Assembly (NCBI GenBank): GCA_040223695.1
Contig: JAVKFU010000015.1
Span: forward strand, 106,534-170,533
Direction of reading: 5' to 3'
DNA: 64,000 nt
Origin: Deltaproteobacteria bacterium
Lineage (GTDB): Bacteria > Desulfobacterota_D > UBA1144 > Nemesobacterales > UBA2774
Both the position numbers and the translations under genes were made by a program. How positions within the stretch are numbered: the first letter of the stretch is position 1; every line of letters begins with the position of its first letter. This document shows positions 1 through 64,000 of this stretch, piece by piece. The notes beneath the pieces were generated by a model, which did no database searches, was not told the origin of the DNA, and saw nothing but the letters and a program-made list of their open reading frames with translations.

Positions 1-1267
1 GGGTATAGAGCTCGCGCGTGAGCATTTGCCGGACATAGCCATAATAGACCTAAAGCTGCCCGATCTCGACGGTCTCAACGTCTTGCAGCACCTCTCCAGG
101 ATTGACCCTCCTCCTATATCGATAATAGTCACGGCCCATGGTTACGTTGAAGCCGCCGTTTCCGCAATGAGGCTGGGCGCGTACGATTTCGTCGAAAAAC
201 CCTTTCCGGTAGATAAAATAAAAATCATTATTCAAAACGCGCTCAGCTCAGCCAATCTCAGGAAAACCGTGGACGTATCGACTAGAAGGGAGCAAAAAAA
301 ATACGGCTTCGATTCGCTTGTAGGCGAAAGCGAAGTTATACGCGATTTAACGGCGCTCATTAGAAAGATCGCCGCCGGGGAGCCCAAGATGGTGCTTATT
401 ACGGGGGAGACCGGTACCGGTAAGGGCCTCGCGGCAAAAATACTTCATTACAACAGCAAGAGAGCTGATAAGCCTTTTCTGGAAATGAATTGTGCGGCGA
501 TTCCGGAAAATCTGCTGGAGAGTGAGCTTTTCGGTTATGAGGCCGGGGCGTTTACGGATGCGAAAAAATCCAGGTCCGGGATTTTTGAGGACGCGGACGA
601 AGGGACAATTCTGCTCGATGAAATCGGTGATATGAGTCTTAACCTCCAGGCAAAGCTAATTAAAGTGGTGGAGGAGAGAAACTTCAGAAGGCTGGGGGGT
701 AAAAAGGATATAAAGGTGGATTTACAGATAATCGCCGCCACGAATAAAGACTTAAAAGAGCAGGTAAAAAATGACTTGTTCAGACAGGACCTGTATCACA
801 GATTGAATGTAATTAATTTAGAGATGCCCGGCGTAAGCGCACGGAAGGAAGATATTCCCATTCTGACGGATTACTTCGTCAAATATTTCAACGATGATCT
901 TAACAAAAATATAACAATCATCCCCGAAGAAGTTCGAAAATCATTCCAGCTGTATGACTGGCCCGGCAACGTCCGGGAGCTGAGAAGCACTATAGAGAGG
1001 GCGATGATACTGAGCGAAGGCGAGGAGTTGAATCCAAACTACATACAGCTTGAGATCGAGAATGAAGACATAGAAGTCAGGACGGAAGGAAATAAAATGA
1101 AGCTTGAAATTTCCCTCGACGACTCCTCCCTCGACGATATAGAACAGAAGATAATCAGGCAGACGCTCGAACAATACGACTGGAATCAAACCAGGACGGC
1201 GAAAGCTTTGAAGATAAACAGGCAAAACCTCAGATACCGAATGAAAAAGATGGGGCTTCTAAGCTAA
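1..1267 (+). CDS. sigma-54-dependent response regulator (NtrC/Fis family), 5'-partial. The receiver domain continues upstream of the window.
   Basis: The frame is open from nt 2. It has a receiver motif (IIDLKLPDLDG), an AAA+ sigma-54 activator core (LITGETGTGKGLAAK, ESELFGYE, GAFTDA) and a C-terminal Fis-type HTH (QTRTAKALKINRQNLRYRMKKMG). Confidence 0.85.
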   Translation, partial: GIELAREHLPDIAIIDLKLPDLDGLNVLQHLSRIDPPPISIIVTAHGYVEAAVSAMRLGAYDFVEKPFPVDKIKIIIQNALSSANLRKTVDVSTRREQKKYGFDSLVGESEVIRDLTALIRKIAAGEPKMVLITGETGTGKGLAAKILHYNSKRADKPFLEMNCAAIPENLLESELFGYEAGAFTDAKKSRSGIFEDADEGTILLDEIGDMSLNLQAKLIKVVEERNFRRLGGKKDIKVDLQIIAATNKDLKEQVKNDLFRQDLYHRLNVINLEMPGVSARKEDIPILTDYFVKYFNDDLNKNITIIPEEVRKSFQLYDWPGNVRELRSTIERAMILSEGEELNPNYIQLEIENEDIEVRTEGNKMKLEISLDDSSLDDIEQKIIRQTLEQYDWNQTRTAKALKINRQNLRYRMKKMGLLS

Positions 1268-1299
1268 TCATAGACTATGCGGCCTCTTACGAAATGCCT

Positions 1300-2104
1300 C
1301 TATTTTTTGTCCGAGATAATTACAGCGGCCTCAGGCACAAGCAGTCTGAACGCCAGACTTTCCTGAAGATAAAGCTCTACTTTCGTTTTGCCGTGATCCG
1401 TATATCCGATGGAAATATCCCTGCCTATTACCAGTTCAAAGTCTCCTCCCCTCATGCTTATTACAAGCGCGCCCTTGATCGCAGGCGCCCAGACTATGGG
1501 GCCGTCTATGAGTCTTCTGATATGGTTTATAATTGGGTATCCGCCCTCGACAGTGCTTGCCAGTCCTTTATAGTGTCTGGGACTGAGCGCTATCGCGTAA
1601 GGTCCGGTAACGCCTGTTTCGCGAAGTACCTCCACGGCTTCCGTTATTGCTACGGGGTAAGAGCCGTACCCTGCCTTATTTACCACAGGATCATGCACGC
1701 TGCCTGAGCAAATGCCCTCGAATCCCGCACCCGAGCTTCCGAAGAATACTATACTATCCTCCGCGACGGCAATTTTCTGCGCTGCTTTACGAACCGGGTC
1801 GATCGGGGTCCTCAAGACCCCTGTTCACCGAGTCAAGCTCATCGATTGACAGCTCAAACGGCACTTTAAGCTCTACCATAGGTCTCACTATTCTTGTGTG
1901 CGCCTCCACCCCTGCGACCGGTCCTTCTTTTTCTTTCCTGTACCTGCCCAGATTTACCGCGGAGTAATCCCATCCCTCGGGCCCCCTGAAATCCACCAAT
2001 TTACGGGCCGCGAGATAACTCCTCAAGGTGTGTTGTGCTTCTTCCTCTATTTCCGACCATGCTTCTTCGGTGATGGGTGCCAGTTCTCTTTTGAGGTCGT
2101 TCAT
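1300..2104 (-). CDS. Family-1 encapsulin shell protein (linocin M18-like), interrupted by a frameshift near 1800-1820.
   Basis: ORFs 1787..2104 (N-terminal half, MNDLKRELAPITEEAWSEIEE..GPEGWDY..) and 1300..1815 (C-terminal half, ..GYPIINHIRRL..RGGDFELVIGRDISIGYTDH) together align collinearly with the HK97-fold encapsulin sequence recalled from Thermotoga. The frame switches at a GGGG/CCCC run (1805-1821). Confidence 0.8.
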
Positions 2105-2476
2105 GGTTTTTCTTCTCCTTTAAGACTCCCGATATTGAGGGACTCTCCCAAGGCTTTATCCCTATCGTTTCCCTCCGATTCCTCCTTGTCCGCTATGGGT
2201 CCCTCGGTAAAAAGATAATCCCTAAGCTGCTTGTCGAAACCCGGGTCTTTCCTCCTTAACCACTCAAGGGACATGGCGGCATGCTCTTTTTTGCTCTTCA
2301 CGGTTATGTTCGAGAATCTTTCTGAGCTCCTCATCCCCGGTTGCGTCAATGCGCTGCTGATACCAGTCGATCGCCTCCAGTTCCTCTATTAAAGAAACAA
2401 TACCCCTATGCAGCTCCAGCGTACGTTCACTCAGTTTTTCCAGGGGTTCATGAAAATTTGCGCTAGCTTCAGCCAT
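2101..2476 (-). CDS. Encapsulated ferritin-like protein (EncFtn) cargo with a C-terminal targeting peptide. It is frameshifted in a T6/A6 run at 2287-2292.
   Basis: ORFs 2264..2476 (..EAIDWYQQRIDATGDEELRKILEHNREE) and 2101..2349 (KEHAAMSLEWLRR..FTEGPI..SLNIGSLKGEEKP) become one EncFtn-like protein if one A is removed. The C-terminal GSLKG-type motif is typical of encapsulin cargo-loading peptides. The gene lies immediately upstream of the encapsulin gene with a 4-nt overlap. Confidence 0.75.
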
Positions 2477-2542
2477 TTGTTTCCTCCTGTAAAATATGCT
2501 TTGGATAGACCTGTGCTCACCAACTGTAATAAAAAATTAACC

Positions 2543-3436
2543 TCACGATTCTTCCCGCTCCCCTCGTTTGCTTCTCATCAACTTTATCGGAATAGGAAGC
2601 TTTTCATTGTAGATTTTGAGCTCCAGAATGTCTGCCGGAAGGGTTATCTTGTTTTCTAAAAGAGCCTTCTTGGCCTCGTCCATAACGTCATTCTTAATCT
2701 CGAGATCATCCTTCCTGTAATCAAAAGTATCGACCCAAAAGAATACGCGCATATTGATCGTGCTCGTGGCTAGATCTTCAACGTAGACTACAGGCGCCCT
2801 TTCTTCTCCCAATACCCCGTCAACTTTACTGATAGCTTCTATTATTACCTTCCTCGCGTTATCAACATCGTCCTCATAATCAATGCCGATCAAAAATTCG
2901 TATCTTAAAAATCCGTCCCTTGTGTAATTGATAAGAGGTGTCTTAACTACCATGGCATTGGGCACATATACATCCTTTCCATCAAATGTCTTTATGCGGG
3001 TGTTTCTGAGGTCAAGCGCTTTTACTATTCCGAAGGTATCCCCCGTCTCTACCTTGTCACCGATATTATAGGGCCTCGCGAACGCAAGTATAATCCCCGC
3101 CAGAAAATTCTCGCCGATATCCTTGAAGGCAAAGCCTATGATTAAAGCAGACACGCCCGCTCCGGCTATGAGACCTCCGGCAATGCCCCCGAGACCGAGC
3201 ACGAACATACCCAGGATAATTCCCGCTACTATGAGCGACCACTTGGACAGCCTTCCGAGAAATCTTGCCAGCAAAGGATCGTCGATACGAGACGAAGCCC
3301 CTTTTGTAATTAAACGGCTGATTTTAGCGCCGATTAAAACCATAATGATGAGGATAATCAGCGCGATCGCAATCTTGGGAACCAATACGAGGAAAGTTTC
3401 CCAATAGCCCTCGAGTATCTGAGCCATCTCATTCAA
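2543..3436 (-). CDS. Mechanosensitive ion channel protein, MscS family.
   Basis: N-terminal TM helices followed by an MscS beta-domain signature (FAFKDIGENFLAGIIL...GDKVETGDTFGIVKALDLRNTRIKTFDGKDVYVPN). Confidence 0.8.
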   Translation of the reverse strand: MNEMAQILEGYWETFLVLVPKIAIALIILIIMVLIGAKISRLITKGASSRIDDPLLARFLGRLSKWSLIVAGIILGMFVLGLGGIAGGLIAGAGVSALIIGFAFKDIGENFLAGIILAFARPYNIGDKVETGDTFGIVKALDLRNTRIKTFDGKDVYVPNAMVVKTPLINYTRDGFLRYEFLIGIDYEDDVDNARKVIIEAISKVDGVLGEERAPVVYVEDLATSTINMRVFFWVDTFDYRKDDLEIKNDVMDEAKKALLENKITLPADILELKIYNEKLPIPIKLMRSKRGEREES

Positions 3437-3510
3437 TTTTCATTGTCTCCCGATCAGTTGAACTGCTTTATAGAGTTATAAAAAAATGTACGAGTTTAAG
3501 CCGGCTGATC

Positions 3511-4455
3511 TCAAGCCGGTCTCTTCTCTCCGCCGGATGCAAATTCGGTGGCTTTATCTTCTTTATCATTCTCAGTTTCTGTGTTCTTTTTGCTGAAAAC
3601 CGTCTCCAGAGGCTCCTTGAATGTGAGTGTGCGATAAGGAAACGGAATCTCGATTCCGGCTTCGTCGAGCGCCCCTTTGACCGCGGCCACCACTTCGTCA
3701 CGGGACTTTCTGATCTCGAGCGGACTCGAACCGGTCCACCATGTAACTTCAAAATCTATGCTGCTCGCGCCGAAGGCCTGTGCGAATATCTGGACTTCCC
3801 TGCTGTTATCGACACTATCGAGGCCCTCGACAGCCTCCTTTATTACCGCCCTCGACTCATCGACATCCTCCCCGTAGGCAACTCCGCACATTACCGTAAT
3901 ACGCCTCAGATCAAGGTCCGTTCTGACCTGCACCGGGTTTTTAAACAACATTGCGTTCGGTATTACGATACGCTGACCGTCGACCCTTCTTATGTAGGTG
4001 TCACGAATGTTGATGTCTTCCACAAACCCTTCCATGCCCTCGCATTCTATGAAATCCCTCAATTGAAAAGGCTCTCGGAGCAGTATCAGTATTCCGGCGA
4101 GAAAGTTCTCGAATATATCCTTGAAAGCAAAACCTATCGCGATCGAACTCAAACCTATGACAGTCAGCAACTTAGCCGGCGTGAAATCGGGGAAAATGAT
4201 CACCGCAGCAACCATGACGCCAATAAGCCATATAAATATGTAGCTAAGTTTCCTGAATAATTCGGATAGTGAGTCGCGGAGCCTAATACGCCTGAAAAAA
4301 GAGTTCAGAACCCGGTCGACCAGGCGGTATATCAACCAGGTTATAAAAAGCACGATTAGCGCTATGAGAATTTTTGGAAGGTGGGCGAGAAAGCTTTCAC
4401 CCATCTTGGTCGCGCTTTCCAGAATGATATTTACAGGTTCCATAATGTTCTCCAT
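3511..4455 (-). CDS. Mechanosensitive ion channel protein, MscS family (tandem paralog).
   Basis: Same architecture and motifs as the neighbouring gene (FAFKDIFENFLAGILIL...IPNAMLFKNP). Confidence 0.8.
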   Translation of the reverse strand: MENIMEPVNIILESATKMGESFLAHLPKILIALIVLFITWLIYRLVDRVLNSFFRRIRLRDSLSELFRKLSYIFIWLIGVMVAAVIIFPDFTPAKLLTVIGLSSIAIGFAFKDIFENFLAGILILLREPFQLRDFIECEGMEGFVEDINIRDTYIRRVDGQRIVIPNAMLFKNPVQVRTDLDLRRITVMCGVAYGEDVDESRAVIKEAVEGLDSVDNSREVQIFAQAFGASSIDFEVTWWTGSSPLEIRKSRDEVVAAVKGALDEAGIEIPFPYRTLTFKEPLETVFSKKNTETENDKEDKATEFASGGEKRPA

Positions 4456-4527
4456 AATCCGCTTTTCCCGTTAACGAGTTTTTATAAGGACTCGACGACC
4501 ATCTAATGCCGTACTTATTCTATAATT

Positions 4528-6129
4528 CTACTTATTTATCAATTTTAGTAAATTCAACGAAGTATTCTTGAGCTTATCGGGATTCGGCATTTTTCCCAGC
4601 CTCAGCAGTTCTTCAATCGCCGCCATTTCCCGGTCCCTCTTATTTCCGCCTGCGGCCAGGACCTTGCCTTCGCTGACGAAGAAGGTAATAAAATCCTTAT
4701 TGGAGACGTTTCCCCAGGTTATGAGATAATCCCAGGATTCCGCGTGTCCGACGTAGCGGAAATTAAGCCCTGCCTGCGCGGTCCAGAAAAAAGGAACCAA
4801 GATCGAGGGTATTCCGTTTTCAAGCATGTTAACCGCGGCGTGTATGCCTTCCTGCTCGGCTGTCCGCCAGTGTTCTATTCTGACATGTTTTCCGGTTTCC
4901 ATGTCGGGATAGGAAGCTATATCCCCCGCCGCATATATATTTTTCGCCGCGCGGTAGGCTTCGTCCACTTTTATACCTCCGTCCGGATCAAGTTCGAGGC
5001 CTTGTATGAAATCCGTTACGGGCTCGACGCCTATTCCGACTATTACTAGCTCGGCCTCTACCTCATCCCCGTTGTCCAGGATCACTCTCTCAACCTTGCC
5101 GTTCCCTTTGAATTCCGAAACTTTGCGCTCAAGCTTAAAAGTTACGCCGTTATTTTCATGCTCGGTTTTGAACATACCGCCTATCTCCGCTCCGAAAACT
5201 TTTTCAAAAGGCACCGATTCCCTTCCGATTACCGTCACGCTGATACCCCGCTCCGTTAGATTGTGCGCGGTTTCCATGCCTATGAAACTCGCCCCGATGA
5301 CAGCGGCTCTGGAGATTTTCTCGGCAGAGTCAATTATCCTGTCCGCATCGCTGAAACTCCTCAGTGTAAATATGTTTTCCAACCCCGAGCCGGGAGCGTC
5401 CAGCTTCCTTGCACTGCCCCCTGTCGCAACTAGGACCTTATCGTATTCAAGCTCCGTGCCGTCATCGAGCCTGACTGTATTTGTAGAGCCGTCAAGCCTC
5501 ACGACTTTGCGACCAAGCACCGTTTCTATTCCGTATTCATCGTAGAAGTCCTCGGACCTGAGCGGCATCCATTCCTCTTTCGCTTCGCCGCTCAGATACT
5601 CTTTGCTCAAATTGGGGCGATCATAGGGAAGCTTGTTCTCACGTGAAATCATGATTATGCGTCCCTTGTAACCGTTTTCACGGAGGGCCTGAGCCGCCGC
5701 GTAGCCCGCTGCACCGGCTCCGATTATAATAAAAGTCCTTTTATCAATCGAGGGCTCCGCCTTTGACATCTCGGGTTTACGCCTGCCCTTGAATTCCTCC
5801 GGGAGCATTAAAACGAGATTATCGCCTTGTGTTTTCAGTTCGTAAGAGACAAGCGCGTCCAGTGCGGGGGGCTCCATTAAATCCCCGGTCTTCGCATTGA
5901 AACAGGCATGGTGCCACGGACATACAATCCTGCCGTCGCTCAAAATACCCTTTTCGAGAGGAGCTCCGTAGTGTGTACAGAACGCGCTTACGGCAAAGAA
6001 TTCACCGTCGATTCGGCTTATCAGCACCTTGTCGTCGGAGTCATCCAGGGCAACTGTTTTCATTTCATTATCTTTAAAATCTTCCAGTTTTCCAACAATT
6101 ACTTCTTTCATTTTCACGAAACCTCCCAC
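4528..6129 (-). CDS. Rieske [2Fe-2S] domain fused to an FAD/NAD(P)-binding pyridine nucleotide-disulfide oxidoreductase (ferredoxin-reductase/AIF-like).
   Basis: Rieske ligands CTHYGAPL...CPWHHACF at the N-terminus. Rossmann motifs IIGAGAAGYAAA and VIGASFIGMETA. A C-terminal reductase dimerisation region. Confidence 0.8.
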   Translation of the reverse strand: MGGFVKMKEVIVGKLEDFKDNEMKTVALDDSDDKVLISRIDGEFFAVSAFCTHYGAPLEKGILSDGRIVCPWHHACFNAKTGDLMEPPALDALVSYELKTQGDNLVLMLPEEFKGRRKPEMSKAEPSIDKRTFIIIGAGAAGYAAAQALRENGYKGRIIMISRENKLPYDRPNLSKEYLSGEAKEEWMPLRSEDFYDEYGIETVLGRKVVRLDGSTNTVRLDDGTELEYDKVLVATGGSARKLDAPGSGLENIFTLRSFSDADRIIDSAEKISRAAVIGASFIGMETAHNLTERGISVTVIGRESVPFEKVFGAEIGGMFKTEHENNGVTFKLERKVSEFKGNGKVERVILDNGDEVEAELVIVGIGVEPVTDFIQGLELDPDGGIKVDEAYRAAKNIYAAGDIASYPDMETGKHVRIEHWRTAEQEGIHAAVNMLENGIPSILVPFFWTAQAGLNFRYVGHAESWDYLITWGNVSNKDFITFFVSEGKVLAAGGNKRDREMAAIEELLRLGKMPNPDKLKNTSLNLLKLINK

Positions 6130-6819
6130 ACTACCCAGTATAAAGATGCAACTTCTAGATTTCTATGGAAATTTTAAAGTGGGTGCAGGAACTGGGTGCA
6201 GGAACATTGTATACATAAAATAAGCAATATGAATACCAGATGGCCGGGTACTGATAAAATGTAGTGATTTGAGCTGCTTAGATTAAATGCTGATAATTGG
6301 GATGTGCGGATAGAATTAAGAACTGTTTAATATTCAACAGCAGTATGTGAATAATAATTATCAGTATTTTGACGAGAGCATGCTAATTTTTGTAATCACA
6401 CAATTATTCCCAATCACGCGATAGGCTACGGGACTTCCCGGTGGGATCGGGGGGAGGGGGTTCGGGCGGCGGTTCCGGCTCAGGGTCGGGAGGCGGGGGC
6501 TCGGGCGGATCTTCCGGATTCGGCCTTTCGTAGAATTCAAAGTTTCTTTTTTTGAAATTCAAATCCATTCTCGTCATGAATTTCTAAATAAACTGTTCTC
6601 CGGTTCTGTATCATTACAATAATAACATAGTTAAACTCCATGTGTTAAAAAATGTCTCCACAGAGTTCCGCTTGATTACTGCGGGCAGCTTGTGAATAAT
6701 TTGAGTCCCTTTGAAAGGAATTTAGTTCATTACTTAAGATGCCATGACGATTATACACTTTGTATGTATAATTCAGCCTGAAAGCTAAGTTAACTATCAC
6801 GTAAACAACAGGATGAGAT

Positions 6820-7935
6820 ATGAGCGACAACGAAGTCGAGAACAACCAAAAACCGGAGCCGGATATTGGCAAGCTGGGTAAATTATTCAACGGCACTTTA
6901 AGCGTTCGGTCCCTTTCTATTTCAGGACTCTTTATACTGGCCGTTCTATATACTTTATACGTAGCGCGCGCGATTTTTATACCTATCTCCTTCGCGATTC
7001 TTTTAAGTCTTCTTCTCGCTCCTGCTGTGAACGCACTGAAAAAAATAAGGATTCCTGAAGAGCTGGGAGCCGCGGTTGTGCTGATTTTGCTCCTGGGAAT
7101 CCTGTCAGCGAGTGTTTACGTTTTTTATCAACCGGCTACGGAATGGCTGCAAAAAGCACCTCAGAGCTTCACGAAGGTAGAACAGAAACTACGCGTTATT
7201 AAAGAACCGGTGGAGAAGGTTAGTGAGGCAACAAAGAGCGTTGAGAAAATTACGGAGGTTGAAGCCGAGCCCCTGGGTTCGACCGTGGAGGTAAAAAGGG
7301 AGAGCCTGATGGATGTCCTCATCTCTCAAACCTGGGAATTTGCGTTCGGTGTCGCGACAATGATAATACTTCTTTACTTCCTGCTCGCGTCCGGCGATCT
7401 CTTCCTCAGGAAGGTTATAAACATCCTTCCGAAATTGAATGATAAAAAACGCGCGGTCGAGATAGCGCGTCATATCGAAAGCCATATTTCCAACTACCTC
7501 TATACAATTGTGACTATAAATATATTCCTGGGGGCGGCGGTGGGCGGGGCGCTGTATCTCCTTAAAATGCCTAACCCGTTCCTATGGGGCATTATGGCCG
7601 GACTACTAAACTTCGTCCTCTACCTCGGACCGACTGTGGGCATAATAATAGTGGCTATCGTGGCCTCCGCAACCTTCGATAATTTTTATCAGGTCTTACT
7701 TCCTCCTCTGGCTTATTTCATAATTAACGGGCTGGAGGGAAACTTTATAACCCCCATGATACTGGGCAGACGTCTTCTGCTAAATCCTGTCGTCATATTT
7801 CTGGCTCTGCTGTTCTGGGGGTGGATATGGGGCATACCGGGGGCGCTTATAGCCGTGCCGATTGTGGTAATAATTAAAATAATCTGTGACAACGTCGAGT
7901 CGCTCGCGGCGATTGGAGAGTTTCTGGGGAAATAA
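6820..7935 (+). CDS. AI-2E family transporter (PerM/UPF0118 permease).
   Basis: Polytopic membrane protein with the typical AI-2E C-terminal region (GLLNFVLYLGPTVG...PGALIAVPIVVIIK). Confidence 0.75.
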   Translation: MSDNEVENNQKPEPDIGKLGKLFNGTLSVRSLSISGLFILAVLYTLYVARAIFIPISFAILLSLLLAPAVNALKKIRIPEELGAAVVLILLLGILSASVYVFYQPATEWLQKAPQSFTKVEQKLRVIKEPVEKVSEATKSVEKITEVEAEPLGSTVEVKRESLMDVLISQTWEFAFGVATMIILLYFLLASGDLFLRKVINILPKLNDKKRAVEIARHIESHISNYLYTIVTINIFLGAAVGGALYLLKMPNPFLWGIMAGLLNFVLYLGPTVGIIIVAIVASATFDNFYQVLLPPLAYFIINGLEGNFITPMILGRRLLLNPVVIFLALLFWGWIWGIPGALIAVPIVVIIKIICDNVESLAAIGEFLGK

Positions 7936-8295
7936 CACTGGCTTACATATGAACTGAGTTCCGATAAAAATATTAATGCCGCTGATATGATCTCCAATGT
8001 CTTTATTGGGAATACATCCATTGACATACCCGCTGCTTTCAAACTAGGATTGCAAAACAGCGGCACTTTCTTTAGCTGACATTGATGTTTTTAATTTAAC
8101 CGCTCTATCGGGGCTCTTCATTTACTTCACCAAATGGGAAACAGCTCCCGTATCGGTGTCGGCGCCAATACCGTCAAAAGCCGCGCGTGCGCGCTAGGGA
8201 CAGGTTAAACACCTGCTCACACTATATGTGCGGCACTGTCATTAGAGTGTATATTCTGCACCATTCGCCCTGGACTGCAAGGCTTTCTTGAGCCG

Positions 8296-11200
8296 TCAAT
8301 TCATAAAACCGGCACAGAAAATCTCATTCACCCGGACTTTAAACTTCTCCAGTTTAAAGGGTTTAATTATGTATGGATTTCCCGCCTCATGCAGGAAATC
8401 TATGGTTTCGTCGCTAGGGTCGCCCGTTATGAATATAAACCGGCTTGAAAGTTCCGGATTTGTTTTTTTAACTTCATAAAACAGGTTGACCCCGTTTATT
8501 TCAGGCATTTTTATATCACAGACAATCAAGTCATATTTGCTTGAATTTATTTTCTTGAGCGCCTCCCTGCCGTTTGAAGCCACGTCTACAATACTTTCTC
8601 CCTCTTCCAGAACAGCTTTCACAAGTTCTGTTACGATCGCCTCGTCCTCTACTATCAATACTCTTTTTTTCTTTAATTCTTTTGAGAAACCGTGTTCAAT
8701 TTCGTCTTTGCCGATTTGGGGCTTCGTATCCGGCTTTATTATTGGCAAGGTAATAATAAACCTTGTGCCCTCTTTACGTTTATTTTGTATCTGAATATCC
8801 CCGCCGTGTTCTTTGATAATTCCATAGGCGACGGAAAGACCGAGTCCGGTTCCTTTCCCGGGCTCCTTGGTTGTGAAAAACGGATCAAAGATTTTTCCTT
8901 TTATTTTTTCCGGAATGCCGGGCCCGTCGTCCGTAAAAGAAATTTCTATAATGCTATCTTTCTTGATTCCGGTGCTGACTTCCAAACTACCCCGGTTTTG
9001 AGATTCAACAACTGCCTGCTCTGCGTTTAATATTACGTTGGTAAAAACCTGTTGAATCTGATTCGGGTCTACCATTGTTCTCGGCAGTGCGGCGTCCAGT
9101 TTCTTTGCAATTTTTATGTTGTCCAGTTTTAGCTGGTATTCTCTGAACTCAATCGATTTTTCCAGCAGGTCATTAATGTCTTCGTAGCTTCTGACCGGAG
9201 AATATTTTCTGGAAAATGAAAGGAGTTTTTCTATAACTTTATGAACTCTCTGGGCGGAGCTATGAATGATTTCTATGGAGTCTTTATTCTGCCGGTCAAT
9301 ATCGGGCTTCGTTAACAGCCTCTGCGAATAACCTATAATCGGGGTAAGCGGATTGTTAATTTCGTGAGCTATGCTTGAAATAAGCTGACCTAAGGACGCC
9401 AGCTTCTCTGACTGAATCAACTGCTCCTGTGTTTTTTTTATCTCATCAATCATCTTCGCTTTCGCGATTGCGATTGCAATCTGGTCTCCGAGTGCGGAAA
9501 GAAAAAGTACTTCTTTTTCGCTGAATTTTCGCTCCTTATAGCTGAGAAACCATATAACGCCTATTACATTATGTTTCAGGTATATGGGCATGCCCAGAAG
9601 ACTGTGATGCCCGAGTTTTTTTCCGCTGGGTCCAATGTCGGGATCTTTCTGGGCGTCTTCGATATTTATTATTTTCCCGCTGTTTATCACTTTCCATGTT
9701 ATTCCGACAGGGCAGGGTATTTTTGCCGCTTTTTTTAAATAATAATCCGGTACATTCCTGTATGCCTCCAGTACGGCTTCTTTCCTCTCTTCATCGAGCA
9801 GGTAGATCATCGCTATGTCAACGTTTTGCATTGAGATAATTGTATCAAGCGCGACTTTGTAGACTTCTTCCAGGTCCAGAAACCTGTGAACGGCTTCCAT
9901 CAGTTTATTGAGAAGAGTTAATTCTTCCTCTGCTTTCTTTCGCATTTTATAGGCTGAAAGAATTTCCCCCGCTATGCGTAATAGTCTGATTTCTTCTTCA
10001 AGCCAGACGCGGGACCTCTGTGCGTCGTTTAAGCTCATGTATCCCCAGAGCTCACCCTTGGCTGAAATTATTGGAACAGCTATAAGGGAGCGTATATTAT
10101 TGGATTTAAAAAGTTTTTTTTCTGCATCGGCTTCAATCGGAAGGGAGTCCGTATCTTCTATCGCTATATTCTCACCGGCTGTCAGTTTCTTCATCCACCA
10201 CGGGTAAAGCGCGCAATCGATATTTTGATTAATATGCTCCTCGGAATCCGTTCCGGAATCAGACCAGGAAAACGTTTTACCTGAGGAGATGCCGGATTCA
10301 GGAAATTGATAAACGTATCCGCTGTTGACAGCGAGCGTAGTACACAGAATGTTAAGAACCCTGTTTAATCCCACATCATCGGAGCTGACAAATATTTTTG
10401 AAATTTCGGCCAGCGCGTTTTCTATCGAGAGCTGGTACCTTATCTTCTTTTCTGATTCGACGCGCTCCGTGATGTCCCTTGTAATTATTACCCCCCGAAT
10501 CTCGCCGTTACCCGTGATGAACGGATTTCCCGTGCATTCAAGCCAGTTATATTGACCGTTTTTATCCCTGGCTCTGAAAGTAGCAGTTTCGGTTGTCATA
10601 TTTAAAACAGCCCTTCTGAAAGTCTCCAGAGCGTTGGGGAGGTCGTCGGGGTGGATAAACTCAAATGCGTTTTTGCCTGTAAGCTCTGACTGCTCGTATC
10701 CCGTGAGTTCCGTGCAAGGGGGATTGACGTACAGAATGTTTCCCAGAGAATCGACCTCGTATATGAGTTCATAGCTGTTCTCCACGATGGTTCTATACCT
10801 TTTCTCGCTTTCGATTACTGCGTTTTCCGCCTCTTTAATTCGTGTAATGTCCCTGAATACGAATACTGCGCCTTTAACTTTCTTACGTCCATCCATTATA
10901 GGCGCGCAGCTTGCCGACAGGAAAAGACGCGAACCGTCACGAGATATCAGAACCGTGTCATTCGGAAGTCCGACTTTCTTCCCCATATTCATCGCTTTGG
11001 TTGCCGGATTTTTGCACGGCTTATCGTTTCGTTTATTTACAAGGCAAAAGACTTCGCTGAGAGATTTTCCCGTGGCTTCATCACAGCTCCATCCTGTAAG
11101 CTGTCCGGCCCTGTTATTGAATAGAATTATTTTCTCCCGCTTGTCAACGATAATGACTCCGTCACCGATGCTCTGAAAGGTAACGGATTGCTCGTTTATC

Positions 11201-11304
11201 CGCCTTTCGAGCTCTTTATTATTTTTCTTCAAACGGGAAACCTGGCGGCGTAGGTCCCCGGTCTCGCTGATCAGCTGTGCTTTGGATATATCTTCATATG
11301 CCAT
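8296..11304 (-). CDS. Hybrid sensor histidine kinase with multiple PAS and GAF domains and a C-terminal receiver domain.
   Basis: PAS S-boxes, GAF regions, HisKA ([18 protein letters not shown]), HATPase_c (DDGPGIP...[18 protein letters not shown]) and a receiver domain ([10 protein letters not shown]...[15 protein letters not shown]). Confidence 0.85.
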
Positions 11305-11653
11305 TAATCTCGCTCCATTTCCAGGGCCGGGGGGGCAAATTTATTGTTTACTGTATTCCAATCTTGCCGGCAAGTTCCGAAATTATTGCTGAGGGCGTAT
11401 TTTTAATTGAATTTTAAAATGCAGCGTTAATTGTCTATTTACAATAATTAAGGCTACTTTCGGCGATTGTCAACAGATTTAAAACTGTGGAAGCAGTGAT
11501 ATAGTGATGAAAAAGAAGGCGCTTTATCGGGTTTTCTGCCCGATACTTCTGGCGCTATTTCTGAAACAGCTGCGAATTTATTAACGGCCTGTATTTATTA
11601 TGCTTTAACTACCGCTGTAAAATCCGATGTATAATTGATTTTAGAGATGCTTT

Positions 11654-12568
11654 ATGCGAGTGTGGCTCCGTATGCCCGACGAATCGATAAATAGATTGTT
11701 ACAAACTCTTAGAGAGAATACCCCTGCCGCAGGTAAGCCTATAGAGCAGCTGCGTGCGGATTTCGAAAGATTCTATTTGGGGTTTCAAACCGGGCAAAAT
11801 CCGCGAATAAAGGAATTCACGATAAACGATATACCTTCATTCTGGATCGAAGCCCCCGGTGCGGATGAAAAGCGGGTCATCCTCTTCTTTCACGGCGGCG
11901 GGTTTACAATCGGCTCCACCAGGGATCACGCTGACCTTTGCAGGCGATTGTCGGCTGCCTCCGAGGCCAGGGTGCTGAGTATAGACTATCGGCTGGCCCC
12001 TGAACATATTTTTCCCGCTGCTCTCGAAGACTGCGTTGCCTCTTACAACTGGCTCTTGAACGAAGGGTTCGAAGGATCACGGATTATACCGGTCGGTATT
12101 TCCGCCGGAGGGACACTCGTTCTATCCACCCTTCTTTCTCTCAGGGACGGCGGGATGGATTTACCCGCTGCCGCCTGCTGTATGTCTCCCGCGGTCGACA
12201 TGTTGTTTCAGGGCGATTCCGTAACCGGCAATATGGGAAAAGACTGGATCACCGCTGACAGACTGAATTCGGTAAGGAATGCCTATCTTGGCGGGCGGGA
12301 CCCGAAAGAGCCGCTCGTTTCCCCGCTTTACGCTGACCTGAGAGGGTTGCCGCCAATATTGATTCAGATCGGAAACCATGAGCTGCTCCTCGATGATAAC
12401 CTTAAATTCGCGCTGCAGGCGAGGAGACAGGGAGTCGATCTTACTTTTGAAATATGGAGCGGTATGATCCATTGCTGGCAGATTTTCGCGAGCGAGTTAA
12501 AAGACGGGCGTGATGCGATTGACAGCATTGGCAAATACATAAAGAGAAAATTCAGCAATCTGTCGTGA
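11654..12568 (+). CDS. Alpha/beta-hydrolase fold-3 esterase/lipase (HSL family).
   Basis: Oxyanion motif HGGGF, nucleophile elbow GISAGG and a C-terminal His region. Confidence 0.8.
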   Translation: MRVWLRMPDESINRLLQTLRENTPAAGKPIEQLRADFERFYLGFQTGQNPRIKEFTINDIPSFWIEAPGADEKRVILFFHGGGFTIGSTRDHADLCRRLSAASEARVLSIDYRLAPEHIFPAALEDCVASYNWLLNEGFEGSRIIPVGISAGGTLVLSTLLSLRDGGMDLPAAACCMSPAVDMLFQGDSVTGNMGKDWITADRLNSVRNAYLGGRDPKEPLVSPLYADLRGLPPILIQIGNHELLLDDNLKFALQARRQGVDLTFEIWSGMIHCWQIFASELKDGRDAIDSIGKYIKRKFSNLS

Positions 12569-12985
12569 AGCATAATTAATGAAGATGCCGAGTTCTATTT
12601 AATTCACTTGGTCATTAAAAAAGAATCCCTCCCGGCGAGGCTTTCCGTCAATCAGGGAATAGTAAGCACCGGCATGTGTTTTATCGTGAGGCGGATTATT
12701 CAGGCGTGTCGGCGAAAGCAAAGGGAGTTGTGAACTCGCGCTCTAGGGGTCCCGGGTTATATTCGTCAGTGAAACTTATACGGGCAATGCAGTTTCATTG
12801 AAAGCCGCGGTCTGGTTTTGGCGGGAAACCGGGATACAGAACAAAGGGATCCGGCCACGCACATAAGACCGGATTTCAGGCTTGATTTCTCCAGCAAATC
12901 TTTCTTTGGTCCGTTGATTAAATTATAATTAAGCGCTGTATTATTATGTTCGGACGATATAATTCCGGATTATAAATTACGTACA

Positions 12986-14308
12986 ATGTGCAAATTTCTA
13001 TCCGTCTTTCTTATACTTGCCCTATTCTCATGCGGGGCGAATTATACTCCCCGCGCGCCTGAAGAAGTTCCTTTCCTCAAAAGGGCGCAGACCCAAAGCA
13101 GGGGAGGGCTCACTGTAACCGCCGCCGTTTTGAGTCGGGAGGAGAGTGAGGAGGTCTTCGGTGTCGACCTTGCGGCCAAAGGTATACAGCCCGTGTGGCT
13201 TGAAATAGAGAACAACACTGATGCGCCGTTCGCGTTTATGCCCATCGCGCTCGACCTGGATTATTTCTCCCCGAACGAGGTTTCCTGGCTTAACCATTTC
13301 AAATTCAACCGGTCGTTAAATAGAAAAATGGACGAGCATTTCTCTGAACACAGCATAGAGGTCGAGTACATAATCCCGGGCGAAAAAGATAAGGGTTTTG
13401 TATATTCAAACCTGGATCCGGGCATAAAATACGTAAACGTAACACTGTATCAGCTTGACCGCATAGAGAGGTTCGTGTTCTTATTCGAAGTCCCGGGCAT
13501 ACAGCCCGACTATCAAAACGTCGATTTTGAAGAGCTTTACTCAAACGATGAGATAGTAAATATTGAAAACGAAAACGACCTCAGGGCGGTATTGGAGAAT
13601 ATTCCCTGCTGTACTGTAGATAAGAAGGGGGAGGGTGAAGGGCACCCGGTTAACATCATTCTTATCGGTGATCCCGATGATACGTTCTCTGGAATAATAC
13701 GCCGCGGGTGGGACGTTACCGAGGCCGATACCGATTCATTCGATATAGATCTCAGGAAAATGTTCTCGACCGCGCGTTACAGGACATTCCCTATGACTAG
13801 CCTCCATATGTACGGGCGAAGACAGGACATTAGCCTTCAGAAATCACGACACGCGGGACATACGCCCTACCGCCAGCGGAACCAGATGCGCCTCTGGCTG
13901 ACCCCGTTCAGGTACAGGGGAGATAGTGTCTGGATCGGTTCTGTGAGCAGGGACATAGGCTCCGATTTAAGGGTGAGGAAGTACTGGTTCGCGGCGCAGG
14001 AGATAGACCCCGATATCGACGAAACTAGGGATTATGTAGTAGAGGACCTCGTACTGTCTCAGCAAGTACACAAGCTTGGTTATGTGAAAGGCACAGGAGC
14101 TGCAAACTCCGAGAATCCCCGTACAGACCTTTTCGGCCACCCCTGGTGGTCAGACGGATACCGGGCCGTATTTCTATTCGGTAAGGATTCTATCACCCTG
14201 GGCGACATGGAATTTTTTCCCTGGGAAGATATTCATTCAGTTCCTTCCCTGGAGCTTGAATTCGGCAATCGGAATGAAAGAAATGACGACAGGGGGTTAG
14301 GGAATTAA
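12986..14308 (+). CDS. Lipoprotein of unknown function (paralog A of a tandem pair).
   Basis: Signal peptide with lipobox (LALFSCG). Shares blocks with the next gene: EVPFL.R..TQ..GxTVTAAVLS..ES.EVFGV.LA.KGIQPVW, PCC, IRRGWDVTE and R.RN..RLWL.P.RY.G..VWIGSVSRDIGS. Confidence 0.6.
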   Translation: MCKFLSVFLILALFSCGANYTPRAPEEVPFLKRAQTQSRGGLTVTAAVLSREESEEVFGVDLAAKGIQPVWLEIENNTDAPFAFMPIALDLDYFSPNEVSWLNHFKFNRSLNRKMDEHFSEHSIEVEYIIPGEKDKGFVYSNLDPGIKYVNVTLYQLDRIERFVFLFEVPGIQPDYQNVDFEELYSNDEIVNIENENDLRAVLENIPCCTVDKKGEGEGHPVNIILIGDPDDTFSGIIRRGWDVTEADTDSFDIDLRKMFSTARYRTFPMTSLHMYGRRQDISLQKSRHAGHTPYRQRNQMRLWLTPFRYRGDSVWIGSVSRDIGSDLRVRKYWFAAQEIDPDIDETRDYVVEDLVLSQQVHKLGYVKGTGAANSENPRTDLFGHPWWSDGYRAVFLFGKDSITLGDMEFFPWEDIHSVPSLELEFGNRNERNDDRGLGN

Positions 14309-14309
14309 G

Positions 14310-15719
14310 ATGACCGCTGTTCGCGGAGACACTCAGGTATTGAGGCTGTTCTTTATATTCTTGATCGGCTGTCTGCCTTTAATGAAAGTCGGTTGCGCCT
14401 CCTATTGCGCCACACAGAGCGAGGTGGAGAACGCTATGTTCAGCACGCCTCCGGCAAAGGGGTGTCGGGTCTATTCTCCCTCTCCCGACCCGTTGAGGGA
14501 AGTCCCTTTTCTCATGCGCAGCGAGACCCAGACCGAGGACGGCATAACCGTGACGGCGGCAGTGCTTAGTGACCCGGAGAGTCGGGAGGTTTTCGGCGTC
14601 AACCTTGCAAAGAAAGGAATCCAGCCGGTATGGATCAGAATCGAAAACGATACCGGGGCTCCCGTCACTCTTGTACATGTGGGAATAGACCCCGCTTATT
14701 TCTCCCCGAACGAAGCTGCTAACAGGAACTATATTTTTGCGAGTCCCGTTAACGATGAAATCAACGAATACTTCAACGAGCACGGAATCGGAAGAATGAT
14801 CCCGGCTGGCGGGGAATTATCGGGTTTCTTTTACACAAACTGGGACCCGGGCGTGAAATACCTGAACGTTAGCGTGTTCGGAGAGGACAGGGAGGAAAAC
14901 TTCCTCTTCTATTTAGAGATACCCGGGATAACGATAGACTTTCAGCGGGTGGATTGGGATTCCATTTACGGAGAGGAGGAGTTCGTGGACTACCAGAACG
15001 AAGACGACCTCCGCCGCGCGCTTGAGAGCGTGCCCTGCTGTTCGACGAGAAAAGACGGCACGGGAAAGAACGATCCGCTAAACTTTTTCGTCATTGGGGA
15101 GAGCGATCAAATATTGTCCGCTTTCATCCGGCGCGGATGGGATGTGACTGAGCCCATTACAGCGGGATCCGGGTGGAGGGCGTTCAAAGCCTTTTTCTCC
15201 GGGGCGAGATACCGTACTTCTCCAATGAGTAGCATATATGTATACAAAAGAGCTCAGGACGTAGGCTTTCAGAAAGCAAGATCCACAATACATGAGAGGA
15301 ATCATCTCCGGCTATGGCTTATGCCCGTAAGATACAAGGGCATGGATGTCTGGATCGGGTCTGTGAGCCGTGACATCGGCTCATACCTGACTATCAGGAC
15401 CCCATGGTTAACTGCGCACGCAATCGATCCGGATATTGATGAGGCAAGGGTGTACGTCGAGCAGGATCTTCTCTTCTCGGGGGCGGTCAGAAAATTCGGG
15501 TATGTTAAAGGGATAAAGCCCGCCACCCCGGAAAACCCCCACCGGAATTTTATGAAGCAGCCCTACTGGACCGACGGGTACAGGGCTGTGTTTATTATCC
15601 AGGAGGATCCCACGCACCTGAGTGAGCTCGAATTCTTCGACTGGGAATGGGCGGGTGAGAATTCTCGGGAAATGATCGAATACATTAAAAACCGAAACAA
15701 TAAAAAGACAGAAAACTGA
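14310..15719 (+). CDS. Lipoprotein of unknown function (paralog B of the tandem pair).
   Basis: Collinear similarity to 12986..14308, with hydrophobic N-terminus (LRLFFIFLIGC) that may be a signal peptide/lipobox. It starts 2 nt after the stop of paralog A. Confidence 0.6.
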   Translation: MTAVRGDTQVLRLFFIFLIGCLPLMKVGCASYCATQSEVENAMFSTPPAKGCRVYSPSPDPLREVPFLMRSETQTEDGITVTAAVLSDPESREVFGVNLAKKGIQPVWIRIENDTGAPVTLVHVGIDPAYFSPNEAANRNYIFASPVNDEINEYFNEHGIGRMIPAGGELSGFFYTNWDPGVKYLNVSVFGEDREENFLFYLEIPGITIDFQRVDWDSIYGEEEFVDYQNEDDLRRALESVPCCSTRKDGTGKNDPLNFFVIGESDQILSAFIRRGWDVTEPITAGSGWRAFKAFFSGARYRTSPMSSIYVYKRAQDVGFQKARSTIHERNHLRLWLMPVRYKGMDVWIGSVSRDIGSYLTIRTPWLTAHAIDPDIDEARVYVEQDLLFSGAVRKFGYVKGIKPATPENPHRNFMKQPYWTDGYRAVFIIQEDPTHLSELEFFDWEWAGENSREMIEYIKNRNNKKTEN

Positions 15720-16089
15720 ACATCTGGTTGAATCTCTTTCCCGGAAAAATGATACAGACCGCAAACTGAAGTTACACGGGAGGATGAATAAGCCGTGACA
15801 TTGCAACAAAAAATCTTTACCGTTCGCCTGCTTCTGCCCGCAGGGCTTATGTCTGATGTCCGAATTTAAGACAATTGTCGTCGAGAGCTGCGCGACCGGT
15901 GCGGGCTGATTACCGGCGCAAGCTGAATTTTTGAAATACGGTGAATGCATGAACCTGCTGCTCTAATGGCTGTATGATTTCACTGCATATTGTTTTACAC
16001 GCGTGGCGGTATTGAATTTCCTCTTACGGGGTAAAGAACTCGCCCTCCTGACTCAGTTGGTATGCTGCTTGCAAGTTATTTCATGATAA

Positions 16090-16671
16090 ATGACCGGATA
16101 CCCAAAAGAGCTTGTCCTGAAGGATAAAACCAGGGTTATCACCAGACCTGTAAGTAAGAATGATCTGGAGTTTCTGGTGAAATTTTTCTCGACGATTCCG
16201 AAGACGGACCTCCTCATATACAAGGACGATGTAACTAAATGGGAGGGCCTTCAGGATTGGTTTATCAGCTCGAACTACAAAAAGGTGCTGGAACTCGTAT
16301 GTACAAATAACGAGGATATTATCGCGAAAGGTACATTGCATACCGAGGGGATTTACTGGCCTCACGCCGCTGAGGTAAAGTTAATGGTTCATCCGAGTTA
16401 CAGGGGAAAGGGATTGGGCTCACAATTATTCAATTTGCTTCTCTACGAGGGTTTGAAGCACCGTTTCCAAAAAATTATAGTCAGATATGTTCCCGACAAC
16501 CTTAGTTTTACCCGTATTCTGGATCATTACGGGTTTAATCCTGAAACCGTGCTCAACTGTTATGTTGTAGATGAGATTACAAAGGAGAAGAAAGATCTTG
16601 TAATTGCGTCCTATGACCTTCAGAACTGGGAGAGGAGATTCGAGTTCTATACTTTCATCTACACGAAGTAA
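16090..16671 (+). CDS. GNAT family N-acetyltransferase.
   Basis: Acetyl-CoA binding motif (HPSYRGKGLGSQLF). Confidence 0.65.
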   Translation: MTGYPKELVLKDKTRVITRPVSKNDLEFLVKFFSTIPKTDLLIYKDDVTKWEGLQDWFISSNYKKVLELVCTNNEDIIAKGTLHTEGIYWPHAAEVKLMVHPSYRGKGLGSQLFNLLLYEGLKHRFQKIIVRYVPDNLSFTRILDHYGFNPETVLNCYVVDEITKEKKDLVIASYDLQNWERRFEFYTFIYTK

Positions 16672-16772
16672 AAGATATGCGATTCAACTAAATTGTAAGC
16701 AAAGTTATAAAGTGATATTCTGATAATTAATCTGAAAGAATTCAGGACGGTTACACTCGCCAAGGACTTGTT

Positions 16773-18689
16773 ATGAAGAAAAGAATTACCAAAAAAGATG
16801 AGCCTCCGGGCGCGATTGAGTCCCACCGGACGGCTGGGGACCCCGAAACAGAATTCCTTGAGAATCAATACAGCTTTATTGTTGAGTCCGTTCCGAGCGG
16901 CATAGTAATGACCGATAATAAGGGGAAGATTATTTTCGTTAATTCACTCGTAAACAGGATGTTCGGATATGAGGAAAGCGAGCTGGTCGGCAGAAACATT
17001 GATGAGCTCGTACCGGACAGATATAAGAAGGGGCATGCCGCGCATAGGAAATCGTTCTTGTCGGCGCCCGAGACAAGACCTATGGGCAAAGGGAGGGATC
17101 TTTTCGCCAGAAGAAAGAACGGAAGCGAATTTCCTGTGGAGATAGGCCTTAATCCTGTGAAAACCGAGAGAGGATTGGTGGTCGTGAGCACAATAGTGGA
17201 TATCACTGACCGAAGAGCCGCTGAAATAAAATTGAAGGAGGAGCAGGACAGGACGCAAAGGTACCTTGACGTGGCGGAGGTTATTTTTCTGGGGCTTGAC
17301 GGCAAGGGTATTGTAACGCTCATAAACAGGAAGGGCGCAGAGATTCTCGAGTGCTCCGAGGAAAAAATATTAGGAAAGAGCTGGTTTGATAAATTCATCC
17401 CTCGCGAGGAACGTAACGAAGTATTAGAGGTTCATAGGAGAGTGATGAGGGGAGAATCCATAAACATTGCGTTTCATGAAAACAAGATAATCTCCGAATC
17501 GGGGAAGAAAATCGACGTGCTGTGGCACAACACCGCAATAGAGGGTGAAAATGGCAGAGTTATCGGTACTTTGAGCTCCGGGGTCGATATTACGGACCGG
17601 AAATATACCGAAAGGCGGCTTCAGGAAAGGGAAGAGAGATTGCGCAGTATCATGGATAATACTACCGACGCGATTCTGGTATTTGACAACGACGGCCTTA
17701 TTGAAACGATAAACAAAGCGGCTCTGAAGCTATTTGCCATTAATGACGAAGATGAAATCAAAAATATCCATGAGATAATTACACCCGAGCACAGGGACAG
17801 CTTTGCAGAGAGGCTTGAGAGGTCCAGAAACGGGGCCGCGATTTCGGACTATGAAACGGAGATGATCAAGAAAGACGGCTCCAGGATTCCCGTGAGTATC
17901 AGTCTTGTTTACATGGATCTGGATCGAGGCAAGTATATCGAGACAATAAGAGATATTTCTGCCAGGATTTCTATGCGCAAAAAGATCATAGAGCTCGAGA
18001 AATCTCAAATAATCGGGAAGATGGCGGAAGGTTTCGCTCACCATATGGGTACTCCTCTCGCTTCGATGCTTCTCAGGGTTCAGATGCTGAAAGAAGACAT
18101 ACCGTCTCTCCCGGAATGTGAGAGTGTCGGGGAAAAACTGGACTCTATAGAGAGGCAGATTTTGTATGGTCAGAAGGTGATTCAAAGGCTTTTGAGGTTT
18201 GTCAGCCAGCCGGGCAGTGAGAAAAGCTCGGAAAAAGTCTCTTCGTTGCTCGGTGAGTCGATCGATATGGTGAGACCCCTTCTCAAAAAAAAGATGATAG
18301 AGGTCGAGCTTGATGTTGAAGAGGGCTTGAGCATTTATGTGGACTCAAATCTGATAAATCTTGTCTTTACCGATATTATCATAAACGCTGTGGACGCTAT
18401 GCCTGACGGGGGAGTCCTTACGGTTGCAGCAGCGAACGATTATGATAACGGGTTAGCGAATATCAGAATCAATGATACGGGTAAAGGTATTTCGAAAGAG
18501 ACGATTTCCTTTGTTTTCGAGCCTTTTTTTACAACCAAGCCTGCGGGAAAGGGGACAGGGCTCGGACTTACAGTTGCCAAAAGGATTGTAAATGATCACG
18601 GAGGGGAAGTGAGTATAAGAAGCATGGAGGGGAAGGGTACGACGGTTATAATAAAACTTCCTTTATCCGCGGAGGGATATTCGTCTTGA
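16773..18689 (+). CDS. PAS-domain sensor histidine kinase.
   Basis: Several PAS repeats, HisKA (EGFAHHMGTPLASM) and HATPase_c (NDTGKGIS...GTGLGLTVAKRIVNDHGG). Confidence 0.85.
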   Translation: MKKRITKKDEPPGAIESHRTAGDPETEFLENQYSFIVESVPSGIVMTDNKGKIIFVNSLVNRMFGYEESELVGRNIDELVPDRYKKGHAAHRKSFLSAPETRPMGKGRDLFARRKNGSEFPVEIGLNPVKTERGLVVVSTIVDITDRRAAEIKLKEEQDRTQRYLDVAEVIFLGLDGKGIVTLINRKGAEILECSEEKILGKSWFDKFIPREERNEVLEVHRRVMRGESINIAFHENKIISESGKKIDVLWHNTAIEGENGRVIGTLSSGVDITDRKYTERRLQEREERLRSIMDNTTDAILVFDNDGLIETINKAALKLFAINDEDEIKNIHEIITPEHRDSFAERLERSRNGAAISDYETEMIKKDGSRIPVSISLVYMDLDRGKYIETIRDISARISMRKKIIELEKSQIIGKMAEGFAHHMGTPLASMLLRVQMLKEDIPSLPECESVGEKLDSIERQILYGQKVIQRLLRFVSQPGSEKSSEKVSSLLGESIDMVRPLLKKKMIEVELDVEEGLSIYVDSNLINLVFTDIIINAVDAMPDGGVLTVAAANDYDNGLANIRINDTGKGISKETISFVFEPFFTTKPAGKGTGLGLTVAKRIVNDHGGEVSIRSMEGKGTTVIIKLPLSAEGYSS

Positions 18690-20041
18690 GCACTGAAAAA
18701 TTCAGGGTACTTGTAGTAGACGATGACAAGGAATTTGTCGAAGCGGTCAAGGAGCTTCTCAATCGTAATAATTACGATGTAATTACCGCCTATTCCGGGG
18801 CGGACGCGCTTGAAAAAGCCCGGGAAGTACCGGATATAAAGCTGGCGCTTCTCGATCTGGTAATGCCTCTTATGGACGGCTTTGCACTGCTTGAAAAGCT
18901 CAGAGACTTGATCCCGGAGTTAACCGTTATAATCGTTACGGGTCAGGGTACGGTTCAGGCGGCTGTCGATGCGATAAAACGCGGCGCTGCGGATTTCATT
19001 ACCAAGCCTTTTGATAAAGATGTACTTTTGAAAAAACTGGATGTTGTCAGAAAGGCTCAGGAGCTTGAGAGCAGAGTGGGGACATTGAAGGAGCTCCTAT
19101 CGGAAAAGTACGGATTCGATAACATCATAAGCAGCTCGAAGGTGATGAAAACCGTTTTTGAAAAGGCCTCGGCCGCAGCCCATAGCAACGCGCCTGTATT
19201 TATTGTGGGGGAGACGGGAACGGGGAAAGAATTATTAGCCAAGGCCATACATCTAAGAGGCGGGAGAGCCGCACATCCTTTTGTGGGGGTGAATTGCGGT
19301 GCTATACCGAAAGAGCTCCTTGAGTCGGAACTTTTCGGTTACCGGAAAGGGGCTTTTACCGGAGCGGTAAGGGATCACGAAGGGCTTTTCATTGCCGCCG
19401 ATAAAGGAACGATATTTCTCGATGAGATAGGTGAAATGCCCAAAGACCTTCAGGTGAGGATGTTGAGGGTGCTTGAAGAATACAAAGTCAGGCCCATAGG
19501 ACATACGAAGGAGATAGCGCTTGATGTGAGGGTTGTAGCGGCGAGCAATCATACAATAGATGAGCTGAAGAATAAATATTTGAGGGAGGATCTTTTTTTC
19601 AGGCTTGCCGTAATAGTCATCGAGCTGCCGCCGCTCCGGGAAAGGAAAGGTGATATACCCTTGTTAATCGATCACTTTATCGGAAGGTTTAATAACAAGT
19701 ATTCAAAGAGAATAAGGGGGCTCTCGGAGGGAGCTTTCAGTTCACTCTATAATTATCATTTCCCGGGGAACATAAGGGAGCTCGAGAATTTGATTGAAGG
19801 CATAATAGCTGTCACGTCCCTGAGCAAGAACACTATTACCGAAAAGGACCTGAAGGCGCATCTCCTCTGGCAGCAGTCCAAAACCCCGGAGCACCAGCTC
19901 CTCTCACTGGATAGGCTCGAAAAATTCGCGCTTGAGCAGGCCCTTCGGGAATCCAGGGGGAACAAGTCAAAGGCTGCGGAGCTCCTGGGCATATCAAGAG
20001 ATACTCTTTACAGAAAACTAAAGCTCTATAAAGTCGATTGA
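18686..20041 (+). CDS. sigma-54-dependent two-component response regulator (NtrC family).
   Basis: REC domain (VLVVDDD...DLVMPLMDG), AAA+ sigma-54 activator (GETGTGKELLAKAIH, ESELFGY, GAFTGA) and Fis HTH. The TTG start overlaps the upstream kinase stop (TTGA). Confidence 0.85.
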   Translation: MSTEKFRVLVVDDDKEFVEAVKELLNRNNYDVITAYSGADALEKAREVPDIKLALLDLVMPLMDGFALLEKLRDLIPELTVIIVTGQGTVQAAVDAIKRGAADFITKPFDKDVLLKKLDVVRKAQELESRVGTLKELLSEKYGFDNIISSSKVMKTVFEKASAAAHSNAPVFIVGETGTGKELLAKAIHLRGGRAAHPFVGVNCGAIPKELLESELFGYRKGAFTGAVRDHEGLFIAADKGTIFLDEIGEMPKDLQVRMLRVLEEYKVRPIGHTKEIALDVRVVAASNHTIDELKNKYLREDLFFRLAVIVIELPPLRERKGDIPLLIDHFIGRFNNKYSKRIRGLSEGAFSSLYNYHFPGNIRELENLIEGIIAVTSLSKNTITEKDLKAHLLWQQSKTPEHQLLSLDRLEKFALEQALRESRGNKSKAAELLGISRDTLYRKLKLYKVD

Positions 20042-20217
20042 TTTCAATGAAATACTTTTTCTGATTTTAAATCTTTCTCTTCTTTCCAAACCCCATAATG
20101 AATCCGATGTTAGAATTAGGCACTCTTTTGCCGGGCGTTCCCCCTTTTAAATTCTTCCTTTGCTAATTCTTAATTTACTCATTGCTGGCATAAGCAACTA
20201 TTTATTCAATTAGATTG

Positions 20218-20234
20218 TTAGCATTTGCATGCTA
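20218..20234 (+). promoter_or_regulatory. Palindrome TTAGCATTTGCATGCTA, a candidate enhancer (UAS) site for the adjacent sigma-54 activator.
   Basis: Inverted repeat AGCAT-N4-ATGCT about 80 bp upstream of the -24/-12 element. A second inverted repeat GTTAT-TGC-ATAAC lies at 20284..20296. Confidence 0.3.
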
Positions 20235-20303
20235 TTTTGTATCATTAACGTGCATCTGACGATTTAAAATATTATAACCTTCTGTTATTGCATAACTTTC
20301 TGA

Positions 20304-20318
20304 TGGCACCCGCTTTGC
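20304..20318 (+). promoter_or_regulatory. sigma-54 (RpoN) -24/-12 promoter.
   Basis: TGGCAC-ccgct-TTGC matches the TGGCAC-N5-TTGC consensus with correct GG/GC spacing. It is 52 nt upstream of the ATG at 20370 and is followed by a GAGGAGG RBS. Confidence 0.7.
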
Positions 20319-20369
20319 CTTTACTCTTCGCAAGGTGTTAGAAAATACAAGCAGAGGAGGTATTGAGAG

Positions 20370-21230
20370 ATGGTTAAAAGGACTGTTTTATTTTCATTCT
20401 TGATTGCCGTGCTAGGTTTTTGTATTTGCGGTGTGTATGCATATGATGCATCCGCACAGGGGCAGGAAAACATGAAGGCGGAAATACAACAGCTCAAGCA
20501 GATGATGGGTCAGATGCAGGGCAGAATGGGGGAGATGCAGAGCAGAATAGATGAGCTTGAGCAAAAGAACATCATGCTCGAGCAGCAAGCTCAGGAGAGA
20601 GCAGAGGCAGCGGTTATAGTTGAAGAAACGTCCGTGACCGAAAAGACCGCAGATGAGCCTTTCGGTGGTGAGTTTGCCGTTACGATAGGCGCTCAGACAG
20701 GTCCTTTTAAGACAGGCACGGGTTTTTATTTGTCAGCCGAGCTTGGAGTTCCTTTATATAAAAACCTGGGGCCGGGAAAATTACTCGGTATTATGAGCTT
20801 CGGATGGGCAAGAACGGATGATGACATAACATTCGAGCCCACCGTCAACGCGATCGCGCCCGGCACACTTCCTACCCAGACAAGTGTAAATCTGGATACG
20901 GCAACAATTCTTCTGGGGCTAAAGTATAAACTTGAGGCTCACAGGATAGTTCAGCCTTTTGTTTTGGGAGGGCCGAGCATGAATCTGTTCTTCAATGAGA
21001 GCGACCCGGGAAGCCAAGTGGGAGGCATTGCTCCTCAGCCCAATATACTCCAGAAAAGAGGATTTCCGTCAGGTCAGGGAAATGCCGAGCTGGGAATTAC
21101 ACTTGGCGGAGGCGTTGATTTTAATGTCACACACAAGATATTTGTAGGGGCGCAGGGGTTATTTAACTGGGTCGACAGAGACAACGGTGCTTTCGGAACC
21201 TATGGCGGAAGGTTAGGATTCAGGTTTTAG
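20370..21230 (+). CDS. Outer-membrane beta-barrel protein with an N-terminal coiled-coil segment.
   Basis: Signal peptide, a Q/M-rich coiled coil and alternating amphipathic strands that end in the typical OMP C-terminus ..GGRLGFRF. Confidence 0.6.
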   Translation: MVKRTVLFSFLIAVLGFCICGVYAYDASAQGQENMKAEIQQLKQMMGQMQGRMGEMQSRIDELEQKNIMLEQQAQERAEAAVIVEETSVTEKTADEPFGGEFAVTIGAQTGPFKTGTGFYLSAELGVPLYKNLGPGKLLGIMSFGWARTDDDITFEPTVNAIAPGTLPTQTSVNLDTATILLGLKYKLEAHRIVQPFVLGGPSMNLFFNESDPGSQVGGIAPQPNILQKRGFPSGQGNAELGITLGGGVDFNVTHKIFVGAQGLFNWVDRDNGAFGTYGGRLGFRF

Positions 21231-21250
21231 TTGACGCTTTGGGATATAAA

Positions 21251-21280
21251 GAGAGGGGTTAGCTTCCGGCTATCCCCTCT
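21251..21280 (+). terminator. Possible intrinsic terminator in the convergent gap.
   Basis: GAGAGGGG ... CCCCTCT stem (15-nt loop) followed by a T-rich stretch. Confidence 0.3.
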
Positions 21281-21568
21281 ATCCTCGGAAACATTTTTAA
21301 AGGCTCGGAACTGAGTGTTTCATTGAAAAAATAAGACATTATATCTCGGTTTAGGACTCGGCTCTAATTACGTTCCTTTAAAAGATCAAACGCGTGAAGG
21401 AATAGCGGGGGACTGAGCAGCGGATTTCATTTAGCATTCCCATGAAAACTTCTTATGACCATACAGGTTATACCTGGAGGAAATGAGAAATCAGCAGCTA
21501 ACTGGTAAACAATATTCTTTGAGGCAGAAGAGCTCAGGATGAATCATTAAAACACACTATGTGTGTGC

Positions 21569-22285
21569 CTATCTGGTCTGATGTGTATGATGAGCGTGTT
21601 TATCGCTCGTTGAAGGGATGAAGTGAATGGAGAAATTAACCAGCCCCACAAGAATTAAGATTATCCCCGCTACAACTGTCAGTCTCCTCGGCGCTCTCCG
21701 CATGCCCTTCTTGTATATAAAAGGGAATGCGGATAAGGCGGGTACTGTTCCGAGCCAGAATATGAAGAGTACCGCCGCTCCGTAGAGCGGGCTTTTTGTC
21801 GCTACCGACCCTATTACGAATATGTAGACCCAGCCGCAGGGGATGAATCCGTTTACAATTCCGAGTGTAAGGGACGCCGTTGGCTTGCTCTGCGTTAAGG
21901 ACCATTTTGCCGGGAGCCGGAGGAGTGAAGAGATGAACTTCGCCGGTATCAACTCAAGCGGCTTTCCCGTAATAAGCTTATAGCCTGTATAGATAAGGAA
22001 TGCCGATATTATTATTGCAGAAAATGTAGCTACAACGGGGTAGTTATTTGAGAGAAAAGCTTCCCCCAGGAGTCCCGCAAGTGCGCCGAGCGCCAGGTAG
22101 CTAAACAGCCGCCCTAGGTGATAGAGGCTCAGGTAGCCGAAATTATTGTTCACCGTAACGGCTATGGGCCCGCACATCGTAACACAGTGCGAGCTCCCGA
22201 GCAGGCTCGCTATAAAAACACCCAGCGGCACCGATAAAAAGGACCACTGCGCTATTAAATCATTAAATAAACCTGGGTCCGACAA
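21569..22285 (-). CDS. DsbD_2/UreH-like polytopic membrane protein. It is the last gene of the cco operon.
   Basis: About 6 TM helices with a conserved SSHCVTMCGPI motif characteristic of the cytochrome-biogenesis-like DsbD_2 family. The family assignment is from memory. Confidence 0.5.
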   Translation of the reverse strand: MSDPGLFNDLIAQWSFLSVPLGVFIASLLGSSHCVTMCGPIAVTVNNNFGYLSLYHLGRLFSYLALGALAGLLGEAFLSNNYPVVATFSAIIISAFLIYTGYKLITGKPLELIPAKFISSLLRLPAKWSLTQSKPTASLTLGIVNGFIPCGWVYIFVIGSVATKSPLYGAAVLFIFWLGTVPALSAFPFIYKKGMRRAPRRLTVVAGIILILVGLVNFSIHFIPSTSDKHAHHTHQTR

Positions 22286-23687
22286 GTTTTACGTCCTCGC
22301 CCGTTTTAATTGTATTGTCCTTAGGGTCAATGAAATTGAGTCTTATTGACCGTGTCCCCTGACTGCCCGTAACATCTTGAGGAAACTTTACGAAAAAGTG
22401 GACAGTAGCGTCCTTTCCCGCCTCAAGATTAATTATCTCGTTCTGCGAAACGATCTCGACGTTTTTTTTCTTCCATTCCTGAGGCAGCGTCATCTTGAGG
22501 CTTACATTGTCAAAAGTCTGATTTTTCATGTGCATTTTAAAGTGGTTTATTATTTGCTCGCCCTGCTCGTTTTTAATCACCTGAAAGGGAGAATCCTTGC
22601 CTCTTAGAACGGTGATGATTATATCCTCACGCTTCGATACGGAAAAAACGAGAGCCGCCATTACGGCGGCGAGCAGCACGGTATATATCGCTACTCTCGG
22701 TCTGAACCATTTCGTGGTCAATCTCTCGAGGCTGTTTCCCGTTGCGTATCTGATCAACCCCTTCGGCTTGTCGATCTTTTCCATTACCTCATCACAGGCG
22801 TCTATACAGGCGGTGCAGCCTATGCACTCGAGCTGAAGGCCGTTTCTTATGTCAATCCCCGTGGGACATACCGACACGCACTTATAACAATTTATACAGT
22901 CGCCCTCGGCCTCACCGTGCCCGGTTTTCCCCCTCCGGGGCTCGCCCCTGACCGGGTCGTATGAAACCGTAAGCGAATCGTCGTCCATGAGCACCGACTG
23001 GAACCTGCCGTACGGGCACATTATGATGCAGAACTGCTCCCTGAACCAGCCGAAGTCGAACAGAAAAACCGCTGTCAGAAAGGCCATTATGACAAAGATG
23101 GTCCAGTTCTGCTGCGGGTTGTGCCGGGTCATTTCCACAAGCCTGTCGGCGCCTACAAAATAGGCGAGAAAGCTGTGAGCGATAATCAGGCTCACTATAA
23201 GAAAGAGGGACCAGAGCACAGAGAGTTTAAAGAATTTTTTTATTCCCCAGGGCGCCCTTGCGAGGTTACGCTGCTGGATGTGGCTCCCGATAATCCAGTA
23301 CTCAAGCCTTCTGAATATACCGTCTATAAAAACAGTCTGAGGGCACGCCCATCCGCACCATACCCTTCCCCACACGGCGGTTATGAACGCAAGCCCTATT
23401 GTCAGAAACGCCAGTATAAAAAATATGAGAGGGGCGTCATGCGCGAAAAAAGTGAGACCGAATATAGAAAATTTTCTTTCTCCGATATTGAGGAGCAGGG
23501 CTTGATGTCCCCCGATTTTGATCCACGGAAGAAGGAGGAAAAAGATAACCAGAAAAATCTCGGTTACCGTTCTTGCTTGTCTCCAGAAACCCTTTACCCG
23601 CTCAGGGAATATAAAAACACGCTTGCCGGTCTCGTCCATTGTAGCCGGGCGTTCATCAGGCAGTTGTCTCTGATCCAGTACTTTCAT
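22263..23687 (-). CDS. ccoG: cbb3 oxidase accessory protein CcoG/FixG (membrane-bound 4Fe-4S ferredoxin).
   Basis: Motifs GRVWCGWACPQ and two ferredoxin CxxCxxCxxxCP motifs (CINCYKCVSVCP, CIGCTACIDAC). The start is chosen at the ATG that overlaps the ccoP stop (ATGA). The 39-aa Arg-rich extension in the ORF track is probably spurious. Confidence 0.8.
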   Translation of the reverse strand: MKVLDQRQLPDERPATMDETGKRVFIFPERVKGFWRQARTVTEIFLVIFFLLLPWIKIGGHQALLLNIGERKFSIFGLTFFAHDAPLIFFILAFLTIGLAFITAVWGRVWCGWACPQTVFIDGIFRRLEYWIIGSHIQQRNLARAPWGIKKFFKLSVLWSLFLIVSLIIAHSFLAYFVGADRLVEMTRHNPQQNWTIFVIMAFLTAVFLFDFGWFREQFCIIMCPYGRFQSVLMDDDSLTVSYDPVRGEPRRGKTGHGEAEGDCINCYKCVSVCPTGIDIRNGLQLECIGCTACIDACDEVMEKIDKPKGLIRYATGNSLERLTTKWFRPRVAIYTVLLAAVMAALVFSVSKREDIIITVLRGKDSPFQVIKNEQGEQIINHFKMHMKNQTFDNVSLKMTLPQEWKKKNVEIVSQNEIINLEAGKDATVHFFVKFPQDVTGSQGTRSIRLNFIDPKDNTIKTGEDVKLVGPRFI

Positions 23688-24253
23688 TTGCGCTCTATCT
23701 TCTCTCCCTGAGGAGCTTTCGCCCCGGGGGGATCGGTCCCCTGCAAACCATGTACGTAAACCGCGGTGCTCTCTATTACGTCCGCGGGTATGACGCCTTT
23801 CCACGGAGGCATACCCTTGTCGGGCACACCCTCGTTCACGACGGTAAGTATGGACGATATAGATCCGTCTCCGTGTATCCAGTACTCATCCGTCAGGTTA
23901 GGCCCGATAAGTCCCTGCCCCTTATCCCCGTGGCAGGGCATGCATTTGGCCATGAATTCCGCCTTCCCCTGCTCGGTAACTTCCCGGTTTGTAACCAGAG
24001 CGACCAGGTCCTCTTCGGTTTTTTCCCGGGCGGACCCGAGGGCCTCCTGCTGCTCCTCCCTTATAACACTCATCTCGCTCGCCAGCTCCTCGTCCAGCGT
24101 CGGTCCCCCCATAAACTGATAATAGACGAAATAGATAACCGCGAAAATTATGGTTATATAAAAGGTCGCAAGCCACCAGCCGGGGAGGGGATTATTAAGC
24201 TCTCTTATCCCGTCGTACTCATGATCTTTAATTAATTCGTCTTTTTCGGTCAT
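23684..24253 (-). CDS. ccoP: cbb3-type cytochrome c oxidase subunit CcoP/FixP, apparently mono-haem.
   Basis: CcoP N-terminus (DHEYDGIRELNNPLPGWW), one CMPCHG haem motif and a GMPPW Met-ligand region. It is only 189 aa. Confidence 0.75.
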   Translation of the reverse strand: MTEKDELIKDHEYDGIRELNNPLPGWWLATFYITIIFAVIYFVYYQFMGGPTLDEELASEMSVIREEQQEALGSAREKTEEDLVALVTNREVTEQGKAEFMAKCMPCHGDKGQGLIGPNLTDEYWIHGDGSISSILTVVNEGVPDKGMPPWKGVIPADVIESTAVYVHGLQGTDPPGAKAPQGEKIERK

Positions 24254-24393
24254 TGATTTTCCTCCTTTTTTGGCTCACCCTCATCTTCGAGGGGTAGCAT
24301 CTCCATTTCATGAATCTCCTCTTTCGGTCTCTTGAGAGCCCATATCACAAGAACGACAAATGCCGTTAAAAAGATAATCAGGGCTATTATCAC
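24250..24393 (-). CDS. ccoQ: Small CcoQ-like single-TM subunit. It is below the ORF-track size cut-off.
   Basis: A GTG-initiated 47-codon ORF (IIALIIFLTAFVVLVIWALKRPKEE...) lies between ccoNO and ccoP. Its stop overlaps the ccoP ATG (ATGA). Confidence 0.5.
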   Translation of the reverse strand: MIIALIIFLTAFVVLVIWALKRPKEEIHEMEMLPLEDEGEPKKEENQ

Positions 24394-24422
24394 TATTTCC
24401 GCATTCTGAAAATACGATAGAG

Positions 24423-26585
24423 CTACCTGTTTGATGTCGTTACCTCCTCGGTAGCGGTCTTTTTGCCGAGGCTCTGCAAATAAGCGATAAGCGCGACGAC
24501 CTCGGTGTCCTTTATCAAAGTAAGTGAGGGGTCCTGGCTGAGCAGCTCCTCGTATATTCGGGCAGCCTCCTTTTCCGCGTTTATGTCGGCGTCTGAAACC
24601 TCCCGGTCGTCGTAAGGCACACCCAGCATTTTCATCACGCTGAATTTCTTTCTCAGTATGTGATAATCGATTTTATTTGCCGCGAGCCACGGGTAAGAGG
24701 GCATGATGGAATTGGGCGTAATTTCCCTTGGGTTTATCATATGGCGGAGATGCCACATATCCGGATATTTACCTCCGACCCTGGCAATGTCCGGCCCCGT
24801 TCTTTTTGAGCCCCATTGAAAGGGCCTGTCATACATCGATTCCGCTATAGTGGAGCTTGGACCGTACCTGAGCACATCGAACGGGAGCTTCCTTATCATC
24901 TGCGAGTGGCACACGTAGCACCCCTCCCTGATGTAAATATCCCTTCCCGCGAGCTCAAGCGGCGTGTACGGCTCCGTTTTTTCAGCCGACGGGAGATACT
25001 TGTAGATCGAGAGAGTGGGTATTATTTCGATTACGGAACCCACCGCGATTGATATGAAAAGAAGCACGGTGAAAACGAGGCTAAGCGCCTCAAGTTTTCT
25101 GTGGCCGCTACCGACCGCCGTCGGGTCGGCTGAAAGCGGGGCGGCTTCAACTACGGTGACTTTTTTCTCCCTGGGCGCGTGTTTAATGGTTACCCATACG
25201 TTGTATATGAGCATGAGGAAGCCCGTGAGGAAAAGCGCGCCGCCTGCGAACCTGACCCAGTAAAGAGGCACTATTCTCATCACCGTTTCAACAAAGTCGG
25301 GATATACGAGCTGTCCGTTCTCGCCTATTGCCTGCCACATGAGCCCCTGAGTAATGCCGCTTGCCCACATCGAGATGTAGTACAGAAGAATTCCGAGAAA
25401 TCCTATCCAGAAATGCCAGTTCATGAGTCTCTGGCTCCGCATCTTCGTATTCCAGAGCTTCGGCACCAGGTAGTAGATTATTCCGAAGGTAAGGAACCCG
25501 TTCCATCCGAGTGTGCCGCCGTGCACATGGCCGATTATCCAGTCGGTATAGTGGGCGAGGGAGCTGACCGATTTTATCGACAGTAAAGGGCCTTCGAAGG
25601 TGGACATACCGTAAAAAGTCACTGCCACGGCCAGGAATTTAATAATCGGGTCCGTGCGGAGCTTGTGCCATGCTCCCCTGAGCGTGAGAAGGCCGTTAAT
25701 CATGCCGCCCCAGCTCGGCGCCCAGAGCATTACGCTGAAAATCATGCCGAGGGTCTGCGCCCAGTCGGGAAGCGCGGTATTCAAAAGATGGTGAGGCCCC
25801 GCCCATATGTATATGAAAACGAGGGACCAGAAATGGATGATTGAGAGCTTATAGCTGTAAATAGGCCTGTTGGCTGCTTTGGGCACGTAGTAGTACATCA
25901 GTCCCAGAAACGGCGTCGTGAGGAAAAAAGCGACGGCGTTATGGCCGTACCACCACTGAACGAGAGCGTCCTGTACTCCGGCGTACACAGGATAGCTTTT
26001 AAGAAACGCGACCGGTATTTCGATCGAGTTCACTATATGGAGCAAGGCCACCGTAATAATCGTGGCTATGTAAAACCATATCGCTACGTACAGATGCTTT
26101 ACTCTTCGTATGGCGATTGTTCCGAAAAAATTAGCGGCGAAGACTACCCAGACGACCGCGATTGCCACATCGAGCGGCCACTCAAGCTCAGCGTATTCCT
26201 TACTCATGGTGTAGCCTAAGGGCAGTGTAATCAGCGCGCCTACGATAATAAGCTGCCAGCCCCAGAAATGGAACTTGCTCAGAAAATCGGAGTAGTTACG
26301 TGTTTTAAGGAGCCTCTGCGTAGAGTGATATATGCCCGCGAAGATTATATTTCCGGCAAACGCGAAAATTGCAGCGTTTGTGTGGAGAGGCCTTATCCTC
26401 CCGAACGTAAGCCACGGGATCTCCAGATTTGCCGGCCAGAATGCCAGCTGGAGCGCTGCAAGAAGCCCGACCATAAACGCCGCCGCTCCCCAGAAAATTG
26501 TTGCATAGAGAAACATCTTTACGATTTCATCGTCGTAAACAACCTTCTCCAGAACTGTGGATTTAGGTCCGTTGTCCTGACTCAT
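24423..26585 (-). CDS. ccoNO: cbb3-type cytochrome c oxidase fused subunit I/II (CcoN-CcoO fusion).
   Basis: A 12-TM haem-copper oxidase domain with His ligands, followed by a CcoO-like mono-haem domain (EGCYVCHSQMIRKL...YPDMWHLRHMINPREI). Confidence 0.85.
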   Translation of the reverse strand: MSQDNGPKSTVLEKVVYDDEIVKMFLYATIFWGAAAFMVGLLAALQLAFWPANLEIPWLTFGRIRPLHTNAAIFAFAGNIIFAGIYHSTQRLLKTRNYSDFLSKFHFWGWQLIIVGALITLPLGYTMSKEYAELEWPLDVAIAVVWVVFAANFFGTIAIRRVKHLYVAIWFYIATIITVALLHIVNSIEIPVAFLKSYPVYAGVQDALVQWWYGHNAVAFFLTTPFLGLMYYYVPKAANRPIYSYKLSIIHFWSLVFIYIWAGPHHLLNTALPDWAQTLGMIFSVMLWAPSWGGMINGLLTLRGAWHKLRTDPIIKFLAVAVTFYGMSTFEGPLLSIKSVSSLAHYTDWIIGHVHGGTLGWNGFLTFGIIYYLVPKLWNTKMRSQRLMNWHFWIGFLGILLYYISMWASGITQGLMWQAIGENGQLVYPDFVETVMRIVPLYWVRFAGGALFLTGFLMLIYNVWVTIKHAPREKKVTVVEAAPLSADPTAVGSGHRKLEALSLVFTVLLFISIAVGSVIEIIPTLSIYKYLPSAEKTEPYTPLELAGRDIYIREGCYVCHSQMIRKLPFDVLRYGPSSTIAESMYDRPFQWGSKRTGPDIARVGGKYPDMWHLRHMINPREITPNSIMPSYPWLAANKIDYHILRKKFSVMKMLGVPYDDREVSDADINAEKEAARIYEELLSQDPSLTLIKDTEVVALIAYLQSLGKKTATEEVTTSNR

Positions 26586-26767
26586 TTATCCTTTTCCTCC
26601 TTCGAATCTTGATTTCTTGGTTCGGTCTCGTAATCATCTATTAACATTCTGTGACCGGGGGTCTTGAGGTCGTCCCACTGCCCCTTTCGTGCGGCCCATA
26701 TGAAGGCAAGCAGGAAAATTAACGCCATGGCTATAGAAATTCCAAGCGTCAAGAAAATTATATTCAC
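26582..26767 (-). CDS. ccoS: cbb3 oxidase maturation protein CcoS/FixS.
   Basis: A 61-aa single-TM protein (FLTLGISIAMALIFLLAFIWAARKGQWDDLKTP). Overlaps both neighbours by 4 nt. Confidence 0.75.
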   Translation of the reverse strand: MNIIFLTLGISIAMALIFLLAFIWAARKGQWDDLKTPGHRMLIDDYETEPRNQDSKEEKDK

Positions 26768-29217
26768 GTCTTCGCCACCTTTCTCTTGGTATCGAGAATC
26801 GTCTGTCCGTATAATGTAGAGCCGATCAGAAGCAGCGAGCTTAGCGGCATAAGGACCGCCGCCGCGAGAGGCGTTATAAAGCCCGTCAGCGCGAATCCCC
26901 CCGCAGCTACGTTATAAATTATTGAAAAAACCGTGTTTCTTCTTATGGTTTCGCCAGTCGCATTGCCGTGATCGATAAGGTCCAGAATTGTGAAAAGGTC
27001 GTTGTTGAGTATGTACGCGTCGGATACTTTGAGACTTTCCTCGACGCTCCCCTGTATTGCTACGCTCACGTCGGATGAGGACAGCGCGCCTGCGTCATTC
27101 AGTCCGTCCCCTATCATAAGGGAGTTCCGGTTTTCACTGATTATTCTCGATTTGCCCTCGGGTATTTCCTCCCAGTACGCCTGTGAGTATGGGATTTGAA
27201 GCTTATCGGCCACATGCTTCACATTATTCTCCTTGTCGCCGGAAAGTATGAAAACTTTATACCCCCTCACCACAAGCTCGTTTATTACGAACTTGGCGTC
27301 TTCTTTCAGCGTATCCCCCAGAACTATTTCCGAGACCGGTTTTCCGTCTTTATGGACCACTATTTTAGTAGTGATAATTTCGTTCAGATCGTTTTGGCCG
27401 ATTACACTATTCTCGGACGTTAACCGGTAATGGTGCCCGTCTGCCACGGCTTCAATCCCTTCGGAGTATATGTGTCTGAAATCTCTGACTTCGGGCAGCG
27501 GGTAGTTGTTGTCCTTGAGATGAGCTGTGAGGGTGCGGGCTATCGGATGGTTCGATTTCTTCTCTATTGCGAGGATTGCGGCATAGTCTTTCTCCGAAAG
27601 CTCCCCGGAGTTCCACTTGAGGATTTTGAATACCCCGTTTGTAAGCGTGCCGGTCTTGTCGAAGAAGATTTTTTCGACAGACGGGAGCTTCTCGAAGTTC
27701 CCGGCGTCTTTAATCAGAAATCCCTTGGCCATCCCCGATTTCAGCGACAGTCCGTAGGAAAGCGGCAGTGCGAATACAAAGGCGCAGGGACAGGATATAA
27801 GCGTAAAGGCGATTACCCTTTCTAGCGCCTCGGAAGTATTGTAAAGATATGATATAGTGAAGAACGTAGCCACCGCGGCGATTCCCACTATCAGTGTGAA
27901 GACCGTGGAGTATTTGTCGCTGTATGTCGAGAGGCCGATTTTACCCCTGTAATTGCTTTCGACCTGATCCAGTATCTTCCCGATTCTGGTGGATTTCCCG
28001 GTTTTGGCTACTTTAAGAACCGCTTCGTCAGACTCGAGTATCGAGCCTGCGAATACGCTGTCTTTCCTCCTGACTGTCTCGGGAATGTTCTCGCCCGTAA
28101 GCACGGACAGGTTTAGATCGGCGTTTCGGGATAAAAGCTCGCCGTCAGCCGGAACGCGCTCCCCTTTGTGGAGCTTTATCCTCTGCCCCGGCCTGAGATT
28201 CTCGACGGGCTGATAAAAGAACTGCCGAGCCTTATCATCCCATATAAGAACCCGATTGGATGAAAACAGGCTCCGGCTCACCGGTTCTTTTCGCACTACC
28301 CTGTCCTGTACCGTTTTAAGAAGATATCTGCTTCCGAGAAGGAGAAGCACGAATGCGGTTATCGAGTCAAAATATATCTGGTCGCTTCCGTTAAAGTAGT
28401 TGTAAGCGCTCAGTACGAAACCGATCACGATGACGAACACGATCGGTATATCGACCGTAGCGCGTTTCATTCTGAGTGAGCTCAGTACGCTCTTGTAAAA
28501 GGGATAAGCGCAGTATGTGACCACGGGCAGAGACAGAAGAAGGTTGAGCAGCATAAAGTTCTCCGCAAACACTCCCCCCGCGCCGGAATAGACCGCCGCC
28601 GAAAGGAGCATTATATTTCCTGCGCAAACTGCCGCTACAGATAGTCTTATGAGCGATTTTCTGTTTTCCCGCCGTTTTAATTCCCGCGCCTCCTCATCGA
28701 TCCTTACGGGATGAGCCCTGTAACCGAATTTCTTCGCTATTACGGGGAAGGATGAGAAATTCCGTTCGGGGGTGAAATTAACTGTTGCGGTATTATCGGA
28801 CATGTCGAGCGAGACGGATTCGATTTCAGGGGTGTAATCGGGGATTTTCTCTATCAGCCACAAACATGCCGCACACTCGATTCCCTCCACGTAGAAATTC
28901 ATGGAGAGGGGGCTTTCTGCCGCCGTGTATAATTCGATAAAACTTTTCTGATTCAGGTATTCATAGTTCTCGGTTGATTCCGTATCTATTGGCGCGCCCG
29001 TTTTTCCGATATCCTGGGCGTCTTTGATTTTGTAGTAATTATCCAGGCCGAGAGTGTGCAGAAGCTCATAGACGGACATACATCCCCTGCAGCAGAAATT
29101 CCCGGATTCGGAAACTACCGTGTTCGAGGAATCAAGCTCCTCCCCGCAATGCAGGCAGCGGGCGGATTCCGGTTTGCTTTTGTGAGCGCTGTCTCTGGAA
29201 ACTGTAGTGATTGCCAT
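26764..29217 (-). CDS. ccoI: Copper-translocating P1B-type ATPase CcoI/FixI.
   Basis: N-terminal Cys-rich and HMA-like region (ECAACLW), TM CPC motif (ISCPCAFVFALP), DKTGTLT phosphorylation site and a GDGLNDAGAL hinge. Confidence 0.85.
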   Translation of the reverse strand: MAITTVSRDSAHKSKPESARCLHCGEELDSSNTVVSESGNFCCRGCMSVYELLHTLGLDNYYKIKDAQDIGKTGAPIDTESTENYEYLNQKSFIELYTAAESPLSMNFYVEGIECAACLWLIEKIPDYTPEIESVSLDMSDNTATVNFTPERNFSSFPVIAKKFGYRAHPVRIDEEARELKRRENRKSLIRLSVAAVCAGNIMLLSAAVYSGAGGVFAENFMLLNLLLSLPVVTYCAYPFYKSVLSSLRMKRATVDIPIVFVIVIGFVLSAYNYFNGSDQIYFDSITAFVLLLLGSRYLLKTVQDRVVRKEPVSRSLFSSNRVLIWDDKARQFFYQPVENLRPGQRIKLHKGERVPADGELLSRNADLNLSVLTGENIPETVRRKDSVFAGSILESDEAVLKVAKTGKSTRIGKILDQVESNYRGKIGLSTYSDKYSTVFTLIVGIAAVATFFTISYLYNTSEALERVIAFTLISCPCAFVFALPLSYGLSLKSGMAKGFLIKDAGNFEKLPSVEKIFFDKTGTLTNGVFKILKWNSGELSEKDYAAILAIEKKSNHPIARTLTAHLKDNNYPLPEVRDFRHIYSEGIEAVADGHHYRLTSENSVIGQNDLNEIITTKIVVHKDGKPVSEIVLGDTLKEDAKFVINELVVRGYKVFILSGDKENNVKHVADKLQIPYSQAYWEEIPEGKSRIISENRNSLMIGDGLNDAGALSSSDVSVAIQGSVEESLKVSDAYILNNDLFTILDLIDHGNATGETIRRNTVFSIIYNVAAGGFALTGFITPLAAAVLMPLSSLLLIGSTLYGQTILDTKRKVAKT

Positions 29218-29315
29218 TGTATTGGTATTCTGCTCTTATCGCGAAAATTAGAGCAATAACAATGCCAATTCATACACGAATGATATTGGGATTTAAGCTA
29301 TAGGGCAGATGTCCG

Positions 29316-29335
29316 GTGTCAGATTATAAGACAGT
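29316..29335 (-). promoter_or_regulatory. Candidate promoter/operator of the cco operon. A palindrome embeds a TATAAT -10 box (minus strand CTGTCTTATAATCTGACAC).
   Basis: TGTC-N9-GACA inverted repeat about 100 nt upstream of ccoI. It is 16 of 18 identical to a second copy at 32695..32713. Confidence 0.45.
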
Positions 29336-29631
29336 AAATTTCTTTTGTGATTAAAGATATGACGGGATTATAAATAAAGTTGGTGCAGCCAAATATGCTG
29401 CGGCAAATCGGTTTCGGATAAATAAAGCCCTGTCAGTCAAACTCACTACTCATTAACTAAAAATCAGATAAAGAAACATGATAAAGAATAAACCTATAGA
29501 AATCAGGAACAAAAAAGATGCGAAATTTTGATTTGTTGAATCTTTCATGATGATCTCCTCTTGCTATTCAAATTCCATTATAAAACGATTCCGTGGTCAT
29601 AATCAACACTATTATTAAAATTGCCGAGTTG

Positions 29632-30114
29632 TCAATCGCTTAGCATCTTTTTCATTTTAAACCGCTCGAACCGAAGGCCTTTTCTTAAAGCCGTTTCGGT
29701 TTCGACGATTTCAAAACCCATTTTGAGAAAAAAGGGCTTTGATACCCTGCTGGCCTCGGTGCGAAGTATTATTATACCCGCCGATAGCGAGTGCGCTTCG
29801 AGTTCCCTGTAAATCGCAGTCGCAACCCCGGTTCGTGAATGGCCTTTCATTGTATAGAGTAAGGATATGTGGTCAACGGGGTTAAGGGCGCCGAATGCGA
29901 ACGGGCCGTCGGTGGCCTCGGCGACAAGCGTATATCCCGACTCGAGCAAATTCCCGAACTCCCCGGTCTCATCGGAAAAAGACGCCCAGACCCGGAGCCG
30001 CTCCGGGTCATAGTGTCCTTTGCCGAGCTCTAATACCGAGTCCCTGTAAACTTTGGCCAGTTTATCTATATCGGAGCCGGTGTATTGTCTTATCTTGATT
30101 TCGGAATGAGTCAT
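29632..30114 (-). CDS. GNAT family N-acetyltransferase.
   Basis: GNAT fold motifs. The start is set at the ATG that overlaps the stop of the upstream methyltransferase (ATGA). The ORF track begins 9 codons earlier. Confidence 0.6.
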   Translation of the reverse strand: MTHSEIKIRQYTGSDIDKLAKVYRDSVLELGKGHYDPERLRVWASFSDETGEFGNLLESGYTLVAEATDGPFAFGALNPVDHISLLYTMKGHSRTGVATAIYRELEAHSLSAGIIILRTEASRVSKPFFLKMGFEIVETETALRKGLRFERFKMKKMLSD

Positions 30115-30833
30115 TTTATGCCCGCAAACGCGGCAAAGCATGAGTTTTTATGGAGGACATCCATGACGCGGAATCCGGCCTTCTTCATCAAGTCGAGCTG
30201 ATAGGTTAGGCTTCTCGGTGTGTCCTCTTTGTCTATATATTCGAAGACTTTCTTGCTGTATTCAGGTCCGCCGACCCGTTCGAGATGCCCGGCGTACCCC
30301 TCCAGCATCGCGCCCTGGATTGCATCGTGTTCATGATGTACCAGGTCGCTAACGAAAAATGCGCCCCCGGGCTTTAGAAGACCGTATATTTTCTTGAAGG
30401 AGTTCTCCCAGTCTGCATCGTCTCTCAAGTGGTGCAGCACGGCCGCGGCAATTATAAGGTCGTAATTAGATTGGGGAAGCGCGATTTTCCTGAAATCCCC
30501 CTGGAAAATCCGGACCCGTCCCGCGTTTTCTTTCCCCAGGCGCTCCTTTGCCCGCTCCAGCATCGGCAGGCTGAGGTCCACCAGGTCGCAGTTTATGCCT
30601 CCTTTCAGTCTCAGAATCGCGATAGCATTGTTTCCCGCGCCAGAGCCTATATCGAGAAGCTCCCGTGCGTCGGGTTTTATCCCGACTGCGAGAGTGGATA
30701 TAAGCTCCATCATGAGAGGGGCGTCGATTACCGCTTCCTGGCCCGTATCCAGATTGGAGAAACGCTCGACGTCTGCGTCGAAACGCTCTTTTATCTCATC
30801 GACAGTGGATTTTTTATGCGGAGGCGTTTTCAT
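30111..30833 (-). CDS. Class I SAM-dependent methyltransferase.
   Basis: Motif I LDIGSGAGNNAI, a post-I acidic residue (CDLVDLS) and motif II. Confidence 0.7.
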   Translation of the reverse strand: MKTPPHKKSTVDEIKERFDADVERFSNLDTGQEAVIDAPLMMELISTLAVGIKPDARELLDIGSGAGNNAIAILRLKGGINCDLVDLSLPMLERAKERLGKENAGRVRIFQGDFRKIALPQSNYDLIIAAAVLHHLRDDADWENSFKKIYGLLKPGGAFFVSDLVHHEHDAIQGAMLEGYAGHLERVGGPEYSKKVFEYIDKEDTPRSLTYQLDLMKKAGFRVMDVLHKNSCFAAFAGIK

Positions 30834-31323
30834 TTCCTATTATATTACCCCCGGACAGTTTTAGCGCCATCGGGATGTGCAATACCCCGTGAATCGTTTT
30901 CGGTCCGGACGTTTGAACGAACCCCAGGCTCTCATAAAACGGCACGGCGAATGTCGAGGAGTTTACGGTTATCTTTTCCGGGGTTCCGCTGCCTGATCCT
31001 ATCCTTTCAAGCGCGGTTCCGACAAGCTCCTTCGCTATTCCTCTACGGTGAAATTCCTTATCCACGAACAGCATGGATATATGTCTTCTTCCCCTAATCT
31101 CTATAATCCCGGCTATAGCGCCGTCAGTCTCTGCTACTATAGTAATATGATTGCCCAGGGAGCGTTTAGCGAGCTCGCGCGGATTTGCGTATCTGAAGAA
31201 CTCCTCTATTCCGTCTTCTGAAAATTCGGGCGCGATGAACTCGTTAAAGGAACGGGCCACGAGGTTGCAAACCTCCGCCTCCTCGCCCGGTCTCAAGGGT
31301 CTGTAAATTGTGGACTTTGCCAT
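30814..31323 (-). CDS. GNAT family N-acetyltransferase.
   Basis: GNAT motif A (HRRGIAKELVGTAL). Confidence 0.65.
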   Translation of the reverse strand: MAKSTIYRPLRPGEEAEVCNLVARSFNEFIAPEFSEDGIEEFFRYANPRELAKRSLGNHITIVAETDGAIAGIIEIRGRRHISMLFVDKEFHRRGIAKELVGTALERIGSGSGTPEKITVNSSTFAVPFYESLGFVQTSGPKTIHGVLHIPMALKLSGGNIIGNENASA

Positions 31324-31415
31324 TTGCTACCGGAATTACGCTTCAAAAATCTTTATATAAATTAATATTGCTAAACTTTCCTTGATATGCAAAGACCGAT
31401 TGACTGCCGAAAGAA

Positions 31416-31976
31416 TCAGCCGGAGCTTTTAGGCAGCATCCAGGCTATAAGCGTGAAGACTACTGCGATTACGAGAGCGGTTGCAACGCCCGGAATACTA
31501 TCAACTATTACGGGATAGTCAGGGTTGGGAGTGAAAGCGATAGTGGAATCACCGGCGAGTATCCATTTGAAAATCCCCGTGCTCGATACCCTCCCGTGAA
31601 CAAGTATGTACATAAATGCCCCGCCGAGTCCTCCAATCACAAAAAATCCGGCGTCTTTTCTCCCCTCCCCGAGGGCGGCTACACCGGTTCCCGGACAGTA
31701 GCCTCCTACCGCCCATCCGAGTCCCATTATAAGACCCCCCGCGACTACGCCCCAGTGGGTTATCTCGACGGACAGGTGCGAAGGGTCTATGATCCCGAGC
31801 GTCACGCCGAGGAAGAGAAGCACACTCGCTACGGCTATACCGAACAGGGTCGTCTTCATGAGGTGAAAGTCTGTCAGCCTGAGCATATCTATAATCCTCT
31901 GCGGATTCGATGCTCCGACTCTGTGAAGTACGAAGCCGAAGAGCGTGCCTAGTATTACCGCGTACAATAAGTTCAT
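31416..31976 (-). CDS. YeeE/YedE family sulfur-compound transporter half-protein.
   Basis: Polytopic protein with the signature GGYCPGTG loop (DUF395). Confidence 0.65.
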   Translation of the reverse strand: MNLLYAVILGTLFGFVLHRVGASNPQRIIDMLRLTDFHLMKTTLFGIAVASVLLFLGVTLGIIDPSHLSVEITHWGVVAGGLIMGLGWAVGGYCPGTGVAALGEGRKDAGFFVIGGLGGAFMYILVHGRVSSTGIFKWILAGDSTIAFTPNPDYPVIVDSIPGVATALVIAVVFTLIAWMLPKSSG

Positions 31977-31989
31977 CTTGTCCCCTCGG

Positions 31990-32556
31990 TTATTTTCTTC
32001 CGTAAATCAGAATTGCCGCGGGAATCGCGACGGCAAAAGCCGCCATAGCGAAAAGGTATCCGCTTACGGAGGTCTGCATAATGCCGCTCACCATATGCCC
32101 GCTCGTGCTACCCCCTGCGAGCCTTGCTCCGAACAGCACGAGGCCGCCGCCCGTGAGAGCCGCCAGGTACCTCACTGCGGGGGAGTCCCCGAATCTGTTC
32201 CGCCACACCTCGGGGGCTGTTTTATCGCTCCGGGTTGCTTTGGGGCCTTTCGTAATGGAGGAGAGAAAAGCGCCTACAATAATGAACACTACGAATACGA
32301 AGCTATAGTTGAAGGGTTTCGCTATACTCTTGGCGTATTTCCCCCCGCTCTTGTTCAGGTATGAAATGGTGCTCGAATAGCCGGATTCTCTTCCGGGGTC
32401 TTCTTTGATGAGTTGCGGCGTACGTTTGCTCCATATGATTCCGTCAAGTATCACGAACTGGGTAGATACTCCTATCGGCTCTACCGCCCACACCGCCAGC
32501 ACGAATACGATACCCAGCGCAAGCCCGCCCCAAAACCAGTTTAGCTGTCCCGTCAT
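31990..32556 (-). CDS. YeeE/YedE family sulfur-compound transporter half-protein (partner of the downstream gene).
   Basis: Polytopic protein. The signature loop is GGSTSGHMVSG, a Ser-for-Cys variant of GGCTSGHG. Confidence 0.6.
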   Translation of the reverse strand: MTGQLNWFWGGLALGIVFVLAVWAVEPIGVSTQFVILDGIIWSKRTPQLIKEDPGRESGYSSTISYLNKSGGKYAKSIAKPFNYSFVFVVFIIVGAFLSSITKGPKATRSDKTAPEVWRNRFGDSPAVRYLAALTGGGLVLFGARLAGGSTSGHMVSGIMQTSVSGYLFAMAAFAVAIPAAILIYGRK

Positions 32557-32694
32557 TTCTCCGACCTCCGGTGAAATAATACCTTAGTATGTAAGTAGGT
32601 ACTTACACATACTGCGCAGAAGTTAATTATACAGTAATTAGGTATAGCTAGGGTGATTAAATGTATTTAACGAAGCGTATACGTTTCTGCTGAC

Positions 32695-32713
32695 TGTCAG
32701 ATTATAGGACGGG
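32695..32713 (-). promoter_or_regulatory. Second copy of the TGTCAGATTATARGACNG promoter/operator palindrome, upstream of the YeeE/YedE operon.
   Basis: CTGTCAGATTATAGGACGG. The minus strand reads CCGTCCTATAATCTGACAG with a TATAAT -10 box, 137 nt upstream of the start at 32556. Confidence 0.45.
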
Positions 32714-32804
32714 AATAATTACCTGACTGGCCGTTCTTCCCGCCTCTATAGAATTTTTCGTTCTCATACTCGACGGACTTAAGCTTAGGTGTAATTTCTA
32801 CTCT

Positions 32805-33182
32805 TCACCCCCGTACCCACTCCATCGCCTCTTCCTTCTCCTCGAAAGAGAAGTGTCTGACCTCTATGTGGGGGAAGAGCCGGGAGGCGAATTTTACCCA
32901 GGTTTCTATCCAGCCCTTGTCGGAGACAACGGCCTCTTTCTCGAAGTCCCTCCAGTGCCTGAGATTAAAGTGTATGTCTTTCATGAGCGTGTTTACGGAC
33001 ATGCCGCCTACCTTTTCTACCTCCGCATATACGCGGAGCTTCTCGTGATTCTTCAGCTTTTCCTCGATCATGCCGAGAGCCTCGTCGAATTCCTCATCCT
33101 CGATACGGCCCTTCAGCCGGAACCCTATTATGTTCCCTTCCTCGAACGGAATAATTTCAAGCATGGTACCTCCCTGGTTCAC
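32805..33182 (-). CDS. SpoIIAA-like/STAS-fold protein (DUF3478-like).
   Basis: Small alpha/beta protein (EIIPFEEGNIIGFRLKGRIEDEEFDEA...). This is a fold-level call only. Confidence 0.4.
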   Translation of the reverse strand: MNQGGTMLEIIPFEEGNIIGFRLKGRIEDEEFDEALGMIEEKLKNHEKLRVYAEVEKVGGMSVNTLMKDIHFNLRHWRDFEKEAVVSDKGWIETWVKFASRLFPHIEVRHFSFEEKEEAMEWVRG

Positions 33183-33198
33183 ATAACCGCTTCAAGCT

Positions 33199-33999
33199 TT
33201 AAGGAGTCGCCGATTTGCCGAGCTGGTTTTCGATGCAGTAGAGTGTCATGCGGTAGTCGTATGTATTCCCCTTCTTCCATACATTGCTGCAGCCCTGCAT
33301 CACATTTCTCTCTTTAGTGCCCGGCGGGTACATCTCAACCATCCTGTTTAGCCTGCCCATGGCTTCAGTCTGGTTCTTTGTGCAGTAGTCCTGCATCCTC
33401 TGGTCCCCAGGCCAGCTGCTTGCGCACATCTGCTGAATTTTGTTGTTCACGGTGGCAGCAGTTTGCTTGGATGTCGGCGCGGCTGCGGGTGCGGACGCGG
33501 GCCGGGAAATTAATTCATTTACCTTGCGGATTTTAGCGTCCGCCGATACGAGTTTTAGCCGTGCATTTTCCGACGTCTCGGCTTTTGTCCTATTCTCGGT
33601 CGCGGTGCATGCCCCAGCGTAGAGCTTGAGCCCTGTGGAGTAGTCGCCTATCGCCTCAAGCGCGGTCGATTGAACGGGCATCATTCTCGGCGGGGGCGCT
33701 ATCGAGCTTAGGCGCAGTCTGAGGGATTCCACTATTCCCTGATAGTATCCGAACTCGTAGGAGCACTTGTCGGTAGCCTCGGACTGAAGACCCACAGCGG
33801 TATTGGTTACGGTCTTTCCTACCTCCGACAGTTCGTAGAGAATCGGCGTAATCCCTTTCAGATATATTTTCTCTTTGTTTGTATAAGTATCGGCGCTTGC
33901 TTCTTCGGCAGAGAGAGAGCAGAATACGGTCGCCGTTATTAAAAATACAGACAGTAAAGATACGAGTACCCTTTTGTTAACAACCGTTAAAATATTCAT
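33199..33999 (-). CDS. Secreted protein of unknown function, paralog of 43011..44468.
   Basis: Signal peptide. The N-terminal block (EKIYLKGITPILYE...APPPRM...GDYSTGLKLYAGAC) and the Cys-rich C-terminal block (CASSWPGD..C....GNTYDYRMTLYC) are both shared with the distant paralog. Confidence 0.6.
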   Translation of the reverse strand: MNILTVVNKRVLVSLLSVFLITATVFCSLSAEEASADTYTNKEKIYLKGITPILYELSEVGKTVTNTAVGLQSEATDKCSYEFGYYQGIVESLRLRLSSIAPPPRMMPVQSTALEAIGDYSTGLKLYAGACTATENRTKAETSENARLKLVSADAKIRKVNELISRPASAPAAAPTSKQTAATVNNKIQQMCASSWPGDQRMQDYCTKNQTEAMGRLNRMVEMYPPGTKERNVMQGCSNVWKKGNTYDYRMTLYCIENQLGKSATP

Positions 34000-34384
34000 G
34001 GTGTATCTATCCTCCTTGTGGTTTTACGACTGCTCGACCGGACACCGGTCTTGATACGAGTATAAAATAAATTACATGATAAAGGGATAAGTTTTAAATA
34101 AATATTTCCTTTAAGCTCTTTTGCTTGAGCACGTATTCTGTAATATATTCACAACCTGTATTGACTGAATTCCAAATCCGGACGCCGTGATTCGCCTAGC
34201 TGATCTGACCCGCAAATTCCGGTTCCAATGTGTTTATTGAGTGTTTTAGGGTTATTATTATAAATATAAGGTCTAAATCTGCTTATAAAAGAAAAAGCCC
34301 GATCCCCATGTAAGTAATAAACATATCCGCTTGGAATCACCTCACTGTTTCGGCATTATGGGTCGGGAAGGGAGGGATTAAGAG

Positions 34385-35671
34385 ATGATAGCCGAGATTG
34401 AAAATCCGTCGAGAATAACTTCAGCCGAAATAGTTGTGGGTATTCCTTCGTACAATGAAGCGGATTCCATATATTTTCCCGTTGAGCAGGCCAGCAAGGG
34501 GCTCATGATTCACTACCCTCACAAGTCGTCGGTCATCGTGAATGTGGACAACTGCTCTCCCGACGGAACCAAAGACGCGTTCTTCAGCACGCCGACAAAA
34601 GTACCGAAAATTTATGCCTCCACTAAGGAGGGAGAAAAAGGTAAAGGCAGGAACGTTCATAATCTTCTTGAGATTTCAGCGGGTCTTGGCGCAAAGGCGG
34701 TAATACTCCTGGATGCAGACCTCAGGAGCCTCACGCCGCGCTGGATCAGATATTTTCTCGAGCCTCTGGAGGACGGCTATGACTTCGTGGTGCCTATATA
34801 CATGAGGCATAAGTACGACGGAACCATTACGAATAACATAGCTTATCCGCTTTTACGCACACTCTTCGGTTTACGCATCAGACAGCCCATAGCGGGTGAT
34901 TTCGCTATTTCAGGCAGGCTTGCGAACGCGTTCATGCTTGAGCCTACCTGGGACGAGTACGTTTGTAATTTCGGAATAGACATATGGATGACCATTGTAG
35001 CCATCAGCCGTAATTTCAAGGTCTGCCAGGCCTTTCTCGGCTCTTCAAAGACTCACCGTCCCAAGGATCCTGCGAGCGACCTAGGTCCTATGTTCTCACA
35101 GGTTGTGGGTTCTATATTCAATACGATCAAGACATTCGAGTATGTGTGGAAGAATATCGAAGAATCCCGGCCCAGCGTTATATACGGATTCGGTCTGGGG
35201 CAGTCGGGCGTAAAAGAAGAGGTGAAGGTCAGCACCAATCTGCTGCATAAATCATTTATAAACGGATTTGAGGACTACGGCGATATATGGCAGCAAGTGC
35301 TCATGCCCTCCAATATTCAGGTGCTTGACAGGCTGAGCCATTCAAGCCCCGATCAGCTTCATTACGAGGCTGACGAATGGGTAAAGGTTTTGTTTGATTT
35401 TGCGCTCGCCTCGATTTTCAACAAGGATATTGACAAGAACAAGCTGTTAGAGGCGCTTATCCCTCTTTATTATTCCTGCACTCTTTCGTTCGTGAACAAG
35501 GTCTCCTCGATGGACGACGCCGAAACCGAATTATATCTTGAGGATAGAGCCCGCAGGTTCGAGGAATCCAAGTACTATCTGATTGAGAGATGGAACCAGC
35601 TCACCAGGCACAACGGCAACAGGAGGCTCTATCAGATGCTCACCGGGAACAGGAACATAGTCGATGAGTGA
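34385..35671 (+). CDS. GT-A fold glycosyltransferase (family 2/81-like, possibly glucosyl/mannosyl-glycerate type).
   Basis: VVGIPSYNEADSI nucleotide-binding start and a DxD-like motif (LLDADLRSL). Confidence 0.5.
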   Translation: MIAEIENPSRITSAEIVVGIPSYNEADSIYFPVEQASKGLMIHYPHKSSVIVNVDNCSPDGTKDAFFSTPTKVPKIYASTKEGEKGKGRNVHNLLEISAGLGAKAVILLDADLRSLTPRWIRYFLEPLEDGYDFVVPIYMRHKYDGTITNNIAYPLLRTLFGLRIRQPIAGDFAISGRLANAFMLEPTWDEYVCNFGIDIWMTIVAISRNFKVCQAFLGSSKTHRPKDPASDLGPMFSQVVGSIFNTIKTFEYVWKNIEESRPSVIYGFGLGQSGVKEEVKVSTNLLHKSFINGFEDYGDIWQQVLMPSNIQVLDRLSHSSPDQLHYEADEWVKVLFDFALASIFNKDIDKNKLLEALIPLYYSCTLSFVNKVSSMDDAETELYLEDRARRFEESKYYLIERWNQLTRHNGNRRLYQMLTGNRNIVDE

Positions 35672-35962
35672 GTCGTTTTAGTGTTCCGGTGCTATTGTTA
35701 GCGCGTATATGAAGCACATAGTACAAGCAGGTGCTTTTCTGATCAATATCCGGAAAAATTTCCCTGTTAAAAAACCCTGCATTGTTGATTTATTCACAGA
35801 TGCTGCTGTTCGATTTCTTACAATTACATATAGTCCGAACATCTGGCTTTTTGTCTAATCCGCTGTCAAAACTCGCTTTATCCTTCTTCAATAATATGGC
35901 ACGCCTATTGCACTAACAATATAATAAGGAGCTTTTAAATTTACACATAGGAGGTAGTAATT

Positions 35963-36610
35963 ATGAAGAAGTTCATGACTTTAGCTGCGGTCGTCGTGAC
36001 GGCAGGAGCTTTGGGGCTCGGTGTTACGGGTTACGCAGATGATAACAAAACACAGTACGAGCAGCAGGACCAGCCTTATCACGATACACACCCTCACAAG
36101 AGCGATCAGATAATACAGCAGAAGAATAGACCGCATAATAGTGGTGATTCTATGCTGGATCAGCGGAATGAATCCGGGACCGACAGGGGGAATTATCAGA
36201 GCCGCCAGATGAGCCCTGATAACCGGAACTCATCCGGCAACGTCCAGGGAACAGTGACTCTGGTAGGCAATCGAGTAATAAATATTAGCGAGCCTAACGG
36301 AATGAAGCATCAGGTCAGGGTAAGCGAATCCCAGGAGAAAGCCATAACGACCGGATACAATATCAGTGCGGATATCAGGAACGGCAAGCTCGTTTCCTTC
36401 CAGGAGATGGGTGTTGCGCCTGATGTTAAGAATGTAGTTTATCAGTCTGAAAACTTGCCGGATATAAATGTACTGGAAAACCGGGGTACCGCGATACCTG
36501 GAGATGAGCCAATGATGAACCGGCAGCAGCCCGGAATGAATCAGGGTCAGCAGCCTGGCCAGGATATGCCTCGGGATCAGCATCAGGACCATATGATGGA
36601 TCAATATTAG
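35963..36610 (+). CDS. Secreted Gln/Asn/His-rich low-complexity protein of unknown function.
   Basis: Strong RBS (AGGAGG) and a Sec signal peptide (MKKFMTLAAVVVTAGALGLGVTGYA). The C-terminal Q/H/M-rich tail suggests possible metal binding. Confidence 0.5.
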   Translation: MKKFMTLAAVVVTAGALGLGVTGYADDNKTQYEQQDQPYHDTHPHKSDQIIQQKNRPHNSGDSMLDQRNESGTDRGNYQSRQMSPDNRNSSGNVQGTVTLVGNRVINISEPNGMKHQVRVSESQEKAITTGYNISADIRNGKLVSFQEMGVAPDVKNVVYQSENLPDINVLENRGTAIPGDEPMMNRQQPGMNQGQQPGQDMPRDQHQDHMMDQY

Positions 36611-36943
36611 TTGAAAATAAGAGAAATGAAAGTCTATGGCCGCCGAGCTCTTATCAGCCTGACCTGCTTCGTTAATCTATTCACGAAGCGGGCCTTTTAT
36701 ATACCCGTATGTCCTCCACAGGCGTGCGGGTTTTTTATTTTAGTAAAGCCGCATAAGATGCAAAGAATCTAACTGAATGGCTCTCGGAGGTTAGAATAAA
36801 GCGGGATTTGAAATTGCTATCTTTTGGTATATATTGATCTTGCCCCGCGGAATAATGGTTTCCTTCATTTACTGTACTCAGGTCTAGTTGCTCTTATTCA
36901 TTTCCGGTTTTCCGTTCGGGGTTTCCGTACTTTAAGGTTAATT

Positions 36944-37408
36944 ATGAAATATCTCGTTATCGCGGGCTTATTCTTTACATTGCTGACATCGTGCGTTGAA
37001 GTGGGTGATTCGGGCTCAAACCCTATACAGGGCGAGGTCGTAGTGAGAAGGGGGCTTACCGACTCTGAAATTGAAGTCTGGATAGAGCAGGCCGAGTGTA
37101 TGGAGTCCGAGAGCAAATCGAGAGCCGATATTGAGGACCTCGACGCGATCGAAGTACCCTTTGTCGATGAAATTACCATAAGAAAGGAACTTTCCTGCGG
37201 CGGGATTCCACCCGATAACCTTGTGGCCTGTCAGACGCAGAAGGAGATAGCGTTTCTTAACGGTCTGGATCAGGATACATTCCTGAGAGCGCTCAGGCAT
37301 GAGGAAATACATTTCATACTGTTTTTTTTGACCGGAAATAACGACAGAAATCACCGGAGTATATGGTTCGATCTCGAAGAAAGCCCCTGTCCCGAAACCG
37401 GTCTCTGA
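36944..37408 (+). CDS. Small lipoprotein with an HExxH motif (putative zinc-peptidase-like).
   Basis: The internal start MKYLVIAGLFFTLLTSC gives a lipoprotein signal. It has HEEIH near the C-terminus. The upstream 40 codons in the ORF track are probably not translated. Confidence 0.4.
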   Translation: MKYLVIAGLFFTLLTSCVEVGDSGSNPIQGEVVVRRGLTDSEIEVWIEQAECMESESKSRADIEDLDAIEVPFVDEITIRKELSCGGIPPDNLVACQTQKEIAFLNGLDQDTFLRALRHEEIHFILFFLTGNNDRNHRSIWFDLEESPCPETGL

Positions 37409-37481
37409 GAAGTATAATTATCTTACTCCCCTTAGATTTTAATAGGATCCGTCATACAGGGCGTTCCTGAGAGCTTCAATA

Positions 37482-38435
37482 TCAATCGTCAAGTTTTACG
37501 GGAGAGACAAACCCCTCGGGTTTAACCGTCAATACCGAGCAGTTCACCTGGTTCAGAACCGATTCCGCCGTGTTTCCAATTATTATCCCTGGAAGCCCCG
37601 TGCGGCAGAGAGTGCCCATTACGATGAGATCAATTTTCTCTTTCTTTGCGACTTTAGGAATTAGTAGAGACGGGTCCCCTTTGAGCAGGTGCACCCTGTA
37701 TTGTGTTTTTCCCATCCTTTTCCTGCTGAGGAGTTTATCAAGAGATTCCTGATGAAAACCTTTTTCAACCTTTATCAGTCTTTTCATCTCCGCCTCTGTC
37801 TTTCTGAAGCGCGGTCCGCGCAGAATGTTTTCCCCGAAGACGCTCCAGGCGTGAACAATGTGGAGCTCGCTGTCGTCGAGTTTTGATAATGAAAGGGCCA
37901 AATCCATTATAAGATCATTCAATCTGTCGGTTTTTTCGTCAAAGGGGTCTGGGTCAACCGCCGCCAGAATACGCGAATACTTATCCGCTTTGGAAGGTTT
38001 GACAATCCAGACCGGGGATGGACACTTGCGCATCAGGCTGATGTCGATACCTCCGAAGAACATTTTCCTTGTTCCGTCTTTTCCTTCTGCGGTTTTCATA
38101 ACGAGGTCGTGTTTGTTTCTGAGCACTTCCTTAATTATCTCGATATGGGGCTTTCCCGTTAATATTTTTACTTCGGCTTTAACCCGTATTCTTTTTTCAG
38201 TGCTTTTAATCAGATCTCTGATCTCCGAGGCTTTCTCTTCACAGGCTATCTTCTCGAATTCCTTAATCGGAACCTTGTCGATGTAATCCTCTGTCTTGGA
38301 GGGAATTTCCTCGAGTACGTATACTACGGTTAATCCGGCCTTGTTCTGTTTAGCCAGGGTGAAAGCCCGCTCAAGCGCTTCGCCGGCGCTGTCCCTTCCG
38401 TCATACGCTAAAAGTATTTTCCTGAATCTTTTCAT
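37482..38435 (-). CDS. Universal stress protein, tandem UspA domains (UspE-like).
   Basis: Two Usp repeats (ILLAYDGRDSAGEAL..., ILAAVDPDPFDEKTD...) with the ATP-binding G-x2-G-x9-G(S/T) motif region. Confidence 0.75.
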   Translation of the reverse strand: MKRFRKILLAYDGRDSAGEALERAFTLAKQNKAGLTVVYVLEEIPSKTEDYIDKVPIKEFEKIACEEKASEIRDLIKSTEKRIRVKAEVKILTGKPHIEIIKEVLRNKHDLVMKTAEGKDGTRKMFFGGIDISLMRKCPSPVWIVKPSKADKYSRILAAVDPDPFDEKTDRLNDLIMDLALSLSKLDDSELHIVHAWSVFGENILRGPRFRKTEAEMKRLIKVEKGFHQESLDKLLSRKRMGKTQYRVHLLKGDPSLLIPKVAKKEKIDLIVMGTLCRTGLPGIIIGNTAESVLNQVNCSVLTVKPEGFVSPVKLDD

Positions 38436-38656
38436 TGACTCTTCCGCCGCTTGTCAGAATTTTCTGATTGAATTTACTTGTTTGTCCGATTTTATCAAAT
38501 CGCGTATATGGTAAAGAGTTTACCTTTTCCGCAATTGCCTGATTGTTCATTCGAGAATCCCGTGCATGTTTCTTGACTCGCACCGCTCTTAGTGTAGCTT
38601 ATCATGAGATTTTTCTTGCCGGTACAATATCTAAGCTAAATGTATATATTAAAACT

Positions 38657-39757
38657 ATGGGACTGAAATGCGGAATAATAGGGCTTCCCAATGTGGGAAA
38701 GTCAACCCTTTTTAACGCGCTAACCAACGCGGGAGCGGAAGTCGGTAATTTCCCCTTTTGCACGATTGAGGATAACGTCGGGATAATTCCGGTAGCCGAC
38801 GACAGGCTTCACAGGATAGCGGAGCTGGTAAAGCCTCAGAAAATCACGCCGACCTACCTCGAAGTCGTCGATATAGCGGGGCTTGTAAAGGGGGCGTCCG
38901 AGGGGAAGGGCAGGGGGAACGCCTTTCTCGCGAGCATAAGGGAAGTTGATCTGATCCTTCACACTGTGCGCTGCTTTGAGGACGATAACGTAATGCACGT
39001 TGAGGGCTCTACGGATGCTCTCCGCGACATCCATATAATAGAGGACGAGCTTCTGCTCAAGGATTTAGAGACCGTTGAGAGGCGCGAGGAAAGGCTTCAG
39101 TCCCAGGCTAAGAGCGGGGATGTAAAAACAAAGGAAACGCTTGAGGTGGTAAAACGCCTGAGGGAATTTGTGGAGGAGGGCAACAAGGTCAGGAACTTCC
39201 CTTCGGACGGAGAAACCGGAAGGATTATAAAAGAGATGTATCTTCTGACCGGAATTCCCGTTCTCTATGTTTGCAACGTAGGCGAGGACGATATCCCTGA
39301 CGCCGCGGGCAACGAGGAAGTACGGAAAGTAAGGGATTATGCAGAAAAGAACGAATCGGATGTAATCGTCCTATCCGCTAAAATAGAGTCTGAAATTGCC
39401 GAGCTCCCGTACGAAGAGAAAAAAATGTTTCTAAGCGAGCTCGGGCTCGAGACCTCGGGACTCGACAGGCTGATAAAGGTAGCTTATGATAAACTCGGAC
39501 TAATAACCTTTTTTACCCAGGGGTCAAAGGAAGTCAGGGCGTGGACGCTCAGAAAGAACGTCAAGGCTCCTCAGGCGGCGGGCGCTATCCACTCCGACTT
39601 CGAGAGGGGGTTTATAAGGGCCGAAACGGCGTCGTATGACGACTTCGTTTCAGCGGGCTCCGAAGCCGCCCTCAAGGAGGCGGGCAAAATGAGGTCCGAA
39701 GGAAAAGAATACGTTGTAAAAGACGGGGACATACTGCTTTTCAGATTCAATGTATAA
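38657..39757 (+). CDS. ychF: Ribosome-binding ATPase YchF (Obg-family GTPase).
   Basis: G1 motif GLKCGIIGLPNVGKSTLFNALT, G-domain motifs and a C-terminal TGS domain (DFERGFIRAE..VKDGDILLFRFNV). The start is taken at the internal ATG with MGLKCG. Confidence 0.85.
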   Translation: MGLKCGIIGLPNVGKSTLFNALTNAGAEVGNFPFCTIEDNVGIIPVADDRLHRIAELVKPQKITPTYLEVVDIAGLVKGASEGKGRGNAFLASIREVDLILHTVRCFEDDNVMHVEGSTDALRDIHIIEDELLLKDLETVERREERLQSQAKSGDVKTKETLEVVKRLREFVEEGNKVRNFPSDGETGRIIKEMYLLTGIPVLYVCNVGEDDIPDAAGNEEVRKVRDYAEKNESDVIVLSAKIESEIAELPYEEKKMFLSELGLETSGLDRLIKVAYDKLGLITFFTQGSKEVRAWTLRKNVKAPQAAGAIHSDFERGFIRAETASYDDFVSAGSEAALKEAGKMRSEGKEYVVKDGDILLFRFNV

Positions 39758-40853
39758 AGAGATTGTAAGGCCCATTCTGAATAAGCTCGATTCCGAGACT
39801 TTTCACGACCTGGCGCGTGAGTCTCTCCACTTTGCCGAAATCTCCCCGATAACCCTAAAACTGGTTGAATTTTTTGCGCACACGCACAAGAGGTTCGCCG
39901 ACCCCAGGCTCAATGTTAATTTGGGCGGCGTCAGGTTCGAGAATCCGCTCATCGTAGGTGCGGGGTGGGATAAGGCCGGACGCGCGGTGCTGGCGCTGTG
40001 GCGCCTCGGCTTTGCGAGCGTGGAGGTAGGCTCCGTTCTCGAGTACAGGCAGCCCGGAAACCCGAAGCCGCGTCTTTTTATGGTCTCTGACGGCGTGGCT
40101 ATCAACTGGCTTGCGTTCAACAGTCCCGGCATGGATCTGGTGGCGAAGAATCTCGACCGCTACAAGGGGTCAGGCGTCCCGATAGGGATAAGCATAGGGC
40201 TCAACAGGGACGCGGACCAGGAATACGCCCCCGAGGCTTACGCCGCTGTGGCGAAGAGAATGTACGAATACGCGGATTATTACGCTATTAATATTAGCTC
40301 GCCCAATACGCCCGGGCTCAGGAATCTCCAGGCCAGGGAGAGCGGAAACGATATAATTCAGGCTGTGAACGAGTCTATGGACGGGGAAGGGGGGAGAAAG
40401 CCATTGTTCGTTAAAATCGCCCCCGAGCTCTCGTTTAAGGAAATCGACGACATCATAGAGATTGCGCTCGACCATTCGATTACCGGCATTATCGCCTCCA
40501 ATACCGCCAATGTTCCCGAGCTTAAGGCTAGGTACGGCGAGAGATGGAGGAATCAGATAGGCGGACTCAGCGGAGACGACGAAGAGTACAGGAGGATGAC
40601 TACCCGGCAAGTTGCGCACATATACAGGCAGGCGGGGGATAAGCTCGATATTATAGGCGTGGGGGGGATAAAGGACGCCGGGACCGCGCTTGAGAAAATC
40701 AGGGCGGGCGCGAAGGCGCTTCAGCTTGTCACGGCTATTCGCGGGGAAGGGCCGGGTGTGGCAGGTAAGATAAACATGGGGATTGCGGACTATATGTCCC
40801 GGCACGGAATCAAGTCAATAGACGAGATCGTCGGCATTGACGCTGGTAAATAA
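39750..40853 (+). CDS. pyrD: Dihydroorotate dehydrogenase (quinone), class 2.
   Basis: N-terminal membrane-association helix, GVRFENPLIVGAGWDKAG, NPKPRLF and FMN/orotate binding blocks. Confidence 0.8.
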   Translation: MYKEIVRPILNKLDSETFHDLARESLHFAEISPITLKLVEFFAHTHKRFADPRLNVNLGGVRFENPLIVGAGWDKAGRAVLALWRLGFASVEVGSVLEYRQPGNPKPRLFMVSDGVAINWLAFNSPGMDLVAKNLDRYKGSGVPIGISIGLNRDADQEYAPEAYAAVAKRMYEYADYYAINISSPNTPGLRNLQARESGNDIIQAVNESMDGEGGRKPLFVKIAPELSFKEIDDIIEIALDHSITGIIASNTANVPELKARYGERWRNQIGGLSGDDEEYRRMTTRQVAHIYRQAGDKLDIIGVGGIKDAGTALEKIRAGAKALQLVTAIRGEGPGVAGKINMGIADYMSRHGIKSIDEIVGIDAGK

Positions 40854-40931
40854 ACTTCCCGAAGTTTTGTAGTACTACTCGCTCGGATAAAGTAGAGCTC
40901 GCTTTAGCTTATTTTACTTGCCGGTTAAAAG

Positions 40932-42110
40932 TTACGTTCTGTACTGAGCGTTTATTTTCAGATACTCAAACGTAATATCGCTCGTGATTACAAAGGAGCT
41001 TGCCCTGCCTGATTTGAGGTCGAGCGTAATCGTAAATTCTGGCTTCTTCATAACCCGCTCAGCCTTTTTCTCGTCCATCACATCCCTCGAGTTGCTGAGA
41101 ACCTTCAGGTCCCCGAAATATAGGTCGATTTTATCGGGATTGAAGCTAACCCCAGCTCTGCCCGCAGCGGCTACAATCCTCCCCCAGTTGGGGTCTTCGC
41201 CGTAAAAAGCGCTTTTCACGAGAAGTGAGGTTCCAAGAGTGCGCGCCATGCTCTCTGCGTCTTTTTCGTTATTTGCGCCTTTGACCACAATCTTAACCGT
41301 CTTCGTAGCCCCTTCTCCGTCTTTGACTATCATCCTCGCGACCTCGGTCGATGCTTCGGTGACGGCCTGCTCGAACTTCCTGTATTCCGCCCCGCTTTCA
41401 TTTACAGCCCGGTTTCCGAGCTTGCCGCTTGATAGCATCAGAACCGTGTCGTTAGTCGACGTGTCGCCGTCCACAATTATTTTATTGAAGGAGTTCCGGA
41501 CGGCATTCCTGAGAGCCTTTGACAATGCCCTCTTCCCGACATTTATATCCGTAAGCACATACGCCAGCATGGTCGCCATATTGGGCATAATCATCCCCGC
41601 GCCCTTGCCTATTACTGCGATAGTTCCGGTTTTGCCGCCGACTTTCAGCTTTATTGATGCGTATTTTGGAAACGCGTCTGTTGTCATTATCGCTTCTGCC
41701 GTATCCACGAATCCGTCTTCCCTGAGCTCGGAGACTAGCCCGGGCAGGGCCTTCTTTATCTTGTCTGTAGGGAGGGGGCCTCCTATAAGCCCTGTGGACG
41801 AGGGTATGACCAGGTTCTCGTCTATTCCCAGTTTTTCTGCTACGTAACGCGAGGTTGCAATCGCGTCCCTCATTCCCCTTTTTCCGGTAAACGCGTTTGC
41901 CACTCCGCTGTTTACGAGTACCGCCTGACAGTATCCGCTTTTGATGCGTTCCATTCCGAGGACCACAGGGGGCGCCTTGACTATGTTCAGAGTAAAGACT
42001 CCCGCCGCCTTCGCGGGGGTTTCCGAGAATATCAAAGCGAGGTCTTTCCTGCCGTTCTTTTTAATACCTGAAGAAACCCCGCTTCCCAGAAATCCGGGAA
42101 CTTTTGTCAT
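40932..42110 (-). CDS. argJ: Bifunctional glutamate N-acetyltransferase/amino-acid N-acetyltransferase ArgJ.
   Basis: ArgJ family blocks (FLGSGVSSGIKKNGRKDLALIFS and the ATMLAYVLTD autoprocessing site). The start is at the ATG overlapping the recO stop. The upstream 62 codons in the ORF track are spurious. Confidence 0.85.
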   Translation of the reverse strand: MTKVPGFLGSGVSSGIKKNGRKDLALIFSETPAKAAGVFTLNIVKAPPVVLGMERIKSGYCQAVLVNSGVANAFTGKRGMRDAIATSRYVAEKLGIDENLVIPSSTGLIGGPLPTDKIKKALPGLVSELREDGFVDTAEAIMTTDAFPKYASIKLKVGGKTGTIAVIGKGAGMIMPNMATMLAYVLTDINVGKRALSKALRNAVRNSFNKIIVDGDTSTNDTVLMLSSGKLGNRAVNESGAEYRKFEQAVTEASTEVARMIVKDGEGATKTVKIVVKGANNEKDAESMARTLGTSLLVKSAFYGEDPNWGRIVAAAGRAGVSFNPDKIDLYFGDLKVLSNSRDVMDEKKAERVMKKPEFTITLDLKSGRASSFVITSDITFEYLKINAQYRT

Positions 42111-42814
42111 ATTGTTAACTCCTCTATGAATTTTGATGATTTCAATTCCTTTTCCGTATGGAATTCTGTGAATTTTGTAAACAGCTTTATGTACTTTAGG
42201 ACTTTTGCGAGGTGTATTTCCATAGTCGCTCTGTCGCTCAGGAATTCCCTTGATACACGGAATCCGTTTTGCGCTCCGCCTGTGCAGTCCCCGCATATTA
42301 CGCCGCCCTTACTCAGGCTAAACAGGGCATCCCCCTCTATCTGTTTTCCGCATTCTGCGCATATTCCGAGGTTGGGTTCGTATCCCGATATTGTAAGCGC
42401 TTTCAGCTGGAATGAAAGAACGGCCGGGAGAATACTTTTTCCGGAGTCGAGTTCGCTCAGGGTTTCAACCAGAAGCTCGAACAGCTCTTCCGCGGGAGAC
42501 TCGTCGGGCAGCAGGCTGTCGACCGTCTCGAGTATAAAACTGCCCCAGAGAAAGAGTTCTATATTCTCCATGAGATGATGGAATACCCTTACTGTCTCTG
42601 CATCTTCTACGAATCGCATATCCCTCGATTTGTCCCTGAATCTGACCCGAAAGCACACGAAAGGTTCAAGCCTTCCGCCGAAGCGCTTTTTACTCCTTTT
42701 CGCGTTTTTTGCAAAACCCCTGATTTTCCCGAAATCCCGAGTGAAGAGGGTGATTATATAGTCTGCGTCACCGTGGAGGGTTTTACGGATCAAGAAAGCC
42801 TCTGTGCTGTTCAT
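42107..42814 (-). CDS. recO: DNA repair protein RecO.
   Basis: N-terminal OB-fold block (EAFLIRKTLHGDADYIITLFTRDFGKIRGFAKN) and a C4 zinc finger (CAECGKQ...CGDC). Confidence 0.8.
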   Translation of the reverse strand: MNSTEAFLIRKTLHGDADYIITLFTRDFGKIRGFAKNAKRSKKRFGGRLEPFVCFRVRFRDKSRDMRFVEDAETVRVFHHLMENIELFLWGSFILETVDSLLPDESPAEELFELLVETLSELDSGKSILPAVLSFQLKALTISGYEPNLGICAECGKQIEGDALFSLSKGGVICGDCTGGAQNGFRVSREFLSDRATMEIHLAKVLKYIKLFTKFTEFHTEKELKSSKFIEELTI

Positions 42815-43010
42815 GATGCGGATATTATTACTAAAAAAGCGGTCTTTAGCGAATTATTGGAACCGGGAATTCCATTGCTCTTTCATATATAAGGCTGTAT
42901 TTATCAGGACTCGACGGATATTTTTACTAGGGGAATGGAACTGCGTATTTTATAATACTATTTTATGATTTGAATTTCTCGCGGATTATGAGGGTGATGG
43001 AATCTGAATT

Positions 43011-44468
43011 ATGGGGGTGTTTTATATGTTGAAGCCAAGTTTTACTGCCTGCAAAAGGCTCGTTTTATTACTCGTATCCGCTGGTATCCTGACGTTTATT
43101 CCGTTCGGACCGGAGTTGATCCGGGAGTCGCGAGCCGCGGATAATTACAGCGCCGCCGAAAAGGTATATTTGAAAAACATTACGCCCGGCCTGTACGAGT
43201 TCTCACAAATAGCAGCCCTGGTGAGCGAATCGATTCTCACGCTTCAGTCGTCTCCCGCCGAAGAGTGCGAGGGGCAATTTGCGTATTACGGAGGATTGGT
43301 CAGTTCGCTCAAAAAACAGCTGGGCACTGTGAGCGCGCCGCCGAGAATGGAATCAGTACACCGGGACTCTCTACAATCCCTTGCCGATTACGAGACGGGG
43401 CTCATACTTTACGGGGAGGCCTGTGTCGAGGAAGATTACGGAATGAAAGAGGGCCTGGTGAGCCGCGGAGGGGATTATATAAACGATTCTGTGGGAAGAA
43501 TTGGCAGGGTCTATGCTGAAATCGACAATTTGAAAACCGCTCAAGTGCCACGAAGTCAGGATCAAGCTGTGGTGGAAGACGGGGCTGATTTTGAAGAGAC
43601 CCTAAGTGCCGGGACCGGGACCGGTGTTTCGGAGAAGGATGAGACAGCCGCTTATATAAAAACAAGGGAAGAGGTAATAGACGAGATTTCCCGGCGAGTG
43701 GAGACGGAAAAGGATACATCTACTGCCGCCGAACCGGTATCTTCTGGGCATGAACGTACTGTTCCTGAAACTACCGCGTCCGAGTACTCACGGTCGAAAA
43801 CTGCGACGCCTGAAGCTGCCGTTCCGCCTGTCAAGCCTCGGGAGACCGGTGCGCGGGAGGTAGCTCCGCCTGCCCCTGAGCCTGTTGTGGATGACGCGGA
43901 TGAAAAAACCGGAAGCAAGGTCGAGAGTGAGGACTTGGCACAGAAAGAGGACATGGAGTCCAATCGGAAAGAAAATATGGCCGGAGAGGAAAAGACGAAT
44001 GACGAAACGGAGAGAATAGAAAAGATTGAAAAGATGAATCAGGCAATAATGCAGAGGGGGACGGAAAGCCAGGAAATACCGGAAGGAAGAGTTAAGGAGC
44101 GCGAAGCTCCCGCTTCAGGCGTGAATAGATCTGCCGCCCCCGAGATTGCCGCCGCCGGGCCCGAGACTCTGGAGCGTGGACAATCCGGAACACCTGCTCC
44201 TCCCGATGAAATAAAATCGTGGTGCGCGTCGAAAGTGTATTCTGAGGAAGAAATGGCGAATTGTATCAGGCGCCGTACGGAGGCTAAGGAGAATGTCGAA
44301 CGTATGGTTAAAGCTTCCCCTGACGGAACCGAGAGAAGGAAAATCCTTGAAAAGTGTAAGTCCGACTGGAAGGAGGGGGATACTTACAACTATGATATGG
44401 TCCTGTCATGCGTGCAATTCTTCTGTGCCCGGAAGGGAATAGATAGTTGTGAGCAAATGGCGAGATAA
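43011..44468 (+). CDS. Secreted protein of unknown function, long paralog of 33199..33999 with an expanded E/K/A/P-rich linker.
   Basis: Shares the N-terminal block (EKVYLKNITPGLYE...APPRM...ADYETGLILYGEAC) and the C-terminal Cys block (WCASKVYSEEEMANC....GDTYNYDMVLSC) with 33199..33999. A Sec-type signal is present. Confidence 0.6.
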   Translation: MGVFYMLKPSFTACKRLVLLLVSAGILTFIPFGPELIRESRAADNYSAAEKVYLKNITPGLYEFSQIAALVSESILTLQSSPAEECEGQFAYYGGLVSSLKKQLGTVSAPPRMESVHRDSLQSLADYETGLILYGEACVEEDYGMKEGLVSRGGDYINDSVGRIGRVYAEIDNLKTAQVPRSQDQAVVEDGADFEETLSAGTGTGVSEKDETAAYIKTREEVIDEISRRVETEKDTSTAAEPVSSGHERTVPETTASEYSRSKTATPEAAVPPVKPRETGAREVAPPAPEPVVDDADEKTGSKVESEDLAQKEDMESNRKENMAGEEKTNDETERIEKIEKMNQAIMQRGTESQEIPEGRVKEREAPASGVNRSAAPEIAAAGPETLERGQSGTPAPPDEIKSWCASKVYSEEEMANCIRRRTEAKENVERMVKASPDGTERRKILEKCKSDWKEGDTYNYDMVLSCVQFFCARKGIDSCEQMAR

Positions 44469-44488
44469 GTTCTCCGTTTATAAGAGGG

Positions 44489-44974
44489 TCAATCGGTTCC
44501 GACGGCGTGCTCAAGACAGCTCCGCAGCATGACCATTTGATCGTACGCCAGTTTCTGACCGGCAAGAGCAAGACCGTAAGCCGCCGCTAACAAGACTACC
44601 GAAGCCGGAACGAGCCAGAATCCGTATGCGTTCATGCCTAGATACCACTGGCAGAGTCCGAGGATGAGGCCAGCTAATCCTAAAAGGACCGCGAGGCCGT
44701 AAAAAGCGGCGAACATCGTCCATACCACCGGGCGCGGCCCGAGCACGCATCTGATGACTGTATCACCGTCTTCCTCCTCAAATTCGAGACCCAGTTCAGG
44801 GGACCAGAAGTGCAGGTCCTCTTTCCTTACGCCGATAACAACAACGGGTTTGACGAACTTTCCCCTGCATTCGGAGTCCGGCTCTTGCAGTTCATTCTTT
44901 AGCCTTCTTATTGCCTCTTGTTTCCCGTACGGAACCGACAACGTAAATCTGGGACGGATTTCGACTTTATTCAT
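44489..44974 (-). CDS. Hypothetical membrane protein (soluble N-domain plus 2 TM helices).
   Basis: ORF with a hydrophobic C-terminal half. No recognisable family. Confidence 0.35.
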   Translation of the reverse strand: MNKVEIRPRFTLSVPYGKQEAIRRLKNELQEPDSECRGKFVKPVVVIGVRKEDLHFWSPELGLEFEEEDGDTVIRCVLGPRPVVWTMFAAFYGLAVLLGLAGLILGLCQWYLGMNAYGFWLVPASVVLLAAAYGLALAGQKLAYDQMVMLRSCLEHAVGTD

Positions 44975-45058
44975 TTATAAGGATGTAAAAATATGTAATG
45001 AAACTATATTAGTATAATAAGCTTAAGAGAGTCAACAGATTTACGGTCACAGGGAAAA

Positions 45059-46411
45059 TCAAAAAATCAGCATCGCGATAAAGAGGTAGAACACCGAGCC
45101 GAATATATCGTTGAACATCGTGAGGAACGGGCCTGACGCGGCCGCGGGATCGAATTTAAGTTTGTGCAGGGTTAAGGGCGCCGCGACTCCGATAAAAGAA
45201 GTCGCTATCGTGGCCGAGACCATAGCGATAAAAACGGCGCCGGCGATTTTTATAACCTCGGGCTGACCGTAACTGATGAGCGCTCCTATTATGGCCGCAA
45301 TTATCCCGCAGATTATTCCCAAAGCCAGTCCGACTTTAACCTCCGACAATACAATTTTGATTATCTGCTTGAAGTTTATGGTTCCCATCCCGAGGCTTCT
45401 TATGACTATAGTAGTTGTCTGAAGCCCCACGTTCCCGCCGGTAGCCATTATAGCGGGCATGAAAGCCGCCAGAATCGCCACTTTCTGGAGAGTCGGCTCG
45501 AATGCGTAGACGATGATGAAAGCTATGAATAGCTCTCCCACGAGTGTCAGCAGGAGCCATGGAGTTCTCAGTTTTATCCGGGTTCTCGTGGGTGTGTATA
45601 CGGGGTGGAGCGTTTCTCCTACCCCAGCCATCTGCAGCATATCCTCTGACGCCTCCTCGGTCAGCACGTCCAGAATGTCGTCGGCTGTAATCCTTCCCAG
45701 CAGTATTCCCTTGTTGTCGATAACAGGCACCGAGAGTATGTCGTATTTCTGGAATATATCCGCAACTTCCTCCTGGTCCATATAGGGCGGGACCGTAACT
45801 TCAACGGGTTCCATAATATTGATCACCCCGGAGTTCGGAGTAGCCAGTACCAGCTTGCTGAGGGATATCTGTCCGAGCAGCCTGTCGTTATCATCGGTAA
45901 CGAATATAAGATGGAAGTCCTCGACCTCATCCGCGATTAACCTTATCCAGTTGATTGTGTCTGTAACGGTGAATTTTTCATTGACCTTCACAAGCTCGGT
46001 CTGCATAATGCCGCCGGCCGAGTCGTCCGGGTACTTGAGCAGCGGCTCTACTTCCTTCAGCTCCTCGGGGTCCATTCTGGAAAGAACGCTGCTCGCTGTT
46101 TGTTCGGGGAGTTCTCCAAGCAGGTCCGCGGCGTCGTCGGAATCCATCTCCTCGACTATGTCGGCGATCTTGTCCGCGTCCAGTTCCCCCAGGATTTCCT
46201 CTCTTTGCTCGGGTTCCAGCTCGAGAATTACTTCCGAAGCCGTATCGTTATCAAGGGCCCCCAGTATTTTTTGATAATCTTCGGGCTCCAGTGACTGTAG
46301 GATTCCCGCTATTTCGGACGGATGAACGGTGGACAACGTGGCCCTTATATCCTCAAATCTGCCCTCGTTAAGGTCGTTAAAAATTCTTTCGGCAAGCTTG
46401 GGATCGGGCAT
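45059..46411 (-). CDS. mgtE: Magnesium transporter MgtE.
   Basis: MgtE_N acidic domain, tandem CBS domains and a C-terminal 5-TM MgtE channel domain. Confidence 0.85.
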   Translation of the reverse strand: MPDPKLAERIFNDLNEGRFEDIRATLSTVHPSEIAGILQSLEPEDYQKILGALDNDTASEVILELEPEQREEILGELDADKIADIVEEMDSDDAADLLGELPEQTASSVLSRMDPEELKEVEPLLKYPDDSAGGIMQTELVKVNEKFTVTDTINWIRLIADEVEDFHLIFVTDDNDRLLGQISLSKLVLATPNSGVINIMEPVEVTVPPYMDQEEVADIFQKYDILSVPVIDNKGILLGRITADDILDVLTEEASEDMLQMAGVGETLHPVYTPTRTRIKLRTPWLLLTLVGELFIAFIIVYAFEPTLQKVAILAAFMPAIMATGGNVGLQTTTIVIRSLGMGTINFKQIIKIVLSEVKVGLALGIICGIIAAIIGALISYGQPEVIKIAGAVFIAMVSATIATSFIGVAAPLTLHKLKFDPAAASGPFLTMFNDIFGSVFYLFIAMLIF

Positions 46412-46512
46412 AACCTTTTCACTCCGGGAGGATTATTCGGGTTATTGTATAGAAGAGGAATTAAAAGTAAAGTACACTGAAATCCCAGTTCTGAAAATTC
46501 GTAAGGCAACGA

Positions 46513-47355
46513 ATGGAAAAACTTAAAGACTTCGGAAATTTTATAAAATTCGAGCACACCCTTTTTTCTCTCCCCCTTATTTTTGCCGGAGCATTTCTGG
46601 CGTGGGGCGGGCTGCCCGGCGTGAGACTCCTCGTGTTAATTATATTCGCGGGAACGGGGGCGCGTACCGCGGCGCTTGCGGTAAACAGGATTATCGACAG
46701 AAAAATAGACGCCCTCAATCCCAGGACAAAGGACAGGGAATTGCCGGCTGGAAAGATAAGCCTGTTAAATGCCTACGCCATAACCCTGGCCGGTCTTATC
46801 GTTTATTTTCTCTCCGCCTATTTGATTTGCGACTTCGTTTTATTCCTTTCCCCCATTCCACTGCTCGTATTCATTCTTTACCCTCTGATGAAGCGCTTTA
46901 CGCCGCTCTGTCATTTCGGGGTGGGTCTCGGCCTTGCGCTCGCTCCCCTTGGTGGATGGGTAGCGGTAACATGCTCGTTTAAAAGCATATTTCCCGGTAT
47001 TGTGCTGTCGGTTTTCACATTCTTCTGGGTTTCGGGATTCGACATTATTTACGCGACACTCGATGAGGAGTTCGATAAAGGTAAGGGCATCAGCTCAATA
47101 GTTTCCGCGTACGGAAGGGACACGGGTCTCTTTATTTCGGGAATTCTCCATCAGGCCGCCTTCTTTTCGATCGCGTTTTTGTATTTCTACATGTTTAAAA
47201 CCATTTTCGCGGCGGTATTCCTTGCTCTGATAGGACTACTGCTCTTCCTGGAGCATAAAAAATCGGAGGATGTAGACCTGGCGTTTTTTAAAATCAACAT
47301 ACTGGTAGGGTTCGCCGTCTTCCTTTTTGTGCTCTCTGGGCTATACTTACCCTAG
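46513..47355 (+). CDS. UbiA-family aromatic prenyltransferase (MqnP-like, 1,4-dihydroxy-6-naphthoate polyprenyltransferase candidate).
   Basis: UbiA superfamily motifs (NRIIDRKIDALNPRTKDRELPAG, second Asp-rich motif YATLDEEFD). Clustered with ubiX/ubiD-like genes and a radical SAM gene. Confidence 0.7.
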   Translation: MEKLKDFGNFIKFEHTLFSLPLIFAGAFLAWGGLPGVRLLVLIIFAGTGARTAALAVNRIIDRKIDALNPRTKDRELPAGKISLLNAYAITLAGLIVYFLSAYLICDFVLFLSPIPLLVFILYPLMKRFTPLCHFGVGLGLALAPLGGWVAVTCSFKSIFPGIVLSVFTFFWVSGFDIIYATLDEEFDKGKGISSIVSAYGRDTGLFISGILHQAAFFSIAFLYFYMFKTIFAAVFLALIGLLLFLEHKKSEDVDLAFFKINILVGFAVFLFVLSGLYLP

Positions 47356-47357
47356 TA

Positions 47358-47909
47358 ATGCGCACTATAGTGGGATTTACCGGTGCTTCGGGCGTCGCTT
47401 ACGGTGTTGATTTCCTCAGAAGATGCCCTGAAGACAAATATCTGATAGCGAGCAAATGGGGAAAAAGGGTGCTCTACGAAGAACTCGGGCTCAAGACCGA
47501 GGAGCTCCGTCCCTGGGTGAACGATATATACAGCGATTCCGACCTGGGGGCGCCGTTTTCTTCGGGCAGCAATCATTTCGATTCCCTCGTGATTATACCG
47601 TGCTCCGTCTCCACGCTTGCCAAGATAGCAAACGGCATCGCAGATACCTTGATTACCAGGATAGCCCAGGTGGCTCTCAAAGAAAGGAGGAGGCTCGTGA
47701 TCGCCCTCAGGGAAACCCCTCTCAGCTCCATAGCGCTTGAGAACGCGCTCAAGCTTTCGAGGGAAGGGGCTGTGATTATGCCGATCAGTCCTCCCCATTA
47801 CATGAACGCCGAAAGCGTTGAGGGCCTGATAGAGGGCTATGTCGACAAGGTGCTTAATATTATCGGTGTCGAAACCGGAAACGGCTGGAAGCACGAGGAG
47901 CTTGAATAG
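47358..47909 (+). CDS. UbiX-family flavin prenyltransferase (MqnL-like).
   Basis: MRTIVGFTGASGVAYGVDFL flavoprotein start and conserved PCS.TLAKIANG block. Confidence 0.8.
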   Translation: MRTIVGFTGASGVAYGVDFLRRCPEDKYLIASKWGKRVLYEELGLKTEELRPWVNDIYSDSDLGAPFSSGSNHFDSLVIIPCSVSTLAKIANGIADTLITRIAQVALKERRRLVIALRETPLSSIALENALKLSREGAVIMPISPPHYMNAESVEGLIEGYVDKVLNIIGVETGNGWKHEELE

Positions 47910-47920
47910 CAAGAATTGAG

Positions 47921-48148
47921 GTGCTAAATATGAGAGAGCTACTTTCAGAAGCATTAAAGAAAATAGAAAAATTACCGCCTGACCTCCAGGATGAAATAGC
48001 AAAGCAGATAATGGATGACATCGAAAACGAGCGCAGGTGGAATGAAGCATTGGCCAGACCGCACCCGAAAATTGATAAGCCGGCGAAAAAGGCCTTGGAA
48101 GAATCTGAAGCCGGTAAAACCAAAAAATCGGGATTCGACGAATTGTGA
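47921..48148 (+). CDS. Putative type II antitoxin (addiction-module component).
   Basis: 75-aa acidic/helical protein (LSEALKKIEKLPPDLQDEIAKQIMDDIEN) with its own RBS. Immediately followed by a RelE/ParE-like toxin ORF. Confidence 0.5.
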   Translation: MLNMRELLSEALKKIEKLPPDLQDEIAKQIMDDIENERRWNEALARPHPKIDKPAKKALEESEAGKTKKSGFDEL

Positions 48149-48385
48149 AATCGGAGTTGACAGAAGATTTCATTAGATGTTTCAGGAATCTTCCCGAGAG
48201 AGTTAAACAGACAGCGCGAAAGAATTATAAGGTATGGAAAGATAATCCATACCATCCGGGTCTTGACAATCAGAGTAGGAATCGGATAGCGGGCTATGGG
48301 TGTTTTGAAGGTTGAAGAAAATACTGTGGTGTGGTTCTGGATAGGTTCTCACAGTCAATATGATAAGTTATTAAAGTCGCTGTAA
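48147..48385 (+). pseudogene. RelE/ParE-family toxin, frameshifted at a GGG run (48295-48297).
   Basis: GTG start overlapping the antitoxin stop. N-part ..RIAGYG then stop. Removing one G restores ..RIAGYGVLKVEENTVVWFWIGSHSQYDKLLKSL, the characteristic ParE/RelE-like C-terminus. Confidence 0.55.
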
Positions 48386-48443
48386 TTCTAAAACAACTGG
48401 ACCTTCGTCTTTATTTGAATCTCGAAAAGGTAAATGATTTAAT

Positions 48444-50219
48444 ATGTCCAAAAAGCAGTTCTACGATCTTCGGGAGTACATAAATTACCTTGAAGCCATA
48501 GGCGACCTCGTGCGCGTTAAGACCGAAGTGGACCCGATACTGGAGATAACCGAGATATCCTCGCGCGTCATTAAGGAGCGGGGCCCGGCCCTTATTTTCG
48601 AGAACGTTAAGGGCGCCGCGTATCCGCTTGCGATTAACCTCTTCGGCACTGAGGAGAGAGTCGAGCTCGCTCTCGGCAGAAAGCCGAGGGAAGTCGGCGA
48701 GGAGCTGGTCGAGCTCTTTCACAAGGTAAACCCGCCGTCCCTCAAATCATTTTTTTCTGTGCTTCCGAAGGCGTACGACCTTCTGTCCATGAGGACCAAA
48801 AAAGTAAAGCACGGAATCTCGCAGCAGATAGAGGAACGCCCGAATCTCGACAAGCTGCCAGTTATAAAATGCTGGCCGCTCGACGGCGGAAGATTTATCA
48901 CACTGGGGCTGGTTCTGACTCAGGATCCCGTGACGAACAGGAGAAACCTCGGGATTTACAGGCTTCAGATATACGATGAGAAAACCACCGGGATGCACTG
49001 GCATCCACACAAGGGCGGGGCCGCTCATTACCACGAAGCCGGAAAGACTGGCAAGGACCTCGAAGCCGCCGTTGTGCTGGGCGGCGACCCCAAGATGATA
49101 TTCACCGCAATTGCGCCCCTTCCCGAAGGCATGGACGAGCTCGCATTCGCGAGCTACCTGAGGGGTAAGCCGATACCTATGGTAAAGGCGAAGAGCCTAT
49201 CGCTTACGGTTCCGGCAAACGCCGAGTTCATTATCGAGGGCGTAGTGCCCCAGAACGAGCTCAGGGAGGAAGGCCCCTTCGGCGACCATTTCGGGCATTA
49301 TTCGATGGAGGCGGATTTCCCCGTATTTCACCTTAACGAAATAACACACAGGATTAATCCGATCTACCCCGCGACCGTAGTGGGCAAGCCGCCCAAGGAA
49401 GACGTCTTTTTGGGCATGGCTGCGGGGGATATGTTCTCTCCGCTCACAAGAATTATCCACCCGGAGGTCAGGGACATGTGGGCCTATCCGGAGGCGGGAT
49501 TTCACAACCTGCTCGTCGTTAGCGTGGACGAGCGTTACCCGAAGAACGGCATCAAGGCCATGCTTGCCCTGTGGGGCACGGGACAGCTCCTCCTGACCAA
49601 GGTAATGATTACGGTTTCAAGCGACGTCAACCCCAGGGACTGGGACGCCGTTCTTACCGAAATAGGAGAGAACTTCGACCCTGACGAGGATTTTCTGATG
49701 ATTCCCTGGGCCCCGCTCGATACGCTCGATTTTACGAGCGGCAAGCTCAATGTGGGAAGCAAGATGGGTATTAACGCTGTCAGAGAACAGGGCGCAGGAA
49801 GAAAGAAGAGGCAGGTTCCGGCGACGCTCCCCGATCCGAGGGAAAAGCATAAGGAGATTATCGACTGGAGGCTCCTTAAGGGCGGAATCCTCGCAATCAA
49901 GCTCGAGCAGGACCCCAAAGGTATGATAAACAAGATATTCAAAACCCCCGGGTATGAAGATGTCCGAATCATAGCAACCGTGAGCCCCGATATAGACATT
50001 CACGACAACACGGAGCTAATATGGGGTATATTTACCAGGTTCGACCCCTATCTGGACGTTATATTCGAGCGCACGGAGCTCAGAGGCTCCGCCGTCGTGT
50101 ACGGAGGCAGGATGGGGATAGATGCAACGATGAAAAACTGGTATCCTAAGGTAATTGAAATGTCTGAAGACGTAAAGGAGACGGTAACCGAAAGATGGAA
50201 CGAATACTGGAAGACGTAG
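48444..50219 (+). CDS. UbiD-family (prenylated-FMN-dependent) decarboxylase, MqnM-like.
   Basis: UbiD blocks (IFENVKGAAYPLAINLFGTEERV, CWPLDGGRFITLG, HKGGAAHYHE). Confidence 0.8.
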   Translation: MSKKQFYDLREYINYLEAIGDLVRVKTEVDPILEITEISSRVIKERGPALIFENVKGAAYPLAINLFGTEERVELALGRKPREVGEELVELFHKVNPPSLKSFFSVLPKAYDLLSMRTKKVKHGISQQIEERPNLDKLPVIKCWPLDGGRFITLGLVLTQDPVTNRRNLGIYRLQIYDEKTTGMHWHPHKGGAAHYHEAGKTGKDLEAAVVLGGDPKMIFTAIAPLPEGMDELAFASYLRGKPIPMVKAKSLSLTVPANAEFIIEGVVPQNELREEGPFGDHFGHYSMEADFPVFHLNEITHRINPIYPATVVGKPPKEDVFLGMAAGDMFSPLTRIIHPEVRDMWAYPEAGFHNLLVVSVDERYPKNGIKAMLALWGTGQLLLTKVMITVSSDVNPRDWDAVLTEIGENFDPDEDFLMIPWAPLDTLDFTSGKLNVGSKMGINAVREQGAGRKKRQVPATLPDPREKHKEIIDWRLLKGGILAIKLEQDPKGMINKIFKTPGYEDVRIIATVSPDIDIHDNTELIWGIFTRFDPYLDVIFERTELRGSAVVYGGRMGIDATMKNWYPKVIEMSEDVKETVTERWNEYWKT

Positions 50220-51304
50220 AAAGACTCTGTTTCGATAAAGAGCTCTTCCCGATAATAGACAAGGTGGAAAAAGGGCAGCGGCTCACGTTTGAGGACGGAA
50301 TGACCGTTATGAGTACGGCCGATATAAACGCGGTCGGCATGCTGGCCGATTACGTGAAGCGCAAGAAAGACGGGGACAGGGTCTATTTCGTCGTCAACAG
50401 GCACGTCAATCCTACGAATATTTGCGCCATATCGTGCAGGTTCTGCGCCTTCGGAACTACAAAAAAGTCCGCCAATGCCTACGAGCTCTCTCACGAGCAG
50501 ATATTGTCCGTCCTCAGCGATGAGATCAGGGAAGTCCATATAGTCGGGGGACTCCATCCCGATTGGAAGTTCGAGGATTATCTGGACATCATAAAGCTGG
50601 TCAAGGACAACTTTCCCCGGACCCACGTCAAGGCCTTTACCGCCGTTGAGATTGACTGGTTTACGGAGATAAGCGGCCAGAGCCTGGAAGGGGTGCTTGA
50701 GACGCTCAGGGATGCAGGCGTGGACGCGCTCACAGGGGGAGGGGCTGAGATTCTTCATCCGGATGTTAGGAAGAAGATATGCGCCCCCAAGACCGTAGCC
50801 ACGAGGTGGGAGGAGATTCACAGGCTCGCCCACAGCATGGGCATTCCCACAAACGCAACCATACTCTACGGACATATCGAAGAGCCTTTCCACGTTGTCG
50901 ATCATTTCGAGAGACTCAGGAACGTCGAGGACGAATCCCCGGGCTTCTTCGCCTTTATTCCTGTGCTGTTCCAGCCGGAAAATACCGGGCTCAAGAAGCA
51001 GGTGAAGTTCTTCCCCGCCTCCTATGACCTTAAGGTACACGCGCTGGCCAGGCTTTATCTCGACAACTTCCCTCATATCAAGTCCTACTGGATTACGCTC
51101 GGCGAGAAGATGGCCCAGGTTGCGCTCCACTACGGATGCAGCGACGCCGACGGCACTATAATGCGGGAGAAGATAATCCACGACGCGGGCGCTCCGTCAG
51201 AGCTAGGGCACACCCGCGATTTCATGGTCAACATGATAAAGAGCGCGGGCTTCATCCCTGTAGAGAGAGACGCCCTCTACAACGAAATCAGGGTTTATAA
51301 CTAG
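50195..51304 (+). CDS. Radical SAM enzyme of the MqnC/MqnE (futalosine pathway) family.
   Basis: CxxxCxxC cluster motif (CAISCRFC) and the CofH/MqnC-like fold. Gene context with mqnP/L/M-like genes. Confidence 0.65.
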   Translation: MERILEDVERLCFDKELFPIIDKVEKGQRLTFEDGMTVMSTADINAVGMLADYVKRKKDGDRVYFVVNRHVNPTNICAISCRFCAFGTTKKSANAYELSHEQILSVLSDEIREVHIVGGLHPDWKFEDYLDIIKLVKDNFPRTHVKAFTAVEIDWFTEISGQSLEGVLETLRDAGVDALTGGGAEILHPDVRKKICAPKTVATRWEEIHRLAHSMGIPTNATILYGHIEEPFHVVDHFERLRNVEDESPGFFAFIPVLFQPENTGLKKQVKFFPASYDLKVHALARLYLDNFPHIKSYWITLGEKMAQVALHYGCSDADGTIMREKIIHDAGAPSELGHTRDFMVNMIKSAGFIPVERDALYNEIRVYN

Positions 51305-51329
51305 AAATGTAGAACCACCTTTAATCCTT

Positions 51330-52380
51330 AACGTGGTTGGGGATTACCTCTTTTTCCATCGTTTCAGCCAGCGTTACTTTGTCATTACGAGCCGCAAAGC
51401 GGCTCTACAATCCATTTTAGCTAGTCGTCATCCTGAATACATTTCAGGATCTCATCCTTGCCTTTTCTTTATCATTCCTCAATGTTTTTTTATTTTTCGA
51501 CATCACAGAATTGGCGTTTAGAAAATGGTTTATTGAGACGTAAAAATCTTTTTGGGACGATTTAGAGCTAGCGAGGAATCGGACGCCCTTTCCTATTAAG
51601 CAACAATGTAATTAGTCTCGCTTCACTAAACTACAATTCTAATCGCGGTTGGATTAAAAGATTTTAGCCTTAATAAAGCATTTTTAGCCATATTCCGTGC
51701 AGTCGGTGATTTTTGTTTCTTTTCATCAAGGAAAAGAAAATTTAATGTTTTATCTTTTCCTTGTCATTCCCGAGCGCCTTTATCGGGAATCCACTTCTTT
51801 CATTTTCAGGGGGCGTCCTCATGCACGCTCACCCTGAGCCTGTCGAAGGGCGCAATCCGTTAATCCGTCATTGCGAGCCGCAAAGCGGCTCGGCAATCTC
51901 AATTGTGTCATTCTGAATTTATTTCAGAATCTCATCTTTTCAACCCCCTCATCCTGAGCGCACATGAAGTGTGCAGTCGAAAGATGCCATTTCGAGCCAT
52001 TCGATCTACTCAGCATAAACTCCGCGAAAAATCTTCCTTTGTTTTTTACTTCCTTCCCCATATAGAGGGGAACGATTTCGAGCGTGCAAGGAATCGGACG
52101 CCACTGCCTAATAGGCACTTATGCTCTTTAACTCCCGACTCAATGTTCCCTACCTCAAAGCGGGTCAGGATGGGGGTGATCATGCCTCATTCCTCCTGAG
52201 TCCAATCGAAGGGTGTCCCTTTTCCATACTCCTCAGTCAACCCTACATAGTCATTACGAACCGCAAAGCGGCGCAGCAATCTCATCTTTTTAATCCCTTC
52301 ATCCTGAGCCCGGTCGAATTCTGGTTTAAGAGCAAATCAGAAGCAAGGGATGAGGAAGTTTATACCTGTTAATTTATAGT
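51330..52380. repeat. Intergenic array of composite hairpin-repeat units (REP/MITE-like), about 1 kb.
   Basis: Repeated modules: A = GTCATT(A/G)CGAGCCGCAAAGCGGCTC..GCAATCTC (51381, 51867, 52250). B = GTCAT(C/T)CTGAA-loop-TTCAG(G/A)ATCTCATC (51426, 51904). C = CTCATCCTGAGC..GTCGAA (51822, 51946, 52170, 52300). D = AGGAATCGGACGCC..CCTAAT (51571, 52088). Stems carry compensatory substitutions. Confidence 0.8.
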
Positions 52381-52382
52381 TT

Positions 52383-53327
52383 TTATTCTAGCGGCGTGTC
52401 ATCCATGTTCGCCCATTCAGCCATCGAACCGTCGTAAACTCTTGCGGGCGTATAACCCATCAGCTCAAGGGCAAAGGCCACGAATGTAGCGCGCACGGCG
52501 GCCTGGCAGTGGGTTACAATGTTTCTATTTCCGTCTACATCCGCCTTGCTAAGTATGGATTTTATTTCGTCCGCTGACCTGAATTTTCTTACCCCTTCGC
52601 TGTCATTTGAGTTCTCAAGGAAAAGATTCCACTCTAAATGGCTGGCTCCGGGAATATGTCCCACCCTTTTATTGCCGTGAGCAGCGCGCCCGAAATATTC
52701 ATCCTCGGAACGAACATCCAGTATTTGAACTTCCTGGTCCTTGTATTGTTTTATCAATTGGTCCTGCGTGATCATCCTGTCAGGACGTGGTGTCAGACTA
52801 ACCGGGTCTTCCACTTCGCCGGGCTTGGAGTTAATGAAGCTGATCGGTAAACCGGATGATACCCAATTCTGCCACCCGCCGTCCAGAATTTTCGCGTTCT
52901 GAAATCCGTAGTATCTGAGGACCCACCATAGACGGGATGCAAAGATTGAACCCCATTCGTCGTAAAGAACTACGGTCGAATTCGCACCGATTCCAAGCTC
53001 GGCAAGCAGTTTCTCAAATTCGCTCTCATTCGCGACAAACAGGCTTTGATTCCCATCCTGATCTATGCTTTTGACATACGCGTGTCCGGGACGGCAAACC
53101 GCGCCGGGTATGTGTGCTCGTGTGTAAGAGTAATATTCCCACGGGCAGTCAACTATAACCACGTCGGGCTCATCCCCATGCTCCGCGAGCCATTGAGTGC
53201 TTACCAGTATTTCCGGATTCGGATAGTTCATTATCTTTTCTTCCAATGTTTCTCCCGGGACAAAGCTGCTGCCCGGCCTGGATACATTTCCAATTTTCAT
53301 TCTATCAATATTGCGGATCGAATGCAA
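52383..53327 (-). CDS. Two-domain rhodanese sulfurtransferase (thiosulfate/3-mercaptopyruvate sulfurtransferase).
   Basis: Tandem rhodanese domains and a catalytic Cys loop (HCQAAVRA). The true start is probably the internal MNYPNPEIL at about 53231. Confidence 0.75.
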   Translation of the reverse strand: MHSIRNIDRMKIGNVSRPGSSFVPGETLEEKIMNYPNPEILVSTQWLAEHGDEPDVVIVDCPWEYYSYTRAHIPGAVCRPGHAYVKSIDQDGNQSLFVANESEFEKLLAELGIGANSTVVLYDEWGSIFASRLWWVLRYYGFQNAKILDGGWQNWVSSGLPISFINSKPGEVEDPVSLTPRPDRMITQDQLIKQYKDQEVQILDVRSEDEYFGRAAHGNKRVGHIPGASHLEWNLFLENSNDSEGVRKFRSADEIKSILSKADVDGNRNIVTHCQAAVRATFVAFALELMGYTPARVYDGSMAEWANMDDTPLE

Positions 53328-53424
53328 TCTGGTAACTGTGCCGGGAGAAGCGGCACCTTTAAAACAAACAAAGCCCCTACGGCAATCCCATCTTTTTTTC
53401 TCCTACTCCGATATGCCCAACATT

Positions 53425-53510
53425 GTCATTGCGAGGTTGCGAAGCAACCGCGGCAATCTCATCCTTTCAACCCCCTCATCCTAGTAGTGAGCCTGTCGAA
53501 CTATCGATGG
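53425..53510. repeat. Solo copy of repeat modules A and C.
   Basis: GTCATTGCGAGGTTGCGAAGCAACCGCGGCAATCTCATCCTTTCAACCCCCTCATCCT..GCCTGTCGAAC. The A-hairpin stem is replaced by GGTTGC/GCAACC, so structure is conserved rather than sequence. Confidence 0.75.
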
Positions 53511-53604
53511 ATGTCATTCCCCTTCCTTCGTAAAAATAAAAATTCCACTTGCAAATACGAGTATTTTAATTAATCCTTTTGTCATAACAGGGGGACACTA
53601 AAAC

Positions 53605-53931
53605 ATGAAAAACAAGATCAGACTACTTTCTTTCCTTGCGGTATTCGTTCTGCTGGTTTCAGGCGGAATATTCTTTGCGACAAATCAACCGGCCGAGTCT
53701 CAGCAGCCCGAAGTGTTAAGTTTTACAGGCATGGACCTCGAGCAGGATATGAATTTCCTCACCGGATTCACATCCGGCCCTGATATTGTCGTAGCCAAGA
53801 AGAGTTGCGGCGACGAAACCTGCTCCGCCAATCAGTGCTGCTGCCTGAACATAGACACAGGGGCTCAGTGCTGCAGGCCGAAAGTCGAGGACAACTGCAT
53901 CGAGTCGTGTAAGAAAAGCGAGCCGTGTTAG
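53605..53931 (+). CDS. Secreted cysteine-rich mini-protein.
   Basis: Sec signal peptide, then a C-terminal 45-aa domain with 10 Cys (SCGDETCSANQCCCLNIDTGAQCCRPKVEDNCIESCKKSEPC). Confidence 0.5.
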   Translation: MKNKIRLLSFLAVFVLLVSGGIFFATNQPAESQQPEVLSFTGMDLEQDMNFLTGFTSGPDIVVAKKSCGDETCSANQCCCLNIDTGAQCCRPKVEDNCIESCKKSEPC

Positions 53932-54095
53932 AGCGTGTAAATTTGTAATCACTGTAATATTAATACTTTGACCAACTATTATTAATTTATCCTATCCACT
54001 ATAGTATTGACTATCTGATTGTAATTCATATACAATCGAAATAAGAATTACTATATTTTTATCTTATTGTTATATCATGTGAGTAAGAGTCACAG

Positions 54096-55763
54096 ATGAT
54101 TAAAAGTATTCGGCTAAAATTCGGTAGGGCTCTAGGTCTGCCAGCAGAAGTTATTAGTACGACACCGGTAACCGTGTTTGTAGGCCCTAATAATTCGGGG
54201 AAAAGTAAAGTCTTAGATGAGATAAATCAATTTTGTCGCAATGGGCAAAAAAATAATTTAAATTTGATACTTGACCAAATTGAATTTGAGTCTTTCTCCG
54301 AACAAGTTGCTGAAATTAAAATAAAAAATAATTTGCTCACACCTAAACTTGGTGAATCTGTTTATTCCGATCATATAATAATTGGAAAGAAAGGTGTACG
54401 AAATCAGGTAAACAAGAAACAATTACTTGAAGCGTTCGCAAACCCAAATGCTAGGTCCCAACAATTTTGTCCTTGGTATTTAGCTTTTAATACTCTTATT
54501 CTAGATGGGAAAAATAGAATTAATCTCATAAATGAACAAGAAGCTGGTGATTTACAACATCCCCAAACCAGTTTTCAGGTTTTATTTTCGGATGATTCAA
54601 AGAGACAAGAAGTCAGAAGGATTATATTCGATGCTTTTGGCTATTATTTTGTAATTGATCCTACAAAGTTAGGACGTTTTAGGCTGAGGCTGGCATACTA
54701 TTATCCACAAGACATAAGGCAAGAGCGAGGTATTGATGAAGAAGCTGTGTCCTACCATTCAAAGGCCATGCCTATAGACGCGACGAGTGATGGGGTCAAA
54801 GCATTTACTGGTATTATAACTGAGATAATTGCTGGTGATCCGGTTGTATTATTGATTGACGAGCCAGAAGCATTTTTACATCCTGCCCTATCTTTCAAAT
54901 TAGGAAAAGAAATCGCTCGAGCTAGTTCTAAGTCTGAAAAAAGACTTTTCATTTCAACACATAGTACTAATTTTGTCATGGGATGTATTCAATCAGGCGC
55001 ACCAGTGACTATTGTAAGATTAACTTACCGTAACAGTTCTGCTACTGCTAGAATACTGCCACAAGATGATATTTTGAGGTTGATGAGGAATCCATTGTTA
55101 AGATCAACAGGGGTTTTGGCAGGACTTTTTTATGAATTTATAGTTGTTACTGAGTCCGATTCAGACCGTGCCTTTTATCAAGAAATTAATGAACGTTTAA
55201 TTTTGAATGATCCTGATAGAGGGATACCAAATTGTTTATTTTTAAATGCACAGAATAAACAAACAATACACACAATTATACGCCCTTTGCGAGAGCTGGG
55301 TATACCTGCCGCCGGAATTATAGATATAGATATAATAAAAGATGGTGGATCTGTCTGGACGAATTTTCTAAAGTCCGGTTTTGCGCCAGAGCTTGAACAT
55401 GCTTCACTTGCCTCACTACGAAGTTCAGTAAAGAAAAAATTTGAAGAAACTGGAAAAGATATGAAACGTGATGGTGGAGTTTCTGTTCTAAGTCCAACTG
55501 ACAAGGAAGCAGCCAATAATCTGTTTGACAAATTAGCTGATTATGGTCTCTTTGTTGTACGCAAGGGGGAATTGGAATCATGGCTGCCTGGGCTCCAAGG
55601 TGTGGGCCATGGTTCTGACTGGCTTATAGATATATTTGAAAAAATGGGTGAAGATCCCAGCTTGCCTAATTATATGAAGCCCAGTACCAATGACGTATGG
55701 GAATTTGTTGGGCAAATTAAGCACTGGTTGACAAATGCAAATAGAAAAGGAATTCCGTCGTAG
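54096..55763 (+). CDS. OLD-family ATP-dependent nuclease (ABC-type ATPase plus Toprim), class 1-like stand-alone.
   Basis: Walker A GPNNSGKS. Walker B/H-loop LLIDEPEAFLHP. C-terminal Toprim-like acidic motifs (FIVVTESDSDRAF, GIIDIDII). The gene is about 36% GC, against about 50% in neighbours, with AT-rich flanks. Confidence 0.6.
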   Translation: MIKSIRLKFGRALGLPAEVISTTPVTVFVGPNNSGKSKVLDEINQFCRNGQKNNLNLILDQIEFESFSEQVAEIKIKNNLLTPKLGESVYSDHIIIGKKGVRNQVNKKQLLEAFANPNARSQQFCPWYLAFNTLILDGKNRINLINEQEAGDLQHPQTSFQVLFSDDSKRQEVRRIIFDAFGYYFVIDPTKLGRFRLRLAYYYPQDIRQERGIDEEAVSYHSKAMPIDATSDGVKAFTGIITEIIAGDPVVLLIDEPEAFLHPALSFKLGKEIARASSKSEKRLFISTHSTNFVMGCIQSGAPVTIVRLTYRNSSATARILPQDDILRLMRNPLLRSTGVLAGLFYEFIVVTESDSDRAFYQEINERLILNDPDRGIPNCLFLNAQNKQTIHTIIRPLRELGIPAAGIIDIDIIKDGGSVWTNFLKSGFAPELEHASLASLRSSVKKKFEETGKDMKRDGGVSVLSPTDKEAANNLFDKLADYGLFVVRKGELESWLPGLQGVGHGSDWLIDIFEKMGEDPSLPNYMKPSTNDVWEFVGQIKHWLTNANRKGIPS

Positions 55764-55870
55764 TATTATATTCTTTTATTAAGTGTGGGTTTCAAAATTC
55801 TCAAAATCTCCAATTACCCCTTGAAATCCGGCAATTAACCCTTATATTATCCCTGATTAACAATTAAGGC

Positions 55871-56167
55871 ATGGGGTGCAAAATGTTAAATACGGACAAT
55901 TTAGCCCATACGGGCACTAAGTTCTCACGCAGCATATATATCGGGAAGATCAAGAAAACAACCTTGAGCAAGCCCGTCGATGCCCTTAATGTCGGAGAGC
56001 AGGAGCAGTATTCATGCCTCTCCGAGCAGATGAAGTGGGGCAAGGAGCACGGATACAACCTGGTTCTTACCCGTGACAGTAGCGAGATAGACTGCTGGAT
56101 GATAAGAGATTCGTCAATGGACGATCTAAACCCGCTCTTCAAGAAAACGATACTCCAAGTTTTCTGA
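55871..56167 (+). CDS. Hypothetical 98-aa protein downstream of the OLD nuclease.
   Basis: ORF with no recognisable domain. Confidence 0.35.
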   Translation: MGCKMLNTDNLAHTGTKFSRSIYIGKIKKTTLSKPVDALNVGEQEQYSCLSEQMKWGKEHGYNLVLTRDSSEIDCWMIRDSSMDDLNPLFKKTILQVF

Positions 56168-56376
56168 CACTCTAAATAAGCACAGCTAAAAATCACGACA
56201 ACCCTAAAACATAAAAACCTGTAGGTATCCGGGCGGTATATTATTATTCGGAGGCCCTGTGCTGTTTAAACTGACCCAAACCCGATTTTACTTTATCCGG
56301 GCTTTTTGCTATTCTAAAATTGCGAATAAATGTTAATCTTTTTAATAAGTTGTTTTAATTATTCCCGGAGTAATGT

Positions 56377-56703
56377 ATGAAAGAGTATGAAGTGATAATA
56401 GAAAAGCTTAAATCTAGACAGGCGGAGCTCCAGGACAGACTGAATAAAGTCGCGGAGTCGCTCAGGAAAACCCACGCGAAGGATTGGGAAGAGCAGGCAA
56501 TCGAGCGTGAAAACGAGGAAGTGGTCGAAGCGCTCGATGAGAGCATCCGCACCGAATTAAGCCAGATAACAGTCGCACTCGACAGAGTGGAAAAGGACGA
56601 ATACGGCATATGTTCAATTTGTGACGATCCTATCCCCACGGGTCGCCTGGAGGCATTGCCTTACACGGACCGCTGCGTAAGCTGCGCAAGCGAAATGGAG
56701 TAA
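56377..56703 (+). CDS. DksA/TraR-family C4 zinc-finger protein.
   Basis: N-terminal coiled coil and a C-terminal CxxC-N17-CxxC (CSICDD...CVSCAS). RBS GGAG. Confidence 0.65.
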   Translation: MKEYEVIIEKLKSRQAELQDRLNKVAESLRKTHAKDWEEQAIERENEEVVEALDESIRTELSQITVALDRVEKDEYGICSICDDPIPTGRLEALPYTDRCVSCASEME

Positions 56704-57079
56704 TTATTCCACCCCCGCTTTACGGATTTCCCCGCAAACCTGTGTTAGATAATATGACGTTATAGAGGGAGCCTGTTACTCACCCGTCCGGATCTATTGC
56801 ATAAAAATATTCAGGCACCGCTGAATCAAAGACCCGTCCGGAGCTTGGGTTTCATATGGTTCGAACCTGTATCGACGGGCTCCGCTTAAGACTAACCATA
56901 TTAATGTTTCATCCCCATGGTTATTCAATGTGACGGGTACTAACATTTCTTCTTCATTTTATAGATTACTGGCACTATAATCACGGTAAATTTTATCGGC
57001 GACTAAGAGGTATCACTTAAAACCGGCCCTGATTGGAATTGCTGTGATTAATAGATTATATTAGGTTCGATAAAAACGA

Positions 57080-57126
57080 CCCGCTCATCCTGAGCGCACA
57101 CGGAGTGTGCAGTCGAAGGATGCCAC
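57080..57126. repeat. Solo copy of repeat module C, overlapping the 5' end of the transketolase ORF.
   Basis: CTCATCCTGAGCGCACACGGAGTGTGCAGTCGAAGGATGCC. The inner hairpin GCACAC-GGA-GTGTGC compares with GCACA-TGAAG-TGTGC at 51955. Confidence 0.7.
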
Positions 57127-57149
57127 TTATTTTAAGGAGCGAAAATTCC

Positions 57150-58016
57150 GTGGGAGTGACGGACGAACAGGTAGCCTATCTCGAAGATAAAGCGAATCTT
57201 ATAAGGGAAGATATTATTAAAATGCTTGAGGAAGCGGGCTCAGGGCATTCCGCCGGTTCTCTCGGCACCGCCGACATATTTGCCACGCTCTATTTTCATG
57301 TGATGAAGCATGACCCGAAAAATCCCGATTGGGAGGAGCGGGACAGGTTTGTTCTGAGTAACGCTCATATATGTCCCGTGCTCTACGCGACGCTGGCGGA
57401 ATCGGGCTACTTCCCTGTAGAGGAGCTGATGACTCTCAGAAAACTGGGATCGAGGCTCCAGGGCCATCCGCACCGCGGGACGGTTCCCGGACTCGAAGCT
57501 TCGGGCGGCCCGCTCGGACAGGGCATTTCCATCGCGGTAGGAATGGCGGTTGCCGGAAAAATGGACGGTAGCATGTCCGGGGTTTACTGCATGGTGGGGG
57601 ACGGGGAGATGGACGAAGGGCAGGTATGGGAAGCGATAATGTTTGCCGGGAAGAACAGGCTTCATAATTTCACTCTTATAATTGACAGGAACAACATTCA
57701 GATTGACGGCTTCACCGAGGACGTCATGCCGCTTGAGCCCTTAAAGGACAAGCTCGCGTCATTCGGATTTCACGTGATAGAGGTCGGGGGGCACGACATG
57801 AGAACGCTCATTGAGGCGTTTGAGGAGGCGCGGGCGGTATATGAGAAGCCCGTTGTCGTATTGGCGCACACCATACCGGGGAAGGGTGTCGATTTCATGG
57901 AGTTCAAGCCTGAGTGGCACGGTAAGCCGCCTAATAAAGAGGAGGCTGAAAAAGCGCTTGATGAGCTTGACGAGCTGAGATCTCTCGGCGGAAAGATAAC
58001 CTGCGAACATGAGTAA
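57150..58016 (+). CDS. Transketolase, N-terminal (thiamine-diphosphate-binding) subunit of a split enzyme.
   Basis: TPP-binding blocks (GSGHSAGSLGTADIFATLYF, GDGEMDEGQVWEA). GTG start after an AAGGAG RBS. The ATG at 57105 lies inside a repeat element. Confidence 0.75.
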   Translation: MGVTDEQVAYLEDKANLIREDIIKMLEEAGSGHSAGSLGTADIFATLYFHVMKHDPKNPDWEERDRFVLSNAHICPVLYATLAESGYFPVEELMTLRKLGSRLQGHPHRGTVPGLEASGGPLGQGISIAVGMAVAGKMDGSMSGVYCMVGDGEMDEGQVWEAIMFAGKNRLHNFTLIIDRNNIQIDGFTEDVMPLEPLKDKLASFGFHVIEVGGHDMRTLIEAFEEARAVYEKPVVVLAHTIPGKGVDFMEFKPEWHGKPPNKEEAEKALDELDELRSLGGKITCEHE

Positions 58017-59001
58017 TAAACTGAACGATAAAATGCATCTGGCGGCGAATATATTCAACGGACCCGATCAGGTTCCGCAGAGAAACGGCTACGGCGAGGG
58101 GGTCGTGGAAGCCGGCAGGGCGAATGAAAACGTGGTCGTTTTGTGCTGCGACCTTACGGAGTCCACGAGATCGGCCGAGTTCAGGGAAACATTTCCCGGC
58201 AGGTTCGTGGAGATAGGCATAGCCGAGCAGAATATGGCCGGTATAGCCGCCGGAATGGCCTTCTCGGGAAAGATACCGTATATATCATCCTACGCTACGT
58301 TCAGTCCCGGCAGAAACTGGGATCAGATACGTGTCAGCGTCTGCTACAGCATGGCCAACGTCAAGATTATGGGCGCTCACGCCGGTATATCCGTAGGTCC
58401 CGACGGGGCTACGCATCAGGCCATGGAAGACATCGCTATAACGAGATGCCTTCCGAATATGACTGTCATAGTTCCGTGCGATTACCCGGAGGCGAAGAAA
58501 GCAGCGGTATCGATTGCGGAAATGAACGGCCCCGTTTATATGCGTTTTGGAAGGGAAAAGGTTCCGGTTATCACCACCGAAAAAACGCCTTTTCAAATCG
58601 GGCGCGCTGAAACCTACAAGAGGGGAGGGGACGTTACTGTCGTCGCCTGCGGCTCACTCGTGTACGAGGCATTGCTCGCTTCGGATGAGCTTTCCGGGGA
58701 AGGAATAGACGTGAGAGTGATTAATTGCCACACGATTAAACCTATCGACAGTGATACGATTATAAAAGCCGCGGAGGAAACGGGCGCTTTGGTGACCGCC
58801 GAGGAGCATCAGGTTCACGGGGGGCTTGGAAGCGCCGTGGCCGAGGTGGTCTCTCAAAACTGCCCTGTGCCGATTGAATATGTGGCGATGATGGACAGGT
58901 TCGGGGAGTCGGGAGAGCCGGATGAGCTTATGAAGAAGTTCGGCCTTAGCGCGCCCGGCATCGTTTCCGCGGTTAAACGGATCCTCAAGCGGAAGGAATA
59001 A
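58009..59001 (+). CDS. Transketolase, C-terminal (pyrimidine-binding plus C-terminal domain) subunit.
   Basis: Blocks FVEIGIAEQNMAGIAAGMA and the C-terminal domain. Overlaps the N-subunit gene by 8 nt. Confidence 0.8.
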   Translation: MSNKLNDKMHLAANIFNGPDQVPQRNGYGEGVVEAGRANENVVVLCCDLTESTRSAEFRETFPGRFVEIGIAEQNMAGIAAGMAFSGKIPYISSYATFSPGRNWDQIRVSVCYSMANVKIMGAHAGISVGPDGATHQAMEDIAITRCLPNMTVIVPCDYPEAKKAAVSIAEMNGPVYMRFGREKVPVITTEKTPFQIGRAETYKRGGDVTVVACGSLVYEALLASDELSGEGIDVRVINCHTIKPIDSDTIIKAAEETGALVTAEEHQVHGGLGSAVAEVVSQNCPVPIEYVAMMDRFGESGEPDELMKKFGLSAPGIVSAVKRILKRKE

Positions 59002-59274
59002 CTATTTACATAAGTTTAATCCCGTTTCTGATTAAACATCCCGCCTCTAAAGCTTCCTTAATATATTACTTGCCTTAAATGAGTTCTTCACGACAACCGG
59101 AACGAACTTATTGAAATTTTAAACAGAGGTAATTTATTCTGGTGGATTTCCTTGCTGAATTCGACATTCTTCGGATGACGTTCGATTTCCTGGTCCGTCG
59201 AGCCGGTTATGCCGACGGGTTTCTTTCGTTTACGCATGTTCATAGGGGTTAAACTTACGGAGCCCGGCCGGAAT

Positions 59275-59829
59275 TTATTCAGGCGGGCTTATCTTATACC
59301 ATATGTTTTTCTGATACCCCACCGGGTCGGCATCGATAATCTTCTTGACGATTTCGGGCTTTGACCCTTTACATTTCCATTCATATACAGTTGAGCGGCC
59401 GGAGGCGTAAGCGGGGATGAATTCTGCGTTTGGATTGTCTTTACAGTAGTCGGTCATTCCCTTATTGGGGTTTTTGCTCGTGTCGGCCTTTTCTGTACAG
59501 GGCAGGTTTGCCCCCACGTTGCACGCGTAAACCCTGCCGTCCATGCAGCGCCAGTATGTGCCCCTCTTAAACACGTCCGTAGGGGCTGATTCCGGCGAGC
59601 CGAATTCTTTTTTCAACCCTTCCGCGATTGACTCAGGAACAGCGGGTCCCTTATATTCCGGGCCGGGTGAATCGACGGTTCCGGCAGCCTCGCAGTACGC
59701 AAAGGGGTCGTCGTATGTCTTCCCGCTCATGTCCGCTTTTTCCTCTGAGCTGCAGGATAAGATTGTTACAGCGATTAAAACCGGAAAGATAAGTATAAAT
59801 TGATTCAATCTGGATTTCATTTTTCTCAC
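59275..59829 (-). CDS. Lipoprotein of unknown function.
   Basis: Signal peptide with lipobox (ILSCS). Cys-containing soluble domain. No recognised family. Confidence 0.45.
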   Translation of the reverse strand: MRKMKSRLNQFILIFPVLIAVTILSCSSEEKADMSGKTYDDPFAYCEAAGTVDSPGPEYKGPAVPESIAEGLKKEFGSPESAPTDVFKRGTYWRCMDGRVYACNVGANLPCTEKADTSKNPNKGMTDYCKDNPNAEFIPAYASGRSTVYEWKCKGSKPEIVKKIIDADPVGYQKNIWYKISPPE

Positions 59830-60043
59830 CTTCTGGTTCAGTTTTAACGGATATTTTACCCTGCTTAAATCATCTCAATTCAATTATAAAGGATAAAGTA
59901 AATATTTCTAATCCCAATTTTTAAATATAGACCTCTCTATCTGATCGAATCATGGTCAGCATACCTCAATACAAAAAAGAAAGTTTGTCGCAGAAGATGC
60001 TTCAAGTATCATATTTTAATAAAATTATACTGATGGTACTACC

Positions 60044-60997
60044 GTGATACAATCATTACCGCTCAGCTGGTCACGAAACGATATTGATCGCCCCGGATTT
60101 GAGTCCGTCTATCTCCCACTGTCCGGGACAGTGTGGGCACACTCGGCGGAAATCCCTCTGGATTATAGTTTTGAACGGGTATTTACCGATTTATGCGCAG
60201 GCTTCGGGGGAAAAATATTAATCAGAGGGTGTAGCGGCGAAATTGCCGGGTTCCTTGCACGGAATGGGTTCGGGATCATAAGGACCGGAGCCGAGGCCGT
60301 AATAGATTTAAAGGACCTGGATAGAGAGCGGCCTTCTGTAAAAGAGCTGGCAAGAAGGGGGATCAGATGGGGAGAGGTGGAGGAAATTCCCTTTACGGGA
60401 TTAAACTCCGAAAGGGTATCCGGGTTTACCGCGCTCACTGCGCACGGCGGCAAGCCGAATTTGAAATATCTTTTCCGGGCAGGATTCGATCGCGCCACGA
60501 GGTGTTTTGTATTCAGGGCCGCCGATGAAGAATGGCTGGGTGTAGTTACCGTTTCAACCGTCGCGGAATCTTGTGCCCACACTGAGATGATTCTAAGGCA
60601 TAAAAAAGCCCCTGTGGGAGTTATGGAGGCCCTCTTCACCGGGGTAATGAATATTCTAAGAGAGGACGGCTACGAGGAGTTCAGCCTGGGCGAGGTGCCG
60701 TTTATAACCCCTCGAGCGCTCGGTTCTCATATTGGGTCTTCCAGCGATTCCCTTAAACAAAAAATGCTGTTTAGAGCGGGACGAGCTCTCAAATTCGCGT
60801 TTGATTACAAAGGTCTCTTTCGGTTCAAAAATAAATTTAATCCCGAATGGAGGCCCGTTTACGTCTGCGCGAACCCCGAGCTTTCCCTTTTAGCTCTGGC
60901 TGATCTGTTCATTGTAAGCCGCTACCTCGAGCTGTCACGCTCTGAATTGATATCTAACATCAAAGGCTATAACCCTTTATCCTCGACGTTTGGCTGA
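60044..60997 (+). CDS. Stand-alone DUF2156 protein (aminoacyl-phosphatidylglycerol synthase / MprF C-terminal catalytic-domain-like).
   Basis: C-terminal signature GLFRFKNKFNPEWRPVY typical of the lysyl-PG synthase catalytic domain. No flippase TM domain is present. Confidence 0.55.
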   Translation: MIQSLPLSWSRNDIDRPGFESVYLPLSGTVWAHSAEIPLDYSFERVFTDLCAGFGGKILIRGCSGEIAGFLARNGFGIIRTGAEAVIDLKDLDRERPSVKELARRGIRWGEVEEIPFTGLNSERVSGFTALTAHGGKPNLKYLFRAGFDRATRCFVFRAADEEWLGVVTVSTVAESCAHTEMILRHKKAPVGVMEALFTGVMNILREDGYEEFSLGEVPFITPRALGSHIGSSSDSLKQKMLFRAGRALKFAFDYKGLFRFKNKFNPEWRPVYVCANPELSLLALADLFIVSRYLELSRSELISNIKGYNPLSSTFG

Positions 60998-61162
60998 TCC
61001 GCATATATTTTGAATCACATAATTAAAACAGCTATATAATTAATATATTCTCGTAAAACATCTGTATTAATTATTCTAGCTTGACAGATTAATAGTTGAT
61101 ACATCTTTATGGTTTTCAGGGTGGCGGAAGTTATTTTTTATAACTGCATTATTGGAGGATGA

Positions 61163-64000
61163 ATGAGACTAACCGCTAAAGCTCTATTATCTCTATTGGT
61201 TTTTCTTGTTGCTTTTGGTTCTTGCGATACCGATAATAATAAAATTAATAACGGGCCTCTGCCTGCCGATCCGAACGAGTGGGTGTGTGTAGACTCGCTT
61301 GCGGGCGCGACCCTGGAGCAAATTGATCAGTTTTGCCAGAGCTTTTCTAATGCCGGAGACCCTGTCCCCGGATTTTTACAAAACCCTCCGCCCCTGTCTG
61401 AGCTGGATCTTAAGAATATATACGATGCCGAGCTTCAGGCCTTTGCCAGAGACAGGGTCTATGCAGCAGAGCTCGGTTGGGTAAGCGATATGAATTGGCG
61501 TATGACGGGCCCCTATGTCGGCGAAATAGGGAGCGGAGAGAGTTTCGGTGTACATCCCGCCGTAAGAATTTATTACTCTCCCGAGGTTATTGACTGGCTT
61601 TGTAATGACGGCGCGGGAGAGATTCCCGACGGCGCTATGATTGTAAAGGAGATGCATTCGATTAACGAGGAGCTCGATATAGCCCTCGATAGCGAGGGCT
61701 GTATGGTTATTAACGCCGATGTTGAGCCCGACTCATGGACGATAATGGTCAAGGAGAGCGGTGAGTCGCACGACGGATGGTACTGGGCCGGCTATTCGGT
61801 CGTCCAGGACCCTGTTACCTTCGCCTGGGAAATAGGGAACCCTCCAATTTTTGATGCGACTGCGGTAACGGGGGAGGAGTTTTTTGGCGGGGAAATAATA
61901 CCTTCTTCACCCAACCCCCTCTGGTATCCGACCGGTTATGTATTCTCCAGCACAAACAAGATTCCCGATGTCATATTCCCTTACAGTGAGTACGGAAACT
62001 ACTGCGTCAATTGTCATGCCTCCGCTGTAAGCGAGTTAACGTTTTCCTCTCTGGATAATGTTTTAACTCCGGGAATAGAGTACAAGCTCTTTACATCCGA
62101 TGAGCCCGGCAAAACATTTCCCGACGAATTGTTCGATGGGCTTGTTCACACTCCCGGTATCATAGCTCTGATTACTCAGGATTCGGCTTCGATAGCGGGC
62201 CTGACGGCAACTCGCGGGAACGGCGAAGTAGAAGGTTATGATTCTCCGTTTTCCGACCCTCTTCCGGAGCCTACGTCTCGGTTCTTGGAGTTTTATAATC
62301 AACTGGATGAAGTGAGTTTCCCAGAGGCCTGGATGCTCCGTCTGCCCGCTCAGACCTACGATCACGTAGTCTCGGCATCTACAGGTCCCGACCAGTTTAT
62401 TACGTCGGACCAGTGTATCGGTTGTCACGACGCTACTTACTCAAACGCGTCCTTTCCGAATATGATTCTGGAGAGAGACGTGAACGGCACGACTGAATTA
62501 ATCAATCTTTCTCCTTACGGAGAATGGAGCGCGTCGCCCATGGGCCTGGCCGGACGTGATCCCATCTTCTTTTCCCAGCTCCAGAGCGAGACAAACAACC
62601 TGCCTGAACTCACCACTTGCATCGAGAATACCTGCCTTCACTGTCACGGCGTGATGGGGCAGCGGCAGCTGGCTATAGATACTCCCGGTCAGGATACGGA
62701 GGGTTGCGAGGAATTATTCGCTATAGCCCCTCCTCCCGGAGTTCCGTTCGGGAAGCCCTTCAGCCTCGACATGGTGACCCAGTGGCCGGACTCTCCGAGC
62801 AATAAAGACCAGAAATACGGAGCGCTCGCCAGGGACGGAATTTCCTGCACCGTGTGTCACCATATTTCGGATGTCGATCTCGGACAGGAAGAGACTTTCA
62901 CCGGGAATTTTGTAACCGGGCCTCCTGATGAGATATACGGCCCTTATGAGGATTCGACCATAGTTCCCAAGCCGATGGAGAACGCTATCGGTATTACACC
63001 TAGGTTTGCCGATTACTTCGTAAGCGGGGACGCGTTCAGCTCCGATACCTGCGGGAGTTGTCATAACATCCTCCTTCCGATCATAACGAACGAGGGCGAG
63101 ATAATAGGCGCCAGCTACGAGCAGACGACACACCTTGAATGGGTTAACAGCGATTTTGCCCCGGGCGGCTCTGATTTCAAATCTTGCGCTGACTGCCATA
63201 TGCCGACGCATTACATGGGTGAAGACCTTTCATTTAAAATTGCTAATATAGAATCAAGCGATTTTGCTCCCACGACGAACCGTCTCCCCGATGCCGATAT
63301 TACTTTAACGGAGCGTGATACGTTCGCCCGCCACTCGCTACACGGTCTTAATATTTTCATCAATCAGATGTTTCAGCAGTTCCCCGTGATACTGGGCGCG
63401 CGGCAGATCGACTATATGACGGGAACCGCGACGGTCCCTTCACTGATTACCGGGCAAAAGTCCATGATAGAAATGGCTCAAAACGAGACAGCCGCCATAA
63501 AGGTACAGGAGCTGGAGATAACCCCGGAGGGTGAGTTGCGTGCCGTTGTTGAAGTCGTTAACCTCGTAGGACACTACCTTCCGTCCGGAGTAGGGTTCAG
63601 GCGGATATTCATTGAGTTCCTTGTCAGAGACATAGACGGCAATGTGCTATGGGCTTCCGGGCGTACGAATGAGCTGGGCGCAATTCTGGACGGCACCACC
63701 GACGAAGTTCTTCCCAGTGAGGAGCCGGTTAAATTCCCGGACGCGCCGTTTCAGCCCCATTACCAGGTCATAACGCAGCAGGACCAGGTCCAGATATATC
63801 AGGAGCTTATTAAAGATTCCGCCGGTAACCTGACTACAAGTTTTTTAAGGCGCGTCGAGGACGTAAAGGATAACCGCATTAGACCGAAAGGTTATAATCC
63901 CGAACTTTTCATAACCTTCTTTGACTCGCCGTTTATTAACGCGCTTGCCGAAACACACGGCCAGGCCGCGTCCGACCCCTATTACACCGACCCAGAGCTT
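61163..64000 (+). CDS. Large multihaem c-type cytochrome lipoprotein, 3'-partial (runs off the window). Absent from the supplied ORF track.
   Basis: GGAGG RBS, ATG at 61163 and a lipobox (VAFGSC). The frame is open for 946 codons to the window end. It has six CxxCH motifs (CVNCH, CIGCH, CLHCH, CTVCH, CGSCH, CADCH). Confidence 0.7.
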   Translation, partial: MRLTAKALLSLLVFLVAFGSCDTDNNKINNGPLPADPNEWVCVDSLAGATLEQIDQFCQSFSNAGDPVPGFLQNPPPLSELDLKNIYDAELQAFARDRVYAAELGWVSDMNWRMTGPYVGEIGSGESFGVHPAVRIYYSPEVIDWLCNDGAGEIPDGAMIVKEMHSINEELDIALDSEGCMVINADVEPDSWTIMVKESGESHDGWYWAGYSVVQDPVTFAWEIGNPPIFDATAVTGEEFFGGEIIPSSPNPLWYPTGYVFSSTNKIPDVIFPYSEYGNYCVNCHASAVSELTFSSLDNVLTPGIEYKLFTSDEPGKTFPDELFDGLVHTPGIIALITQDSASIAGLTATRGNGEVEGYDSPFSDPLPEPTSRFLEFYNQLDEVSFPEAWMLRLPAQTYDHVVSASTGPDQFITSDQCIGCHDATYSNASFPNMILERDVNGTTELINLSPYGEWSASPMGLAGRDPIFFSQLQSETNNLPELTTCIENTCLHCHGVMGQRQLAIDTPGQDTEGCEELFAIAPPPGVPFGKPFSLDMVTQWPDSPSNKDQKYGALARDGISCTVCHHISDVDLGQEETFTGNFVTGPPDEIYGPYEDSTIVPKPMENAIGITPRFADYFVSGDAFSSDTCGSCHNILLPIITNEGEIIGASYEQTTHLEWVNSDFAPGGSDFKSCADCHMPTHYMGEDLSFKIANIESSDFAPTTNRLPDADITLTERDTFARHSLHGLNIFINQMFQQFPVILGARQIDYMTGTATVPSLITGQKSMIEMAQNETAAIKVQELEITPEGELRAVVEVVNLVGHYLPSGVGFRRIFIEFLVRDIDGNVLWASGRTNELGAILDGTTDEVLPSEEPVKFPDAPFQPHYQVITQQDQVQIYQELIKDSAGNLTTSFLRRVEDVKDNRIRPKGYNPELFITFFDSPFINALAETHGQAASDPYYTDPEL

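Follow-up and report, generated by a model that had tools for sequence, protein, structure and literature searches.

Two genes located 9 kb apart in a 64-kb window (the whole stretch of DNA that was analysed) encode a short and a long protein, designated pA and pB, and both open reading frames are present where a preliminary description of this DNA had placed them. The product of pA is identical to NCBI RIG61_04820, a 'hypothetical protein' (exact database match P0001), and a database search recovered 46 pA orthologs of 244–290 aa with 52–78% identity. The start of pB is probably at 43026 rather than at 43011, because its orthologs and the NCBI gene model begin at the second methionine. The features of the locus are as follows.

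32805..33182, minus strand: SpoIIAA-like/STAS protein (PF11964, Pfam E=3e-27), downstream of pA
33199..33999, minus strand: pA, the short paralog (ORF A), 266 aa; coding sequence including the stop codon
33892..33999, minus strand: pA signal peptide, residues 1–36, predicted cleavage after A-S-A36
33502..33891, minus strand: pA N-domain, predicted four-helix bundle, residues 37–166, with invariant C79 and C131
33454..33501, minus strand: pA linker, residues 167–182, variable and P/A/T/Q-rich; pLDDT below 50 at 169–182
33202..33453, minus strand: pA C-module, residues 183–266, two units of about 35 aa (AF2 model, hhalign, alignment with 34 standalone homologs)
43011..44468, plus strand: pB, the long paralog (ORF B), maximal open reading frame of 485 aa
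43026, plus strand: probable true ATG start of pB, giving 480 aa (NCBI RIG61_04865)
43026..43136, plus strand: pB signal peptide, residues 6–42, predicted cleavage after S-R-A42
43137..43535, plus strand: pB N-domain, predicted four-helix bundle, residues 43–175, with invariant C86 and C138 (BLASTP and hhalign against pA)
43536..44192, plus strand: pB linker, residues 176–394, acidic and of low complexity (composition, ortholog comparison)
44193..44465, plus strand: pB C-module, residues 395–485 (BLASTP, alignments)

The two proteins had been proposed to be dispersed paralogs with two shared domains, and the pairwise alignment suggested as a check bears this out, as both shared blocks are significant by BLASTP. 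The N-terminal block (pA 9–131 against pB 15–138) has 41% identity over 124 aa with E=1e-29, and the C-terminal block (pA 186–257 against pB 399–469) has 36% identity over 72 aa with E=2e-15. Profile–profile comparison of the N-domains of the short and long ortholog families using hhalign gives E=9.1e-46. A search for more family members, which had also been suggested, was run across the window by tblastn and a third copy is absent. We conclude that pA and pB are ancient paralogs, and that the family has so far been found only in Dadabacteria-type genomes.

Fifteen related loci were found, all from Dadabacteria-type metagenome-assembled genomes, and both paralogs are syntenic wherever a locus extends far enough to contain them, with the conserved order MgtE – pB – RecO – ArgJ – PyrD – YchF – ... 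– pA – STAS – GNAT. Because these positions are fixed across the loci, pA and pB are stably inherited genes and not cargo. The STAS gene, with a probable ATG start at 33164, begins about 34 nt past the pA stop codon on the same strand, and immediately follows the pA ortholog wherever a locus reaches that far, in relatives with only 38% identity as well. No terminator-like site is present between the two, and judging from this arrangement the STAS gene may be co-transcribed with pA. The conserved neighbors also include a 154-aa HExxH lipoprotein at 36944..37408. Rfam, promoter and terminator scans around pA and pB provided no regulatory clue. The STAS neighbor also raised the idea of Mla-like lipid trafficking, which was rejected in that PF11964 is not of the MlaB type and there are no adjacent MlaE, MlaF or MlaD genes.

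Domain organization and cysteines

Both proteins had been described as carrying signal peptides, and we scored the N-termini for one to five K/R residues followed by a 12-aa window with a Kyte-Doolittle mean of at least 2.5 and then an AxA-type site. In pA, K9/R10 precede a hydrophobic core with KD12 = 2.73 and an AxA motif that aligns with the AEA of its orthologs (predicted alternative cleavage is after S-L-S-A31), and in pB, K15/R16 precede a core with KD12 = 2.65 and an S-x-A site that is kept in 12 orthologs. These Sec-type features are retained in both ortholog families (45 short and 13 long sequences), with the cleavage motif (AEA or ASA in the short family; SRA, SQA or SLA in the long family) immediately before the conserved mature start. 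The predicted signal peptides are therefore conserved in both families and export of pA and pB is likely; from these sequence features we infer a periplasmic location. We rejected a lipoprotein reading because neither a lipobox nor Cys27 of pA is conserved.

The N-domain is a lineage-restricted bundle, modeled as four helices, with one invariant cysteine pair and the motifs PPPR(M/L) and GDYxxGLxLYxxAC. This cysteine pair does not feature in the preliminary description. The pB N-domain is acidic, with a pI of 4.5.

The linkers separating the two domains differ greatly in length. The short-form linker, of about 16 aa, varies in length across the ortholog alignment, and in the long family the linker spans 208–321 aa across orthologs. 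The pB linker had been described as about 230 aa and rich in E, K, A, P and T; we find that it is indeed acidic, variable and E/A/P/T-rich, at about 220 aa (E 17%, A 12%, T 9%, P 8% and S 8%, with a net charge of about -22), but lysine is not among its most enriched residues. Two islands within it are conserved, KT.EEVI.EIS and KEKIEKLNQKIM. An origin of this linker by tandem repetition was considered and rejected, there being no meaningful tandem repeats in the DNA.

The C-module is an internal tandem duplication of a two-cysteine helical hairpin of about 35 aa. Its two halves match each other with an hhalign probability of 98.3% (E=1.1e-14), and the AF2 model of the pA C-module (pLDDT 91.9) has four helices and a small beta-hairpin. 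The units follow the pattern I-x2-C-x3-W-x(2-9)-[DN]-[YFW]-x-M-x3-C-x3-Q, and we use 'CW-hairpin' for the uncurated family delineated here, comprising exported proteins with at least two such units, to which both pA and pB belong. In pA, unit 1 (C192/C206) and unit 2 (C237/C255) are both canonical, and in pB unit 1 (C405/C418) is degenerate, having lost the tryptophan and one residue, with a canonical unit 2 (C449/C467). An extra pB cysteine pair, C472/C480 (FFCxxxGIxxC), is specific to the long family.

Six cysteines are invariant in 45 sequences of the short family (C79, C131, C192, C206, C237 and C255), and eight are invariant in 13 sequences of the long family (C86, C138, C405, C418, C449, C467, C472 and C480). 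This invariant pattern fits the earlier suggestion of a disulfide-stabilized extracytoplasmic module, and we infer that disulfides probably form in both proteins from the even number of invariant cysteines, their location at the ends of helices in the models, and the export signals. One disulfide per unit is favored because the hairpin unit is autonomous, being present two, three or four times per protein.

Distribution of the C-terminal module

A phmmer search with pA, acting through its C-domain, returned 392 clusters at E<=1e-3, most of which match the C-domain only. Unrelated protein clusters that contain the C-module number more than 300, and in them it stands alone, in arrays of two to four units, or fused to other exported domains, with standalone secreted versions of about 100 aa dominating. 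Among 150 unrelated matches, 90 have two units, 24 have three and 22 have four. The module is found behind signal peptides, behind a zinc-ribbon and transmembrane anchor (P0068), and after DUF4124 or SLH domains, and these exported contexts fit a reusable extracytoplasmic interaction module. The C-module is thus a widespread, uncurated extracytoplasmic module that is not specific to pA and pB.

The genomic surroundings of four members were inspected. One gene adjoins an integrase, Peptidase_M78 and SIR2+HerA (L016), a second lies between integrases, Bro-N and SMODS (L017), a third is in an IMG/VR provirus beside a tape-measure gene (L022), and the fourth is chromosomal amid housekeeping genes (L018). 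A degenerate DNA pattern for the module found two IMG/VR contigs, and a word-indexed homolog search with the module profile gave 10 matches, on short contigs only; tblastn against PLSDB plasmids and GenBank phages gave no match. In the cluster look-up, relatives of the module had no name beyond 'hypothetical protein'. Eight of 36 standalone proteins match phrog_25501 (best E=2e-5), and this PHROG therefore probably models the same hairpin module; the pA and pB C-domains do not match it. As phrog_25501 is an unannotated phage protein family, the match adds no functional knowledge.

That there is no family match by eye, as noted previously, extends to database searches. Against Pfam-A and NCBIfam the best pA/pB match has E=0.12, far below curated cut-offs, and searches of Pfam, NCBIfam, PHROGs and PDB sequences with the two sequences, their alignment members and profiles were all empty. 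Scanning 45 short-family and 36 C-module members one by one revealed no meaningfully recurring family.

Possible roles and comparison with known systems

The role of pA and pB that we favor, tentatively and with slightly less than even confidence, is that they are a pair of non-enzymatic, disulfide-locked periplasmic or envelope binding and adaptor proteins, specialized by reach and by charge. No enzyme family or catalytic motif was detected in either, and a binding or adaptor function is the most likely one. Both proteins would be exported by Sec and their signal peptides cleaved, after which the cysteine pairs would bond within their domains, with a disulfide spanning the top of the bundle, another stapling each hairpin, and in the long form one more. 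The C-module would then supply docking or self-association, and the N-bundle a lineage-specific binding surface. Specialization in reach would come from a compact short form and a long form with a flexible acidic spacer, and specialization in charge from a basic C-module in the short form and an acidic one in the long; the calculated pI of the C-module is 8.4–9.4 in the short family (n=44) and 4.6–6.8 in the long family (n=11), for which the N-domain has a pI of 4.6–5.8. The two paralogs may thereby serve different partners or different envelope distances.

An alternative is an inhibitor- or immunity-type role, with the C-module acting in the periplasm as a small blocker locked by disulfides, for instance of a toxin, a lytic enzyme or the receptor of a phage, and with the Dadabacteria proteins as chromosomally fixed versions with an extra domain. 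Where prophages carry small, disulfide-bonded exported proteins, these often act in exclusion or as inhibitors, and the predominance of standalone secreted modules, the mobile or defence contexts of several members, and the phrog_25501 matches are all consistent with this. However, the mobile contexts are just three, the fourth member is chromosomal, and the phage and plasmid collections gave no match; moreover, pA and pB are vertically inherited and syntenic, their C-domains do not match the PHROG, and no target enzyme gene is near them. We regard an inhibitor role as unlikely.

Less probable again is that pB is a tether or ruler linking two envelope layers through its globular ends and acidic spacer of about 220–320 aa, with pA as a compact counterpart or competitor. 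The E/A/P/T-rich, disordered linker is variable yet always long and lies between two conserved ends, both genes are kept throughout the lineage, and the opposite charge of the paralogs would permit their interaction. Speaking against it, the conserved predicted signal-peptidase-type site, with no lipobox, is at odds with a membrane anchor, there is no match to an OmpA, Pal, TonB_C, TolA or peptidoglycan-binding domain, and the linker sequence is conserved only at its two short islands.

We see still weaker prospects for the N-bundle as a ligand sensor or carrier, whose ligand would be a lipid or small molecule, on the model of chemoreceptor or kinase 4HB domains or apolipoprotein-type bundles, and which would pass that ligand or its signal to a membrane partner. 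The modeled N-domain does have the up-down four-helix fold of 4HB_MCP-type sensor domains, but its likeness to natural bundles is one of topology and not homology, since designed bundles score higher. Metal-binding or redox-active cysteines, as in a periplasmic metallochaperone or thiol-disulfide relay, are highly improbable, for although there are six to eight invariant cysteines and the four in the C-module could in principle meet at one site, no CxxC or CxxCH motif is present (the spacings are C-x13-C and C-x17-C), no histidine is conserved alongside them, and the autonomy of the two-cysteine unit together with its odd numbers points to a staple per hairpin rather than a four-cysteine site.

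A broader proposal, which we hold to be as doubtful as the tether, is that the CW-hairpin is a new widespread extracytoplasmic superfamily with a fold absent from the PDB, a small secreted accessory of prophages and integrative elements that is attached in other bacteria to varied exported proteins and was recruited in Dadabacteria, with a lineage-specific four-helix bundle, into a charge-complementary short/long pair forming a lineage-defining envelope component, for instance a tether or ruler. Members of the Dadabacteria, a phylum-level lineage with no cultured representative, are common in marine, sponge and soil samples. An exported pair kept at constant loci throughout this lineage can reasonably serve as a marker and as a starting point for studying the Dadabacteria envelope. 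Uncharacterized lineage-specific secreted proteins are common, and the pA/pB finding alone makes no open question directly testable. Clustered at 50% identity, proteins with the C-module fall into hundreds of groups. The module has no entry in Pfam, NCBIfam or the PDB and in some cases lies in a prophage or defence-island context. Bringing it into a catalogue would give an annotation to many small secreted proteins now labeled 'hypothetical'.

A literature search on signal-peptide and hypothetical proteins of Dadabacteria gave nothing relevant, and the pA/pB family is undescribed, but of an ordinary kind. The proteins do not match the PF07007 HMM of LprI/DUF1311-type periplasmic helical cysteine proteins, nor do they have the twin CX3C motifs of the small Tim proteins (Tim9/Tim10/Tim8/Tim13) or the CHCH twin CX9C motifs on antiparallel helices. 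The N-domain has just 5–15% identity to 4HB_MCP/Tar-type ligand-binding domains, LytS-N, DUF3829 and PsbQ/CyanoQ, and it has no flanking transmembrane helices or signaling output domain; its invariant cysteine pair and its two motifs are undescribed for all of them, and it has no Pfam match. The 4HB_MCP-type receptor layout, with a bundle between two transmembrane helices, a cytoplasmic signaling module and an HMM match, was not found, and pA and pB have one N-terminal hydrophobic segment only, ahead of the AxA site, linker and cysteine module. With TonB and TolA, whose TonB_C and TolA domains have no HMM match in pB, pB shares a long low-complexity E/A/P/T(K)-rich linker (208–321 aa) between functional ends, but it has a predicted cleavable signal peptide instead of a transmembrane anchor, and its linker is strongly acidic and free of tandem repeats, rather than composed of EP/KP repeats.

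The paralog pair and its conservation

Both open reading frames proposed in the preliminary description as dispersed paralogs of a secreted two-domain protein are present:

33199..33999, minus strand: ORF A, the short paralog (266 aa)
43011..44468, plus strand: ORF B, the long paralog (485 aa)

BLASTP comparison of the two proteins gives separate N-terminal (124 aa, 41% identity, E=1e-29) and C-terminal (72 aa, 36% identity, E=2e-15) blocks, both significant, and the N-domains of the short and long ortholog families match at E=9e-46 in a profile-profile comparison. A tblastn search with both proteins as queries identified no third copy in the window, neither protein has a Pfam or NCBIfam match, and no PDB sequence matches the short-family profile. 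Taken together, these results show that the pair was correctly described as sharing two domains and lacking a family match. One refinement concerns ORF B, for which translation probably starts at ATG 43026, the first codon of its orthologs and of the 480-aa NCBI model.

ORF A and ORF B are identical to RIG61_04820 and RIG61_04865, both NCBI 'hypothetical proteins' on a 770-kb metagenome-assembled genome (MAG) contig labelled Deltaproteobacteria. A large protein collection contains 46 more relatives of the short form, with 52-78% identity (mostly 244-290 aa, two being shorter fragments), and eight of the long form (468-581 aa), none of them with a functional name. Scanning one genome per species yielded 15 related loci, all in MAGs labelled Candidatus Dadabacteria, Thermodesulfobacteriota, delta proteobacterium or 'uncultured', and both paralogs are found in each locus long enough to hold them. 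When the window's neighbouring proteins were mapped onto these loci the order was fixed: MgtE – long paralog (opposite strand) – RecO – ArgJ – PyrD – YchF – (USP) – 154-aa lipoprotein – one variable gene – short paralog – SpoIIAA-like/STAS (PF11964) – GNAT. From this conservation and synteny, the duplication predates the diversity sampled for the lineage. The two copies are stably inherited genes of the chromosome rather than mobile cargo.

The long paralog forms a monocistronic unit, with the divergent recO on one side and convergent genes on the other. The neighbours of the pair encode cytoplasmic housekeeping proteins or proteins of unknown function, and so provide no guilt-by-association evidence; no riboswitch or other Rfam element was found in the 30-47 kb region of the window. 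Several other genes in the window are also of note:

31416..32556, minus strand: sulfur-transport pair of the YeeE/YedE type, split into two ~187-aa halves and forming an insertion between STAS and GNAT
32805..33182, minus strand: SpoIIAA-like/STAS protein (PF11964)
35963..36610, plus strand: secreted 215-aa protein, Q/N/H/D-rich, lineage-variable, without Pfam match
36944..37408, plus strand: ORF of 154 aa that has a lipobox (LLTSC) and HExxH motif (RHEEIHFILF), without Pfam match
44489..44974, minus strand: predicted membrane protein of 161 aa, encoded between mgtE and the long paralog, lineage-variable, without Pfam match
54096..55763, plus strand: 555-aa OLD-family protein (AAA_21/AAA_15 ATPase and OLD-like TOPRIM)

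The STAS gene always follows the short paralog within ~30-40 nt on the same strand, and in the window the two are not separated by a terminator-like site. Homologs of only 38% identity retain this arrangement and, like the window, have a divergent GT2 glycosyltransferase gene upstream; a cytoplasmic STAS protein is here coupled to a predicted exported one. The YeeE/YedE-type pair is also downstream in a distant relative (L019) and is missing from most Dadabacteria loci. The 154-aa ORF adjoins ychF in 15/15 Dadabacteria-type loci (64-72% identity) and may encode a small lipoprotein with metallopeptidase activity, representing an undescribed family. Other loci have a different 233-aa secreted ORF in the position of the 215-aa gene, and none of the 15 related loci has a match to the 161-aa membrane protein; at one of the other loci (L001), mgtE and the long paralog are too close together to accommodate any gene. 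The OLD-family gene, located within a GC dip (54001-56000; 0.37 compared with ~0.49), probably encodes a horizontally acquired defence-type nuclease.

Domain organization and differences between the two forms

Both families have an N-terminus with 1-5 K/R followed by a hydrophobic core (best 12-aa Kyte-Doolittle mean 2.5-3.5) and, a few residues ahead of the conserved mature start, an AxA-type site (AEA/ASA in the short family; SRA/SQA/SLA in the long), in agreement with the signal peptides reported previously; no conserved lipobox is present in either family's N-terminus. An AlphaFold2 model of the short paralog (45-sequence alignment; mean pLDDT 76) is all-alpha, with a four-helix bundle (helices 41-72, 76-98, 104-131 and 136-165), a disordered segment (169-182) and a second helical domain. 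The N-domain also bears an invariant Cys pair, a second refinement of the preliminary description: C79, where helix 2 starts, and C131, where helix 3 ends. Given the helix topology, both fall at one end of the bundle, making a disulfide between them plausible.

The long-family linker spans 208-321 aa and is enriched in E (15-23%), A and P; which residue ranks next (T, V, S or K) varies between orthologs. The linker carries a net charge of -6 to -50 (-22 in the window). It contains two short conserved islands, KT.EEVI.EIS and KEKIEKLNQKIM, and no meaningful DNA-level tandem repeats. The long family has lost the Trp of its first hairpin unit and has an additional invariant C-terminal Cys pair (FFCxxxGIxxC), a third refinement. 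An electrostatic split is consistent across both family alignments, with a basic C-terminal module in the short family (pI 8.4-9.4, n=44), and acidic domains (module pI 4.6-6.8, N-domain pI 4.6-5.8, n=11) and linker in the long; the paralogs may have different partners, or may interact with each other as a heteromer.

A duplicated two-Cys hairpin module

A phmmer search of 1.84 billion cluster representatives gave 392 matches at E<=1e-3. Among the best 150, about 20 span the N-domain and nearly all others cover only residues ~165-262, the C-terminal module. Typical relatives are ~100-aa proteins consisting of a signal peptide and the module; others have 3-4 half-units, or carry the module C-terminally on other exported or anchored proteins, with partners including a zinc-ribbon plus transmembrane segment, DUF4124, an SLH fragment and unknown domains. 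The aligned consensus is I-x2-C-A-x2-W-P-x-D-Y-x-M-Q-x-Y-C-x3-Q … R-C-x3-W-x(3-9)-D-x2-M-V-x-Y-C-x3-Q, in which the four Cys and second Trp are invariant across 36 sequences. None of these 36 matches Pfam, NCBIfam or PDB sequences, and eight match the unannotated phrog_25501. The two halves match each other in hhalign (probability 98.3%, E=1.1e-14), from which the module is seen to be a duplicated ~35-aa two-Cys hairpin. Motif counts in 150 unrelated matches gave two units in 90, three in 24 and four in 22; odd numbers suggest that each unit is self-contained, and we infer one disulfide per hairpin. Modelled alone (pLDDT 91.9), the module has four helices and a small beta-hairpin ahead of the last.

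Three standalone module genes elsewhere are in mobile or defence settings, and a fourth (L018) is chromosomal. Standalone or arrayed copies in mobile or defence contexts, from unrelated bacteria, include:

L016, 2116-2430: adjoined by integrase, Peptidase_M78 and SIR2+HerA
L017, 6001-6876: flanked by integrases, Bro-N and SMODS
L022, ~3830-4188: in an IMG/VR provirus, beside a tape-measure gene
L023, 5026-5481: standalone or arrayed copy

No module match was found by tblastn in GenBank phages or PLSDB plasmids. The mobile-element copies suggest an inhibitor or immunity-type role, which we consider unlikely for the pair.

Proposed role and comparison with known families

The data demonstrate that the two genes are paralogs, how they are conserved and built from domains, that the C-terminal module is internally duplicated and belongs to a broad family, and that no curated or solved relative exists in the collections searched. 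For function, we tentatively favor a composite role in which both proteins would be exported, processed by signal-peptide cleavage and stabilized by structural disulfides that their Cys pairs form, acting most likely as non-enzymatic periplasmic binding or adaptor proteins, as no catalytic signature is present. Docking or self-association would be the task of the reusable C-terminal module and specificity would come from the lineage-specific four-helix bundle, with the paralogs specialized by reach and charge. That the pair forms a periplasm-spanning tether seems rather improbable, a ligand-binding function for the bundle a little more so, and a functional metal or redox role for the Cys residues is very doubtful.

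The pair resembles several known families in general design only. Membership of the 4HB_MCP sensor domains is ruled out, there being no second transmembrane segment, output domain or HMM match; the small Tim/CHCH proteins are ruled out by the wrong Cys spacing, a TonB- or TolA-like identity by the lack of an anchor and a matching C-domain, and LprI/DUF1311 by the lack of an HMM match. The pair represents a genuine undescribed family, ordinary in kind: its members are all-alpha with a disordered linker, and probably exported and Cys-stabilized. More useful is a by-product, the two-Cys hairpin module delineated here, which is widespread and uncatalogued.

Follow-up and report, generated by a model that had tools for sequence, protein, structure and literature searches.

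Two small co-oriented open reading frames lie between the UbiX-like and UbiD-like genes of a menaquinone gene cluster in the window, the whole 64,000-nucleotide stretch of DNA that was analysed. They raise the question of what kind of gene pair was inserted there, whether it is still functional, and why one of its genes remains open next to one that is not. Our analysis indicates that the pair is very probably a two-gene type II-style toxin-antitoxin (TA) cassette, composed of a helical antitoxin and a PF24732 toxin of RelE/ParE fold, that was inserted in the cluster and whose toxin died recently.

The menaquinone gene cluster and the antitoxin gene

The cassette is hosted by an uncultured Candidatus Dadabacteria MAG in which the cluster genes are ordered MqnP-UbiX-UbiD-MqnE (Table 1). 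The UbiX, UbiD-type and MqnE genes flanking the cassette reached the curated NCBIfam cut-offs for a late-step futalosine/menaquinone cluster, and the start of MqnE overlaps the end of the UbiD-like gene. The UbiA-family polyprenyltransferase passed only the general model TIGR01475; the MqnP ‘exception’ models scored 173-211 bits, under their cut-offs. The initial annotation had recognized two small co-oriented ORFs between the UbiX-like and UbiD-like genes, which we confirmed, and had read them as a TA pair inserted in a late-step futalosine/menaquinone gene cluster, a reading that our results support. Its labels for the flanking genes, mqnL for the UbiX-like and mqnM for the UbiD-like gene, are swapped relative to the paper that coined the names, in which the UbiD homolog is MqnL and the UbiX homolog is MqnM (PMC4746308).

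Table 1. Features of the menaquinone cluster and of the inserted cassette, in window coordinates.
Feature	Coordinates	Strand	Basis
UbiA-family polyprenyltransferase, MqnP-like, first cluster gene	46513..47355	+	Pfam UbiA E=3.3e-44; NCBIfam TIGR01475 266 bits (cut-off 180.8)
UbiX-family flavin prenyltransferase (MqnM per PMC4746308), upstream flank of the cassette	47358..47909	+	TIGR00421 178.4 bits (cut-off 108.9)
Shine-Dalgarno-like GAGGTG, 6 nt 5' of the antitoxin ATG	47918..47923	+	Read from the sequence; contains GTG 47921
Antitoxin, 72 aa, intact ORF, ATG start	47930..48148	+	100% identical to P0098, MAG protein RIG61_04890
Toxin remnant, 5' part, GTG start, codons 1-40 in the original frame	48145..48266	+	tblastn, 87% identity to residues 1-41 of the intact L003 toxin
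Junction of the 35-nt deletion	48266..48267	+	DNA alignment with L002 (which keeps ATTTAAAAAAATCAAATCAGCTAAAAATGTCTATT there); protein alignment with 12 homologs
Toxin remnant, 3' part, frame 2, IRVGIG*RAMGVLKVEENTVVWFWIGSHSQYDKLLKSL, ends at TAA 48383-48385	48267..48385	+	Alignments with homologs and L002
Nonsense TAG replacing TGG at a family-conserved Trp	48287..48289	+	W in 12/12 aligned homologs; TGG in L002
AT-rich spacer, 58 nt, toxin stop to UbiD-like start	48386..48443	+	Conserved with L002; no predicted + strand terminator-like site
UbiD-family menaquinone-biosynthesis decarboxylase, SCO4490 type (MqnL per PMC4746308), downstream flank	48444..50219	+	TIGR03701 533.5 (cut-off 495.9)
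Aminofutalosine synthase MqnE, radical SAM	50195..51304	+	TIGR03700 448.3 bits (cut-off 434.55)

The antitoxin gene comes first, and its stop overlaps the GTG start of the toxin in the sequence GTGA at 48145-48148, as had been noted. The same 4-nt overlap occurs in the loci L003, L004 and L088, and an 11-nt overlap in L090. A crude sigma-70 consensus scan, which may not fit the host phylum, found no promoter-like or terminator-like site on the + strand in or around the cassette, and Rfam at gathering thresholds found no RNA family in the whole window. With just 20 nt between the UbiX stop and the antitoxin ATG, 58 nt downstream of the cassette and no such + strand site, the cassette would most likely be transcribed by read-through of the operon.

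The antitoxin had been described as a 75-aa protein starting at GTG 47921. We corrected this start, as the GTG sits within the Shine-Dalgarno-like GAGGTG and the homologs displayed at full length all start at the position equivalent to ATG 47930 (MRELL...); nearly all of the matches listed are 72-73 aa long. The profile search recovered 175 antitoxin relatives, and none of the 120 listed carries a Pfam domain. The Pfam/NCBIfam candidates DUF4125, AAA_17 and TIGR02574 (E=0.076) were rejected as sub-threshold noise. In Dactylococcopsis and Chlorobium, the genes immediately 5' of PF24732 toxins encode proteins with 44-47% identity to the antitoxin. Its AF2 model (pLDDT 84.5) has three helices and is predicted to be all-helical; no RHH, AbrB, HTH or Phd-like element was identified in the model, a Foldseek comparison of the model with the PDB gave 0 matches and a PDB sequence search returned nothing meaningful.

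The toxin family and the lesions in the toxin gene

A search with the repaired toxin returned 97 proteins (E down to 3e-38), nearly all of 89-91 aa and most with the PF24732 domain. The toxin remnant of the window shares 76% identity, or 87% when counted over aligned columns, with 91-aa PF24732 proteins, and the repaired toxin itself scored 17.2 bits (E=0.005) against PF24732, under the gathering threshold of 24.4 bits. Judged by this 76-87% identity to proteins that pass the threshold, the remnant is a degraded PF24732 (ParE_like) member by descent. The AF2 model of the closest intact homolog, P0001 (pLDDT 92.4), has the fold of the RelE/ParE superfamily, an antiparallel beta-sheet against which two N-terminal helices pack, a comparison that does not apply to the truncated window product. 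Its best Foldseek matches in the PDB were RelE, YoeB, YafQ and HigB (probability 1.00, query-normalised TM about 0.6-0.7), and the query-normalised TM across the top 50 matches was 0.53-0.73. A single-sequence PDB search with the intact toxin gave no match; the family profile alone reached RelE3 of M. jannaschii (3bpq_B), with E=0.002. The PF24732 homologs, the Foldseek matches and the profile match to RelE3 bear out the proposed relationship to RelE/ParE toxins, and support a type II-style TA pair of this superfamily.

Residues K43, R55, R61, H81 and Y84 are invariant or nearly so in the toxin family. Judging from the fold, an intact toxin would most likely act as a RelE/YoeB-like translation-dependent mRNA endonuclease and would be neutralised by the antitoxin through direct binding. 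The structural neighbours and the conserved K/R/H/Y residues are suggestive of an RNase rather than a gyrase poison.

The toxin gene in the window genome is dead. A 35-nt deletion removed 12 residues (41-52, the xFKxxKxxKxxYS block) and shifted the frame by +1, leaving a residual ORF of 56 aa that continues out of frame to a TGA at 48313-48315. In the P0001 model the deleted block corresponds to strand 43-46, with the family-invariant K43, and to the start of strand 51-57. Homology resumes in frame 2 at 48267 (IRVGIG*RAMGVLK...) in the alignments with 12 homologs and with the 92%-identical L002. The second lesion, a TGG>TAG change, falls at a Trp (W60) that hardly varies among 88 family sequences; the remnant still contains codons for the WFWIGSHSQY motif, but 3' of the TAG stop. 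A functional toxin would have an uninterrupted frame over the whole domain, and a full-length PF24732 member would be about 90 aa with conserved K43, R55, W60 and W75-F-W-I-G-x-H81-x-x-Y84. In the window the frame is interrupted, K43 is deleted and W60 is a stop codon.

Inactivation of the toxin had been recognized in the initial annotation, together with the different frames of the C-terminal peptide (...VVWFWIGSHSQYDKLLKSL) and the N-terminal part, and both observations hold. The proposed cause, a 1-nt indel in the GGG run at 48295-48297, does not; the actual lesions are the 35-nt deletion at 48266/48267 and the TGG>TAG change at 48287-48289. We rejected the merged ORF built by switching frame in the GGG run: it had no Pfam/NCBIfam match, and its frame-1 stretch DNQSRNRIAGYG could not be aligned to the family. 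Neither the merged ORF nor the unrepaired 56-aa ORF scored against PF24732. A programmed frameshift or stop-codon readthrough was likewise rejected, since the gene has physically lost 12 residues, among them a core strand and the invariant K43.

History of the cassette at the UbiX/UbiD junction

We surveyed the junction in 73 genome loci, taken at species level, in which both flanking genes are present. The two genes are separated by 10 nt or less in 32 of the 73 loci and by a 64-162-nt spacer in 29, and a gene-sized or other large insert occupies the junction in 12. The suggestion that a TA module in a quinone operon is unusual is overstated for this lineage, given the large junction inserts in 12 of 73 relatives; the other Dadabacteria inserts include TnpB, HNH and PBECR3 genes, among others. 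The cassette itself is present in two of the 73 species loci (L014 and L032) and absent from 71, including close sisters. It is intact at the junction in L003, L004 and L014. The toxin of L002 has a different, independent +1 frameshift, seen in a single contig, which could be a sequencing error. In L005-L007 a DUF2726 gene stands in the place of the toxin and only 66 aa of the antitoxin are left, and in L032 both cassette genes have decayed and the antitoxin is fragmented. The GC content of the cassette is 0.35-0.45, compared to 0.51-0.60 for the flanks. Our literature searches found no paper that connects Dadabacteria to menaquinone or futalosine, nor did any of the top-ranked results describe a TA module inside a menaquinone operon.

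The sister loci L014, with the cassette, and L015, without it, define the boundaries of the insertion: the two sequences part precisely at the UbiX stop codon and are homologous again from about 10 nt upstream of the UbiD ATG. A search for target-site duplications or inverted repeats flanking the cassette gave only short, chance-level matches. We rejected a transposon-like insertion since the alignment of loci with and without the cassette indicates that the whole intergenic region was replaced, with no duplication. The 64-162-nt spacer of cassette-less relatives was considered as a cassette remnant and rejected, no homology being seen. The cassette would have replaced a short UbiX-UbiD intergenic spacer before the window and L002 lineages split, a timing that is demonstrated relative to L002 and presumed for the earlier nodes. 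It may date back to the common ancestor of the subclade, or it may have spread later by exchange.

The toxin has been inactivated by the 35-nt deletion and by the TAG, which truncates what remains, and the antitoxin ORF survives. Both lesions postdate the split from the closest relative, L002, and are recent. Between the window and L002, dS is 0.37 for the toxin remnant and 0.37-0.47 for the flanking genes, and the death of the toxin is placed recently because the dN/dS of the remnant is low (0.10), the signature of purifying selection.

The antitoxin ORF is indeed still open next to the inactivated toxin, as had been described. The antitoxin is either too young for decay or retained as protection against re-acquired toxin copies. 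We considered the second possibility in its stronger form, in which selection keeps the orphan antitoxin as an anti-addiction or immunity factor against intact copies of the toxin, whether these lie at other places in the genome or return by recombination with relatives that carry the cassette. The antitoxin dN/dS between the window and L002 is 0.13 (Fisher p=3e-5 against neutrality), even though neither lineage has a working toxin gene. Among L003, L004 and L014, the cassette has diverged less at synonymous sites than the flanks (pS 0.14/0.33, 0.36/0.52 and 0.29/0.48; p=7e-5 to 2e-3), and together with the sisters L014 and L015, which differ only in the cassette, this suggests that the cassette is exchanged among lineages, which makes renewed exposure to the toxin plausible. 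Orphan antitoxins are abundant, and a role as anti-addiction modules has been proposed for them (PMC7192599). Set against this, the dN/dS of the dead toxin remnant is equally low, and the antitoxin ratio may only reflect the time spent as an intact pair before a very recent loss of the toxin. The antitoxin has also accumulated about five amino-acid changes in the window lineage, compared to 1-2 in the L002 lineage; the lineage-specific substitutions are L51P, E53K and K60E, and the change of Leu51 to Pro, in a predicted helix and at a position where Leu is almost invariant, hints at relaxed constraint. There is no second toxin copy within the 64-kb window. We regard active maintenance as possible but doubtful.

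Equally tentative is a wider proposal in which the UbiX/UbiD junction is a cassette slot, where promoter-less genes would be captured, transcribed with the operon and swapped by homologous recombination through the flanks, and where an orphan antitoxin would confer immunity against re-invasion. If this proposal is correct, the inserts would be transcribed from an operon that the cell cannot silence. The cargo of such a slot would comprise the TA pair, the DUF2726 gene, TnpB, the HNH and PBECR3 nucleases and small unknown ORFs.

A role in the operon itself, in which the pair or at least the antitoxin was domesticated, for example for regulating or coupling UbiX and UbiD expression, is very unlikely. 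The cassette does occupy the identical junction in several lineages whose housekeeping proteins are only 87-89% identical, and the antitoxin outlasts the toxin in at least three lineages (window, L002 and L005-L007). Against such a role stand its absence from 71 of the 73 related species loci, close sisters included, the fragmented antitoxin of L032 and the truncated one of L005-L007, and an antitoxin model without a recognisable DNA-binding fold or PDB neighbour. Outside this lineage the two genes stay together in unrelated contexts and taxa: the homologous pair lies within a TA-rich island in the cyanobacterium Dactylococcopsis, and between an oxidoreductase gene and hydrogenase genes in Chlorobium. 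The PF24732 toxin family is also present on four cyanobacterial plasmids, and a search of a phage collection for the toxin gave no homolog. Given these unrelated contexts in cyanobacteria and Chlorobium, the pair is not specifically involved in menaquinone synthesis. Conservation of the two genes in mqn operons across taxa had been named as an observation that would speak for a dedicated function, and here the outcome was mixed: the pair is inherited at the junction in one Dadabacteria subclade, where all five close antitoxin homologs with context examined are located, but where it is patchy and decays repeatedly, and it is found elsewhere in unrelated contexts. This patchiness, the repeated decay and the unrelated contexts elsewhere point to a selfish insertion rather than a dedicated menaquinone function.

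Least probable of all is that the toxin gene is in truth unbroken and that the apparent lesions come from assembly or consensus artefacts or from minority alleles, or, in a variant, that the 1-nt indel at 48295-48297 is the sole defect: MAG consensus sequences can contain errors, but two types of lesion 20 nt apart, one the loss of 35 nt and the other a G>A change to a stop codon, are identical in the Logan assembly L001 (SRR26209086), built independently with a different pipeline, a 35-nt deletion in non-repetitive sequence is an atypical short-read error, and the merged ORF fails to match the family where frame 2 aligns from 48267. L001 may stem from the same reads as the window and is not independent evidence against population-level polymorphism. 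Truncated or frameshifted toxins are common in the family (P0089, P0092, which ends at the same Trp codon, P0094, P0096, L002 and L032).

Significance and comparison with known systems

The inserted and decaying TA cassette is an ordinary, well-documented kind of TA decay, at a junction where relatives carry other inserts as well, and it leaves the understanding of menaquinone synthesis and of TA biology unchanged. Its value lies in more specific points. The recently defined PF24732 toxin family is now paired with a widespread, about 72-aa, predicted all-helical antitoxin family that has no Pfam model or solved structure, making it possible to annotate these toxins and their partner antitoxins as better than ‘hypothetical protein’. 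At a single chromosomal site the stages of decay are all represented: an intact pair, a frameshifted toxin, a toxin with both a deletion and a nonsense codon, replacement of the toxin, and decay of both genes. This offers a clean natural case in which to date the loss of toxins relative to antitoxins. In Dadabacteria, foreign genes have been taken up again and again at a tight junction, UbiX/UbiD, inside the operon of an essential pathway, which bears on how accessory genes use housekeeping transcription units.

The predicted fold of P0001 matches those of the RelE/YoeB/YafQ/HigB mRNA interferases (e.g. RelE3, 3bpq; M. tuberculosis RelE1, 9g12; E. coli YoeB, 2a6r), and the PF24732 toxins share with these RNases conserved basic and aromatic residues, but at a sequence identity of only 9-20%. 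The window antitoxin, predicted to be all-helical and without a PDB neighbour, does not resemble RelB, YefM, DinJ or HigA. The ParE/ParD gyrase-poison systems have the superfamily fold in common with the PF24732 toxin, and the Pfam name ParE_like points to them. However, the top 50 structural neighbours are RelE/YoeB/YafQ/HigB RNases and the multidomain Txp40 and Cami1, with 6n90, a ‘YoeB/ParE toxin’, as the exception, and the antitoxin model lacks a ribbon-helix-helix N-terminus. Compared to PF24732 toxins elsewhere, whose GTG or ATG start overlaps the stop of the upstream partner as in the window, the window toxin is a pseudogene, with 12 residues missing, a frameshift and a nonsense codon, and its location in a menaquinone operon is specific to the Dadabacteria subclade.

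The E. coli mazEF module, located downstream of relA, is a TA module co-transcribed with a housekeeping gene. The window cassette is likewise embedded in, and probably transcribed with, a housekeeping unit; it differs in lying between two genes of one biosynthetic pathway, apparently with no room for its own promoter in the 20 nt upstream. A parallel in decay is provided by the orphan antitoxins and decaying chromosomal TA loci of Klebsiella pneumoniae, which likewise have an open antitoxin ORF beside a disrupted toxin and independent, repeated toxin losses among relatives (PMC7192599). Unlike the Klebsiella pneumoniae loci, the Dadabacteria decay series is readable at one fixed, operon-internal site across lineages.

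Lesions in the toxin gene and extent of the antitoxin

Read in frame 1 from the GTG at 48145, the toxin gene gave MKSELTEDFIRCFRNLPERVKQTARKNYKVWKDNPYHPGL, followed by unrelated residues as far as the TGA at 48315, and frame 2 gave IRVGIG*RAMGVLKVEENTVVWFWIGSHSQYDKLLKSL. The initial annotation had attributed the interruption to a 1-nt indel in the GGG run at 48295-48297 and proposed a family search with the merged ORF. This ORF matched no family in Pfam or NCBIfam; a query with the frame repaired retrieved 97 proteins, nearly all 89-91 aa in length and mostly assigned to PF24732 'ParE_like'. In alignments with homologs, the window toxin lacked 12 residues, the xFKxxKxxKxxYS block, and carried a stop codon in place of a Trp found in 12/12 aligned homologs and nearly invariant among 88 family members. 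The closest relative, L002 (92% identical), retained 35 nt (ATTTAAAAAAATCAAATCAGCTAAAAATGTCTATT) that are missing from the window between 48266 and 48267, and it had TGG at 48287-48289, where the window has TAG. The 1-nt indel was thus wrong, since the homolog alignment and L002 place the lesions at these two positions, as a 35-nt deletion and a TGG>TAG change. Both were recovered in L001, a separate Logan assembly. The deletion takes out K43 and one core strand, and the stop codon cuts off the two final strands along with the C-terminal helix that bears H81 and Y84; the gene cannot yield a toxic product.

Truncated toxins are frequent in the PF24732 family (P0089, P0092, P0094, P0096 and L032), and orphan antitoxins beside degraded toxins are well documented (PMC7192599). 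In two other truncated toxins, P0092 and L032:2396-2575, the sequence ends at or beside that conserved Trp (…GIG / …GIV), which suggests that the one-step TGG>stop change is a recurrent inactivating hit.

The antitoxin had been given a GTG start at 47921 and a length of 75 aa. We assigned it to 47930-48148 because the homologs shown in full start at the position equivalent to the ATG at 47930 (MRELL...), and the GTG lies within a GAGGTG Shine-Dalgarno-like motif, 6 nt 5' of that ATG. Nearly all the matches listed are 72-73 aa. The protein matches RIG61_04890, from a 'Deltaproteobacteria bacterium' MAG, at 100% identity, and searches of Pfam, NCBIfam and PDB found no relative. In Dactylococcopsis salina and a Chlorobium MAG, the gene directly 5' of a PF24732 toxin gene overlaps it and encodes a protein 44-47% identical to this antitoxin, and a profile search yielded 175 antitoxin relatives from cyanobacteria, Chlorobium, Methylococcales and metagenomes. 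Its AlphaFold2 model (pLDDT 84.5) has three helices, at residues 2-13, 17-42 and 46-60, with no structural neighbour in PDB.

The menaquinone cluster and the UbiX/UbiD junction

The cassette, antitoxin plus toxin remnant, lies between UbiX and UbiD, which upholds the claim of a toxin-antitoxin pair within the menaquinone operon, its toxin family being PF24732. The cluster holds five + strand genes at 46513-51304. MqnP-specific models score the UbiA-family gene under their cut-offs. The labels mqnL and mqnM, applied to the UbiX-like and UbiD-like genes, were swapped relative to the gene-naming paper, in which MqnL is the UbiD homolog and MqnM the UbiX homolog (PMC4746308). Judged by the closest genome records, the source organism falls in Candidatus Dadabacteria / Thermodesulfobacteriota. 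Downstream of MqnE, about 1 kb (51364-52309) contains no long ORFs and three families of dispersed 32-49-nt repeats, in one of which a unit with a hairpin (GTCATTACGAGCCGCAAAGCGGCTC...AATC) occurs three times; the repeats resemble small repeat elements or MITEs and matched no Rfam family.

Features of the window cluster and inserts at the same junction in related Dadabacteria loci (L numbers)
Feature	Location	Strand	Match or remark
UbiA-family prenyltransferase	46513-47355	+	TIGR01475, 266 bits
UbiX-family flavin prenyltransferase	47358-47909	+	TIGR00421, 178 bits
Antitoxin gene	47930-48148	+	start placed by homologs
UbiD-family menaquinone decarboxylase, SCO4490 type	48444-50219	+	TIGR03701, 533.5 bits (cut-off 495.9)
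MqnE	50195-51304	+	TIGR03700, 448.3 bits (cut-off 434.55)
TnpB/OrfB_IS605 protein, 408 aa	L047:2736-3962, L050:2737-3963		Cas12f1-like TNB, OrfB_IS605, HTH domains
HNH endonuclease	L038:2729-3286		
PBECR3 nuclease-like protein	L045:2876-3382		
PNPOx-like protein	L037:1869-2357		
ORFs of 81-90 aa	L040:3649-3921, L042:3642-3914, L043		no assigned family
3-kb three-gene block	L082:936-3994		DUF899, DoxX, glyoxalase-like
MORN_2 and SnoaL-like genes	L032		adjoin decayed cassette

GC content is 0.35-0.45 across the cassette and 0.51-0.60 in the flanks. We surveyed 73 species-level Dadabacteria loci with both flanking genes: UbiX and UbiD overlapped or were at most 10 nt apart in 32, a non-coding spacer of 64-162 nt separated them in 29, and 12 had inserts of at least 298 nt. 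Of these loci, just two carried the cassette: L014, where the pair is intact, and L032, where both genes are fragmented. All five close antitoxin homologs with context examined (P0098, P0099, P0101, P0102 and P0112) occupy the same junction, within a shared ArgJ-RecO-...-MgtE-UbiA-UbiX synteny. Both genes are intact in L003 and L004 (72-aa antitoxin, 91-aa toxin), and the L002 toxin has its own +1 insertion. In L005-7 (L005:6001-7189, L006:1668-2856 and L007:390-1578) the antitoxin at this junction is shortened to 66 aa and followed by a 304-aa protein with an N-terminal DUF2726 match (E=9.5e-7) instead of the toxin, an arrangement that resembles turnover of the cassette.

On a UbiD+MqnE neighbour-joining tree, cassette-bearers were scattered within one subclade, L014 being sister to L015, which has a 125-nt spacer. 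In pairs such as L014/L015, homology is lost precisely at the stop codon of UbiX and restarts some 10 nt ahead of the ATG of UbiD, and alignment with and without the cassette revealed no duplication at its edges. The L014 toxin (L014:3659-3943) has 9 nt duplicated in tandem and in frame (EENT-ENT-IVWFW), which brings it to 94 aa, and is otherwise intact; L015 is entirely without the cassette. Spacer length is conserved at about 124 nt in the cassette-less close relatives L008, L009, L012, L013 and L015 (e.g. L015:2825-2949), with a short GC-rich hairpin-forming sequence straight after the UbiX stop (e.g. GCCGGA...TCCGGG).

The UbiX/UbiD junction is a recurrent insertion site in Dadabacteria; L033-L036 have a break in the cluster here. 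Close relatives of L047/L050 have a 9-nt junction. L035:3029-3536 holds a different toxin-antitoxin pair directly upstream of UbiD, whose overlapping genes encode an AF2212-like protein of 66 aa and a PemK/MazF toxin of 112 aa, with a 413-aa PLD-like/OGG-like gene further upstream; in this clade UbiA and UbiX have become separated. In L010:3655-4000 the UbiX match ends at residue 168/183, and the 298 nt before UbiD contain G/C-rich inverted repeats (CCCCCTT...GGGGGAGGG); a small repeat element may have inserted into the 3' end of UbiX.

Age, selection and expression of the cassette

Synonymous divergence between the window and L002 was 0.38 for the antitoxin, 0.37 for the toxin remnant, 0.47 for UbiX and 0.37 for UbiD; since cassette and flanks are similar, the cassette is older than the split. 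The two toxins have no lesion in common and therefore died independently, recently relative to the split. The flanks had a dN/dS ratio of 0.03, against 0.10 in the dead toxin and 0.13 in the antitoxin. The antitoxin value departs significantly from neutrality (p=3e-5), but it is no proof of ongoing selection because the dead toxin shows the same ratio. About five antitoxin amino-acid changes fall in the window lineage, compared to one or two in L002, and include Leu51>Pro, which replaces a nearly invariant Leu inside a predicted helix. Among L003, L004 and L014, cassette synonymous divergence was about 1/2 to 1/3 of that in flanking UbiA, UbiX and UbiD (Fisher p=7e-5, 0.002 and 4e-4), which hints that some lineages have exchanged the cassette by recombination.

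The antitoxin ATG lies just 20 nt from the UbiX stop, and the toxin stop 58 nt from the UbiD start. A crude sigma-70 consensus scan, which may not fit this phylum, found no + strand promoter- or terminator-like sites within the cassette; the simplest reading is that it would be transcribed by operon read-through.

Nature of the cassette and predicted toxin fold

This is a genuine toxin-antitoxin cassette within a menaquinone operon; its toxin family is described in Pfam, its antitoxin family is uncharacterised, and its toxin has been lost only recently. The locus is real but ordinary; its mild interest lies in a decay series at one fixed site and in foreign genes repeatedly occupying the UbiX/UbiD junction. 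K43, R55, R61, H81 and Y84 are invariant or near-invariant in the toxin family, a pattern that would fit an RNase-type member better than a gyrase-poison ParE. The family profile matched M. jannaschii RelE3 (E=0.002). The predicted fold likeness to known toxins belongs to the closest intact homolog, whose model (pLDDT 92.4) matched RelE, YoeB, YafQ and HigB structures with query-normalised TM mostly about 0.6-0.7.

Follow-up and report, generated by a model that had tools for sequence, protein, structure and literature searches.

Hairpin repeats between mqnE and a rhodanese gene: a probable mosaic array of CGTC-tagged REP-type elements

How should the cluster of hairpin-forming repeats downstream of mqnE be classified, as structured RNA, as recombination sites or as repeated mobile DNA? 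The window, i.e. the whole stretch of DNA analyzed here, comprises 64 kb, and the mosaic repeat array is located at positions 51330..52380 of its + strand. It is bordered by the stop codons of mqnE (51304) and of a rhodanese gene (52383), in agreement with the preliminary description, which had placed it between the menaquinone cluster and a sulfurtransferase gene. According to our analysis, the region very probably represents an array in which palindromic REP-type repeats of the CGTC-tagged superfamily form a mosaic, best read as mobile DNA.

Composition and authenticity of the array

Ten REP-type units (319 nt in total, 53% GC) alternate with AT-rich spacers (732 nt in total, 39% GC) inside the array at 51330-52380, and three more units were found beyond it at 53424-53504 and 57083-57124 (Table 1). 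All 13 units are placed head-to-tail on the + strand of the window. They occupy three intergenic sites inside 6 kb and occur nowhere else in the 64 kb, which is sparse for a REP-rich genome and speaks against the REP reading. In a loose hairpin scan of the window, perfect 7/7 matches were confined to the array, and the hairpins A2, B1, B2 and the one at 51762 fold far better than shuffled sequences (z about -3 to -6). The last of these, unit E at 51762-51793, had been missing from the preliminary description.

Table 1. Repeat units, spacer modules and related features in and near the array (z, DNA fold compared with shuffled sequences)
Feature	Position	Strand	Tag	Structure	Tail	Remarks
Unit A1	51380..51414	+	TGTC	ATTACGAGCCGC-AAA-GCGGCTCTACAAT	CCA	inner 7-bp stem intact, outer stem with two mismatches; a decaying copy
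Unit B1	51426..51453	+	CGTC	8-bp stem ATCCTGAA/TTCAGGAT, 5-nt loop	CTC	z = -5.9; geometry is that of a canonical CGTC-REP
Spacer module D1	51545..51640	+		core GGGACGATTTAGAGC..AGGAATCGGACGCC at 51554-51602		part of ~490-bp duplicated block; seen only in this array
AT-rich inverted repeat	51727..51763	+		CAAGGAAAAGAAAA/TTATCTTTTCCTTG		directly before unit E
Unit E	51762..51793	+	TGTC	8-bp stem ATTCCCGA/TCGGGAAT, 9-nt loop	CCA	arms ATTCCC..GGGAAT similar to Neisseria dRS3
Unit C0	51827..51853	+	GCTC (degenerate)	GCTC-ACCCT-GAGC-CTG-TCGA-AGGGC		short C-type, partly degenerate
Unit A2	51866..51900	+	CGTC	12-bp stem with one bulged G, AAA loop	CTC	best-preserved A copy; z = -4.95
Unit B2	51906..51933	+	TGTC	8-bp stem ATTCTGAA/TTCAGAAT, 5-nt loop	CTC	one compensated change relative to B1, C-G to T-A
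Unit C1	51947..51988	+	CCTC	ATCCT-GAGC-[GCACAT GAA GTGTGC]-A-GTCGA-AAGAT		no counterpart at the paralogous position of duplicate copy 1
Spacer module D2	52060..52160	+		core at 52069-52117		D1 paralogue, 80% identity across the 49-nt core
Unit C2	52185..52215	+	CCTC	CCTCATTCCTCCTGAGTCCAATCGAAGGGTG		degenerate C-type copy
Unit A3	52249..52283	+	AGTC (degenerate)	inner stem with two mismatches, outer stem with one A·C	CTC	decayed A copy; fold equals shuffles (z = -0.17)
Unit C3	52297..52322	+	CTTC (degenerate)	CTTC-ATCCT-GAGC-CCG-GTCGA		3' arm lost
Solo unit A4	53424..53460	+	TGTC	inner stem swapped (GGTTGC/GCAACC)	CTC	A architecture kept, including the bulged G
Solo unit C4	53474..53504	+	CCTC	C-type with 6-nt insertion		degenerate 3' arm
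Truncated 5' half-unit	53512..53522	+		TGTCATTCCCC		
Solo unit C5	57083..57124	+	GCTC (degenerate)	outer stem CATCCT/AGGATG, inner hairpin GCACAC-GGA-GTGTGC		best-preserved C copy; dksA-tkt intergenic region, 26 nt upstream of the inferred tkt start GTG 57151

Modules A to D were recovered by sequence scans at the places where they had been described, and an independent assembly of the same sample agrees for the stretches it covers. The Logan contigs (SRR26209086) reproduce 51274-51730 with one SNP in a loop and match 53431-64000 at 100% over their overlap with the window, with 51731-53430 lying outside this check. Two of these contigs end inside the region, namely contig _1147 at 51730 within the AT-rich inverted repeat and contig _453, which begins at 53431 within solo unit A4, as might be expected from a collapsed or chimeric repeat; given the agreement on both sides, it is nevertheless hardly conceivable that the array is an assembly artefact. 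The open reading frames called inside the array, which the preliminary description had already regarded as translations of repeats, matched no family in a Pfam scan and should be discarded as non-coding repeat DNA. A search of the 64-kb window for tRNA and tmRNA genes gave no hit. Likewise, the Rfam 15 covariance models yielded 0 matches in the full 64 kb at gathering thresholds and nothing relevant between 51200 and 57300 at E ≤ 10.

A common frame and paired stems

At least four short modules in shuffled combinations had initially been proposed. Their recurrence holds, but A, B and C represent sub-types of one frame rather than separate inventions, and module D is an array-specific spacer sequence. 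The common frame starts with an unpaired tag, either (C/T)GTC or CCTC. The stem that follows has A-T and T-A as its first pairs and variable ones after them, it encloses either a loop or an inner hairpin that has been inserted, and a 3-nt tail, CTC or CCA, closes the unit. The AT...AT part of this frame is present in the intact A, B and E units and in C1 and C5, and it is lost in C0, C3 and C4. Stem sizes differ between the sub-types, A-type stems comprising 12 bp with a bulge and C-type stems 5 bp with an internal loop. The C-type can be written as GTCAT-NNN-GA-S-C-[GNAG or inner hairpin]-T-S'-GA-N'N'N'-ATCTCATC. When only its 5' half, GTCAT-NNN-GA-S-C, was used as anchor in the 98 genome loci described below, matching 3' halves were found with at least nine different triplets. 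The base preceding GTC is T in 46 of 54 metagenome units among the matches listed. Moreover, the modules are mostly not shuffled. A ~490-bp tandem duplication has left two diverged copies in which the order A-B-(C)-D is colinear, showing that the array grew partly via this duplication and partly via additions of single units. The linker joining A4 to C4 is the same as that in A3-C3 and B2-C1.

The preliminary description further claimed that copies differ by paired substitutions through which the stem stays intact. Among its examples, the change in B is a true double change from C-G to T-A, the exchange in the inner stem of A preserves pairing but is a multi-base swap, and the inner hairpin of C shows only a T·G to C-G change and an altered loop. 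Uncompensated mismatches are carried by A1, A3, C0, C2, C3 and C4. The underlying idea that the stems are under pairing constraint nevertheless gained strong support from copies in other genomes. Paired positions were left free in a metagenome search that returned at least 54 distinct units; its pattern fixed the opening A-T/T-A positions, and conservation at these is not informative. At the free paired positions, 94% of the combinations were Watson-Crick in the 54 units among the matches listed, compared with 52 ± 3% after shuffling, and 49 distinct units from the genome collection gave 92% compared with 51 ± 4%. Among the same listed metagenome matches, the S/S' pair was G-C in 40 and C-G in 14 units and never G-G or C-C, double changes were seen at four of four free pairs, and cells with both sides changed numbered 70 against 20.9 ± 3.6 in shuffled sets, a value reached in none of 500 shuffles. 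These data show a pairing constraint on the stems that holds for hundreds of copies from unrelated genomes. The mismatches in the genome units and the listed metagenome units comprised seven G·T and 12 A·C, i.e. G·T is not in excess. With broken stems in the window, no preference for G·T and an inconsistent orientation to genes, the findings fit better with mobile DNA hairpins than with a functional RNA. The stability of the short C-type hairpin does not exceed that of its shuffles, and pairing alone does not account for the conservation of this hairpin.

Relation to described repeat families and occurrence in other genomes

CGTC-tagged REPs, which include dRS3 of Neisseria and RPE-4/RPE-6 of Rickettsia, have been catalogued in five phyla (Di Nocera, De Gregorio & Rocco 2013, BMC Genomics 14:522; PMC3733652). 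They are defined by the tag CGTC, often replaced by TGTC or CCTC, and by complementary A-T at stem positions 1 and 2, and have stems of 8-9 bp, loops of 4-5 nt and a 3-nt tail with the consensus CCA (PMC3733652). Units B1 and B2 match this definition exactly, and A1 and E carry the consensus CCA tail. The window units are also intergenic between convergent or co-directional genes, occur as several sub-types in one genome and, among the ten flanking ORFs scanned, are without an associated transposase, as in the published families; the literature reports no dedicated transposase for the superfamily. However, some features depart from the catalogue. The tails of the window units are mostly CTC, the 12-bp bulged stems of the A-type exceed the published range, and the C-type combines its 5-bp stem with an internal loop of conserved G·A/A·G and either a GNAG loop or an inner hairpin. 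In this regard, bulged members were missed by the published search, according to its authors (PMC3733652). In addition, all 13 units of the window are head-to-tail and clustered, whereas head-to-head dimers predominate in the published families, head-to-tail dimers are negligible and clusters are rare, although such orientation and clustering are organisational tendencies outside the definition (PMC3733652). Finally, the host of the window is probably Dadabacteria-like and would thus fall outside the five catalogued phyla. Searches of the literature with literal unit sequences returned only primer noise, and the RepRanger paper (PMC12306157) contains nothing specific to CGTC-tagged REPs.

The organization of the array resembles that of the neisserial NIMEs, in which dRS3 inverted repeats flank RS spacers (Bentley et al. 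2007, PLoS Genet 3:e23; PMC1797815). Both are long, dynamic intergenic arrays of short, GC-richer palindromes with AT-richer spacer families, which here produces a GC wave between 53% in units and 39% in spacers, and both adjoin genes that vary in content or sequence between genomes. The ATTCCC..GGGAAT arms of unit E are a further similarity, but dRS3 is a 20-bp element with exactly eight central bases, whereas unit E has 13. The loops in the window vary from 5 to 13 nt, several stem types are mixed, the arms of the other units differ, only one spacer family (D) is repeated, and no phage or recombinase was seen to use the window sites. The suggested REP/BIME-type assignment stood with regard to REP, the CGTC-tagged definition being matched, and failed with regard to BIME. 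Like the REP/BIME and REPIN-RAYT elements of E. coli, the window units are short extragenic hairpins whose unpaired 5' tetranucleotide is conserved, form mosaic clusters and keep their stems by compensatory change. The BIMEs of E. coli consist of regularly spaced REPs in alternating orientation, whereas the window units are irregularly spaced and share one orientation. Compared with REPIN-RAYT systems, the tag is (C/T)GTC rather than GTAG, inverted REPIN doublets are missing from the window, and a RAYT (Y1 HUH) gene was not detected in the vicinity of any of the arrays examined.

Scanning of the genome collection with a general linker pattern, which matches B2-C1 and A3-C3, gave 98 loci, of which about 16 are expected by chance and many are located in coding sequence; Granulicella rosea is represented by a single partial match, a candidate unit. 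The specific linker of the window lineage was absent from all 98 loci, and it was found in 0 contigs of the metagenome scan. Similar arrays occur in a Clostridia MAG, in Korobacteraceae, in Cryptobacteroides and in a MAG of the candidate phyla radiation (CPR), and 40 of the 55 multi-unit arrays in other genomes are uniformly oriented. Units were also detected in contigs encoding terminase-, portal- and tape-measure-like proteins, as judged by eye from ORF clusters. The G·A/A·G and GNAG bases of the C-type are nearly invariant, and they are seen again in MAGs labelled Acidobacteriota, Clostridia, Atribacter, CPR, Opitutales, Bacteroidales and Ignavibacteriae as well as in IMG/VR contigs encoding phage-type structural proteins. 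If single-stranded DNA were inserted into the lagging-strand template, unit orientation should follow GC skew. The orientation of units to GC skew was 23 to 23, although the 8-kb loci are too short for this value to be informative.

The REP-associated tyrosine transposase that had been proposed as a check was found neither in the flanking ORFs scanned nor near the 98 genome loci. A Pfam scan of ten flanking ORFs (46.5-59.8 kb) gave no transposase, recombinase or IS110-like gene. Motif scanning and all-against-all clustering of the ORFs near arrays at the 98 loci revealed no HUH-Y1 motif and no recurrent family, and the HUH-Y1 motif scan of the viral loci gave one weak match.

Alternative explanations, spread and genomic context

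Structured RNA was the alternative named at the outset. As cis-acting elements transcribed together with the flanking genes, the units would stabilise 3' ends, attenuate transcription, serve as processing sites or bind proteins, with selection on the stems at the RNA level; this reading found little support and appears improbable. The strong covariation would suit an RNA, but G·U (7) is not favoured over A·C (12) and several window copies are decaying with broken stems. The purine-rich internal loop with tandem G·A/A·G and the GNAG loop exist on one strand only, yet no Rfam family was matched, even at E ≤ 10. All window units are on the same strand as mqnE, dksA and tkt; however, a terminator-like hairpin is located between mqnE and the array, and the close relatives sampled do not have units at the same genes. 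Among the listed metagenome matches, units are sense to the upstream gene in 71 and antisense in 33 cases, and 37 to 14 between co-directional genes, a preference that an RNA role would likewise lead one to expect, whereas the genome set (20 to 17) and the viral contigs (23 to 26) show no bias. That the repeats are processed as RNA, in the manner of a CRISPR array or of ToxI (type III antitoxin), is even less plausible, and in fact extremely improbable. Several short units in direct orientation do lie in a non-coding gap, but they are heterogeneous in sequence and length and irregularly spaced, the same units occur singly elsewhere, there is no adjacent cas or toxN-like gene, and no CRISPR repeat family matched inside the array. 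An integron attC site and a hammerhead-like core were rejected from the sequence, in which the spacing is irregular, partner genes are missing and the conserved cores are not matched.

It is conceivable, though doubtful, that the hairpins chiefly serve as recombination or integration sites of a site-specific recombinase or an IS110-type enzyme, with the arrays marking and promoting gene-cassette exchange. Such a role is compatible with the REP explanation as a secondary one, and it has a precedent in the dRS3 elements of Neisseria, into which phages integrate; the dRS3-like unit E and the NIME-like GC wave point in the same direction. The closest relatives found for comparison are Dadabacteria-like, with MqnE 85% identical. 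In those sampled, no units were detected in the syntenic 13 kb, an absence that also speaks for the mobile-DNA reading, and the gene content between mqnE and the next conserved gene differs from the window, two ABC-transporter genes standing in place of the array, the rhodanese gene and the solo unit. In a third lineage, the region downstream of mqnE differs again. Units directly adjoin the rhodanese segment at either end, which shows that they bracket a segment of gene content unlike that of the relatives, but this is a comparison of a single locus and the co-location may be a coincidence. Furthermore, no recombinase or IS110-like gene was present among the scanned genes at 46.5-59.8 kb or near the arrays elsewhere. 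The solo copies described at 53425-53510 and 57080-57126 as flanking the OLD-nuclease region do exist, but they do not directly abut the OLD gene, and the insertion carrying it is not bounded by units.

The array is real but ordinary selfish or structural repeat DNA of an already described family. If the REP reading is correct, the units are probably non-autonomous mobile DNA. During copying they would fold as single-stranded hairpins, with a putative enzyme supplied in trans; pairing would then be needed at this step, and inserted copies would decay neutrally. Clustered arrays probably act as recombination-prone junctions, as has been proposed for the NIME arrays of Neisseria, and a side effect on where adjacent transcripts end is conceivable. 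The nearly invariant unpaired bases of the C-type and the strong covariation of its 5-bp stem without thermodynamic stability suggest recognition by a specific protein. That the C-type is more than a generic REP and is recognised by one specific, widespread protein seems rather unlikely to us; such a protein could be the enzyme mobilising CGTC-REPs or a conserved nucleic-acid-binding factor, and phages could then have carried the units from phylum to phylum.

CGTC-type REPs extend well past the five catalogued phyla to contigs labelled Acidobacteriota, Clostridia, Atribacter, CPR and Opitutales, to phage-like contigs and probably to a Dadabacteria-like genome. NIME-like head-to-tail mosaic arrays, once thought to be specific for Neisseria, occur in distant lineages, and the one described here is again located at a breakpoint of gene content. 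With its sharp definition, the C-type motif lends itself well to an enzyme search by phylogenetic profiling.

Regarding the neighbouring transketolase gene, the start codon of tkt had been attributed to a repeat, which in fact does not provide it. An independent gene call starts at 57150/57151, downstream of unit C5, and the start is read as GTG 57151 with a putative AAGGAG Shine-Dalgarno sequence at 57134-57139; the extended transketolase start should be discarded.

Repeat units of the array and family assignment

The region between mqnE and the rhodanese gene is a real structured repeat array, composed of CGTC-tagged REPs in a NIME-like head-to-tail arrangement. REPs have been split into GTAG-tagged and CGTC-tagged superfamilies; the latter includes Neisseria dRS3 and Rickettsia RPE-4 and RPE-6, its elements carry an unpaired tail of 3 nt, mostly CCA, and transposase genes are not associated with them (Di Nocera et al. 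2013, PMC3733652). The REP-like reading of the array in the preliminary description was correct. Units B1 and B2 fit the CGTC definition exactly, A1 and the additional hairpin at 51762 (unit E) share the CCA tail, and the A and C types represent bulged or internal-loop variants, which the authors say their own search would miss (PMC3733652). Nevertheless, the tail in the window is mostly CTC instead of CCA, the host group differs from the published CGTC hosts, and all window units are arranged head-to-tail, whereas head-to-head dimers predominate and clusters are rare among the published elements (PMC3733652). The closest array-level analogue is the Neisseria NIME, in which dRS3 palindromes, separated by RS spacers richer in AT, build dynamic arrays that show a GC wave and adjoin variable genes (PMC1797815); the window shares the GC wave, with 53% GC in units and 39% in spacers.

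Repeat finding recovered all modules described before, namely three copies of A (73-80% identity across 49 nt), two of B (85%), several of C and two of the spacer module D (80%), while unit E had been overlooked. Every unit in the window is on the + strand according to the pattern scan, and a permissive scan found perfect tag-plus-hairpin matches confined to the array, with the rest of the 64 kb at background. The ORFs called within the array have no Pfam match. Alignment of 51340-51849 with 51826-52380 revealed a diverged tandem duplication of ~490 bp, both copies of which keep the order A-B-spacer-D, with unit C1 in the second copy only; the proposed shuffling of modules is therefore not free. 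The array is no assembly artefact, a possibility raised earlier, because an independent assembly (Logan, run SRR26209086) agrees with the sequence over 51274-51730 except for a single SNP, located in the B1 loop, and matches at 100% across the overlap with the window from 53431 onward. The Logan contigs break at 51730 and 53431, thus independent support covers these two parts. Arrays often contain truncated 5' half-units, in which GTCATNNNGAGC and a short spacer precede the next unit, for example at 53512-53522 in the window and in loci from elsewhere (L056 135-300; L097 2823-2950); these half-units could originate from abortive copying or deletion at hairpins.

Features of the array and its surroundings (L320, a locus from a relative)
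Feature	Window	Strand	Relatives	Remarks
Array gap	between stop of gene 50195-51304 and stop of rhodanese gene 52383-53327 (minus strand)			1.08 kb, non-coding
Extra hairpin (unit E)	51762-51793	+		pattern scan
Solo copies	53424-53504 (A4, C4) and 57083-57124 (C5)	+		pattern scan
Slot, mqnE to Cys-rich ORF	51305-53604: REP array, rhodanese, solo A4/C4		L320 7111-9069: two ABC-transporter genes	
Cys-rich ORF to 94-aa ORF	OLD-family nuclease, 35-39% GC patch		nothing between	
REP units in the 13 kb	13		none	
Stand-alone OLD-family ATPase/TOPRIM nuclease gene	54096-55763 (context 53932-55882)			PADLOC Old, E = 1.6e-19
Conserved small protein	53605-53931		L320 9070-9372	hydrophobic N-terminus, Cys-rich C-terminal motif CG.ETC...QCCCLNID.G.QCCRP...NC..SCKKS.PC

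Conservation of pairing and distribution of the family

Within the window, A2, B1, B2 and unit E fold far better than shuffles, whether taken as RNA or DNA (z -2.5 to -5.9), A1 folds well via its inner stem only, and A3, C0, C2 and C3 do not fold better than shuffles. The compensatory changes claimed for these copies hold in part. Between B1 and B2, a C-G pair is replaced by T-A, which is a true double change, and the inner stem of A keeps its pairing through a multi-base swap (CCGC/GCGG against GTTGC/GCAAC), as well as a bulged G; the inner hairpins of C, in contrast, differ only by T·G to C-G plus one loop base. Uncompensated changes are present in A1, A3, C0, C2, C3 and C4.

For the family as a whole, the claim that selection keeps the stems is correct, because pairing lies far above shuffles in the genome and metagenome samples and in the formal count. 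In 49 distinct genome units, collected by patterns in which the unpaired bases alone were fixed, Watson-Crick pairs make up 92% at the four free positions, compared to 51 +/- 4% with 3' halves shuffled among units. A second scan of metagenomes, in which NNN and S of the C-type motif were left free, hit at least 120 contigs; the 54 distinct units among the matches listed reach 94% against 52 +/- 3%, include 12 perfectly complementary triplet pairs, and have S and S' complementary throughout (40 G-C, 14 C-G). The formal count gave double changes at 4/4 free pairs and 70 cells changed on both sides versus 20.9 +/- 3.6 in shuffles, with the observed score reached by 0/500 shuffles, and shifting the partner by one column lowers pairing from 97% to 31-54%. 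Moreover, with the 5' half alone as anchor (GTCAT-NNN-GA-S-C), the 3' half tracks the 5' half in CCT/AGG, TCT/AGA, TCC/GGA, TTC/GAA, GTC/GAC, CCC/GGG, GCT/AGC, GGT/ACC and TGC/GCA, and C-type units change in concert from GAGC..GTCGA to GACC..GTGGA.

All types follow a common scheme, in which the stem starts behind a tag (C/T)GTC or CCTC with the pairs A-T and T-A, its interior varies, and CTC or CCA forms the tail; the stems are ATTGC/GCAAT in A, ATCCTGAA/TTCAGGAT in B, ATCCT/AGGAT in C and ATTCCCGA/TCGGGAAT in unit E. The genome scan, which used the conserved inter-unit linker as query and one genome per species, yielded 98 loci with ~16 expected by chance, roughly half being genuine repeats, from MAGs labelled Acidobacteriota/Terriglobia, Atribacter, Clostridia (one MAG with many arrays), Ignavibacteriae, Bacteroidales, Opitutales and CPR (candidate phyla radiation). 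The general linker pattern, which the composites of this array match, retrieved no locus from the lineage of the window, and the lineage-specific linker had no match in the metagenome scan. Head-to-tail arrays are also common outside the window, a single orientation being found in 40 of the 55 multi-unit arrays of fetched loci. Unlike the window, Acidobacteriota and Opitutales loci (L006, L012, L038, L043, L058, L077) often have two units in convergent, inverted orientation at a distance of 60-210 bp, similar to REPIN- or MITE-like doublets. In arrays of the Clostridia MAG (L097 3100-3135, 3195-3225), some tags pair through their GTCA with a TGAC located upstream (TGACAGC-NNCG-CTGTCA), which adds a further small hairpin overlapping the tag.

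Near arrays, the flanking genes scanned in the window, 98 genome loci and 98 viral loci yielded neither a transposase nor a recurrent protein family, and no Y1 HUH motif beyond one weak motif hit in the viral loci. IMG/VR contigs carry up to eight units each in one orientation, among them 5-8 C-type units on the predicted phage contigs L265 (IMGVR_UViG_3300031555_011079), L259 and L258, and the viral set encodes terminase-, portal- and tape-measure-like proteins, as judged by eye from ORF clusters. Units in phage-like contigs hence offer a possible route of spread between lineages.

Action as RNA or DNA

If RNA were under selection, a far greater tolerance of G·U would be expected. Non-Watson-Crick cells are few in the genome units and the metagenome units among the matches listed, and G·T (7) does not outnumber A·C (12). 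No matching Rfam family was found. For units between co-directional genes, sense to antisense ratios were 37 : 14 on metagenome contigs among the matches listed, 20 : 17 at genome loci and 23 : 26 on viral contigs, hence orientation is inconsistent across the three samples; the same metagenome matches have 71 units sense to the upstream gene versus 33. Orientation showed no trend with local GC skew (23 to 23), which is a weak test. The short C-type hairpin (-2.4 kcal/mol, z = 0.2) is no more stable than shuffles but covaries strongly, and hardly any variation occurs at its unpaired G·A/A·G and GNAG bases, which suggests protein recognition rather than a role as stable terminator or stabiliser. 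Pairing seems to be required at the moment of unit copying, with copies decaying afterwards, which matches the prediction for mobile hairpin DNA. What keeps the array of some interest is the C-type motif, sharply conserved across phyla, and the putative enzyme recognising it. A hairpin that resembles a terminator and has a T-rich tail is located at 51322-51346, 18 nt past the mqnE stop and ahead of the array, and may leave the array outside the mqn transcript.

Gene content at the locus

The gene 50195-51304 encodes a radical-SAM enzyme, for which database sources give the name aminofutalosine synthase MqnE rather than MqnC. Candidatus Dadabacteria MAGs contain its nearest named homologues (80-85% identity), and the genome with the array is probably Dadabacteria-like. 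Four contigs with an 85% MqnE homologue share the backbone of the window, i.e., ArgJ, RecO, MgtE, UbiA, flavoprotein, UbiD, MqnE and a variable slot, followed by a small Cys-rich protein, a 94-aa protein, DksA and two transketolase subunits. REP units bracket the replaced slot exactly, since the array and solo A4/C4 sit where relatives have two ABC-transporter genes, and a third lineage (L325) carries different genes again downstream of mqnE. Hence, the site is a synteny breakpoint, at which the genes are not those of the closest relatives found; by analogy, this single locus would fit an array at a recombination-prone junction, as in the NIME idea.

Solo copies were said to flank the OLD region; they do exist, but the OLD gene is not bounded by units. 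It is inserted between the Cys-rich small ORF and the 94-aa ORF, adjacent in Dadabacteria-like relatives, and is probably a horizontally acquired defence gene. Likewise, a solo repeat does not supply the transketolase ATG: the ORF starting at GTG 57105 was over-extended into C5 (57105-57150), and the independent gene call starts downstream at 57150/57151, thus C5 is upstream non-coding sequence. The start can be read as GTG 57151, preceded by a putative AAGGAG Shine-Dalgarno sequence. The Cys-rich small protein matches no Pfam family and is 46% identical between lineages.

Follow-up and report, generated by a model that had tools for sequence, protein, structure and literature searches.

Whether stand-alone OLD genes provide broad defence is an open question in the field (PMC10568477). 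Few Class 1 OLD proteins have been tried in cells, with anti-phage phenotypes for P2 Old, Vc OLD and YbjD; Ts OLD has been the subject of biochemical study only, and the tested proteins differ in substrate and ATP need. Here we analyse an OLD-like gene in a stretch of DNA of 64,000 nucleotides (the window) and ask whether it acts alone or, as an earlier note on this DNA had proposed, as part of a multi-gene defence module with its small neighbours. The features are listed in Table 1; all open reading frame coordinates given in that note were present in the sequence.

Table 1. Features of the OLD locus, in positions of the window
Feature	Position	Strand	Basis and remarks
Partial composite hairpin repeat	53425..53490	.	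Divergent intergenic region of the rhodanese and Cys-rich genes; D3 copy at 53455-53486
Cys-rich gene, 108 aa	53605..53931	+	Backbone; hydrophobic N-terminus, 10 Cys in C-terminal third; GC3 0.63
Compositionally foreign insert in the variable slot (AT-rich leader, OLD gene and trailer of ~30 nt)	53932..55793	+	Composition, homology breaks
OLD promoter candidate, sigma-70-like, TTGACT-18-TACAAT	54007..54036	+	Consensus scan, 10/12 matches; pattern match only, in AT-rich DNA
OLD gene, 555 aa	54096..55763	+	Predicted Class 1 OLD-family ATPase-Toprim nuclease; Pfam, PADLOC, profile, AF2, Foldseek
Walker A GPNNSGKS, aa 30-37	54183..54206	+	K36 invariant
Walker B and D-loop VLLIDEPEAFLHP, aa 251-263	54846..54884	+	D255 and E256 invariant, H262 nearly invariant
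H-loop H289	54960-54962	+	Invariant; after Walker B/D-loop
Predicted Toprim nuclease domain, aa 344-497	55125..55586	+	PF20469 at aa 344-412, conserved acidic residues
Promoter-like site of 94-aa ORF, TTGAAA-16/18-TATATT/TATTAT	55821..55850	+	Consensus scan and alignment
94-aa ORF (98-aa ORF of the earlier note, 55871-56167)	55883..56167	+	Backbone, lineage-restricted; GC3 0.65
DksA/TraR-family C4 zinc-finger gene, 108 aa	56377..56703	+	Backbone; Pfam, GC3 0.60
Partial repeat copy, same family	57079..57128	.	Between DksA and transketolase; D4, 90% identical to 51943-51992

Family membership and catalytic residues

The OLD-family ATPase-Toprim identity assigned in the earlier note was borne out by Pfam, PADLOC, a family profile and Foldseek. 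The product matched the Pfam families AAA_21 (2e-15), AAA_15 (4e-15) and OLD-like_TOPRIM (6e-5), and its top PADLOC model was Old (1.6e-19), with aa 250-497 aligned to model positions 286-540. Pairwise similarity to Ts OLD, the structural archetype of Class 1 (6P74), was undetectable, and phmmer with the OLD protein returned no PDB match; the family profile, however, matched Thermus OLD with an E value of 2.1e-11, and the alignment (228-418 to 245-439 of 6P74) spans Walker B through DxD. The AF2 model, which is a confident one (pLDDT 88.9), yielded full-length Foldseek matches with a probability of 1.00 to solved OLD structures of three classes, namely 9LPA (Eco8 OLD), 6P74 (Ts OLD; E 5e-11), and 8X5I and 8SM3 (GajA). 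The TM-scores were just 0.34-0.42, probably because domain orientations differ. Judged from sequence and model together, the 555-aa product is an OLD-family ATPase-Toprim protein with a predicted N-terminal SMC/Rad50-like ABC ATPase that carries a helical insertion and is fused to a C-terminal Toprim domain, the same arrangement as in the slightly shorter Ts OLD (528 aa).

All features of the N-terminal ABC-type ATPase (Walker A Lys, Walker B acidic residues, D-loop and H-loop His) are present, including the Walker A sequence and the LLIDEPEAFLHP motif (aa 252-263) pointed out in the earlier note, and the spacing of Walker B, D-loop and H-loop agrees with E276/H283/H310 of Ts OLD. PF20469 (cutoff 23.2 bits) matched aa 344-412 with 23.9 bits, and 37 of 43 diverse members of the OLD family also matched it (best E 6e-11). 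Invariant in the family alignment are K36, D255, E256, H289, E353, D357, D410 and D412; H262, E492 and E494 are nearly so. The metal-A candidates E353, D410 and D412 are placed by the profile match on Ts E377/D431/D433, and D357, E492 and E494 are, by their sequence pattern, candidate metal-B residues. Equivalents of Ts OLD K34, E276, H283, H310, E377, D381, D431 and D433 are all kept.

The distance from DxD to the metal-B acidic pair is ~80 residues, versus 45 in Ts OLD, owing to a helical insert of ~60 aa between DxD and ExE. The E492-x-E494 pair has P2-like spacing. In P2 and Ts OLD a Lys or Arg (K550 in P2 Old) follows the metal-B Glu at a distance of seven residues; the window clade does not keep it at that spacing (Q501 in the window). 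The full set of ATPase and candidate two-metal Toprim residues appears to be retained, in agreement with the residues that Ts and P2 OLD require (PMC7049728).

A foreign gene in a variable slot

The OLD gene has a G + C content of 37.5% and a GC3 of 0.27, and its flanks have 25.0% (53932-54095) and 30.8% (55764-55870), versus 47-54% GC and GC3 values of 0.53-0.65 in the neighbouring genes and 48.2% GC in the whole window. Foreign composition is limited to the gene and the DNA directly next to it (about 53932-55793). Homology to OLD-less relatives breaks off at 53913 and restarts at 55794 (L014), 55795 (L066) or 55801 (L065). Composition and homology breaks at the edges of the insert both support the earlier proposal of horizontal acquisition; by these measures the gene entered a chromosome segment that is conserved apart from this variable slot.

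In related genomes this slot, which follows the Cys-rich gene and precedes the promoter of the 94-aa ORF, holds other genes: one from the AF_1680 family, AT-rich and with an Rx4H motif, an unannotated 285-aa family and a 154-aa membrane protein. These occupants could be unrecognised defence genes. Comparison of the OLD genes of the window and its closest relative (L001) gave a pN of 0.148 and a pS of 0.77, indicative of purifying selection. GC3 is 0.26-0.27 in both genes while synonymous sites are saturated, so that a simple model of one old insertion is insufficient.

Class, distribution and probable role

The OLD gene of the window is surrounded by a rhodanese gene, the Cys-rich gene, the 94-aa ORF, DksA and transketolase, and no helicase, reverse transcriptase, ncRNA or AriB was found near it. 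Clustering of the ORFs within 3 kb of 46 OLD loci revealed no recurring neighbour family, except transposases in five loci. The lack of a helicase, retron or AriB partner, together with that of a conserved neighbour, identifies the gene, as far as gene content can tell, as a stand-alone Class 1 OLD. The class-1, stand-alone assignment of the earlier note, based on the missing UvrD-like partner, therefore stands, but its label 'Gabija' is wrong, since Gabija is Class 2.

The other classes were considered in turn. GajA shares the two-domain fold (Foldseek E 6e-9, profile E 1e-4), but the GajA models of PADLOC scored far lower than the Old model, and no UvrD-like ORF (the GajB helicase gene that adjoins GajA in Gabija) was detected within 5 kb in the window or beside the homologues across the 46 loci. 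For a Class 3 retron-Eco8 system, the reverse transcriptase ORF was missing, the NCBIfam model retron_eff_Eco8 scored 33 bits (cutoff 250), and Rfam found nothing in 51200-57300, including no retron msr/msd ncRNA. Unlike in PARIS (Class 4), where they are split into AriA and AriB, ATPase and Toprim are fused in one polypeptide, which had no DUF4435 match and was better matched by Old than by the AriA and AriAB models of PADLOC.

The gene is of an already known kind, the single-gene OLD anti-phage system, and belongs to a large uncharacterised clade (>1000 clusters at 50% identity). Most probably, it encodes an intact, horizontally acquired Class 1 nuclease that guards against phages or other mobile elements without involvement of its neighbours, the defence role being that described for other Class 1 OLDs (PMC12392090, PMC12445682, PMC13261556). 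A working model can be drawn by analogy with P2 Old, Vc OLD and Ts OLD. Acting alone, an ATPase dimer would sense an infection-associated cue and bind or hydrolyse ATP, which would license nucleic acid cleavage by the Toprim domain; the substrate might be DNA, nicked or degraded as by Vc and Ts OLD, or a tRNA, cut as by P2 Old. Phage replication would be halted, possibly at the expense of the cell.

Several properties of the clade would also suit a function outside defence that benefits the host, whether through DNA or chromatin transactions or through survival of stress. Its members are unusually conserved (54-77% identity over many phyla), purifying selection is strong, and almost no members were found in the phage and plasmid collections searched (tblastn against 50,697 phage records gave no P2-Old-like match). 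The neighbours in the window are housekeeping genes, so that the locus cannot be recognised as a defence island, and archaeal Cran1 provides a precedent for non-defence functions of OLD-family proteins (PMC12796447). We nevertheless consider such a role unlikely. The distribution is patchy, with close relatives lacking OLD at the same locus, the composition is foreign, and elsewhere the gene occurs beside TA genes or an RM system, in ICE/T4SS contexts, with integrases and in integron arrays, as expected of accessory defence cargo and not of a core function.

The mobile contexts could instead be read as those of a chiefly selfish or competitive weapon, a toxic nuclease serving to stabilise the cassette or element that carries it, or to exclude rival elements; the window copy would be a stranded remnant of such an element. 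About one-fifth of the related OLD loci are canonical integron cassettes sharing one attC, and this cassette ranges from Gammaproteobacteria to Bacteroidota and CPR Gracilibacteria; cassettes are bounded by four successive attC sites in L038, and attC-bounded OLD cassettes also occur in L033, L035, L040 and others. Further loci lie in transposase or ICE/T4SS contexts, and interference between phages is what P2 Old itself takes part in (PMC12445682). At the OLD genes of the window and L001, however, neither attC-like flanks nor an integrase or transposase were found, and purifying selection has kept the gene intact for long enough that synonymous sites became saturated, which argues for a benefit to the host. 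This reading is very unlikely, and the line between it and 'defence' is partly semantic.

P2 Old, the founding member of Class 1, is likewise a solo gene, but the window clade is chromosomal or integron-borne and did not turn up in the phage collection; P2 Old is triggered by inhibition of RecBCD and targets tRNA-Thr(UGU) (PMC12445682). Vc OLD and E. coli YbjD/OldB, which are likewise bacterial stand-alone OLD genes, are the precedent for protection against phage by one OLD gene (PMC12392090, PMC13261556). Vc OLD is a nickase requiring both active sites, whereas the Toprim domain of YbjD is dispensable for its phenotype (PMC13261556), and the behaviour of the window clade is therefore not predictable from either. 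Because of the great distance from every characterised OLD, substrate and trigger are not transferable with confidence. More tentatively, the window gene may belong to a distinct solo clade with a universally conserved substrate or trigger, and the slot may be a lineage-specific defence hotspot; a conserved target, such as tRNA in the case of P2 Old, would account for the portability and conservation of the clade.

The locus is a clean natural example, with a single-gene insertion, defined junctions, syntenic genomes without OLD at that site and an apparently complete catalytic set. It belongs to a very large, highly conserved clade that is spread in part by integrons, and that clade is for these reasons a sensible choice for cloning and functional tests.

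Neighbouring genes, hairpin repeats and spacer

The small genes around the OLD gene belong to the conserved segment. Orthologues of the Cys-rich gene (50-59% identity) sit at the corresponding position in L001, L014 and L065, the latter two of which lack OLD. The 98-aa ORF of the earlier note exists, but its start is most likely the second ATG (55883), as in the NCBI annotation and in each of the ten homologue clusters; no further clusters were found among 5.8 billion proteins. DksA/TraR (Pfam DksA-like_N 2e-15, zf-dskA_traR 2e-10) is syntenic in all relatives and comes after the 94-aa ORF wherever downstream DNA is present, with OLD or without.

It is therefore highly improbable that OLD, these three genes and the 400-bp spacer (56704-57104) form one repeat-bracketed defence module acquired as a unit, even though the four genes adjoin on one strand and OLD, the 94-aa ORF and DksA also adjoin in L001: only OLD is foreign by composition (GC3 of its companions 0.60-0.65), the companions keep their order in the OLD-less L014-L022, L065 and L066, none was found beside OLD in 44 other OLD loci, the co-occurrence in L001 reflects shared synteny, a promoter-like sequence belonging to the 94-aa ORF alone (CCCTTGAAA...CTTAT...TAT) is kept, with or without OLD, across L001, L014, L019 and the window, the repeats lie off the OLD junctions, and the spacer is not conserved. 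The earlier note had itself named companions that never accompany the ATPase in other genomes as grounds for dismissing the module; this is the pattern observed, with L001, where synteny is shared, as the single exception. The three genes are probably separately transcribed residents of the lineage with no part in the OLD system; the module reading arose from adjacency alone, and they need no pursuit as defence components.

In the spacer, the direct repeats ACCCGTCCGGA reported earlier are present, in exactly two copies in the 64 kb (56782 and 56832), but the role in a module ascribed to this stretch falls away; no homologue or pseudogene remnant was found in it, and its sole conserved item is a promoter-like site for transketolase. 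That gene (288 aa) most likely starts near 57150, which makes the repeat upstream of it intergenic.

The hairpin repeats have their main cluster at 51364-52309, and the copy beside the Cys-rich gene contains a hairpin at 53428-53457. Their hairpins fold better than shuffled sequences (z -2.4 to -3.6; -3.0 for the downstream copy). The copies described in the earlier note are real, but instead of marking the OLD insertion (junctions at 53932 and about 55794) they are sited at two other synteny breakpoints. One lies beside a segment with rhodanese and repeats that is absent from relatives; at the other, relatives carry STAS-SpoIIE-HATPase (kinase) genes between DksA and transketolase.

Identity and class of the OLD protein

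Here the core identification of the 555-aa gene (the OLD gene) as a horizontally acquired gene of the OLD-family ATPase-Toprim type, Class 1 (solo), is supported; a multi-gene module and a role of the hairpin repeats are not supported. The encoded protein carries GPNNSGKS and LLIDEPEAFLHP. The profile and PADLOC searches proposed in the earlier note were run on the region and all matched: Pfam returned AAA_21 (2e-15), AAA_15 (4e-15) and, at aa 344-412, OLD-like_TOPRIM (23.9 bits vs a cutoff of 23.2), and the top PADLOC model was 'Old' (1.6e-19), which ranked above the AriA, GajA, PtuA and AbiL models that cover the ATPase domain only. Pairwise single-sequence phmmer against the PDB gave zero matches to solved OLD proteins because the protein is too diverged, and a profile built on close relatives (A1; identity 54% or higher) met the Thermus scotoductus OLD (Ts OLD; 6P74) via the P-loop only (E 0.002). 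A broader profile of 43 representatives at 50% identity was needed to detect 6P74 beyond the P-loop; its best PDB sequence was Ts OLD (E 2.1e-11), with an alignment spanning Walker B to the Toprim DxD, and it also matched GajA (E 1e-4). PF20469 was matched by 37 of these 43 representatives. The AlphaFold2 model is confident (pLDDT 88.9, pTM 0.87), and its full-length Foldseek matches were retron-Eco8 OLD, Ts OLD and GajA (E 1.6e-11 to 6e-9). OLD-family identity is thus borne out by Pfam, PADLOC, the family profile and Foldseek. The protein belongs to a very large, uncharacterised clade of the known OLD kind: 3426 related clusters were found among 1.84 billion cluster representatives, of which 1034 lie below 1e-30, most of these spanning the full length (about 555 aa).

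K36, D255, E256, H289, E353, D357, D410 and D412 are invariant among close as well as distant relatives, and H262, E492 and E494 nearly so. When mapped by profile alignment and motif spacing, these residues correspond to those required by mutagenesis in Ts OLD (K34, E276, H283, H310; metal A E377/D431/D433; metal B D381/S478/E480) and to the P2 Old counterparts (metal A E398/D453/D455; E402/D541/E543) (PMC7049728). The gap of 80 residues between DxD and ExE, which forms a helical insert in the AlphaFold2 model, is like that of P2 Old and unlike that of Ts OLD. The basic residue 7 positions past the metal-B Glu is not conserved at that spacing in the clade, so that the metal-B site is a pattern-based assignment only. 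The ABC-ATPase plus Toprim enzyme is intact, and every residue for ATP hydrolysis and metal-A chemistry is present.

Near the gene, the ORF listing, Pfam and Rfam revealed neither a UvrD-like helicase nor a reverse transcriptase, a retron RNA or a separate AriB, and the Eco8-effector model of NCBIfam scored far under its cutoff. Rfam detected no RNA family over 51200-57300; a lone sub-threshold snoRNA match in that interval was rejected as noise. At 46 loci with relatives of 54-77% identity, all ORFs of 50 aa or longer lying no further than 3 kb from the OLD gene were clustered. Only one neighbour family, an rve-type transposase (five loci), recurred at more than three loci, and the remaining shared neighbours reflect synteny among closely related genomes. 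Since Class 1 OLD genes are stand-alone by definition (PMC10568477, PMC7049728), the lack of a recurrent partner places the gene in Class 1. Of the label 'class-1 stand-alone Gabija/OLD-type', the solo Class 1 assignment without a UvrD-like partner holds; 'Gabija-type' is incorrect.

By analogy with P2 Old, the Vibrio cholerae OLD (Vc OLD), Ts OLD and YbjD, the protein would act alone against phages or other invaders, as a dimeric ATPase in which ATP binding or hydrolysis gates a Toprim nuclease that would cut DNA or tRNA (PMC12445682, PMC12392090, PMC7049728, PMC13261556). Because the characterised Class 1 enzymes differ among themselves and every one of them is far removed from this clade, neither substrate nor trigger can be carried over to this protein with confidence.

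A variable slot among resident genes

Every feature named in the earlier note was found in the sequence by ORF listing, composition and repeats.

Features of the locus and contents of the variable slot (L numbers denote homologous or syntenic loci in other genomes; L001 is the closest relative of the window)
Locus	Feature	Coordinates	Strand	Remark
Window	Hairpin repeat cluster	51364-52309		three tandemly spaced copies
Window	Rhodanese gene, two-domain	52383-53327	minus	flanks the small-gene/OLD group
Window	Partial repeat copy	53455-53486
Window	Cys-rich ORF, 108 aa	53605-53931	+	ORF listing
Window	Slot: OLD alone	53932-55793		same in independent assembly of the same organism
Window	OLD ORF, 555 aa	54096-55763	+	ORF listing
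Window	ORF of 98 aa as first read	55871-56167	+	ORF listing; start revised to 55883
Window	DksA/TraR ORF, 108 aa	56377-56703	+	ORF listing
Window	ACCCGTCCGGA, two exact copies	56782-56792; 56832-56842		50 nt apart
Window	Partial repeat copy	57079-57128
Window	Split transketolase	from about 57150		other flank of the group
L001	Slot: 295-aa gene, AT-rich 154-aa membrane-protein gene (opposite strand), OLD 77% identical	4493-7700		Thermodesulfobacteriota MAG
L014-L018, L065	Slot: unannotated 285-aa homologue of the 295-aa gene of L001	L014:4975-5832		without OLD
L019-L021	Slot: AT-rich (GC 0.31) 255-aa gene	L019:1-771; L020:235-1002		precomputed Pfam family AF_1680
L066	Slot: other AT-rich DNA	1-137

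The OLD gene has a GC content of 37.5% and a GC3 of 0.27, with immediate flanks of 25% and 31% GC; GC3 is 0.60-0.65 in the Cys-rich, 98-aa, DksA and transketolase genes. In blastn comparisons with OLD-less relatives, the match to the window ends within the Cys-rich gene at 53913 and restarts at 55794-55801, about 30 nt past the OLD stop codon. The proposed horizontal acquisition is borne out by the foreign composition and these junctions, and the comparison shows that the imported DNA is that of about 53932-55793 only.

The 98-aa ORF is present, most likely with its start at 55883 and a length of 94 aa; it is lineage-restricted, with only ten homologue clusters among 5.8 billion proteins. Contigs of these homologues share the order UbiA-like, UbiX-like, UbiD-like, MqnC-like radical SAM, Cys-rich gene, variable slot, 94-aa ORF and DksA/TraR, followed in relatives by STAS, SpoIIE phosphatase, anti-sigma-type kinase and, further on, transketolase. 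The DksA/TraR gene is next after the 94-aa ORF wherever downstream DNA is present (window 55883-56703, L014, L019, L065, L066). In most relatives the partner-switching module (STAS/SpoIIE-phosphatase/anti-sigma-kinase) comes after DksA; the window genome is without it, DksA being followed by a 400-bp spacer and then transketolase. All the genomes, with or without OLD, have a promoter-like TTGAAA-N16/18-TATATT(AT) (55821-55850) ahead of the 94-aa ORF. Backbone synteny without OLD, this site and native GC3 show the Cys-rich, 94-aa and DksA/TraR genes to be lineage residents with putative transcription signals of their own, not companions of OLD; the synteny in OLD-less relatives and the native GC3 also dispose of the multi-gene defence module suggested in the earlier note, an outcome that the note had itself named as refuting it.

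The slot, which runs from the Cys-rich gene to the promoter of the 94-aa ORF, may represent a defence hotspot specific to this lineage. Searched against local Pfam and PADLOC libraries, the genes that fill it in relatives (285, 295, 255 and 154 aa) had no significant match; the 255-aa gene bears an IRNTSAHP (Rx4H, HEPN-like) motif.

The Cys-rich protein (also at L001:4093-4425 and L014:4575-4898) has a hydrophobic N-terminus, 10 Cys and the invariant C-terminal motif CG.ETCS..QCCCLN.(D/E)TGAQCCRP....NC(I/V)ESCK...PC, and matched no family in Pfam, NCBIfam or PADLOC. Its gene is always just downstream of a menaquinone (futalosine-type) gene cluster.

Selection, distribution and integron cassettes

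Between the OLD copies of the window and L001 (6001-7668), pN is 0.148 and pS is 0.77, with synonymous sites saturated, which shows purifying selection on a presumably functional gene. These copies apparently share one insertion junction, and a single ancestral insertion is tentatively favoured over independent acquisitions: the right junction is shared and the copies are closest relatives (77% identity), although GC3 is unameliorated in both. It remains at 0.26-0.27, next to about 0.6 in neighbouring genes, despite the synonymous saturation; alleles at the slot may have been replaced repeatedly, or composition itself may be selected. The analysis shows the OLD enzyme to be solo and mobile, with selection acting on it.

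Relatives at 54-71% identity and of nearly constant length span many phyla (by record titles), with hosts in Cyanobacteria, Acidobacteriota, Alpha-, Beta- and Gammaproteobacteria, Bacteroidota, Ignavibacteria, Planctomycetota, Gemmatimonadota, Nitrospirota, Nitrospinota, Deinococcota, Bacillota, Spirochaetes and CPR Gracilibacteria. The GC content of the gene is 36-41% in most hosts (host GC 33-56%) and 43-58% in several, mostly higher-GC, hosts. Among 50,697 phage records the clade is essentially missing (best match 29% identity, partial), and plasmids seldom carry it (9 records, best 45%). One copy in an Acidobacteriota MAG (L062:5001-6666; 65% identical) has 8 stop codons in straight translation, which could mean either a frameshifted pseudogene or a fault in the assembly.

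The OLD gene takes the form of a canonical integron cassette at about a fifth of the related loci (L038:4914-7815; L008, L011/L034, L033, L035, L037, L040, L044; OLD clade 61-66% identical), for which no report was found in the literature searched. The Thiomicrorhabdus locus (L038) consists of attC (GCCTAAC...GTTAGTTGC), OLD, attC (TAACTAAC...GTTATGC) and two small cassettes, each with its own attC after it, giving an array of four attC sites. GTTAGTTGC lies 30-35 nt 5' of the ATG in Oceanobacter, Thiohalomonadaceae, Saprospiraceae, Roseivirga, Gracilibacteria and uncultured gammaproteobacterium loci, with the variant GTTAGTTCC instead at the Pseudohongiella locus; the complementary GCAACTAAC, or a degenerate form, overlaps the OLD stop codon in most of these loci. 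The conserved attC (GCAACTAAC...GTTAGTTGC) recurs in Gammaproteobacteria, Bacteroidota and a CPR Gracilibacteria MAG. No attC was found at the OLD copy of the window. The whole window contains zero CTAAC...GTTAG pairs because the words CTAA, TTAG and CTAG are strongly under-represented (CTAG: 39 observed vs about 250 expected in 64 kb).

Hairpin repeats and the spacer

The composite hairpin repeats fold better than shuffled sequence. Neither partial copy falls on an OLD junction, which speaks against the former view of the repeats as markers of the OLD insertion. The upstream copy (53425-53490) adjoins a segment (51305-53530; repeat cluster and rhodanese gene) that relatives lack between the radical-SAM and Cys-rich genes, an interval of about 300 bp in relatives vs about 2.3 kb in the window; the independent assembly of this organism is interrupted just before the Cys-rich gene. 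The downstream copy occupies the position where relatives have the STAS-SpoIIE-kinase genes. Both copies thus lie at synteny breaks other than those of OLD, so that what the repeats mark is rearrangement breakpoints elsewhere.

Apart from the repeat, the 400-bp spacer (56704-57104) is present only once in the window; it has no homologue in any related locus examined, and tblastx gave no trace of STAS, SpoIIE or kinase remnants and no detectable pseudogene. As the earlier note had described, ACCCGTCCGGA is repeated there, and neither strand of the window has a further copy; the two copies lie in non-conserved spacer and are not themselves conserved, and the proposed part of the spacer in a module was not upheld. 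A promoter-like site at the 3' end of the spacer (57033-57062) is conserved upstream of transketolase in L066.
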